Below, one piece after another: positions 1 to 26,231 of a stretch of DNA of 26,231 bases; positions within the stretch are counted from its first letter, which is position 1; every line of letters starts with the position of its first letter. Both the position numbers and the translations under genes were made by a program. The stretch covers positions 1-26,231 of the forward strand of contig JAFGGP010000027.1 of NCBI GenBank assembly GCA_016930485.1, written 5' to 3'. Under the pieces are notes generated by a model. That model ran no database searches and was not told the DNA's origin. It saw only the letters and a list, made by a program, of their open reading frames with translations. Source of the DNA: Candidatus Omnitrophota bacterium. GTDB lineage: Bacteria > Omnitrophota > Gorgyraeia > JAFGGP01.

Positions 1-77
1 GAATCAGAAAGGTTGTGGACCGTTTACACGAAGAGGGGCTGTTGATAAAAAGGGGGCGTTCTGTTATGCTTCCGTAA
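1..77 (+). CDS. possible 3' end of an upstream CDS (partial; about 25 codons ending at TAA 75-77)
   Basis: Frame 3 is open from the window edge: IRKVVDRLHEEGLLIKRGRSVMLP*. The stretch looks like a helix-turn-helix recognition helix, but it is too short to assign. Confidence 0.2.
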   Translation, partial: IRKVVDRLHEEGLLIKRGRSVMLP

Positions 78-83
78 ATGATG

Positions 84-300
84 CGCTCATGTAAAGGAAG
101 CAACAAAACATCCCTTGCCTAAACACCGGGACATGTCTTTGACTTTTTCCCCGGTAGGCCTGTCCTCTGTGAGGGCTGCGGGATACACCCCATGAGAGAA
201 AAAACAGAAGACGCTCTCACGGGGCATACTCGTCCCCGCTGATTCGTCCTGAGAAGTGAAACGAATCAAAACGGCGGGGGCTCATGTAAAGGAGGAGATC
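84..300 (+). promoter_or_regulatory. structured 5' leader of the UPF0016 gene
   Basis: A 16-nt direct repeat GCTCATGTAAAGGA(A/G)G sits at about 84-101 and 279-296. The second copy carries the SD AAGGAGG for the ATG at 304. The hairpin CGGGGCATACTCGTCCCCG lies at about 221-239. The hairpin GATTCGT-N13-ACGAATC lies at about 241-267. The stem CCGGG...CCCGG lies at about 127-160. UPF0016 genes are typical members of the Mn2+ (yybP-ykoY) riboswitch regulon, but I did not recover the full consensus. Confidence 0.3.
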
Positions 301-303
301 TCA

Positions 304-576
304 ATGGACTGGAAGGTATGTGTGGCAACATTTACGACCATATTTCTTGCCGAGTTGGGCGATAAAACGCAGATTGCCAATTTATGTCTTGCGGCGCAAT
401 CAAGGTCTTCTTTTTCGGTCTTTATCGCCTCGGTGCTGGCCTTCGGTGTTGTGACATTTATTACCGTCTCTCTAGGCGGAATTCTCTGCAGGGTCCTTCG
501 GCCTGAGTACATAAAATACGGGGCCGCGGCGCTTTTCATAGTAATCGGGATATTGATGTTTGCGGGGAAGGTCTAG
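304..576 (+). CDS. UPF0016 / GDT1 (TMEM165)-family membrane protein, single-domain small form (putative Mn2+/Ca2+/H+ transporter half-unit)
   Basis: E-x-G-D-K-T signature (FLAELGDKTQIA). Three predicted TM helices. Strong SD AAAGGAGGAG lies 7 nt upstream of the ATG at 304. The ORF track starts at 256, but that start has no SD. Stop is TAG at 574-576. Confidence 0.8.
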   Translation: MDWKVCVATFTTIFLAELGDKTQIANLCLAAQSRSSFSVFIASVLAFGVVTFITVSLGGILCRVLRPEYIKYGAAALFIVIGILMFAGKV

Positions 577-620
577 GTGCAGCACGTCCTGCTGGGGGAG
601 GCAAAGGGATTGAGGAGACA

Positions 621-1757
621 ATGAGAATGAGAGGAAGAGAAGAAATTCCTTTTTTTCTGACGGCGTTTTTGGCTATGATGTTTATTGTGCCGGCAATCAC
701 CTCAGGGGATACCATTTATCTGAAGAACGGGAGGACGATGGAGGGGATCGTTGAACGTGAGGATGAGCAGTATGTGATTTTGAATGTTGGATTCGGGACC
801 ATACGTCTGACACACAATGAGATTGAGCGCATAGAACACGATGACACTTCCGGGAGGGCAGACCTCGAGAGGGAATGGGAGGATAAGTACTTTCTCAGGC
901 CCGAGTTTACCCCCCTGCGCCTTGAGGGTATTGCCCGGCAGTTTAAGCGCCTTGAGCAGTACCGTAACAGGGCGTCCAGAAACAAAAGGCGCCGCGAACG
1001 GGTTATCGACGAGATTGACACACTAGAAGCGGATGTGCAGAGGCTTTATGAGGCGTTGGCCTCGTTGGGTAAGCAGCTTGCTGTCGTGGTTCCCGAAGAT
1101 GACGTAAAGGCGTACAACGCCCTTGTCGGAGAGCACACCTTTACTCATTCGCAGCTCCAGTTAAAAATAAAAGAGTTGGAAGAAATAAAAAAAGAAATCC
1201 CGAGTCTGGATCAGGCTATCTCGGAATACATGCTGGCACTCGGCGAGCTGACACAGATGATCAAGGATATCTATTCCCATTCGACAGGAGAGCTGAGCAA
1301 GGAAGAAGAGCAGTTTTTGTTCAGGGCGAACAAGGAATTGGAAAATATGCACAGCGACTTCACCCGCTTTGTCGTAGAGTACGACAAAGGAAGGGAGGGG
1401 GTGATGGTGAATGTCCTCCTGAACGGCACCATACGCACCCAACTCAAGGTTGACACCGGCGCAGATGTCGTGGTAATCAGCGACCAGATAGCGAGTAAGT
1501 TCGGCACTACGCTCAACAGGCTCCCCCAGAATACATTTATTACCGTGGCGGACGGGCGGGAGGTCAAGGTGAGTCCTGTCATATTTGATAGTGTGAGGGT
1601 GGGGGATGCCGAGGCGAAGAATGTCATGGGGGTAATATTGCCGCCCGATGCACGCCGGGATACCGACGGCTTACTTGGCATGAGTTTCCTGAAACACTTT
1701 ATGGTCCGTTTTGATTCAAAGTCAAAACGGTTAATCTTGGAGAAGTTCGGCAGGTAA
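621..1757 (+). CDS. secreted or membrane-anchored coiled-coil protein with a C-terminal retropepsin-like (clan AA) aspartyl protease domain
   Basis: N-terminal hydrophobic segment IPFFLTAFLAMMFIVPAITSG. Central heptad-rich, charged coiled-coil region. C-terminal LKVDTGADVVVIS ... GLLGMSFL contains the D-T/S-G-A retropepsin active-site motif. SD GGAGGAG precedes the ATG at 621. Confidence 0.75.
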   Translation: MRMRGREEIPFFLTAFLAMMFIVPAITSGDTIYLKNGRTMEGIVEREDEQYVILNVGFGTIRLTHNEIERIEHDDTSGRADLEREWEDKYFLRPEFTPLRLEGIARQFKRLEQYRNRASRNKRRRERVIDEIDTLEADVQRLYEALASLGKQLAVVVPEDDVKAYNALVGEHTFTHSQLQLKIKELEEIKKEIPSLDQAISEYMLALGELTQMIKDIYSHSTGELSKEEEQFLFRANKELENMHSDFTRFVVEYDKGREGVMVNVLLNGTIRTQLKVDTGADVVVISDQIASKFGTTLNRLPQNTFITVADGREVKVSPVIFDSVRVGDAEAKNVMGVILPPDARRDTDGLLGMSFLKHFMVRFDSKSKRLILEKFGR

Positions 1758-1780
1758 TGATTTCATTAAGCCTTTAGCCA

Positions 1781-1829
1781 TCAGCCCTCAGCTGCTGACA
1801 GCTGATAGCTGAGCGCTGAAAGCTTGAAA
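1781..1829. repeat. heptanucleotide tandem repeat (about 7 units, core CTGA-N-AG x4) with an embedded perfect hairpin at 1788-1805
   Basis: The units read TCAGCCC TCAGCTG CTGACAG CTGATAG CTGAGCG CTGAAAG CTTGAAA. TCAGCTG-CTGA-CAGCTGA forms a 7-bp stem with a 4-nt loop. It lies between the protease stop and the methyltransferase RBS. Confidence 0.6.
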
Positions 1830-1837
1830 AAGGAGCA

Positions 1838-2521
1838 ATGGTTATGTTGTGGCGCAGGATAAAAAAGAACTACCGTCAGATGAAACGGCGGCTTTCGTGG
1901 TCCCTGTTTAGGAGACGGCACATTCTCAGCCGGCATCCCGAGGCCTTTATCAGGCTCAGGGCCCGGCAGGGTGATGTCAGGCTCCATCTGTGCTGCGGGA
2001 CGAAAAAGTATCCCGGTTACATAAACATCGATGTCGTTCCCCTGGAGGGGGCCGATATTATCATGAATATTCCGGACGACCTCGCCGCTATTCCTTCTGA
2101 ATGCGCCTCGGAGATTCTGATGGAGAGTGGATTTGAACACTTTTACCAGTACCAGCAGGACGATGTGCTCAGGGAGTGCCGCCGGATTTTAAAAGAGGAG
2201 GGGAGGCTTGTCCTGAAGTGGCTCCCCGACTTTGACTTGATCGTGGACAGATATGTCAGACACCGGGATAGAGGGGGCGCGGATAACACCTTTGATCTCT
2301 ATCAAGTTTACCGCTATACGCATGCAGAGCCGACACCCGAAAATTCCCCGCACCAGCTGCACAAGGATATCTTTACCAAAGATTCGGTGAGAAAGCTCCT
2401 TGAACGGAACGGATTTTATATAGAGAAGTTATCCAATGAGATATTTCAGGGAGAGACATATTCGGTAGGCATGAACATTATCGCGGTGAAACCGAGCACT
2501 GCCACGAGAGGAGGTGTGTGA
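1838..2521 (+). CDS. class I SAM-dependent methyltransferase (Methyltransf_11/23-like)
   Basis: Motif I variant LHLCCGTKKYPGYINID followed by an acidic loop (IIMNIPDD) and RLVLK. SD AAGGAG is upstream. The TGA stop overlaps the ATG of the next gene. Confidence 0.7.
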   Translation: MVMLWRRIKKNYRQMKRRLSWSLFRRRHILSRHPEAFIRLRARQGDVRLHLCCGTKKYPGYINIDVVPLEGADIIMNIPDDLAAIPSECASEILMESGFEHFYQYQQDDVLRECRRILKEEGRLVLKWLPDFDLIVDRYVRHRDRGGADNTFDLYQVYRYTHAEPTPENSPHQLHKDIFTKDSVRKLLERNGFYIEKLSNEIFQGETYSVGMNIIAVKPSTATRGGV

Positions 2522-3409
2522 TGTACATGAATCTTGTGTGGTCCATTATCGCGTTTGTAGTAGGGATTTCTCTGATTGTGATCAAGATGGCCCACCACGA
2601 CTATAACAAGACTACCAATCTTGTTGGTATCGGCGTTCTCCTTTTGGCGCTGCTGCTTTTTATATCGAGCTTTATCAGGATTGTGCCCGCCGGTACGGTT
2701 GGTGTGGTTGATCTCTTTGGCAGGGTGAGTGACGCGGAGAGGACACCCGGGCTCAATCTGGTCAATCCCTTTGCCAAGCTGGTGATTATGAACGTCAAGA
2801 CAGAAGAGATCAAAGAGACTATGAATGTCCCTTCCTAGGAAGGTCTTTCGATCAGCCTCGAGGTTTCTATTTTGCATAAGCTGAGTCCGGAGATGGCGAG
2901 CGATATTTACAAGAACGTGGGCGTCTATTACAGAAATATTGTTATTACTCCCCAGTTTCGCTCTGTCTGCAGGGGGGGTAACGGTCAATTATGAAGCAAA
3001 ATCACTTTACACATCAAGCAGGGAAGAGATCGCTAGGAAGATTTATGACGATTTAGAAGGTATGCTGAAAGAGCGCGGTATCATTCTGGAAACAGCACTT
3101 CTTCGCGCGATCACGCTGCCGCCGACCGTTGCCAAGGCCATCGAGATGAAGCTCAAGGCCGAGCAAGAGGCAGAGCAGATGAGATTTGTGCTCGAGAAAG
3201 AAAAAAAAGAGGCCGAGCGTAGGGTTATCGAGGCCGAAGGCATTGCCAAGGCACAGGAGATTATCAATAAGACGCTGACCGCTCCGTACCTTCAGCATGA
3301 GGCGATTCAGGCACAGATGAAGATGGCCGACAGTCCGAACCACACTACCGTCTATATCCCGGTCGGCACCAACGGCATTCCGCTCGTGCGGACTGTGGAA
3401 AACCAGTAA
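2521..3409 (+). pseudogene. SPFH / band-7 (prohibitin/stomatin/HflK-like) gene disrupted by an in-frame TAG (2836-2838) and a +1 frameshift in a G7 run (2972-2978)
   Basis: The SPFH-like sequence is continuous across three pieces. Piece 1, frame 1: IVPAGTVGVVDLFGRV...NVKTEEIKETMNVPS. Piece 2, same frame after the TAG: EGLSISLEVSILHKLSPEMASDIYKNVGVYYRNIVITPQFRSVCRGG. Piece 3, frame 2 after the G-run: VTVNYEAKSLYTSSREEIARKIYDDL...AEQEAEQ...TVYIP. Its ATG is translationally coupled to the upstream gene by the gaggaggtgtgtgATGa overlap. Confidence 0.75.
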
Positions 3410-3465
3410 GGACGCGACAGGTCAGACACCCCGCCCTTTTTTCCAGGACGAGAGAGGCAGGTGTA

Positions 3466-4824
3466 ATGCGCAGAGGGACGCACCCCGGAAGGTTCAGATT
3501 TCTGAAAGAGGGGACGGGTGGTGCGGGTCCGGTTGTCTACTGGATGAGCCGGGACCAGCGCTCGCGCGACAACTGGGCGCTTCTCTATGCCCAGGAAGAG
3601 GCATTGCGGCGGGAGAGGCCGCTTGTGGTTATCTTTTGTCTGGTGCCCTCTTTTTTAGGGGCGACTATCCGCCAGTACGGATTTATGCTAAAGGCCCTGG
3701 AGGAACTTTCCGGCGCACTCGAAAAAAAACATATACCGTTTTTTTTACTGCGGGGGGAACCTGCCGAGGAAGTCATCCGTTTTGTAGAAGAAAACGGGGC
3801 AGCACTCCTGGTGACGGATTTTGACCCGCTCAGGATCAAAATAGGATGGAGAAACGCGATCTCTTCCCGCATTTCCATTCCCTTTGTCGAGGTGGATGCC
3901 CATAATATTGTGCCCTGCTGGCTTGCCTCGCCAAAACAGGAGTTTGGTGCGTATACTATCAGGCCGAAGATACACAGGGCGCTTGATGAGTTTCTCGATG
4001 ATTTCCCGCCCCTTAAAAAACATCCTGTTTCGTATAAGAGGAGGCCACGCACAATCTTCCGGCCCGGCCTACTATCCTCTTTAAGGATCAACCGGTATGT
4101 CCCCGAGGTAAAGTGGCTCGTGCCGGGTGAGAAGGCAGCCCACCAGGTCCTCAGGGTCTTTCTGAAAACAAAACTTTCCTCATACAGCACCCGCCGTAAT
4201 GACCCGACACAGGACGGGACTTCGTTTCTCTCTCCTTATCTCCACTTTGGACACATAGCGGCCCAGCGGGTGGCGTTGGAGGCGCTTAAAGCGCGGCGCG
4301 CACCTCAGGCAGAGAAGGAGGCCTTTCTTGAGGAGCTGATTGTTCGCCGCGAGCTTTCCGACAACTTCTGTTTTTATAACAGACACTATGACACGGTTAA
4401 GGGGTTTCCCGATTGGGCAAAGAAGACGCTTGCCCCTCACCGGAGGGACAGGCGGAAATATATGTATTCGCTGAAGACGCTTGAGGCGGCACAGACCCAT
4501 GACGAACTCTGGAACGCGGCCCAGACACAGATGGTTGCGACCGGCAGGATGCACGGATATATGCGGATGTACTGGGCCAAAAAAATTCTCGAATGGACAC
4601 CGACTCCGGAGGCGGCCATGAAAAGTGCCATATATCTTAATGACACCTATGAACTCGATGGCAGGGATCCTAATGGATATACGGGGATCGCATGGTCGAT
4701 AGGGGGGGTACATGACCGCGCGTGGGGCGAGCGCCCCGTATTTGGCAAAATACGCTATATGAGCTCTAATGGCTGCAAGGCAAAGTTTGATATAGAGAGA
4801 TATGTCAATCAGCAGAAGGGTTAA
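3466..4824 (+). CDS. phr: deoxyribodipyrimidine photolyase, class II CPD photolyase
   Basis: [12 protein letters not shown]...DNWALL...IRQY.FML..L.EL...L....IPFFLLRG.P......FV.E.....LVTDF.PLRIK..W......I.SIPF.EVDAHN.VPCW.AS.K.E..A.T.RPK. The match to class II photolyases is near-colinear. The C-terminal FAD-binding region is present. Confidence 0.92.
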
Positions 4825-4826
4825 AA

Positions 4827-5360
4827 ATGGGGCAAAATGCCATACGCACCCCTCTCATTTCTATTATCCTTGCTGTATGCATAGGAGGTATTATGTTAAA
4901 GGGCGCATTCGGTGAGGACCAGTATCAGAAACCTTCCGACGAGGATCTTAAAAAGGGGTTGACTCCCATGCAATATTGCGTGACGCAAGAAAGCGGCACC
5001 GAGAAACCCTTTGATAATGACTACTGGGACAACAAGCGAGAGGGGATTTATGTCGATGTCATATCAGGAGAGCCGCTTTTTAGCTCGCAGGATACATTTC
5101 AGTCAGGGACCGGGTGGCCCAGTTTTACCAGGCCACTTGACCCTGATAATATTGTGGAAAAGGAAGACCATAGTCTTTTTGCTGTGCGCACCGAGGTAAG
5201 AAGCAGGCAGGCGGACTCGCACCTCGGCCACGTGTTTCAGGACGGCCCAAAACCGACAGGCCTCAGATATTGCATTAATTCTGCGGCCCTCAGGTTTATC
5301 CCGAGAGAAGACCTTGAAAAGGAAGGATACGGCGCGTATAAGAAGTTATTTGAAGAATAA
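4827..5360 (+). CDS. msrB: peptide-methionine (R)-S-oxide reductase MsrB (SelR domain) with an N-terminal signal or anchor segment
   Basis: GTGWPSF and the catalytic RYCINSAAL motif. N-terminal hydrophobic stretch [15 protein letters not shown]. No CxxC zinc pairs. Confidence 0.85.
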
Positions 5361-5389
5361 CGTGTGGCTCATTTGGCTAAGGAGGAGGC

Positions 5390-6346
5390 GTGACGAATAC
5401 AAAACCTAAGGTTGCCATTATCGGTGCCGGGAACGTGGGCAGCACCTTTGCCTTTGCGCTGCTTACAAGCGGCCTGGCACGCGAGATCGTTATCGTTGAC
5501 CGTGATGGAAAAAAGGCCCAGGGCGAATGCATGGATCTTAATCACGGGCTGAGTTTTACCCATCCGTCCCAGGTTTATGCGGCAGGCTTTGAAGGCTGCG
5601 CCGATTCGGATATCGTAATAATTACAGCCGGCGCCAGACAGAAGGAAGGTCAGACACGCACCGATCTTGTGCAGGCGAATGCGGAGATTTTTAAATTGAT
5701 CATTCCTCAAATCATTTCCTATGCGCCGGAGGCCATTCTGCTGGTGGTGACCAACCCGGTAGATATTCTTACTTACATTACCCTTAAGATATCGGGATTT
5801 CCGAAAAGACGGGTGATCGGCTCAGGCACAGTGCTGGATTCTTCGCGGTTTCGCTATCTGATAAGCGAGCACTGTCACGTGGACCCGAGAAACGTGCACG
5901 CGTATATCATCGGCGAGCACGGCGATACCGAACTTCCGGTCTGGAGCAATGCCAATATCGGCGGCATGAAGATAGAGCAGTTTTGCCCGACCTGCAAAGA
6001 ATTCGATAGCTGCCGGCGCACGAAGGCGTTGAAGCGAATATTCGATGAGGTGAAAAACGCGGCCTATAAGATTATCGAGGCCAAAGGGGCGACGTATTAT
6101 GCCGTTGCCCTGGCCCTGGTCAAGATCACCGAGGCGATCCTGCGTGATCAAAACTCTGTCCTGCCGGTCTCGACCCTGATCAGCGACTATTACGGGATAG
6201 ATGATGTGTGTCTTGGCCTGCCGTCGATTGTCAACCGGAACGGGGTAGAACAATTCCTGCGCCTTGCGCTTTCCGATGAGGAAGAGAAGCGGCTGCGGCA
6301 TTCGGCAGAGACGCTTAAGGATATCATCAGGCGCATCATCTTGTAA
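5390..6346 (+). CDS. ldh: L-lactate dehydrogenase (LDH/MDH superfamily; Gln at the substrate-discriminating position)
   Basis: GTG start after SD AGGAGGAGG. Rossmann fold VAIIGAGNVGS. ITAGARQKEGQTRTDL carries Q, not R, at the LDH/MDH-discriminating position. Catalytic IGEHGD is present. Confidence 0.85.
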   Translation: MTNTKPKVAIIGAGNVGSTFAFALLTSGLAREIVIVDRDGKKAQGECMDLNHGLSFTHPSQVYAAGFEGCADSDIVIITAGARQKEGQTRTDLVQANAEIFKLIIPQIISYAPEAILLVVTNPVDILTYITLKISGFPKRRVIGSGTVLDSSRFRYLISEHCHVDPRNVHAYIIGEHGDTELPVWSNANIGGMKIEQFCPTCKEFDSCRRTKALKRIFDEVKNAAYKIIEAKGATYYAVALALVKITEAILRDQNSVLPVSTLISDYYGIDDVCLGLPSIVNRNGVEQFLRLALSDEEEKRLRHSAETLKDIIRRIIL

Positions 6347-6380
6347 CATAAGGACGGCGAGGCCCCCGACTCTTGCTATA

Positions 6381-6417
6381 AAAAAAGCGGCTTATAAAAA
6401 GCCGCTTTTTGTTTTTT
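6381..6417. terminator. bidirectional Rho-independent terminator between convergent ldh and pfk
   Basis: AAAAAAGCGGCTT-ATAAAA-AGCCGCTTTTTGTTTTTT. A GC-rich stem is flanked by an A-run upstream and a T-run downstream. Confidence 0.8.
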
Positions 6418-6435
6418 ACTATCCGCCACAATTTA

Positions 6436-7641
6436 CTACATATACCGTTCTACGCTGCCGGTTACCTCTTCAAAGACCGGTTTTATTTCCTGTTTTTCTC
6501 TACCGAAGCAGACCCCCATATTTTCAAAGAGGGCTATTGAGGATATATCGACAAAGCGCTGTTCGATCGCCTTTTTGGTATTTATGTATCGTATTTTGTC
6601 CCGGTCGATTCCCGCGACGGTGACGCCGGTGACGCCTTTTATCAGGAGAAGAACCGCCGCCGCGCCGGCCTCTTTTCCGAAGTTGACATCATAGGCGGAT
6701 GAGTGCCCGCTCCTGACCAGGTGGCCTGGTTGTACCGACCTTACCTCCGGAATTTCGTAAAGAGCCGGGACAAAGAGTCCTGTCTTTTTCATAAGTTCTT
6801 TTACCTCAGGGTCAGCCTTAAAACGCTTTGAGAGCTCCTGACACACGTATTTTCCGGCACCGGCAAGCTTTTTGTGCCCAAAGGCGTCAACGCCCGCCGA
6901 TTCGTCATAGAGTTCTGAGCCGTCGGCATTTTTTATTCCCTCTGCCACGATGATCAGATAGGTGCCTGCGTGCACATCGCTGCCCTCGATGCGCCTGAAG
7001 TACCTGTTTTTTGCGTGCCGGTAGAGGATATCGAAGTTAATCGGGACTTCGGGGATGAGGACGGCATCGGCGTCCGCGGCGATGCCGCCCCTAAAGGCCG
7101 TGTGGCCGGCATAGCGACCGAATACCTCAAGGACGATGATCCGGTTATGCGTCCGTCCGGTGGTCTTCAGGTCCTCCGCGAAGGCGGCAATCCGGTTAAT
7201 GGTGGAGTCGCCGCCCACAGAGTAGGTCTGAAGGTCAAGGTCCATCGTCTTGGGGGCGTGGATGCAGCGGATGCCCTGCTCGGAGAGGTCGACCATCACA
7301 CTGCCGGTGTCATCACCCCCGCTGATAATCAGTCCGTCGATGTCAAATTTTTTAAGGCCCGCCTTAATGCGCTCATATTTTTTGTCGTCGTTGATCTTTT
7401 TGATCTTCACGCGGGAGTGCCCTGCCTCAGAACCGGCAAGGTTTGCCCCGATCGAATCGACACGCTGGGGGGTAAGCTCTACAAGGTGCTCAAAGTCAAG
7501 GAGATTGTACAGCCCTGCGTAGCCGTTGGGTATGACAAAGCAGGAAATGCCTTTTTTGTGGGCCAGCTGTGCCGCCCCTTTTATGACTGCATTTAAACCG
7601 CCGCAATCGCCACCGCTTGTAATAATACCTATCTTTTTCAT
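6436..7641 (-). CDS. pfk: 6-phosphofructokinase, PFK-A family, long form with PPi-type signature residues
   Basis: MKKIGIITSGGDCGGLNAV. GGDDTGS has Asp at the E. coli Gly104 equivalent. HAPKTMDLD has Lys at the Gly124 equivalent and keeps the catalytic Asp. The SD lies on the minus strand (aaggagtgttttATG). Confidence 0.85.
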   Translation of the reverse strand: MKKIGIITSGGDCGGLNAVIKGAAQLAHKKGISCFVIPNGYAGLYNLLDFEHLVELTPQRVDSIGANLAGSEAGHSRVKIKKINDDKKYERIKAGLKKFDIDGLIISGGDDTGSVMVDLSEQGIRCIHAPKTMDLDLQTYSVGGDSTINRIAAFAEDLKTTGRTHNRIIVLEVFGRYAGHTAFRGGIAADADAVLIPEVPINFDILYRHAKNRYFRRIEGSDVHAGTYLIIVAEGIKNADGSELYDESAGVDAFGHKKLAGAGKYVCQELSKRFKADPEVKELMKKTGLFVPALYEIPEVRSVQPGHLVRSGHSSAYDVNFGKEAGAAAVLLLIKGVTGVTVAGIDRDKIRYINTKKAIEQRFVDISSIALFENMGVCFGREKQEIKPVFEEVTGSVERYM

Positions 7642-7961
7642 AAAACACTCCTTTTTCTATTCGAGGTTCGAAACTCGTATTTTTTCGCAACATCAATGTT
7701 TTTACGAGCATCGAGTATAGACAGCCGGGCGTCGAAAAACCATACTTTATTATTAGCATCCTACTTTATCATAAAGCACGGAAAAATCAACCTTGAATTT
7801 CGATCTTTTTCCCTGAATGCAAGCAGATCGGCAAGCTCTAAAAAACGCTTCCATTCAAGCTCACATTACTGTTATAATAATTAACCTATTCTTATCTTAT
7901 TATACAATGCAACCCCTCCACAGTCAGACAATTCGAAGCTAAGATACGAAAGGACATTCAG
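7642..7961. promoter_or_regulatory. AT-rich divergent promoter region between pfk (-) and the 864-aa gene (+)
   Basis: 320-bp noncoding AT-rich interval. A candidate -10 TATAAT lies at 7873-7878 but has no clean -35. SD AAAGGA precedes the ATG at 7962. Confidence 0.3.
7662..7677. promoter_or_regulatory. 16-bp near-perfect palindrome CGAGGTTCGAAACTCG in the pfk 5' UTR, about 20-35 nt upstream of its start
   Basis: 14 of 16 positions are self-complementary. The centre is TTCGAA. Candidate operator. Confidence 0.3.
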
Positions 7962-10556
7962 ATGATTAGCACAGGCATACCAGGTTTAGATACAGTTCTT
8001 ACGGGTTTAAAACTGGGGGACAATGTAGTCTGGCAGATAGACGATATACAGGACTACATTGATCTCGTGGAGCCTTTTGCCGAGCAAACGCTCAAGGAAA
8101 ATAAACGTCTTGTCTATATGAGATTTGCCTCACACCAGGAGATGTTGAAACCTTCAGAAAACATTCAGCGATATGAACTGGATGCATTTGAAGGATTTGA
8201 ATCTTTTGCCACAAAGGTGAACAATATTATTACCGAAGAAGGCGAAGGCGTATATTATGTCTTTGATTGTCTTTCAGAACTGCTTTCTGCCTGGGCAACC
8301 GACCTTATGATAGGCAACTTTTTTGTGGTAACCTGTCCGTATCTCTTCGAACTAGGTACAGTCACGTATTTTTCGATCTTCCGGACAAATCATTCTTTTA
8401 AATCCATAGCGCGCATTCGTGAGACAACTCAGTTATTACTGGATGCGTACCGGTGCGAAGGCCATTTTTATATTCATCCTTTAAAAGTATGGAAACGTTA
8501 TTCACCCACCATGTTTCTTCCTCATCAAAAAGAAGGCGACGTATTTGTCCCTATTACCGATAGCGTTAATGCCGTGAAACTCCTTTCATATATGCGTGAG
8601 AAAGGGGCAGAAAGCGCAAAGAGGAATCTGGACTACTGGGATCGTCTGTTTCTTGAGGCTGAAGAGCTGCTTGATGACAAGGCCAATAAAAAGCAAGTTA
8701 ACGACATGAAAGAAAAGCTTTGCAGTCTCATGATTGGTAAGAGTGAAAAAATCCTCGATTTAGCACAGCAGCACTGTTCACTTGTAGAGCTTTTAGAGAT
8801 CAAATCCCGATTGATAGGAACAGGATATATCGGTGGCAAGAGTGTAGGTATGCTTTTGGCAAGAAAGATTCTTTCAAAGAGCAAGTTGCTCGATTGGCAG
8901 AATCTTTCAGAGCCGCACGACTCTTTTTACATTGGGTCTGACATATTCTATTCCTACATGGTGCAGAATCAATTGTGGAAGCTCCGCATGCAGCAGAAGA
9001 CAGAAGACGGGTATTTTAGCGTAGCAAAAGATATCCAAGAGAAGATACTCGCCGGGACATTCCCTGAGGAGATTATGGAGCACTTCCACCAGATTATAGA
9101 GTATTTTGGTATGTCTCCTATAATCATTCGCTCCAGTTCGCTTCTGGAAGATGGCTTTGGAAATGCGTTTGCCGGAAAATATGAAAGCGTGTTTCTGGCT
9201 AATCAGGGAAATCCTGAACGTCGGTACAAGGAATTTGCCGCGGCTGTAAAAAAGATTTACGCAAGCACTATGAGTGAAAATGCGCTGGTATACAGAAAAA
9301 AGAGAGGTCTTGATAAGATGGATGAGCAGATGGCTCTTCTGGTGCAGCGTGTTTCAGGATCGCATAACGGTAACTATTTCTTTCCTGATCTGGCGGGAGT
9401 GGGTGTATCGCATAACATTTATATGTGGAATGAAAGCATGGATCCAAAAACAGGTATGCTGCGTTTGGTATTTGGGCTGGGCACAAGGGCGGTCGATCGC
9501 GTCGAGGGCGACTATCCACGAATGGTGGCGCTCGATAATCCTCTGCAAAGGCCATATGCACAGAAGAGCGACCTGCGCAAATTTTCACAGCATAAGGTAG
9601 ACGTTATAAACATACAAGACAATGAATTTCAAGTTATTCCTTTCGAGGAGCTGATACGCCAAAAAGCCTATGAAGACATACATCGTGTTGCTATCAAAGA
9701 CGATGAGGCTATAGGCATGATGAGCCGCTCGGGCAGAGAAGACAGGGAATACTGGATTTTGACACTGGATAAGGTGTTTAAAGACGACGCATTCGCGGAG
9801 GCCTTTACAAACATATTGCGGACACTCGAAGATAGCTATAATTATCCTGTGGAAATAGAGTTCACCGTCAATTTTACCGGCCAGGACACTTTTAAAATAA
9901 ACGTCCTTCAGTGTAGACCGCTTCAGGCACGAGGACACCGACCAAGGGTTGAAATGCCTAAGGATGTCAAAAAAGAAGACACGCTTTTTGAATCATACGG
10001 CTATTTTCTTGGCGGCAATGTTCTTCAGGAGATCAAGAGAGTGATTTATGTTGATCCGGAAGAATACATCAGGCTCATATTGCCGGATAAATATGAAATT
10101 GCCCGTATTGTAGGCAGACTGAATGCATCCATAGAGGACAGAGAGAAGATGCCTACTCTTCTTATGGGGCCTGGCAGGTGGGGTACAACAACACCGTCCT
10201 TAGGCGTGCCGGTCAGCTTTTCCGAGATAAACAATGTAGCAGCTCTTGCAGAGATTGCTTTTCCGGCCGGCAATCTTATGCCTGAATTATCCTTTGGAAC
10301 GCATTTTTTCCAAGACTTGGTTGAGACCAATATTTTCTACGTTGCACTATTCCCTGATAAGGAAGATGTTATTTATGACAATTCATTATTCAAGAAAGAG
10401 CTGAATCTGCTTCCAGAGTTTCTGCCTCAATCTATCAGATACCAGAATGTTGTTGGTATGTATGATGTAGGGACTAAGGGGTTGAAGATTATATCAGACG
10501 TTATCTCCCAGAAGATTATCTGTTTTTCAGGTGCAAAGAAGACATCCAATCGATAA
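7962..10556 (+). CDS. multidomain protein: N-terminal KaiC/RadA-like RecA-fold domain lacking a Walker A, central PPDK_N / PEP-synthase-type nucleotide-binding domain, and a C-terminal region of about 220 aa of unknown function
   Basis: N-terminus: MISTGIPGLDTVLTGLKLGDNVVWQIDD shows the KaiC entry motif but no GxxxxGK[ST]. VYYVFDCLSE is Walker-B-like. Middle: IGGKSVGMLLARKI, IIRSSSLLEDGFGNAFAGKYESVFL and ALLVQRVSG fit the PPDK_N family. I found no GGxxSHAAI phospho-His motif. Confidence 0.7.
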   Translation: MISTGIPGLDTVLTGLKLGDNVVWQIDDIQDYIDLVEPFAEQTLKENKRLVYMRFASHQEMLKPSENIQRYELDAFEGFESFATKVNNIITEEGEGVYYVFDCLSELLSAWATDLMIGNFFVVTCPYLFELGTVTYFSIFRTNHSFKSIARIRETTQLLLDAYRCEGHFYIHPLKVWKRYSPTMFLPHQKEGDVFVPITDSVNAVKLLSYMREKGAESAKRNLDYWDRLFLEAEELLDDKANKKQVNDMKEKLCSLMIGKSEKILDLAQQHCSLVELLEIKSRLIGTGYIGGKSVGMLLARKILSKSKLLDWQNLSEPHDSFYIGSDIFYSYMVQNQLWKLRMQQKTEDGYFSVAKDIQEKILAGTFPEEIMEHFHQIIEYFGMSPIIIRSSSLLEDGFGNAFAGKYESVFLANQGNPERRYKEFAAAVKKIYASTMSENALVYRKKRGLDKMDEQMALLVQRVSGSHNGNYFFPDLAGVGVSHNIYMWNESMDPKTGMLRLVFGLGTRAVDRVEGDYPRMVALDNPLQRPYAQKSDLRKFSQHKVDVINIQDNEFQVIPFEELIRQKAYEDIHRVAIKDDEAIGMMSRSGREDREYWILTLDKVFKDDAFAEAFTNILRTLEDSYNYPVEIEFTVNFTGQDTFKINVLQCRPLQARGHRPRVEMPKDVKKEDTLFESYGYFLGGNVLQEIKRVIYVDPEEYIRLILPDKYEIARIVGRLNASIEDREKMPTLLMGPGRWGTTTPSLGVPVSFSEINNVAALAEIAFPAGNLMPELSFGTHFFQDLVETNIFYVALFPDKEDVIYDNSLFKKELNLLPEFLPQSIRYQNVVGMYDVGTKGLKIISDVISQKIICFSGAKKTSNR

Positions 10557-10598
10557 CAGTTGTATTATTTTTTTACCTTTAACCGAGGGAGGTGGATT

Positions 10599-11567
10599 AT
10601 GGCCGAAGTTGCGGAAATTAAATCGGTAGACCTGAACCCTCAGGAGTTTATCGAGACGCAGATAGCCGACATCGCGAGGCTGGTAGGGGGCGGCACGGCG
10701 ATTAACGCGCTATCCGGCGGGGTTGATTCTTCTGTGGTGACAATGCTGGGTCATAGGGCGCTGGGCGATAGCCTGAAGACATACTTTATAGATAATGGCA
10801 TTATGAGAGAGGGTGAGCCCCAGCGGATAGTGAATCTGTTTAAGGGGTTGGGCGTTACGGTTGAGATAGTGGACGCCAAAGAGAAATTTTTCAATGCGTT
10901 AAAGGGCATCACCGATCCTGAAGAAAAAAGAGAGGCGATCACCCAGACATTCTACAAGGATGTCTTCGGTCGCCTGGTGCGGGCGAGCGGAGCAAGGTAT
11001 TTGCTCCAGGGAACAATCCTTACGGATATCGATGAGACCGTAGCCGGCATTAAAAGACAGCACAATGTCTTTGAGCAGCTGGGTATCAATCCTGAGGCAG
11101 CCTTTGGTTACAAGATTATCGAACCGGTAGTGCAGCTGCGTAAAGACGGGGTAAGAAAAGTAGCAAAGGTCCTCGGCCTGCCCGAGTCGATATATAACCG
11201 CATGCCGTTTCCCGGGCCGGCACTTTCGGCACGTGTTATCGGCGAGGCAACCCCGGAGCGAATAGCCCTGGTAAGGGCGGCTACCCGGATTGTCGAAGAA
11301 GAGCTCAGGTCTACGGGGGCGTTCCAGTATATGGCCATCCTTCATCAGGACAGGGTAACGGGGATGCGTGACGGCAAGAGGGATTTTGGTCTTCAGATAG
11401 AGATACGGTGCTGGGACAGCGTTGATGCCCGCCTGGCGGCGCCAACGAGGCTGCCTTACGAGATACTGGATGCCCTTGCCAGGCGGATTATAGCAGAGGT
11501 GGCGGGTGTGGCGAGTGTTACGTACAATATAACAACGAAACCGCCTTCAACCATGGAGGCGGTATAG
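10599..11567 (+). CDS. guaA: GMP synthase ATP-pyrophosphatase subunit (GuaA subunit-B type: PP-loop domain plus C-terminal dimerisation/XMP domain), standalone
   Basis: PP-loop ALSGGVDSSV. HNVFEQLG. MPFPGPALSARVIGE. C-terminal VTYNITTKPPSTMEAV resembles the canonical GuaA end ...KPPATIEWE. SD GGGAGGTGG precedes the ATG at 10599. No glutamine amidotransferase domain is adjacent. Confidence 0.8.
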   Translation: MAEVAEIKSVDLNPQEFIETQIADIARLVGGGTAINALSGGVDSSVVTMLGHRALGDSLKTYFIDNGIMREGEPQRIVNLFKGLGVTVEIVDAKEKFFNALKGITDPEEKREAITQTFYKDVFGRLVRASGARYLLQGTILTDIDETVAGIKRQHNVFEQLGINPEAAFGYKIIEPVVQLRKDGVRKVAKVLGLPESIYNRMPFPGPALSARVIGEATPERIALVRAATRIVEEELRSTGAFQYMAILHQDRVTGMRDGKRDFGLQIEIRCWDSVDARLAAPTRLPYEILDALARRIIAEVAGVASVTYNITTKPPSTMEAV

Positions 11568-11597
11568 CGAGGTAGCCGTTTCTGAAAAAACTGTGCC

Positions 11598-11688
11598 GGC
11601 CCTGTGTGTTCGTTTTCTGTGGAGGGGCGCGTGCGGATTCAACGTTGTGCCGTTCTCAGAAGACGAACGTCGGCGTGAGTGCAGGGCC
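11598..11688 (+). other. structured intergenic element: an 11-bp stem (11609-11619 / 11657-11667) nested inside a 7-bp GGCCCTG/CAGGGCC pairing, with a central CAACGTTG palindrome. The 3' half contains the 13-bp DNA palindrome TGCAGGGCCTGCA.
   Basis: TTCGTTTTCTG pairs with CAGAAGACGAA (one G.U). GGCCCTG (11598-11604) pairs with CAGGGCC (11682-11688). No T-run follows, so this is not a classic terminator. It lies between guaA-like and trpB2. Confidence 0.35.
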
Positions 11689-11742
11689 TGCAATAAGAAA
11701 AAGTGAATATCATAGCAGATACAGAGCGGAGGCTTGGTGATT

Positions 11743-13110
11743 ATGGACGACAAAAAGGTGTATTTAAGTGAACGGGATATCCCGCGCCAGTGGTATAACC
11801 TGGCGGCGGATCTGCCGACTTCTCCGAGGCCTCCTCTGGGTGCTGACGGCAGACCGATTACACCGGATATGTTATCGGCGGTTTTTCCAATGAATTTAAT
11901 AGAGCAGGAGGTGAGCACCAAGCGCTGGATCGACATACCCGAGGAGGTGCTTGAGATTCTGTACCGCTGGCGGCCGTCCCCCCTGAGGCGTGCGGTGTAC
12001 TTAGAGCGACATTTAAAGACGCCGGCGCGCATTTACTACAAAGACGAAAGTCTCAGTCCTCCCGGCAGCCACAAACCAAATACCGCGGTCGCCCAGGCAT
12101 GGTATAACAAACAATTCGGGATAAAGAGGCTGACGACGGAGACAGGGGCCGGGCAGTGGGGCAGCGCACTTGCTTTTGCCTGCAACCTGATAGGTCTTGA
12201 GTGTAAGGTGTATATGGTCAGGATCAGCTTTGATCAGAAGCCGCTCAGAAAAAGTATGATGCGGATATGGGGCGGCACGTGCGTGGCCAGTCCGAGCGAC
12301 CAGACAGAGTTCGGAAGAAGGATATTGCGGGAAATGCCTGATACGCCCGGCAGTCTGGGAATAGCGATCAGCGAGGCCATAGAAGAGGCGGTGAGCGATG
12401 CCTCCGGAAAAACGCGCTACTCACTCGGCAGCGTGCTCAATCACGTAATGCTGCACCAGACGATTATCGGGCTTGAGGCCCAAAAACAACTCGCACTCAT
12501 AAACGAAAAACAGCCCGATATTATTATCGGCTGCGCTGGCGGGGGAAGCAATTTCGCGGGGCTTGCCTTTCCCTTTGTGAACGACAAAATAAACGGGGCA
12601 CATATTACTATTATACCTACCGAGCCGACGGCCTGTCCGACTCTGACAAAGGGGCCGTTTGCCTATGACTTTGGCGATACCGCCTGCCAGACTCCGCTTC
12701 TTGCGATGTTTACCCTGGGACACGGTTTTGTCCCGCCCCCGATACATGCGGGAGGGCTGAGGTATCACGGTATGGCCCCTCTGGTGAGCCATGCGGTCAG
12801 GGAGGGTTTGCTCGAGCCGCGTTCCTATGACCAGATCAGATGTTATGAAGCGGCTCTCACATGGGCGCGGACAGAGGGTTTCATATGTGCCCCTGAGACA
12901 AGCCATGCGGTTGCCTGTGTTATCGATGAGGCGAACAGGGCTAAAAAAGAGGGCAGAGAAAAGGTTATTTTAATGAATTACAGCGGTCACGGGCTTATGG
13001 ATCTTGCGGGTTATAACAAATTTCTCGACGGGGAATTGACAGAGTATCATTTGCCGGAGGAGGAATTGCGAAGATCTCTGGCGGCCATCAAAGATTTGCC
13101 AAAGCCGTAG
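11743..13110 (+). CDS. trpB2: tryptophan synthase beta-subunit paralog TrpB2 (PLP-dependent, indole-scavenging type)
   Basis: Length about 455 aa with an N-terminal extension. PLP lysine context [26 protein letters not shown] glycine-rich loop. Alternative in-frame starts exist at GTG 11737 and TTG 11734 after SD GGAGG. No trpA is adjacent. Confidence 0.85.
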
Positions 13111-13142
13111 TGCGCTATTACAAGAGGGATAAGGAGACGCTT

Positions 13143-13658
13143 ATGGAAGAGAGAAAAGGGGCGGTTACATTAAAAGGGAGCCCGGTGACGCTGCTGGGTA
13201 GAGAGATTAGGATCGGCGATAAGGCGCCTGCTTTTAGCGTATTAAACCAGGATATGGAGACGGTAAACTCCGGGAAGTTCAGCGGTAAAATTAGGGTCAT
13301 CGCCGCGGTCCCTTCGCTGGATACGCCGATATGCGACAGCTCGATCAAGCGGTTTAATGACGAGGCAACCCGCCTCTCAAAGGATGTCGTGGTTCTTTTT
13401 ATCAGCATGGACCTGCCGTTTGCACAGAAACGGTTCTGTCAGGACAATAATATAAAGAGGGTGAAGACCCTTTCCGATTACAGAGACGCGGATTTCGGAG
13501 AAAAATTCGGCGTACTGATAAAAGAACTCAGGCTTCTGGCCCGTGCCGTCTTTATCGTAGATAAGGACGAGACCGTACGGTATGTGGAGCATGTAAAGGA
13601 AATCGCCACACCGCCGGATTATGAATCGGCGCTTGAGGCGATAAAGAAACTTGTATAA
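13143..13658 (+). CDS. tpx: thiol peroxidase (Tpx-type atypical 2-Cys peroxiredoxin)
   Basis: VTLKGSPVTLLG N-terminus. Peroxidatic Cys in PSLDTPICD. Resolving Cys in KRFCQDNN. SD AAGGAGA precedes the ATG at 13143. The ORF track's 13110 start overlaps the trpB2 stop. Confidence 0.85.
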   Translation: MEERKGAVTLKGSPVTLLGREIRIGDKAPAFSVLNQDMETVNSGKFSGKIRVIAAVPSLDTPICDSSIKRFNDEATRLSKDVVVLFISMDLPFAQKRFCQDNNIKRVKTLSDYRDADFGEKFGVLIKELRLLARAVFIVDKDETVRYVEHVKEIATPPDYESALEAIKKLV

Positions 13659-13669
13659 ACAACATACAG

Positions 13670-15397
13670 ATGCACTATCTTAATGAACAAAACATTTTTC
13701 TTTTTTTAGTACAGCTGGCGATACTGCTTGCACTGACGAGGAGCCTCGGTGAAGTCTTTCGCAGGTGCAAACAGCCGCCCTTGACCGCCGAGCTTCTGGT
13801 GGGCATTATGCTGGGGCCTACCATTCTGGGGCGTCTCTTGCCGCAATGGCACCGGCTGGTATTCCCGGTCGATCCTATTCAGCAGAATATGCTCGAGACG
13901 GTTGCCTGGATAGGTGTGTTATTTCTTCTGCTTGAAACAGGCCTGGAGGTTGACTTTTCTGCCGCGTGGCGCCAGAGGGGAGACGCCCTCACGATCGCCT
14001 TGTGGGACATTATTATCCCTATGGCGGTCGCCTTTATTCCTTGTTTTCTTCTGCCAGCCCATTATTTAGTGGACCCTGATCACAGACTCATTTTTTCCCT
14101 TTTTATGGCAACGGCCATGACGATAAGTGCCATGCCAATAGCGGCAAGGGCGCTGCATGACCTGAAACTTTCAAAGACAGACCTGGGTTTTCTCATAATG
14201 TCCGCCCTCTCTGTAAACGATATTATCGGGTGGCTCCTTTTTACGGTTGTCCTCGGCTTTTTTACCCAGTCACATATTTCCATTTCCACTGTGACGGTGA
14301 TTATCGGGGCCAGCATCGGCTTTGCCTTTTTATGCTTAACACTCGGGCGCGCATTCGCCAATAGTGTGATCTTCAAGATAAAAGAAAAACAAATGCCCCA
14401 GCCGGGCACCTCATTGACATTTATCTGCCTTCTTGGCCTGGTCTGTGGGGCCATTACCCAGAAAATAGGCATACACGCCTTATTCGGTTTTTTTATCGCC
14501 GGTGTTATGGCAGGCGGGGCCAGAGAGCTCTCCGAAAGGACCCGCCAGATTATCGCTCAGATGGTATACGCCTTATTTGTCCCGGTTTTCTTCGCTGGAA
14601 TAGGGCTTAAGATAGATTTTTTGCGTAACTTTGACGTTTTTCTTATTGTGTTGATAAGTGTTATCGGCATCCTTGGCAGATTTTTCGGCGCTTGGTTTGG
14701 GACGGGTTTTACCAGTATTTCAAAGGAGAATCGCATTCCGATCGCGATAGCCCACACCCCTGGCGGAGCAATGGAGATAGTAGTGGGCATGCTCGCTCTG
14801 GAATATAATTTAATTACCGAGCCTGTCTTTGTGGCTATCGTATTCGGGGCGGTTATTTCATCGGTGATTATGGGACCATGGCTTAATTATTCCATTAAAA
14901 AACGAAAAGAGGTCAGCGTACTGGAGTATTTCTCGCGCAGGGACGTTATTCATTTGAGGTCGAGCTCGCGAGACAAGGCAATTGGGGAGCTTTGCGAACT
15001 CGCGGCGGAGCATGAGGATATGCCCGGGCTCGATGTGCTGTATTCCGCGGTCCTTGACCGCGAGAACACTATGGGCACGGCACTTGAGGAGGGCATAGCC
15101 GTACCGCACTCACGCCTGCCGAATATCAAAAGACCGGTTATTGTGTTCGGAAGGTCTTTTTCAGGCATAGACTGGAATTCTCCGGATGGAAAACCGGCGC
15201 GGCTGGTTTTTTTAATCTTGACCCCGCAGGATGAGGATATGACGCAGCTGCAGATACTGCGCTTTATCGCCGTCACCATGAGTGACCCAGGGAAGAGGAA
15301 AAGGCTGCTTGAGGCGCATGAGAGCGGGGAGATATGGGACGAGCTGAGAAAGATATTTACACCCCATTTTATCGTTAAAGAAAAGAAGAAGGAGTAG
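13670..15397 (+). CDS. CPA2-family monovalent cation:proton antiporter (Kef/NhaP-like, about 11 TM) fused to a C-terminal PTS EIIA type-2 (PtsN/fructose-type) domain
   Basis: N-terminal LAILLALTRSLGEVFRRCKQPPLTAELLVGIMLGPTILG is a typical CPA2 start. The C-terminal roughly 150 aa read IHLRSSSRDKAIGELCEL...GTALEEGIAVPHSRL..PVIVFGRS..GIDW. This is an EIIA-2 fold with the phosphorylatable His in the IAVPH motif. Confidence 0.8.
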   Translation: MHYLNEQNIFLFLVQLAILLALTRSLGEVFRRCKQPPLTAELLVGIMLGPTILGRLLPQWHRLVFPVDPIQQNMLETVAWIGVLFLLLETGLEVDFSAAWRQRGDALTIALWDIIIPMAVAFIPCFLLPAHYLVDPDHRLIFSLFMATAMTISAMPIAARALHDLKLSKTDLGFLIMSALSVNDIIGWLLFTVVLGFFTQSHISISTVTVIIGASIGFAFLCLTLGRAFANSVIFKIKEKQMPQPGTSLTFICLLGLVCGAITQKIGIHALFGFFIAGVMAGGARELSERTRQIIAQMVYALFVPVFFAGIGLKIDFLRNFDVFLIVLISVIGILGRFFGAWFGTGFTSISKENRIPIAIAHTPGGAMEIVVGMLALEYNLITEPVFVAIVFGAVISSVIMGPWLNYSIKKRKEVSVLEYFSRRDVIHLRSSSRDKAIGELCELAAEHEDMPGLDVLYSAVLDRENTMGTALEEGIAVPHSRLPNIKRPVIVFGRSFSGIDWNSPDGKPARLVFLILTPQDEDMTQLQILRFIAVTMSDPGKRKRLLEAHESGEIWDELRKIFTPHFIVKEKKKE

Positions 15398-15464
15398 CCA
15401 GGAGGTGCATTGCCTGATTTGGTTGAGACTTTTTGTTAGCCACCTCAGGGCAAAGAGATTTTTC

Positions 15465-15500
15465 TATAGGTGACCCTAGTACTATAGTGTATACTATGAA
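15465..15500. promoter_or_regulatory. cluster of palindromic hexamers (CTATAG x2, GTATAC, ACTATG) upstream of pfk2; candidate operator overlapping a candidate -10
   Basis: tCTATAGgtgaccctagtaCTATAGtGTATACtatg. A TATACT or TATAGT -10-like hexamer is embedded. Confidence 0.3.
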
Positions 15501-15522
15501 GTCCTAATGCTGGTTATCCCGC

Positions 15523-15623
15523 GGGACCCAGGAAAACCTGCTTTGCAAAGTGTCGGATAGAGGAACTGTTGAAGGGGAACAAGGAACAAGCCACGGTCTT
15601 CCTCGATCTTTACGTCAGGGTCC
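15523..15623 (+). promoter_or_regulatory. structured 5' leader of pfk2: outer GGACCC/GGGTCC pairing, inner 10-bp stem (15556-15565 / 15599-15608), and a 33-nt purine-rich loop with repeated GGA motifs
   Basis: GATAGAGGAA pairs with TTCCTCGATC (one mismatch). The loop is CTGTTGAAGGGGAACAAGGAACAAGCCACGGTC. SD GGGGGTG precedes the ATG at 15651. Confidence 0.35.
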
Positions 15624-15650
15624 AACGGGTTTACTAATAGGGGGTGCACC

Positions 15651-16961
15651 ATGAAAGCAAATGTTCCGCGCCGGGAGGACTTGGAGAGTTTATCCATTGC
15701 AAGGGTGGGGGAGCCGACCATCGAGTCTCCCTTGAAACTGAGGGGCAACCTGTTTACCGATGATTCCGACCGGGTTGTCGTGCATGCCGACTCGGATACT
15801 ATCGGCGCCTCTCTCAAAGAGGGTGAGATGCCTCCCATGTTTGAGGCGGCTGGTCCCCGCAAGAAGATTTTTTTTGACCCGGCTAGCCTGACCTGCGGTA
15901 TTGTAACCTGCGGCGGACTGTGCCCCGGCCTCAACGACGTGGTGCGCTCAATCACATTAACCCTGCTTTTGCAGTACGGGGTTAAAAAGGTCCTGGGGTT
16001 CCGGTATGGATATGGAGGGCTTTCGGCAAACGCGGATCACCCGCCTATGGAGCTGACACCCGATGTGGTTGACGGGATTCAACATAAGGGCGGGACCATC
16101 CTCGGCACGAGCCGTGGGATGCAGGAACCGGCCGAGATGGTCGAAACCCTCCTTGAGTATGACGTCAGGATTCTTTTTGTCGTCGGCGGTGACGGCACAT
16201 TTAAGGGGGCGCACCGGATTGCCGCCGAAATCAAGAAACGAGGTCTAACGATAGCGGTGGTAGGAGTTCCCAAGACGATCGATAACGACATCTACGGGTC
16301 GGAGAGCAGTTTCGGGTTTGGCACCGCCGTGGACAAGGCGAGAGAGGCTATAGCCTCTGCGCACGAAGAGGCCCGTGCCGCATTTAACGGAATCGGTCTG
16401 GTTAAGGTGATGGGGCGCGACTCCGGATTTATCGCCGCCTGCTCGTCACTCGCGAACAGTGACGTAAATTTCTGCCTTATCCCCGAGTCACCCTTTAGGC
16501 TTGAGGGAGACGACGGATTGCTCCGCAGGATAGAGACGAGACTGGCACGCAAGCACCATGCGGTTATTGTCGCCGCTGAAGGGGCCGGGCAGGGGCTCCT
16601 TAAGGAAACCCATCAAAAGGATGCAGCAGGAAACGTCATCTATGCCGATATCGGTCTTTTCCTTAAGGGAGCTATTTCGGAATACCTTTCACAGAAGAAT
16701 ATATCCTTTACTATTAAATACATCGACCCGAGTTATACCATCCGCAGCTGTCCTGCCAATGCGCGCGATTCCATCTTTTGTCTGCTTCTGGCCGAGATGG
16801 CCGTGCATGCGGGAATGGCAGGGAAAACAGACATGTTTGTCGGCTACTGGAATCAGCATTTTACCAATATGCCACTGAGTTTTGCGGTCAATAAAAGAAA
16901 GAAACTCGATACAAATGGTCCTCTCTGGCAGACGTTACTTGCGATTACCAGCGAAAAATAA
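15651..16961 (+). CDS. pfk: 6-phosphofructokinase paralog, PFK-A family (mixed ATP-type and PPi-type signature residues)
   Basis: TCGGLCPGLNDV. GGDGTF has Gly at the position-104 equivalent. GVPKTIDNDI has Lys at the position-124 equivalent. Length about 436 aa, as in actinobacterial and PPi-related PFKs. Confidence 0.85.
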   Translation: MKANVPRREDLESLSIARVGEPTIESPLKLRGNLFTDDSDRVVVHADSDTIGASLKEGEMPPMFEAAGPRKKIFFDPASLTCGIVTCGGLCPGLNDVVRSITLTLLLQYGVKKVLGFRYGYGGLSANADHPPMELTPDVVDGIQHKGGTILGTSRGMQEPAEMVETLLEYDVRILFVVGGDGTFKGAHRIAAEIKKRGLTIAVVGVPKTIDNDIYGSESSFGFGTAVDKAREAIASAHEEARAAFNGIGLVKVMGRDSGFIAACSSLANSDVNFCLIPESPFRLEGDDGLLRRIETRLARKHHAVIVAAEGAGQGLLKETHQKDAAGNVIYADIGLFLKGAISEYLSQKNISFTIKYIDPSYTIRSCPANARDSIFCLLLAEMAVHAGMAGKTDMFVGYWNQHFTNMPLSFAVNKRKKLDTNGPLWQTLLAITSEK

Positions 16962-17029
16962 GATTTCGCCAGTAAAAACAAACCGTATGACCGTCGATTT
17001 CTTTAAGAAGACTTTAACCGGATATTGTT

Positions 17030-18769
17030 ATGAAGCGAAGAGCAGTTTTAACATCCTGTTTAGGTATATGCCTGATACTGAGCCCCCTTTCCTGCTCTTA
17101 CCGGACCGCCGGGGTCACGCAACCGATGATTCCTGTATGTGAGAATCTTCATGTCTCCGGGGATATAGAGTATCCCGCCTCACCGTGCAGTTCCCTTATC
17201 AAGGGTGCACTCGAAAACAGAACCCATTACGTTACCGTGCTTGATAACGGCGATGATGCCCTCCTTGCCCGGGCACACCTTATCAGGAACGCACAACAGA
17301 CTATTCTCATACAGACTTTTATTTGGGGGGCCGATGAATCGGGTCGTTTCCTTTTCTCTGAGCTCATTCAGGCTGCAAAACGGGGAGTCAAGGTCAGGAT
17401 TCTTATTGATGCCCTTGGCCTGCCTGCCGAGCCGCGTCTCATTGCGTTTTTAACCGCTGTCCATCCGAACATCGAGATTAAATTTTATAATCCGGTTTCC
17501 GATAAAGTTATCTCTTCCAAGCTGGCGTTACTCAAAAAGGCCAGCCTTGATTTCAGCGGCCTCAATCAACGGATGCATAATAAGATATTTGTTGTCGATG
17601 ACCGGTTTGGGATTACCGGAGGGCGCAATTACGAAAACGATTATTTTGACCGGGGGAGAAAACGGAATTTCAGAGACTGCGATGTGTTGGTAATAGGGCC
17701 TGTTGTCAGAGATATGACAGATTCGTTTATGGAGTACTGGTCGTTTGATTTATCCGTACCGAGCGGGGATATGCTCGATGTCAGGACCTTGATTGAACGG
17801 GGGGAGTATACAGAGTACTCCTCGAAAGAGAGCTTTGAACTCGGGAGGTTTTTTGGAGAACTCGAGAGGCGTGCATCGGATACCAGTTCTATACAGAGAC
17901 TGCTTGTCGACCCGAGCCACGGGGCAGGACACGTTTCCTTCATTGCCGATCACCCCGGCAAGAGGGAGCGCATCGGAAAGAGGCAGATCGCGCGGACAAC
18001 ATACGAGTTAGGCCGGTTCCTTTTGCGGGCTGAAAAGTCTCTGGTTGTGCAGACACCCTATCTGGTGGTAGACAAGAAGAATGCGAGGTATTTTAAAAAA
18101 CTGGCGAGGAGCAAACCTGATCTGGAATGCCTGATATCCAGCAACAGCCTTGCGTCGGCCGACCATGTCCATGCCTATGCCTTTTCCTTTAAAAATAAAA
18201 AGAAGTATCTCAAGGATTTTCGCTGGCAGATCTTTGAATTAAGACCGGACCCGAAGGACGCCGATCTGATGATCACGCCGGTTAATAAAGAAGAGAGGGT
18301 TGGGGGCTATATTACCTGCATTCATGCCAAGACCTACGTGGTTGACGGCCAGGCGGTGTGGGTGGGGTCATTCAACCTTGACCCGCGGTCAGCCAATCTC
18401 AATACAGAGGCTGGATTAATCATCGATGATGAAGGGGTGGCACAGGCAATAGAGAAGAATATCCGCAGGGATATGGCTCATCAGAATAGCTGGACTATAG
18501 GCAGGCGTCCAAAGGTACCGGTAGTATCCCGGTTCAGCAGACCCTTGGGGAATATAATCAGGGCTATCCCGGTTGTCGATGTATGGCCTTTTACCTATTC
18601 CGGATGCTTTGAGTTAAAAGAAGGCAGGGCCGTCGTGCCGTTTTACCATGAAGATTTTTATGGAAACTACCGGTATGTCGGACCGTTTCCTGGGGTTATG
18701 CTCAGTGAAAAAGAGATAAAAGCACGGCTTATCAAGGCATTTTTGGGCCCTGCAGAGCCGTTGATATAA
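17030..18769 (+). CDS. secreted or lipid-anchored phospholipase D-superfamily enzyme with two HKD motifs (ClsB/ClsC-like cardiolipin synthase or phospholipase D)
   Basis: Signal peptide MKRRAVLTSCLGICLILSPLSCS. HKD-1 is HNKIFVVDDRFGITGGRNYENDYF. HKD-2 is HAKTYVVDGQAVWVGSFNLDPRS. Confidence 0.8.
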   Translation: MKRRAVLTSCLGICLILSPLSCSYRTAGVTQPMIPVCENLHVSGDIEYPASPCSSLIKGALENRTHYVTVLDNGDDALLARAHLIRNAQQTILIQTFIWGADESGRFLFSELIQAAKRGVKVRILIDALGLPAEPRLIAFLTAVHPNIEIKFYNPVSDKVISSKLALLKKASLDFSGLNQRMHNKIFVVDDRFGITGGRNYENDYFDRGRKRNFRDCDVLVIGPVVRDMTDSFMEYWSFDLSVPSGDMLDVRTLIERGEYTEYSSKESFELGRFFGELERRASDTSSIQRLLVDPSHGAGHVSFIADHPGKRERIGKRQIARTTYELGRFLLRAEKSLVVQTPYLVVDKKNARYFKKLARSKPDLECLISSNSLASADHVHAYAFSFKNKKKYLKDFRWQIFELRPDPKDADLMITPVNKEERVGGYITCIHAKTYVVDGQAVWVGSFNLDPRSANLNTEAGLIIDDEGVAQAIEKNIRRDMAHQNSWTIGRRPKVPVVSRFSRPLGNIIRAIPVVDVWPFTYSGCFELKEGRAVVPFYHEDFYGNYRYVGPFPGVMLSEKEIKARLIKAFLGPAEPLI

Positions 18770-18863
18770 CACAACGTTGCAAGAGCGCCCTGCCGGGACG
18801 CGGGGCGTTCTATTAACCCTTTTCAAAAAAACCGTTCCGGAGAATGGAAAGGCGCTACACATT

Positions 18864-20444
18864 ATGTTTGATCCTGCAAAAAAAAGACACCGATTAAGGA
18901 TTATTGTCCCGGCCTACCCTGCTTTTAATATTTACTCGGGCGTCGCTAATAAGACGACCGCCCTTGGTCCTGTATGTGTTGCCAGCGCGGTCAATGAGAT
19001 GGAGGGTTGGGACGTTGAGGTTATTGATGAGAATAACCTTTGCCGGTACGGCCCGCGCTCTCAGGAAGGGGGAGCGGATCATGAGTTTTTACAGCGCAGC
19101 CGGCCGGCGGATATAGTAGGGCTATACGGAGGACTTACCAGCACGATACCAAGGCTCTACAGGATAGCGCGGTTTTATAAAGAAAAAGGAATCCCGGTTA
19201 TCGGCGGAGGCCAGCATTTTGTCGATGAAAATCTGGATGAGGCCCTGCACTCCGGCATTGACTACATTGTGAGGGGTGAAGGGGAGATAACCATAAAAGA
19301 ACTTTTGCAGGCAATTCGGGAAGGAAAGTCGATAGATCTGATTCGGGGAATTGCCTATCTTAAAGACGATAAGGTGGTGCTGACAGAACCCAGGGAGCCG
19401 ATCACGGATTTTGACGCTTTACCGCACCCTAATTTCTCACTGGTGCGCTACGCAAAGATAAAGCTCTATCCGGTGGGGAGGATTCGCGGCTGCGGGATGG
19501 ACTGCGAGTTTTGCACCGTAAAAGGCAAGCCCCGCTGCGCCTCTCCCGAGAGGCTCTTGGAGGATATCCGGTTTCTTCTTGAGACCCGCGATGCTAGGCA
19601 CTTTTTTATCGTCGACGATCTCTTTGGGCAATACCGCGATGAGACTATCGAGTTTTGCCGCATGCTTGAGTGTTACCAGAGGCGTGTGGACAGGCGGTTG
19701 GACATAACCGTCCAGATCAGACTCGATAAAGCAAGGGATCCGGAACTCTTGACTGCTATGCGCCATGCAGGAATTAACACGGTAGCCATCGGTTTTGAAT
19801 CGCCCATTGACGAGGAGCTGCTCGCCATGAGGAAAAAGGTGAGACCTCAGGACATGATCGATCTGGCGCGGGCGTATCACCGGGCCGGTTTTCTGGTGCA
19901 CGGCATGTTTATTTTTGGGTATCCCCTCAAGGGAAGCGGGGACTTTGTTCTGTCAAGGGAAGAGCGGATTAGACGATTCAGGACTTTTATAAAAAAGGCG
20001 AAGATCGACACGGTACAGATACTGCTGCCGGTTCCGCTGCCCGGGACAGAGTTGCGTCAGAGACTCAAGGAGCAAGGTCGTATCTATCCCAAGGATGATA
20101 TAGGCTGGGAATACTATGACGGAAATTTTCCCATATTTGAACCAGATCGGCCATTAAGTGCAAAAGACCTGCAGGACTCTATCTGTGATATCATGGGCAA
20201 GTTCTATCAGTTTAAGTATATGTTTATGGTCGGGTTCCATATTTTTTCTTTTCCTGCCCTCGTGTTCTTTCTGCACAATATTAAGTCGGGATGGAGAAGA
20301 TGGTATCGCCCGTGGCGCAATGCCCTGGCCCGTTTTGGCGGGTGGATTATCTTAAAAGGGTGGTTGTCGCAGTTCGAGAGAGGCCCCTTCATCCAGAAAC
20401 TGAAACAGGCCCAGAGGCATCTCAGAGAAAAGAACAACCACTGA
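18864..20444 (+). CDS. B12-binding-domain radical SAM protein (class B) with a Trp/Arg-rich amphipathic C-terminal tail
   Basis: N-terminal cobalamin-binding fold RIIVPAYPAFNIYSGVANKTTALGPVCVASAVNEMEGWDVEVID. CxxxCxxC in GCGMDCEFCTV. The C-terminal tail FHIFSFPALVFFLHNIKSGWRRWYRPWRNALARFGGWIILKGWL suggests membrane-interface binding. The ORF track's earliest in-frame start is 18777; I prefer ATG 18864 (MFDPAKK...). The gene begins only 8-95 bp after the PLD stop. Confidence 0.75.
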   Translation: MFDPAKKRHRLRIIVPAYPAFNIYSGVANKTTALGPVCVASAVNEMEGWDVEVIDENNLCRYGPRSQEGGADHEFLQRSRPADIVGLYGGLTSTIPRLYRIARFYKEKGIPVIGGGQHFVDENLDEALHSGIDYIVRGEGEITIKELLQAIREGKSIDLIRGIAYLKDDKVVLTEPREPITDFDALPHPNFSLVRYAKIKLYPVGRIRGCGMDCEFCTVKGKPRCASPERLLEDIRFLLETRDARHFFIVDDLFGQYRDETIEFCRMLECYQRRVDRRLDITVQIRLDKARDPELLTAMRHAGINTVAIGFESPIDEELLAMRKKVRPQDMIDLARAYHRAGFLVHGMFIFGYPLKGSGDFVLSREERIRRFRTFIKKAKIDTVQILLPVPLPGTELRQRLKEQGRIYPKDDIGWEYYDGNFPIFEPDRPLSAKDLQDSICDIMGKFYQFKYMFMVGFHIFSFPALVFFLHNIKSGWRRWYRPWRNALARFGGWIILKGWLSQFERGPFIQKLKQAQRHLREKNNH

Positions 20445-20477
20445 CAACGTCTCCTATTTTCAAAACACATATTTTTT

Positions 20478-21218
20478 ATGAGACTTAATGCGGTTCGTGT
20501 TTATTTTTACGGCGACCTTTCTCTGTTTCTGGCAAGGCGCGGCGCGGCGTCAATTTCTGTGCAATTGGCGGGCGATAGGGTTTCTATCAAGGATCTTGTT
20601 GAGTCCCTGGGGGTGCCTCATACCGAGATCGACGCGCTGTTTGTTAACGACAGGGCTGTCGGATTTTCACATCGTATAAGCGGCAATAAAAGAGTCAGGG
20701 TGTATCCCGACGCATCCCGGGTGCGCTTTGCTGGCGTTAAAAAATTGCGGCCTACCAATCCGCATAAGCCGGCCTTTTTGGTTGATGTGCATCTGGGAAA
20801 GGTCGCGAGGATGCTGCGCCTTCTGGGTTTTGACACGGTTTTTGATCCTGCGTTGGATGACACAGGTATTATAGACGCGGCCGTAAAGAGTAGGCGGATT
20901 ATACTGACCAGGGACAAGGGGATACTGAAACAGCGCCGGGTCAGGTACGGCTATTATGTTAGAGGAGACAGCCTGACAGAGAGGATGCGCGGTATTGTCA
21001 GGCGATACGATCTCACGGGGAAGATAAAACCCTTTGCACGGTGCGTGGGGTGTAACGGCAGGCTGAGACGTGTTCGCAAAGAAAGAGTGCTCTCTGAGCT
21101 CGAACCTCTGACCCGCCGCTACTACGATGAGTTTTACCGATGCATCTCCTGTGGCAAAATCTACTGGGAGGGGTCACACCACCCCCGAATACTGGCGTTC
21201 ATAAAAAATATTACCTAA
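20478..21218 (+). CDS. Ub-Mut7C protein: N-terminal ThiS/MoaD-like beta-grasp domain, Mut7-C (PIN-like) RNase domain, and C-terminal CxxC...CxxC zinc ribbon
   Basis: N-terminus: VYFYGDLSLF...VSIKDLVESLGVPHTEIDALFVNDRAV, a beta-grasp fold ending in VRVYP. Mut7-C core: FLVDVHLGKVARMLRLLGFDT...ILTRD. Zinc ribbon: CVGCNG ... CISCGK. Confidence 0.7.
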   Translation: MRLNAVRVYFYGDLSLFLARRGAASISVQLAGDRVSIKDLVESLGVPHTEIDALFVNDRAVGFSHRISGNKRVRVYPDASRVRFAGVKKLRPTNPHKPAFLVDVHLGKVARMLRLLGFDTVFDPALDDTGIIDAAVKSRRIILTRDKGILKQRRVRYGYYVRGDSLTERMRGIVRRYDLTGKIKPFARCVGCNGRLRRVRKERVLSELEPLTRRYYDEFYRCISCGKIYWEGSHHPRILAFIKNIT

Positions 21219-21339
21219 AAAAGAAGGGGCCAATAATGGAGCGCGGGCCATTACCTAACGCATTTCGCCACAGGAAAAGACGGCATGCATGATGAATGTG
21301 CACTAAAGCAGTGCTGTTGATAAGGGAAGACCGGAAAAA

Positions 21340-21990
21340 ATGGGAACCGATGGAATCGATATACGGGTATTCTATGAGGCGGATAGAGAGGCTGTGCGCA
21401 GGATAAGCCGTGAGACGGCCTTTCTCGGTGAGCCGTACGAACGATTTTTTAGCGACGGAGAAATCCTGGCCGACGCATTGACCCTGTATTATACCGATTA
21501 TGAACCAGGGTCATGTTTTGTTGCGACAGAAGCGGATAGGGTTGTCGGTTATCTTACAGGGGCCAGGGATGTAACAGCGATGCGCTGTATAGTCAGAAAA
21601 AAGATTGCTCCGGCGTTACTGGTAAAGGCACTACAGAAAAAAGCGCTGTTCCACAGGGGCAAGATACGATTTCTTGGGCATATCCTCGTGAGTTTTTTAA
21701 AGGGGGAATTTTTCGCGCCCGATTTTTCGAAAAAATACCCCGCTACACTGCATATTAATCTTGAGAAAGGGTATCGGGGCAGAAAGATAGGCAAGCGCCT
21801 TATTGAGTGCTATATTGCCTTTCTTCGCGGCGAGGGAGTCCGGGGAGTTCATTTCGGCACTATGTCAGAAAGGGCGAAAGGATTCTTTCTTAAACTCGGA
21901 TTTTCGGTATTATCGAGTACTAGGCGCAGTTACCTGCGGTATCAGTTAAAGCGGCCTCTCCCGTATTACATATTAGGAAAAGTGCTATAG
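21340..21990 (+). CDS. GNAT-family N-acyltransferase
   Basis: Acetyl-CoA motif A in LHINLEKGYRGRKIGKRLIE (Q/R-x-x-G-x-G/A). Overall length and topology of about 200 aa fit GNAT. Confidence 0.65.
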   Translation: MGTDGIDIRVFYEADREAVRRISRETAFLGEPYERFFSDGEILADALTLYYTDYEPGSCFVATEADRVVGYLTGARDVTAMRCIVRKKIAPALLVKALQKKALFHRGKIRFLGHILVSFLKGEFFAPDFSKKYPATLHINLEKGYRGRKIGKRLIECYIAFLRGEGVRGVHFGTMSERAKGFFLKLGFSVLSSTRRSYLRYQLKRPLPYYILGKVL

Positions 21991-22126
21991 TGAGTAACGC
22001 TTTTAAGACGAGTACTGTGCGCATCGTACTGGCGACTGCTTTCTGCGCCGGTGCATTGTTTTTTTAGATCATTCTTTTCCCGGCAAAGAGGTCGGCGCTC
22101 AGGACACGTTCAAAAAAGTAGAGCTT

Positions 22127-23449
22127 GTGCCCGGGGACCGGATTCTCATCCTCGCACCGCACCCCGACGATGAGATCCTCGGATGCGGCGGGGTGATTCA
22201 GAAGGCCGGAAAGATGGGGCTACCGCTCAAGGTCGTATTTCTGACGTACGGCGACAGCAACCAGTGGTCATTTATCGTATATAGAAAGCACCCGGTTTTT
22301 CTGCCTGCAGCGGTCAAACAGATGGGCCTGATCCGTCATGATGAGGCACTTGAGGCGGCAAAGGTGCTGGGCCTTTCTCCGGAAGATCTCATTTTTCTCG
22401 GATACCCGGACTTCACTACCTTGCAGATCTGGACATCGCGCTGGGACGACCGCCCGCCCGCTCGGGGCACGCTCTCCCATGCGAGGGCCGTTCCGTATCA
22501 AAACGCATACCGACCCGGTGCACCGTACAAGGCCGATGAGATATTAAGGGACATCACCGATATTATCCGTGAATTCAGACCAACGAAGATTTTTGTCTCA
22601 CATCCGGCAGACCATAACCCTGATCACCGTTCATTGTATCTGTTTACCCGGGTGGCGTTGTGGGGACTGGAGGATGAAATAAGGCCCGAGATATATCCCT
22701 ATTTGGTGCATTTCAAAAAATGGCCCACGCCTTATGGATACCGGCCCGATGCCGAACTTTTACCTCCGGCTTTATTTGCGCATAAGGCAGAGTGGCACAT
22801 TTTGCCGCTCAGCGGGGAGGAGGTTACGAACAATTACAGCGCCATCCAGAAGCACCGATCTCAATATGAGGTAAATAAGAAATATCTCCTTTCATTTATA
22901 CGTAGGAACGGACTGTACGGAGATTTTTCCGCGGTGCGGCTGAGGTCTAAAGAGGAGTTGATTTCTCTGGTCTTTTCCAGCAGCGAGTATCTGAACGAGT
23001 TCCCCGACCAGCTTCTCGATGAAGAGCGCGCCGAGTTTGTCGGGGTAGAAAAAGAGTTTTTGAGCATCGAAAGCGGCGCCCTTATTTTTACACTCAGGCT
23101 TTCCCGTCCGCTACAAAAGAGCACCGGCGTCTCATTGTATTTATTTGGCTATAGAAAAGACGCCTCTTTTACCCGGATGCCGAAAATTCACATTAAGTTC
23201 GGAATGATCGAGCATAAGATTCTTGACCAGAACCGAAAACTCCCCCTGGATTCGGTGCATGTCGAACGCAAAGGGAAGGAGATAACCATGCACATTCCGC
23301 TGAAACTCCTCGGCGACCCGGAACGCATCCTGACGAGTGCCCGAACCTATGCCGGGGCCCTCCCACTGGACTGGGTTTCCTGGAGGGTTCTGGAGATACA
23401 GTCACCGTCATATGCAGCGCGGGAACCAAAATCGCTTCGCCCGCTCTGA
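22127..23449 (+). CDS. PIG-L / LmbE-family metal-dependent de-N-acetylase (about 230 aa) with a C-terminal extension of about 200 aa of unknown fold
   Basis: GTG start. ILILAPHPDDEILGCGG signature. HPADHNPDH zinc-ligand region. The C-terminal half (VRLRSKEELISLVFSS ... WVSWRVLEIQ) has no motif I recognise. Confidence 0.75.
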   Translation: MPGDRILILAPHPDDEILGCGGVIQKAGKMGLPLKVVFLTYGDSNQWSFIVYRKHPVFLPAAVKQMGLIRHDEALEAAKVLGLSPEDLIFLGYPDFTTLQIWTSRWDDRPPARGTLSHARAVPYQNAYRPGAPYKADEILRDITDIIREFRPTKIFVSHPADHNPDHRSLYLFTRVALWGLEDEIRPEIYPYLVHFKKWPTPYGYRPDAELLPPALFAHKAEWHILPLSGEEVTNNYSAIQKHRSQYEVNKKYLLSFIRRNGLYGDFSAVRLRSKEELISLVFSSSEYLNEFPDQLLDEERAEFVGVEKEFLSIESGALIFTLRLSRPLQKSTGVSLYLFGYRKDASFTRMPKIHIKFGMIEHKILDQNRKLPLDSVHVERKGKEITMHIPLKLLGDPERILTSARTYAGALPLDWVSWRVLEIQSPSYAAREPKSLRPL

Positions 23450-23492
23450 TACTTTATGAGCGTTTTTTTAGATTGATCGAGGGAGAGTACTG

Positions 23493-24332
23493 ATGAAAAA
23501 AATTATCCACATGAGCGATTTGCATATCGGCTATAAAGATTTTAAATACCGGTTTATGTCCATTATCCACGATTTACGGTCAAAAGTACCGAGTGGACCG
23601 TCTCAATACATAATCGTTATTACGGGAGACCTCGTCAATGACGCGAATAAAAAGGGAAGTTGCGGCGATGCCCTGCGGGGTTTGAACCGCCTCAAACGGT
23701 CGGGCTTTAAGCATATTCTGGTGGTGCCGGGCAATCATGATTATGGCACGGGCAACAAAGGCAATAAGAAATTCGTCGCGTCGTTTAAAAAGACTTTTTA
23801 CAGATCAGATCTTGAGTACCCCAAGCTGGATATCATTAACAGGATTGCCTTTATCGGTTTGGATTCGATGGCCGAGGAACTCCACTGGTATGATGATCTC
23901 TGGGCTCAGGGGGAGCTGGGGAAGAAGCAGTTGGACAGATTGGAAGAGATTCTAAATCTGAAAAAGGTGCAGAGGTGCAATAAGAGGGTTGTCTATCTGC
24001 ATCACCATCCTTTTAAGTGGCGCCCGCTGCATCAGCTTAAAGACGCCGGAAAACTGAAGAAAGTCCTCACAAAAGCCATGCAGAAGGGCATTTCGATAGA
24101 TGCGATTCTTTTTGGCCACAATCATGAAGGCGATGCGCATAACGGAACATGGGGCATTCCGCGCTGCTACGATGCCGGAACGGCCACGTTAAAACCCAGG
24201 TCTAAATACGTCAGTTGGGCAACCTGGTTTAAAGTCCAATCCTCGACCCGTGTCATAGATCTCAATCAGGACCCGGCCAAGGATTATCGGGTGACGTATA
24301 CCTATCAGGAGAAGTTACAGGAAGAACCATGA
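23493..24332 (+). CDS. calcineurin-like metallophosphoesterase
   Basis: Metal-ligand motifs SDLHIG, TGDLVND, VPGNHDY, LHHHP and GHNHEGD. SD GGGAGAG upstream. The stop overlaps the cls ATG (ATGA). Confidence 0.8.
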   Translation: MKKIIHMSDLHIGYKDFKYRFMSIIHDLRSKVPSGPSQYIIVITGDLVNDANKKGSCGDALRGLNRLKRSGFKHILVVPGNHDYGTGNKGNKKFVASFKKTFYRSDLEYPKLDIINRIAFIGLDSMAEELHWYDDLWAQGELGKKQLDRLEEILNLKKVQRCNKRVVYLHHHPFKWRPLHQLKDAGKLKKVLTKAMQKGISIDAILFGHNHEGDAHNGTWGIPRCYDAGTATLKPRSKYVSWATWFKVQSSTRVIDLNQDPAKDYRVTYTYQEKLQEEP

Positions 24333-25783
24333 CTGCCGGAATCTGGAGCGTAATTGTAGTGTTGTATCATGTGTATCTTATCCTGACGATTATTTATCTC
24401 TTGCTTGATAATCGGGAAACGGCGGCGACATTTGCTTGGATATTTATCCTCATCGCATTTCCTGTTGCCGGGCTCATCATTTATCTCTTGATCGGCCGCA
24501 ACCGGCGCAAATCGCAGAAGCACAGGAGATACCAGCAGCACGTTAACGAACAGTCAAATGTCCATCTGAAAGAGTACATCGAAGAGCAGAACCAAAATCT
24601 GAAAAAACTTTCCGCCCGGGCAGGGTTTCCTGCCAGGAAAAAACTATTCGAGCTTTTATATAAGAACTCCAATTCCTTATTAACGACGGAGAATACGATA
24701 CAGTTATTTTACTGCGGTGAGGATCAGTTTGACGCCTTAATCCATGACTTAAAGAATGCAAAGAAATTCATTCATATGGAGTATTTTATCTGGCGCAGTG
24801 ACGACCTCACCGAAGAAATTAAAAAAATATTAATTCAGAAGAGAAAAGAGGGGGTTGAAGTAAGGATTCTGTATGACATTATCGGCAGCCTGCAGTTAAA
24901 AAAGAAATATATAAGGGAACTGCGCAGGAATGGCATCAGTATTTATCCGTACGACAACCCGCACCCCTTCATTTCACTACACTCTCTCAACTATCGAAAT
25001 CATCGCAAGATTGCCGTTATCGATGGACGTGTTGCCTATGCCGGCGGCATGAATATGGGGCAAGAATATATCTCGGGAGGAAAACGGTTCGAGTCCTGGA
25101 GGGATACCCATGCCCGCATTGAAGGCGATGCCATTTCTATCTTTCAATCCATTTTTGTCACCACCTGGCATAATACCACACGCGAGAAGCTGGTTGGCGA
25201 TGAGTATTTCCCGAAAAATAATACGATCAACAACTATTTACCCGTTCAGGTAACGGCATCAGGCCCCGACTCCCAGTGGAGTTCCATCGAACAGCTGTAT
25301 TTCAATCTTATTAACTCGGCCCAACGATGCATTTCTATACAGTCACCCTATTTTATACCCACCGACAGTATTTACAGGTCGCTGCTTTCCGCCGCATTGA
25401 GCGGAATCGAGTTGAGGATTATGATGACGGGCCGGCCTGACCGCCTTTTGCCGTTCTGGTCAGCCTTTTCGTTCTTTGAGCCGCTCCTGGAGGCCGGGGT
25501 AAAGATATATCACTATCAAAAAGGTTTTATGCACGCCAAGACTATTATTGTCGATCGCGAAATCGCGTCGGTCGGGACCGCGAATATGGACATCAGAAGT
25601 TTTCACCTGAATTACGAAGTCAATATGCTGCTATACGACGCGGCTATCGCGGAGAATCTGGAAGGGCAATTCTATAAAGACCTGGAATACTGTACCGAAA
25701 TAACGCTGGAAAAATATCGCCGCATAGGGCTGCTAAAGCAGTTTCGCAATTCTATCGCCAGGCTTTTTGCTCCGATTATGTAA
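24329..25783 (+). CDS. cls: cardiolipin synthase, ClsA type (two N-terminal TM helices, two HKD motifs)
   Basis: TM helices IWSVIVVLYHVYLILTIIYLLL and FAWIFILIAFPVAGLIIYLLIG. HKD-1 is HRKIAVIDGRVAYAGGMNMGQEY. HKD-2 is HAKTIIVDREIASVGTANMDIRSF. Confidence 0.88.
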   Translation: MTAGIWSVIVVLYHVYLILTIIYLLLDNRETAATFAWIFILIAFPVAGLIIYLLIGRNRRKSQKHRRYQQHVNEQSNVHLKEYIEEQNQNLKKLSARAGFPARKKLFELLYKNSNSLLTTENTIQLFYCGEDQFDALIHDLKNAKKFIHMEYFIWRSDDLTEEIKKILIQKRKEGVEVRILYDIIGSLQLKKKYIRELRRNGISIYPYDNPHPFISLHSLNYRNHRKIAVIDGRVAYAGGMNMGQEYISGGKRFESWRDTHARIEGDAISIFQSIFVTTWHNTTREKLVGDEYFPKNNTINNYLPVQVTASGPDSQWSSIEQLYFNLINSAQRCISIQSPYFIPTDSIYRSLLSAALSGIELRIMMTGRPDRLLPFWSAFSFFEPLLEAGVKIYHYQKGFMHAKTIIVDREIASVGTANMDIRSFHLNYEVNMLLYDAAIAENLEGQFYKDLEYCTEITLEKYRRIGLLKQFRNSIARLFAPIM

Positions 25784-25837
25784 GATTTCTTAAATAACCG
25801 TAGCTATTTTACATGGTTCAATGAGGAGTGAGACATT

Positions 25838-26231
25838 ATGCGAAAAAAAGGGTATGTGATTTTCGGATTCATCGTCGTTTTGCTGACAGGGTGTTCGTCC
25901 CGAAAGGATATCACGTCTTTGACATTCTCGGGAACGCTGGAGATAGAGGAGCATTCGCTCGGTGCGCCGGTTTCAGGCAGAATAAAAGACATATTGGTCG
26001 AGGAAGGACAGGGTGTTAAAGCCGGCCAGCCGATTGCGTTTCTCGAGCATTATGAGCAGGCTAAAAGGGATTTTGAGCGATCCGAGGCCCTGCTGGATTC
26101 CGGAGGAGTCAGCAGGGAGCAGTATGAGCATGACAGGCAGACGATGGATGACCAGCAGATTCTTTCGCCTATTGACGGAGTCGTTCTTCTTAAAGTCAGA
26201 GAGAGCGGGGAGGTTGTCGCTGCGGGGGCGC
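25838..26231 (+). CDS. membrane-fusion / HlyD-family efflux adaptor lipoprotein, 5' partial (runs off the window)
   Basis: Lipobox VVLLTGCSS. Biotin-lipoyl-like hairpin LEIEEHSLGAPVSGRIKDILVEEGQGVKAGQPIAFLE ... ILSPIDGVV. SD GAGGAGTG precedes the ATG at 25838. It is absent from the ORF track because no stop lies in the window. Confidence 0.75.
   Translation, partial: MRKKGYVIFGFIVVLLTGCSSRKDITSLTFSGTLEIEEHSLGAPVSGRIKDILVEEGQGVKAGQPIAFLEHYEQAKRDFERSEALLDSGGVSREQYEHDRQTMDDQQILSPIDGVVLLKVRESGEVVAAGA

What the first reader, a model, noticed from the sequence alone, without database searches (positions are those of the whole stretch)
7962..10556. 864-aa protein fusing a P-loop-less KaiC/RadA-like domain to a PPDK_N (PEP-synthase-type) ATP-binding domain, with no phospho-His swivel domain
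The first roughly 190 residues start with the KaiC/RadA/RecA entry motif (ISTGIPGLDTVLTGL) and keep a hhhhD Walker-B-like strand (VYYVFDCLSE). The position where the Walker A GxxxxGK[ST] should be instead reads LKLGDNVVWQIDD. I read this as a degenerate RecA-fold domain that is probably ATPase-dead. Residues about 285-640 carry the hallmark blocks of the PEP-utilising nucleotide-binding (ATP-grasp-like) domain. I found no GGxxSHAAI phospho-histidine motif and no PEP/pyruvate TIM-barrel motif. The last roughly 220 aa are unassigned. I do not recognise this architecture from PpsA, PPDK or rifampin phosphotransferase. The gene is followed after 43 bp by an orphan PP-loop ATP-pyrophosphatase. The pair could form an uncharacterised ATP-dependent modification or activation module, with one enzyme phosphorylating or pyrophosphorylating and the other adenylating.
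Basis: partly seen in the sequence, partly recalled or inferred. Interest (0 to 1): 0.72.

Follow-up and report, generated by a model that had tools for sequence, protein, structure and literature searches.

The report
Nitrogen-linked dead-KaiC / ATP-grasp phosphotransferase
The gene encodes one member of a large, uncharacterised bacterial protein family that joins an inactivated KaiC-like domain to a pyruvate-phosphate-dikinase-type ATP-binding domain and an unclassified C-terminal domain, and across at least six phyla its relatives sit beside ammonium-assimilation genes, not beside the PP-loop gene seen here.

Summary

- The architecture is not rare. There are more than 8000 database hits and at least 595 loci in species-representative genomes, annotated 'PEP/pyruvate-binding domain-containing protein'.
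- The PP-loop gene is not a conserved partner (0 of 80 loci adjacent).
- 40 of 69 usable loci have a nitrogen-assimilation gene immediately adjacent (GdhA, GltD/GltB, Amt/PII, GlnA, CarAB, PyrG, NrpR, GAF-sigma54 activator). The closest orthologues lie in glnA-gltB-gltD-X-carAB/pyrG/guaA operons.

Best reading (inferred): a dikinase-type ATP-dependent phosphotransferase or regulator tied to glutamine/glutamate metabolism, possibly relaying phosphate through H781 to an acceptor on the dead-KaiC domain. The function has not been tested.

The parts
7962..10556 (+). 864-aa ORF: iKaiC domain, helical linker, PPDK_N ATP-grasp, family-specific C-domain
   Evidence: ORF. Identical to database entry P0001, 'PEP/pyruvate-binding domain-containing protein', Candidatus Omnitrophica MAG, on a 26231-bp contig. 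AF2 model pLDDT 81.7.
7962..8561 (+). Residues 1-200: inactivated KaiC/RecA-like domain (iKaiC)
8016..8057 (+). Residues 19-32, GDNVVWQIDDIQDY: beta1 plus the loop that replaces Walker A
   Evidence: G19, D20, N21 and V22 are invariant and D27 nearly so. No GxxxxGK[ST] in any member.
8250..8270 (+). Residues 97-103, VYYVFDC: Walker-B-like strand with invariant D102
   Evidence: Y99, F101 and D102 are invariant. Strand E97-103 in the model.
8562..8816 (+). Residues 201-285: helical linker. Helices from about residue 242 belong to the ATP-grasp module.
   Evidence: Helices H201-218, 225-238, 243-257, 262-271 and 274-282. The first module of the 1470-aa long forms aligns from query residue 242.
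8826..9974 (+). Residues 289-671: PPDK_N-type ATP-grasp nucleotide-binding domain
9942..10553 (+). Residues 661-864: family-specific alpha/beta C-terminal domain, with a weak 'swivelling beta/beta/alpha'-like fold
10167..10184 (+). Residues 736-741, GPGRWG: conserved Gly-rich loop after a strand (P737, G738, R739, G741 invariant; W740 nearly invariant)
10302..10304 (+). His781 codon: the only His in the C-domain, invariant, in LS[FY]G[TS]HFFQDLVE at the start of helix 780-789. Candidate phospho-acceptor.
   Evidence: Invariant in 35 sequences from several phyla and in both modules of the long forms. Follows a low-pLDDT loop at 768-781. Position checked.
10599..11567 (+). Downstream PP-loop (GuaA C-terminal-like) gene. 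It is a neighbour in this genome only, not a conserved partner.
   Evidence: Pfam and NCBIfam. No terminator-like site between the two genes. Absent next to homologues.

Best explanation
The gene encodes a member of a widespread, uncharacterised family of three-domain, ATP-dependent phosphotransfer proteins that work in glutamine/glutamate (ammonium-assimilation) metabolism.

Shown:
- An intact PPDK/PEPS-type ATP-grasp that should bind ATP and Mg.
- An N-terminal KaiC-fold domain that has lost Walker A and the catalytic glutamates but keeps a strongly conserved, remodelled polar pocket (D20, N21, D27, R54, H58, E80, D102, D114, T155, T156, Q157, K175, R179, H188).
- A conserved C-terminal domain carrying one invariant His.
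- Tight, repeated genomic linkage to gdhA, gltBD, glnA, amt-glnK, carAB, pyrG and nitrogen regulators.

Inferred mechanism: as in PEP synthase and rifampin phosphotransferase, the ATP-grasp pyrophosphorylates or phosphorylates His781. This His sits on a flexible loop-helix of the C-terminal, swivel-like domain. That domain then delivers the phosphoryl group to an acceptor held by the dead-KaiC domain. The acceptor could be a nitrogen metabolite (glutamate, glutamine or 2-oxoglutarate class) or a partner enzyme such as GDH or GOGAT. Alternatively, the dead-KaiC domain acts as the ligand sensor that gates this phosphotransfer.

The PP-loop gene downstream is a local neighbour. At most it reflects the family's habit of sitting among glutamine-amidotransferase genes.
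For: Architecture and fold.

ATP-grasp catalytic motifs kept and aligned to PEPS/PpsA.

Dead KaiC. Inactivated KaiC ('iKaiC') domains such as MEDS are recognised signalling modules (PMC5847659).

Nitrogen linkage:
- 46 of 69 loci have N-assimilation genes within 8 kb, and 40 of 69 have one immediately adjacent.
- The arrangements differ between Omnitrophota, Planctomycetota, Syntrophales/Syntrophorhabdus, Desulfuromonadales, Bacillota, Spirochaetota and Actinomycetota.
- Neighbour identities were confirmed.
- The closest orthologues lie in GS-GltB-GltD-X-CarA-CarB-GuaA-HisH-HisF-PurF and GS-GltB-GltD-X-GAF/ANTAR strings.
Against: - No biochemical data, and no paper found on the family.
- I could not inspect model coordinates to see whether H781 can reach the ATP site.
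- No conserved protein acceptor gene (HPr-like, response regulator) accompanies the family.
- In this window, and in about a third of loci (many Bacillota and Gammaproteobacteria), there is no nitrogen gene nearby. The long forms also have no conserved context.
Confidence: 0.45

Rival explanations
1. It is a metabolic ATP-grasp enzyme that acts directly on a small nitrogen metabolite. For example, it could form an acyl- or enol-phosphate of glutamate or 2-oxoglutarate, or ligate two substrates. There is no phospho-His relay. The C-domain and dead-KaiC domain only bind substrate or mediate oligomerisation.
For: The ATP-grasp is intact. The swivel-domain homology is unproven. The gene sits in the middle of operons of biosynthetic enzymes rather than next to regulators in Omnitrophota.
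Against: As far as I know, the characterised PPDK_N-type ATP-grasp enzymes (PEPS, PPDK, RPH, GWD, phenylphosphate synthase) work through a phospho-His carrier; this rests on established knowledge, not on a test here. The invariant His at a helix N-terminus on a mobile loop is hard to explain otherwise.
Confidence: 0.25
2. It is a nitrogen-status sensor or regulator. The dead-KaiC domain binds glutamine, 2-oxoglutarate or an adenylate. The ATP-grasp/C-domain then phosphorylates or sequesters GDH, GOGAT or GS. This would be functionally analogous to PknG-GarA or EI-Ntr.
For: iKaiC domains occur in signalling proteins (PMC5847659). The gene is adjacent to NrpR, GAF-sigma54 activators, GAF-ANTAR and PII-Amt in several phyla. 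It pairs with gdhA in both gene orders.
Against: There is no dedicated acceptor gene. Linkage alone cannot separate regulator from enzyme. This overlaps with the best explanation, of which it is the 'protein acceptor / sensor' branch.
Confidence: 0.2
3. One reading: the protein and the downstream PP-loop ATP-pyrophosphatase form a dedicated two-enzyme activation/modification module.
For: The two genes are co-directional, about 42 bp apart, with no terminator-like site between them in this window. A full-length GuaA occurs a few genes downstream in one orthologous operon.
Against: 0 of 80 related loci have a GuaA-like gene adjacent, and only 2 have one within 8 kb. The nearest orthologues have other neighbours.
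Confidence: 0.03

Closest known systems
Rifampin phosphotransferase (RPH) and related PEP-synthase-like small-molecule phosphotransferases (e.g. HpeI, PDB 9goj)
   Different: There is no RIF-binding domain; the NCBIfam RPH model matches only residues 335-465 at 34 bits against a cut-off of 999. The C-domain is not recognisably PF00391. The extra domain is a dead KaiC at the N-terminus. The genomic context is nitrogen assimilation, not antibiotic resistance.
PEP synthase (PpsA) / pyruvate phosphate dikinase
   Same: Homologous ATP-grasp with conserved catalytic motifs. The domain order, ATP-grasp then a small alpha/beta domain, is the same.
   Different: No GGxTSH phospho-His motif and no PEP/pyruvate TIM barrel. 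All PEPS NCBIfam scores are 20-70 bits against cut-offs of 600-1060.
Inactivated KaiC-like (iKaiC) domains: MEDS, DUF835, Elp4/5/6, BcsE N-domain
   Same: RecA/KaiC fold without a functional P-loop. Weak Pfam matches to PAXNEB/Elp4, DUF7090 and MEDS. These domains are used as sensor or scaffold modules (PMC5847659).
   Different: Sequence similarity is marginal (best E 5.7e-4 to 0.07). This N-domain has its own invariant residue set. Among the best 150 cluster representatives it occurs only in this architecture.
Enzyme I-Ntr (PtsP) of the nitrogen PTS
   Different: EI-Ntr uses PEP through a TIM barrel and a canonical His domain, has a GAF sensor, and has a dedicated acceptor (NPr). None of these is present here.

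Membership tests
PEP synthase / PPDK (pyruvate, water/phosphate dikinase) | PPDK_N ATP-grasp nucleotide-binding domain with catalytic Lys/Arg/Glu/Gln motifs | tested here: met
   PF01326, E 8.8e-51. hhalign to E. coli PpsA residues 45-339, probability 93.5%. Motifs invariant in the family, except E631 of the Glu pair.
PEP synthase / PPDK (pyruvate, water/phosphate dikinase) | PEP-utilizers mobile domain (PF00391) with the GGxTSH phospho-histidine | tested here: not met
   No Pfam hit, even at E<=10 on the isolated C-domain. No motif in 53 members. The profile alignment to PpsA ends before the swivel domain. hhalign probability 0.2%.
PEP synthase / PPDK (pyruvate, water/phosphate dikinase) | PEP/pyruvate-binding TIM barrel (PF02896) | tested here: not met
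   No hit. The protein ends about 200 aa after the ATP-grasp.
Rifampin phosphotransferase-like | Full-length match to RPH including the rifampin-binding domain | tested here: not met
Rifampin phosphotransferase-like | C-terminal swivelling phospho-His domain | tested here: inconclusive
KaiC / RadA / RecA ATPases | RecA-like alpha/beta core fold | tested here: met
KaiC / RadA / RecA ATPases | Walker A GxxxxGK[ST] and catalytic Glu after beta2 | tested here: not met
   No Walker A in any member. The P-loop position reads DDIQDY. The beta2 end reads YMRFASH, with R54 and F55 invariant, instead of acidic residues.
MEDS / iKaiC sensor domains | Significant match to PF14417 or a related iKaiC model | tested here: inconclusive
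   MEDS matched by 4 of 35 members (best E 0.073), DUF7090 by 7 of 35 (best 5.7e-4), PAXNEB by 8 of 35 (best 0.008). All are below the gathering scores.
Conserved two-gene module with a PP-loop ATP pyrophosphatase | Homologues recurrently adjacent to a GuaA-B-like gene | tested here: not met
   tblastn of the PP-loop protein against 80 loci: 2 hits within the 8-kb flanks, none adjacent. Locus maps.
Anti-phage defence systems | Match to a PADLOC model | tested here: not met
   No hit at E<=0.01.

The most novel reading that the evidence does not exclude
The family is a previously unrecognised nitrogen-status device of anaerobic bacteria. An inactivated KaiC domain senses a glutamine, 2-oxoglutarate or adenylate signal and gates an ATP-driven, His781-mediated phosphoryl relay. 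The relay modifies the glutamate-forming enzymes (GDH/GOGAT) or produces a phosphorylated nitrogen metabolite. This would be a third kind of C/N control, alongside the PII/GlnD/GlnE system and the nitrogen PTS.
Probability: 0.2. Interest if true: 0.85.

Novelty: new variant of a known kind. Interest (0 to 1): 0.6.

Why it matters
PPDK_N-type ATP-grasp enzymes are known as PEP-forming dikinases, glucan dikinases and small-molecule phosphotransferases. None of these is linked to ammonium assimilation.

This family has at least 595 loci in species-representative genomes. Its N-domain alone gives 910 clusters at 50% identity. It spans Omnitrophota, Planctomycetota, Desulfobacterota, Bacillota, Spirochaetota, Actinomycetota and purple sulfur bacteria. 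In Omnitrophota it is embedded between gltD and the glutamine amidotransferase genes, and in other phyla it is paired with gdhA.

Working out its reaction would either add a missing enzyme to glutamate/glutamine metabolism in anaerobes or reveal a new nitrogen regulator. It would also give a function to a new class of dead-KaiC domain. Current annotation transfers ('phosphoenolpyruvate synthase') are wrong for these genes, which affects metabolic reconstructions of uncultured lineages.

Tried and rejected
1. Conserved pairing with the PP-loop gene, TrpB2 or PFK. tblastn of the window's neighbours against 80 loci found essentially nothing. Rejected.

2. A split two-module version in Planctomycetes. 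My ORF clustering labelled a 525-aa upstream ORF as a paralogue. Alignment and Pfam show it is a GAF-sigma54 activator. Corrected.

4. N-domain profile against PDB sequences. Only chance RPA32 hits.

5. Long (1460-1510 aa) forms as a clue to function. Five contexts were examined and share no theme: alpha-amylase plus PGI; PFK, GuaA and IMPDH; others.

6. A sigma-54 promoter upstream of the gene in the window. Matches were at chance level and none lies in the 7642-7961 spacer.

7. Defence-system membership. None.

8. Literature. Eight full-text searches found no paper on this architecture or on a nitrogen-linked PPDK_N protein. The Geobacter genome and nitrogen-regulon papers do not mention it.

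9. Other architectures carrying the N-domain. None appeared among the best 150 of 910 cluster representatives. The shorter hits look like gene fragments, which I could not verify.
Full report
**Observation**

The ORF is real. It runs from the ATG at 7962 to 10556 (stop included) and encodes 864 aa. It is identical to a database entry from a Candidatus Omnitrophica MAG whose longest contig is 26231 bp, the same length as this window.

Pfam places PPDK_N at residues 289-671 (E 8.8e-51). It finds no PEP-utilizers and no PEP-utilizers_C domain. The only N-terminal signal is a sub-threshold PAXNEB/Elp4 match at residues 2-61. NCBIfam models for PEP synthase, RPH and PigC/RedH match only the ATP-grasp segment, at 20-70 bits against cut-offs of 600-1700.

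A regular-expression scan finds no Walker A and no G[GA]xx[STC]H motif, either in this protein or in any of 53 aligned family members.

**Structure**

The N-domain is therefore a KaiC/RecA fold. In the alignment of 35 N-domains from many phyla (63% mean column identity):
- The P-loop position after beta1 reads D27-D-I-Q-D-Y.
- The end of beta2, where KaiC has its catalytic glutamates, reads Y52-M-R54-F55-A-S-H58.
- The Walker-B-like strand keeps an invariant D102.

Many other polar residues are invariant (D20, N21, E80, D114, T155, T156, Q157, K175, R179, H188). This is the pattern of an inactivated but functional 'iKaiC' domain, a class already described for MEDS and DUF835 in signalling proteins (PMC5847659). 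Individual members give weak hits to PAXNEB, DUF7090 and MEDS.

A phmmer scan of 1.84 billion cluster representatives with the N-domain alone found 910 clusters at E<=1e-3. Among the best 150, the complete proteins are ~845-917 aa, plus one long form of 1484 aa; the rest are shorter and look like fragments. No other architecture appeared.

**ATP-grasp**

HMMER alignments to solved PEP synthases and an hhalign comparison with E. coli PpsA (probability 93.5%, PpsA residues 45-339) align these motifs with their PEPS counterparts:
- GGK293
- R390-SSS-LEDGFGNAFAGKYES
- VQR463
- E631-I-E633
- Q650-C-R652-P

The key residues of these motifs (K293, R390, E633, Q650, R652) are invariant in the family; E631 is not listed as invariant. 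The domain is therefore expected to be catalytically competent. This is an inference from conservation.

**C-terminal domain (residues ~661-864)**

- It has no Pfam match even at E<=10 in ten diverse members.
- A profile of 35 sequences finds nothing relevant among PDB sequences.
- Modelled alone, it folds confidently (pLDDT 85.8).
  - PPDK (5.2), RPH (5.0), Enzyme I (4.5) and EI-Ntr (4.3)
  - RraA, cyclases, LD-carboxypeptidase and chaperonin apical domains
- Foldseek finds nothing significant.
- hhalign against PpsA/PtsI/FryA swivel segments gives probability 0.2%.
- The full-length profile alignment to PpsA stops exactly at VQARP, before the swivel domain.

Homology to PF00391 is therefore not shown.

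What is shown:
- A single His (H781) is invariant in LS[FY]G[TS]HFFQDLVE. It lies at the N-terminus of helix 780-789, after a low-confidence loop, and is followed by a strand.
- By my reading, this matches the local topology around the catalytic His of swivel domains. That comparison is an inference.
- R739, in the conserved GPGRWG loop, together with E788 and D846, is invariant.
- The ATP-grasp plus C-domain unit, starting at about residue 242, is duplicated as a unit in 1460-1510-aa relatives. These have one module without, and one with, the iKaiC domain, and both copies keep the His motif.

**Distribution**

It has at least 595 confirmed loci in one-genome-per-species contigs. These come from Omnitrophota, Planctomycetota, Syntrophales/Syntrophorhabdus, Desulfuromonadales/Geobacteraceae, Bacillota (Syntrophomonadaceae, Clostridia, Paenibacillus, Anaerobacillus), Spirochaetota, Elusimicrobia, Chromatiales/Ectothiorhodospira and Actinomycetota. 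Sources name it 'PEP/pyruvate-binding domain-containing protein' or, wrongly, 'phosphoenolpyruvate synthase'.

**Genomic context**

A tblastn search of the PP-loop protein against the 80 fetched loci hits only two, and neither hit is adjacent.

Clustering all neighbouring ORFs revealed a different and strong theme. The neighbour identities were confirmed by NCBIfam and Pfam:
- Glutamate synthase GltB and GltD
- NADP-glutamate dehydrogenase
- Glutamine synthetase types I and III
- Amt and PII
- CarA and CarB
- PyrG
- NrpR
- GAF-sigma54 activators

Of 69 loci with at least 3 kb of flank, 46 carry such genes within 8 kb, and 40 carry one as an immediate neighbour: GdhA 15, GltD 9, PyrG 5, CarA 4, Amt 4, sigma-54 activator 4, NrpR 3. 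About a dozen such genes exist per genome of a few thousand genes, so chance adjacency would be near 1%. That figure is my estimate.

The arrangements differ by lineage, which argues for selection rather than inheritance of one operon:
- Omnitrophota: glnA-gltB-gltD-X-pyrG/carAB
- Planctomycetes: gdhA-X, or (GSIII-PII-Amt)<->(GAF-EBP)-X
- Syntrophales: X><nrpR-gdhA
- Desulfuromonadales: gdhA-X
- Clostridia: X-gdhA

The two closest orthologues examined (74-75% identity) lie in these strings:
- GSIII-GltB-GltD-X-GAF/ANTAR-amidotransferase
- GlnA-GltB-GltD-X-CarA-CarB-GuaA-HisH-HisF-PurF

This second string is a glutamine-producing and glutamine-consuming supercluster.

The GuaA-like gene beside the window's copy fits this broader theme. 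It is not a dedicated partner.

The window itself lacks gln, glt or gdh genes. The target region has lower GC (0.42-0.46) than its flanks, so the gene may have been relocated. No terminator-like site separates it from the PP-loop gene, and there is no sigma-54 promoter upstream. The long forms have no conserved context.

**Mechanism**

Shown:
- A competent-looking PPDK-type ATP-grasp.
- A dead KaiC domain with a conserved remodelled pocket.
- A conserved C-domain with one invariant His.
- Linkage to glutamate/glutamine metabolism.

Inferred (confidence about 0.45 overall):
- The protein works like RPH or PEPS. ATP is used at the grasp domain to load H781 on the mobile C-domain.
- The phosphoryl group is then passed to an acceptor bound at the iKaiC domain. 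The acceptor is a nitrogen metabolite or a partner enzyme.
- Alternatively, the iKaiC domain senses a metabolite and gates the reaction.

Rivals:
- A direct ATP-grasp enzyme with no His relay (0.25).
- A pure regulator of GDH/GOGAT/GS (0.2; this overlaps with the main model).

**Comparison with known families**

It is not a PEP synthase or PPDK, because it lacks the His motif and the TIM barrel. It is not an RPH, because it lacks the RIF-binding domain and scores far below the cut-off. It is not an active KaiC/RadA ATPase. The closest working analogue is the RPH/HpeI class of ATP-grasp phosphotransferases. The closest conceptual analogue in nitrogen control is EI-Ntr. No paper on the family was found in eight full-text searches. 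The library is incomplete, so prior work cannot be excluded.

**Verdict**

- Novelty: a new variant of the dikinase-type phosphotransferases, with a new iKaiC domain and an unexpected, robust link to ammonium assimilation.
- Interest: 0.6.

Noticed in passing
window 8001-11000: GC content drops to 0.42-0.46 over the target gene and the start of the PP-loop gene, against 0.49-0.55 on both sides. Together with the atypical neighbourhood, this suggests the gene was relocated or acquired here.
   Followed up: partly
window 10599-11567: The PP-loop protein is GuaA-C-terminal-like (SGGVDS motif, GMP_synt_C) but scores below both NCBIfam GMP-synthase cut-offs (299 vs 338.75 bits; 273 vs 400 bits). 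It has no GATase domain, and no GATase gene was seen among the window ORFs that were scanned. It could be an ammonia-dependent or split GMP synthase, or a paralogue with another substrate.
   Followed up: partly
window 11734-13110: A TrpB2-type 'TrpB-like PLP-dependent enzyme' (PRK12391, 694 bits) lies directly after the GuaA-like gene, with no other trp genes nearby. It is followed by thiol peroxidase (13110-13658) and a large membrane protein, possibly a cation/proton antiporter (13670-15397; not scanned against any family library).
   Followed up: no
window 6436-7641 (-) and 15651-16961 (+): Two phosphofructokinase-family genes lie within 10 kb. The first is divergent from the target gene. 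A malate/lactate dehydrogenase-like gene (5390-6346; not scanned against any family library) is next to it.
   Followed up: no
window 17030-18769 and 24329-25783: Two PLD-superfamily (cardiolipin-synthase-like) genes. Between them lie a B12-binding radical SAM gene (18777-20444), a Ub-Mut7C + Mut7-C RNase gene (20478-21218), a GNAT and a PIG-L deacetylase.
   Followed up: no
P0002-P0011, P0014; loci L083-L087: Relatives of 1460-1510 aa (about 48% identity; Geobacter sp. OR-1 and metagenomes) are tandem fusions: [ATP-grasp + C-domain] followed by [iKaiC + ATP-grasp + C-domain]. Both modules keep the His motif. Their gene neighbourhoods share no common theme.
   Followed up: partly
L013 6405-7979, L027 6427-7980, L033 6405-7979 (also L028): In Planctomycete loci, a GAF + sigma-54 activator + HTH_8 regulator (NifA/NtrC-like) sits directly upstream of the family member and divergent from an Amt-PII-GSIII-GltB block. 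The family member may therefore be sigma-54/nitrogen regulated there.
   Followed up: partly
L088 9805-10521: In the closest NCBI orthologue's operon, a GAF-ANTAR (RNA-binding antiterminator) regulator immediately follows the family member.
   Followed up: no
L017 2258-3799, and homologues in L022 and L034: A ~513-aa protein about 5 kb upstream in three Planctomycete loci contains an HPr-like segment (GFHVRPSGLVAKIV). With three related genomes only, this may be coincidental, but it would be a candidate phospho-acceptor.
   Followed up: no

Follow-up and report, generated by a model that had tools for sequence, protein, structure and literature searches.

How a bacterium would use the synthetase half of a GMP synthase that is encoded apart from any glutamine amidotransferase (GATase) is the question raised by one gene in the stretch of DNA analysed here (the window; 26,231 nt, from an Omnitrophota MAG). 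In the standard account, bacteria have a GMP synthase with both domains on one chain, and the split form belongs to archaea (PMC10526850). A sequence-only reading of the window had described the gene as a stand-alone ATP-pyrophosphatase (ATPPase) subunit, and had left three ways in which it could work: with free ammonia, with a GATase encoded in trans, or on a different substrate altogether.

The features of the locus are given in Table 1. The ribosome-binding site in front of the ATG is strong and favours this start over the TTG at 10560; the latter is not the start since the homologues are 320-322 aa long and align from residue 1. Upstream and downstream lie the PPDK_N and TrpB2 genes that the sequence-only reading had named, while the 'pseudo-KaiC' N-terminus that it ascribed to the former was not confirmed by Pfam. 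The gap of 42 nt between the end of the PPDK_N gene and the gene under study makes co-transcription possible. For the TrpB-like gene, the longest ORF spans 11734-13110, and the ATG at 11744 was taken as its start. Both neighbours were rejected as functional partners: in a tblastn search over the loci of the family, a TrpB2 homologue was found in the window only, and the PPDK_N protein recurs once, as a 42% identical homologue in an archaeal locus (L076), 5 kb away from the gene of the family. An Rfam scan of the window returned no riboswitch or other RNA, and promoter and terminator scans of the window gave background levels only.

Table 1. Position and basis of the features of the locus (coordinates of the window; residue numbers of the 322-aa protein)
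Feature	Coordinates	Strand	Basis
864-aa PPDK_N-domain protein, upstream (context only)	7962..10556	+	Pfam PF01326, 173.6 bits
Shine-Dalgarno-like GAGGGAGGTGG	10585..10595	+	Read from sequence; 3 nt upstream of ATG 10599
Gene for 322-aa stand-alone GMP-synthase-type ATP pyrophosphatase (GuaAB-like, 'QHN' lid subclass)	10599..11567 (incl. stop)	+	ORF, Pfam PF00958 and PF02540
PP-loop SGGVDSS, residues 39-45, ATP pyrophosphate-binding	10713..10733	+	Aligned to PH1347, MJ1131 and E. coli GuaA
alpha11 motif D143-I-D-E146-T147 = DxxE(S/T), equivalent of Pf Asp371/Glu374	11025..11039	+	Alignment
Lid-loop motif IKRQHN, residues 151-156 (canonical IK(T/S)HHN)	11049..11066	+	Family-wide, alignment
alpha12 motif KDGVR, residues 182-186 (canonical KD(D/E)V(K/R))	11142..11156	+	Alignment
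GMP_synt_C dimerisation sub-domain, residues 241-320	11319..11558	+	Pfam PF00958, alignments
C-terminal XMP-phosphate loop KPPSTMEAV (K314, M319, E320, V322)	11538..11564	+	Aligned to KPPATIE(F/W)E
TrpB-like PLP enzyme ('TrpB2'), downstream (context only)	11744..13110	+	NCBIfam PRK12391, 694.5 bits

The domain content of the protein agrees with its description as the C-terminal part of GuaA, i.e. ATPPase plus dimerisation domain. GMP_synt_C matches with 69.6 bits (gathering cut-off 27) over model positions 12-91 of 92, a NAD_synthase-type PP-loop region (PF02540) is found at residues 33-97 with 34.5 bits, and both the SGGVDSS loop, which is invariant across the family, and KPPST (residues 314-318) are present as predicted. 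A fused class-I GATase domain is likewise absent, as had been claimed: neither PF00117 nor TIGR00888 matches the 322-aa protein, and its alignment to E. coli-type GuaA begins at around residue 209 of those proteins, its N-terminus being located about 12-15 residues ahead of the ATPPase core. In the PDB, PH1347 (4e-77) and MJ1131 (5e-71), both subunits B of archaeal GMP synthases, match best, and the AF2 model (pLDDT 85.6, with a low pLDDT in the lid region, as expected of a mobile loop) superimposes on their structures 2dpl, 3a4i and 6jp9 with a TMt of 0.84-0.88 in Foldseek, so that the archaeal split enzyme indeed provides the closest characterised relatives. LarE and other PP-loop proteins come next, at a TM of only ~0.53.

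On the level of curated profiles the assignment is less straightforward, as the protein scores 299.5 bits with TIGR00884 (the guaA_Cterm equivalog; cut-off 338.75) and 273 bits with NF000848 (cut-off 400). The TIGR00884 score under the cut-off would fit a neofunctionalised paralogue, which would adenylate something else than XMP or pass on a nucleophile other than ammonia (e.g. sulfur), while a canonical guaA at another place in the genome would supply the true GMP synthase. The matches to LarE- and ThiI-type enzymes (47 bits, TM ~0.53) are weak, which argues against this; they are also partial, as is the likeness to NadE, and an identity as LarE, ThiI or NadE was rejected.

The archaeal subunits B (PH1347, PDB 2DPL/3A4I; MJ1131, PDB 6JP9) resemble the protein in length class, in their PP-loop core and dimerisation domain, in their XMP and ATP ligand residues and in being free-standing without a GATase domain, at 44-47% identity over the whole length. 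The bacterial two-domain enzymes (E. coli 1GPM, T. thermophilus 2YWC, A. baumannii 7SBC) have homologous ATPPase and dimerisation domains, for which the same chemistry is expected, but they carry an N-terminal class-I GATase domain that the 322-aa protein does not have, and they are further off (1e-53 to 1e-57, compared to 1e-71 to 1e-77 for the archaeal subunits; ~38% identity for E. coli GuaA). The differences from the archaeal subunits lie in a few motifs, with IKRQHN in the family for IKSHHN in the lid, KDGVR for KDEVR in alpha12, Ser at the position of Mj Arg294, PGPAL for PGPGL and an MEAV terminus for IEFE, and furthermore in the bacterial host and in the lack of a linked GATase gene in ~80 loci.

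An alignment of the XMP-binding residues, the check suggested by the sequence-only reading, shows all direct XMP and ATP ligands to be kept. R111 (Mj R102, which contacts the xanthine O6), the P205-G206-P207 segment (XMP contact), Q243 (Tt Q424, ribose contact), R261 (Mj R249, which contacts XMP from the partner chain) and the phosphate contacts K314 and E320 (Mj K302 and E308) are invariant in the family; over 40 family members, the only XMP-contact residue that is not fully invariant is M319 (Mj I307 position), at 90% or more. At Mj I307 and E308 it is the backbone that makes the XMP contact. The same holds for D143 and E146 (Pf D371 and E374), for K152, H155 and N156 of the lid, and for K182 and R186 of alpha12. 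The DxxE(S/T) motif to which D143 and E146 belong catalyses adenyl-XMP formation (PMC10526850). As the known contacts to xanthine, ribose, phosphate and ATP are all conserved, a switch to another substrate becomes less likely.

Nonetheless, the description of the XMP region as complete up to the terminal motif was borne out only in part, because the final four residues are MEAV instead of the canonical IE(W/F)E, and the lid, alpha12 and the Mj Arg294 position differ as well. The lid retains its Lys, second His and Asn but has Arg in place of Ser/Thr and Gln in place of the first His; in alpha12, Gly takes the position of the second acidic residue, with the two basic residues and the first Asp (Mj D167) unaltered. 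The dimerisation sub-domain, which also holds Q243 and R261, has Ser306 family-wide at the position of Mj R294/Pf R539 (the Arg that forms a salt bridge with the C-terminal Glu), a changed order of the Gly-Asp in the Arg249 loop, and a family-specific R270-C271-W272, of which Cys271-Trp272 is invariant in the family and not seen in canonical GMP synthases. The lid, alpha12 and Arg294 positions are called invariant in a review of GMP synthases, alpha12 being the helix for GATase docking and ATP binding, and in PfGMPS the H388A mutation (first lid His) slows down adduct formation, whereas R539L (= Mj Arg294) abolishes activity (PMC10526850). Such strictly conserved departures, Cys271-Trp272 included, would fit a paralogue with another substrate.

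However, similar departures occur in the korarchaeal, crenarchaeal and DPANN GuaAB proteins (366-405 aa; e.g. that of Methanodesulfokora washburnensis, P0399), which fall in the same clade as the family in an NJ tree without support values. These have an IKTQHN lid, KDQVR in alpha12 and a variable residue at Mj294 (non-Arg in the korarchaeal relative), and thus share three features with the family, namely Gln in place of the first lid His, no second acidic residue in alpha12 and a non-conserved Mj294; they differ in being just ~40-46% identical, in an insertion of ~50-80 aa, and in keeping PGPGL and an IE(F/Y)E terminus. In the Methanodesulfokora locus (L087), a 177-aa GATase gene lies 5 nt downstream. 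Since a QHN lid and an altered alpha12 are thus found in a GuaAB with an adjacent GATase, the changes in the family are compatible with GMP synthase function, and the published IK(T/S)HHN motif is narrower than the enzyme family that it is meant to describe.

The protein belongs to a large and very conserved family that is so far uncurated. Its members (72-83% identity) are found in more than 574 species genomes in a contig search, mostly of Omnitrophota, and further in CPR genomes, in scattered other lineages and, as a small subclade, in ANME/Methanosarcinales archaea. The complete Omnitrophota genomes CP070797.1 and NZ_CP019384.1 (Ca. Velamenicoccus archaeovorus) are among the carriers, and archaeal copies occur in ANME-2c and Syntrophoarchaeum MAGs (RXIK01, JAOQII01). 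At least 98% conservation across 87 homologues is seen at 118 of the 322 positions, which means that the gene is not a chance reading frame. Methanosarcinales normally carry a canonical guaAA/guaAB pair, and the archaeal copies of the family would therefore be extra, which is again in line with a paralogue; in the small genomes of Omnitrophota and CPR, on the other hand, redundant paralogues are not expected. A literature search on stand-alone bacterial GuaAB, on GuaA-like paralogues and on the family itself gave nothing relevant.

NCBI names the members 'ExsB family transcriptional regulator', 'ATP-binding protein' or 'asparagine synthase-related', and not GMP synthase, an inconsistency caused by the family scoring just below NCBI's curated GMP synthase threshold. 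The first of these names, a legacy label carried by many entries, is the sole support for the protein being a non-enzymatic regulator. 'ExsB' is an old name of the PP-loop enzyme QueC, and no QueC model was matched in Pfam at an E-value of 0.001 or better. As no DNA-binding domain was found in the 322-aa protein by Pfam or NCBIfam, the PP-loop is complete, the active-site residues are invariant and the fold is that of a GMP synthase ATPPase, a regulatory role is extremely improbable and effectively refuted by the domain content.

Regarding the nitrogen donor, the observation of a missing adjacent GATase could be extended well beyond the gene itself. No ORF of at least 120 aa in the 26-kb contig has a class-I GATase domain, and in ~80 family loci of ~20 kb each, searched by tblastn and blastp with three GuaA-type GATase probes (E. 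coli, P. horikoshii and korarchaeal), a GuaA-type GATase adjoins the family gene in none and is not found within 10 kb either. The only matches were carA in one Omnitrophota locus (L031) and a PRK07053-like orphan GATase at 8 kb in archaeal locus L076. The loci of the nearest bacterial relatives do not have a GuaA-type GATase nearby either (0 of 3). The missing neighbour is hence a property of the family and not an oddity of one contig. Fused GATase forms are absent from the 240 close matches listed and from the representatives at 50% identity; the closest fused GuaA representatives come from Thermoproteota/Bathyarchaeota, an actinobacterium and a Hydrogenibacillus, and none from Omnitrophota.

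These absences, together with the adjacent GATase of the korarchaeal sister type, would fit a narrower version of a GMP synthase function, in which the partner has been lost and adenyl-XMP is obligately aminated with free NH3/NH4+. This would parallel the NH3-dependent NadE, a PP-loop ATP pyrophosphatase without glutaminase domain for which free ammonia is the nitrogen source once the substrate has been adenylated, although its substrate and C-terminal domain are different and the likeness is confined to residues 33-97. Moreover, there are family-specific changes in the lid and in alpha12, both of which couple to the GATase, and isolated ATPPase subunits use NH4+ in vitro (PMC10526850). Yet most of the residues for docking and cross-talk remain (DxxET, and the Asp of KDGVR that is equivalent to Mj Asp167), and the korarchaeal enzyme, with its adjacent GATase, has lost the second acidic residue as well. 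Nor is linkage of the subunit genes universal: a GuaAA gene adjoins guaAB in Pyrococcus (PH1346 and PH1347 of P. horikoshii) and in the korarchaeal locus, but in some archaea the subunit genes are unlinked (MJ1575 and MJ1131 of M. jannaschii). In most family loci carA and carB are unlinked too, so an unlinked GATase would not be unusual in these genomes. Obligate dependence on ammonia is therefore possible, but we consider it unlikely.

A more far-reaching scenario is a little more doubtful still. The family could be a naturally glutaminase-free, ammonia-dependent GMP synthase that arose from the archaeal two-subunit enzyme, took over as the only GMP synthase in Omnitrophota and several other anaerobic lineages, and subsequently moved horizontally into ANME/Methanosarcinales. 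Some Omnitrophota prey on organisms of this kind.

The gene contexts in relatives speak for purine synthesis. In one Omnitrophota locus (L031) the order is pyrG-carA-carB-purS-purQ-purL-purF followed by the family gene, and in another (L009) purL-purF directly precedes it; carB lies directly upstream in ~10 loci, with gaps of mostly 15-40 nt, and hisF directly downstream in 6 archaeal loci. An IMPDH probe gave no match on the family loci. Conserved 'antisense ORFs' that came up in the neighbour clustering were rejected as shadows of the family gene itself or of carB. The position directly behind purS-purQ-purL-purF or carB in several genomes makes a neofunctionalised paralogue rather improbable and, with the conserved ligand residues, leaves a different substrate as the least supported of the three options. 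According to the Supplementary Notes of PMC10066038, nucleotide biosynthesis is common across Omnitrophota; the values shown for K01951 in its table are all 1, so that for these entries the table appears to record presence and not copy number.

Judging from sequence, the gene thus probably encodes the ATP-pyrophosphatase/synthetase half of a GMP synthase of the archaeal subunit-B (GuaAB) type, and belongs to a subclass whose lid has Gln-His. Since the family is conserved and stands in purine-synthesis operons in some relatives, a common housekeeping enzyme that is split in an unusual way is the most likely reading. XMP would be its substrate and GMP its product, and a second guaA is presumably absent from the genome. 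The predicted enzyme would be a dimer in which ATP-Mg occupies the PP-loop and XMP sits between core and C-terminal loop; the O2 of XMP would be adenylated, after which nitrogen would displace AMP to yield GMP. This nitrogen may come either from a class-I glutamine amidotransferase that is encoded elsewhere and docks transiently, as in M. jannaschii, or from free ammonia, and in both cases the protein would meet this Omnitrophota bacterium's housekeeping need for a GMP synthase. What counts against this is the TIGR00884 score below the cut-off, the altered 'invariant' motifs, the lack of a partner GATase in all of the ~80 loci, and the NCBI names.

Whichever way the nitrogen is delivered, the free-standing ATPPase is the form found across numerous species of a single bacterial phylum and, scattered, in other lineages, which departs from the standard account of the bacterial enzyme. 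The family shows that the IK(T/S)HHN, KD(D/E)V(K/R) and Arg294 positions are not invariant across all GMP synthases. In addition, owing to the sub-threshold score and the mixed names, these genomes can seem to lack a part of guanine nucleotide synthesis. Should there be an unlinked guaAA, the gene would simply be an ordinary split guaA in bacteria. If, instead, the enzyme depends on ammonia, nature would offer in it an uncoupled GMP synthase, useful for studies of allostery and ammonia channelling, which have been worked out by mutagenesis.

The gene at 10599-11567 of the window is an intact open reading frame with GAGGGAGGTGG 3 nt upstream of its ATG; because its close homologues (from here on, the family) are all 320-322 aa long and align from residue 1, the in-frame TTG at 10560 is not its start. 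The sequence-only reading, which took the product for a GuaA C-terminal protein lacking a GATase domain, is borne out by the domain searches: besides the Pfam domains, TIGR00884 (guaA_Cterm, NCBIfam) aligns over the full protein (model positions 1-308 of 310) with 299.5 bits, short of the curated 338.75 cut-off, and a GATase domain is absent. Neither was one found in any window ORF of at least 120 aa (26 kb searched), so that the enzyme indeed has no adjacent GATase, and an Rfam scan of the window gave no riboswitch or other RNA.

The best solved relatives are archaeal B subunits (PH1347, 4e-77; MJ1131, 5e-71), whereas bacterial two-domain GMP synthases match more weakly (1e-53 to 1e-57). Identity is 47% to PH1347 and 44% to MJ1131 (both rebuilt from printed alignments, a few terminal residues missing), against 38% to the E. 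coli enzyme. The AlphaFold2 model (pLDDT 85.6, pTM 0.85) has low certainty only at the lid loop and the final six residues, both of which move in crystal structures; in the PDB it best matches 2DPL/3A4I and 6JP9 (TM 0.84-0.88 on target), with LarE far lower (TM ~0.53).

Residues were mapped from a GMP synthase review (PMC10526850) and the T. thermophilus XMP complex (PMC11448925), and their conservation was judged in 40 family members. All known ligand residues are kept, invariant or nearly so, including the PP-loop that had been read from the sequence and the XMP-binding residues, whose alignment that reading had proposed as a check; purifying selection is family-wide. The claim of a complete XMP region through to the C-terminus holds for the ligands (K314 and E320 included), but not for the terminus itself or for Mj Arg294, both of which are altered.

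Features of the window, the family protein and related loci (Mj, M. jannaschii MJ1131 numbering; Pf, PfGMPS numbering; XMP, XMP-binding; kept, invariant or nearly so; changed, uniform across the family in the alignment)
Feature	Position	Strand	Remarks
Window (nt)
378-aa protein	621-1757	+	C-terminal retropepsin-like (gag-polyprotein type) aspartyl protease domain
Phosphofructokinase family, 401 aa	6436-7641	-	<10 kb from the second
PPDK_N protein, 864 aa	7962-10556	+	ends 42 nt upstream of family gene
Family gene	10599-11567	+	322 codons plus stop
TrpB-like PRK12391 protein (TrpB2)		+	starts ~175 nt downstream of family gene
575-aa protein	13670-15397	+	Na+/H+ exchanger membrane domain fused to C-terminal PTS EIIA-2 domain
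Phosphofructokinase family, 436 aa	15651-16961	+	
PLD family (cardiolipin-synthase-like)	17030-18769	+	
B12-binding radical SAM, Mut7-C RNase, GNAT, PIG-L deacetylase genes			between the two PLD-family genes
PLD family (cardiolipin-synthase-like)	24329-25783	+	
Related loci (nt)
L009 DUF1846 / PRK13663 protein	3834-5357		directly 3' of family gene
L031 nucleotide-biosynthesis cluster	974-10969	+	
L031 DUF1846 / PRK13663 protein	10994-12517		directly 3' of family gene
L076 PPDK_N homologue	6574-9315	+	
L076 PRK07053-like GATase	9547-10257	-	
Family protein (residues)
PP-loop NAD_synthase-type region	33-97		Pfam
SGGVDSS	39-45		kept
R111 (Mj R102)	111		kept; xanthine O6; XMP
D143, E146 (Pf D371, E374)	143, 146		kept
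Lid K, H, N	152, 155, 156		kept
Lid motif			changed, IK(T/S)HHN to IKRQHN
alpha12 K, D, R	182, 183, 186		kept
alpha12 motif			changed, KD(D/E)V(K/R) to KDGVR
R201	201		kept
P-G-P	205-207		kept; XMP
PGPGL			changed to PGPAL
G-x-x-G-D-x-R			changed to G-M-R-D-G-K-R
GMP synthase C-terminal (dimerisation) domain	241-320		Pfam, 69.6 bits
Q243	243		kept; ribose; XMP
R261 (Mj R249)	261		kept; XMP
Arg-Cys-Trp, dimerisation domain	270-272 (nt 11406-11414)		invariant; canonical R-(A/M/I)-V
Ser306	306		changed from Arg (Mj Arg294, Pf R539)
K314, M319, E320	314, 319, 320		kept; phosphate; XMP
C-terminus			changed, IE(W/F)E to (M/I)EA(V/I)

Pf R539 is essential in PfGMPS (PMC10526850), and Cys271-Trp272 is specific to the family. 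In a rough neighbour-joining tree of 50%-identity representatives, drawn without support values, the family falls within a clade that carries Gln in place of the first lid His throughout. To this clade also belong proteins of 366-405 aa from Micrarchaeota and Korarchaeia (Methanodesulfokora), in which the motifs read IKTQHN and KDQVR and the Mj294 residue varies. On the Methanodesulfokora chromosome a 177-aa class-I GATase gene lies 5 nt 3' of such a gene, which is a textbook guaAB-guaAA pair (ATP-pyrophosphatase and GATase subunits); a two-subunit, glutamine-dependent GMP synthase can therefore have a Gln lid, lack the second acidic residue and carry a residue other than Arg at Mj294. The motifs published as 'invariant' cover less than the real family does. 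A neofunctionalised paralogue is set against retained XMP ligands and seems rather unlikely; in its favour, the archaeal family copies probably occur in addition to canonical guaAA/guaAB genes.

Relatives provide a purine/pyrimidine operon context. In about ten Omnitrophota loci (Velamenicoccus included) carB lies directly 5' of the family gene on the same strand, mostly 15-40 nt away, and in six archaeal loci hisF lies directly 3'. Locus L031, from an Omnitrophota MAG, reads pyrG, carA, carB (N-terminal half), purS, purQ, purL, purF, family gene, DUF1846, on a single strand and with all genes confirmed above NCBIfam cut-offs, and locus L009 reads purL, purF, family gene, DUF1846. Of the functional evidence in the analysis, this position closing a purine operon weighs most. 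The L031 carB (548 aa) is seemingly split or truncated; elsewhere in the phylum carB is full-length (1076 aa) with no carA beside it. The DUF1846 protein (507 aa) is of unknown function. According to the Supplementary Notes of PMC10066038, nucleotide biosynthesis is common across Omnitrophota.

It is likely that the protein is the organism's GMP synthase ATP-pyrophosphatase. Its dimer would adenylate XMP at O2, the adduct would then be aminated to GMP, and the enzyme would be the sole GMP synthase of the genome.

The nitrogen could come from free ammonia or via a trans-encoded GATase. When 86 loci (~80 distinct; up to 10 kb each side) were probed with three GuaA-type GATase sequences, no GATase adjoined the family gene in any of them; apart from carA in L031, the probes matched nothing but an orphan PRK07053-like GATase in archaeal L076, at a distance of 8 kb. 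(The GuaA and GuaB sequences of E. coli and the GATase sequence of P. horikoshii served as BLAST probes only.) The three nearest non-family bacterial relatives (~40-50% identity, including a Patescibacteria protein) have no adjoining GATase either. Free ammonia, which ATP-pyrophosphatase subunits can use in vitro when isolated (PMC10526850), is favoured by the consistent absence of a linked or fused GATase. Speaking for a trans-encoded partner are the retained GATase-docking residues and the fact that amidotransferase subunits are generally unlinked in these genomes: where carB is linked to the family gene, no carA adjoins carB, so that separation of synthase and amidotransferase is normal there.

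The window neighbours are those named from the sequence (a PPDK_N protein upstream, a TrpB-like protein downstream), and they are not conserved partners of the family gene. The supposed 'pseudo-KaiC' N-terminus of the former found no Pfam confirmation, the only domain being PPDK_N (residues 289-671). In L076, a Methanosarcinales contig, a full-length homologue of the PPDK_N protein (855 residues aligned at 42% identity) adjoins the orphan class-I GATase and is 5 kb away from the archaeal copy of the family gene; two such co-occurrences are too few for a link.

The family is very tight. An identical protein is recorded for a Candidatus Omnitrophica MAG. The top 120 clusters in the database share 75-83% identity with the protein (320-339 aa), and a 50%-identity library reduces it to one representative (67% identity), the next full-length relatives being at ~50%. 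Members are named 'ExsB family transcriptional regulator' (a legacy misnomer), 'ATP-binding protein' or 'GMP synthase' (JGI). Scanning a single genome for each species gave at least 574 relatives; by record title (MAG labels, which can be wrong on short contigs), the best 80 loci comprise 46 Omnitrophota (including Ca. Velamenicoccus archaeovorus), 13 'uncultured Planctomycetes', 11 archaeal MAGs (ANME-2c, Syntrophoarchaeum, other Methanosarcinales, 'Methanobacteriota', Altiarchaeales) and 10 other bacteria (Elusimicrobiota, Armatimonadetes, Poribacteria, Auribacterota, Zipacnadia, one CPR, others). At least the L085 copy is truly archaeal, since its locus also carries the gene for an archaeal DNA polymerase D small subunit. 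With the ANME-2c protein as query, only ~10 archaeal clusters came up, none of them derived from a cultured archaeon, ahead of bacterial clusters at 78% identity. The ANME-2c / Syntrophoarchaeum / Methanosarcinales subclade (L085, L078, L076, L060, L079, L020) is 75-78% identical to Omnitrophota proteins and nests among them in the rough tree, which suggests that the gene has crossed between archaea and bacteria. The Omnitrophota include reported predators of Methanosarcinales-order methanogens (Velamenicoccus).

Scoring below the TIGR00884 cut-off, the family has no place in curated family models, and no description was found in the searchable literature. The kind of enzyme is already known; what is new is its bacterial, widely conserved stand-alone form, the characteristic set of altered motifs and the apparent spread between domains. 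Its interest would fall if an unlinked guaAA exists, and would rise if the enzyme is obligately ammonia-dependent.
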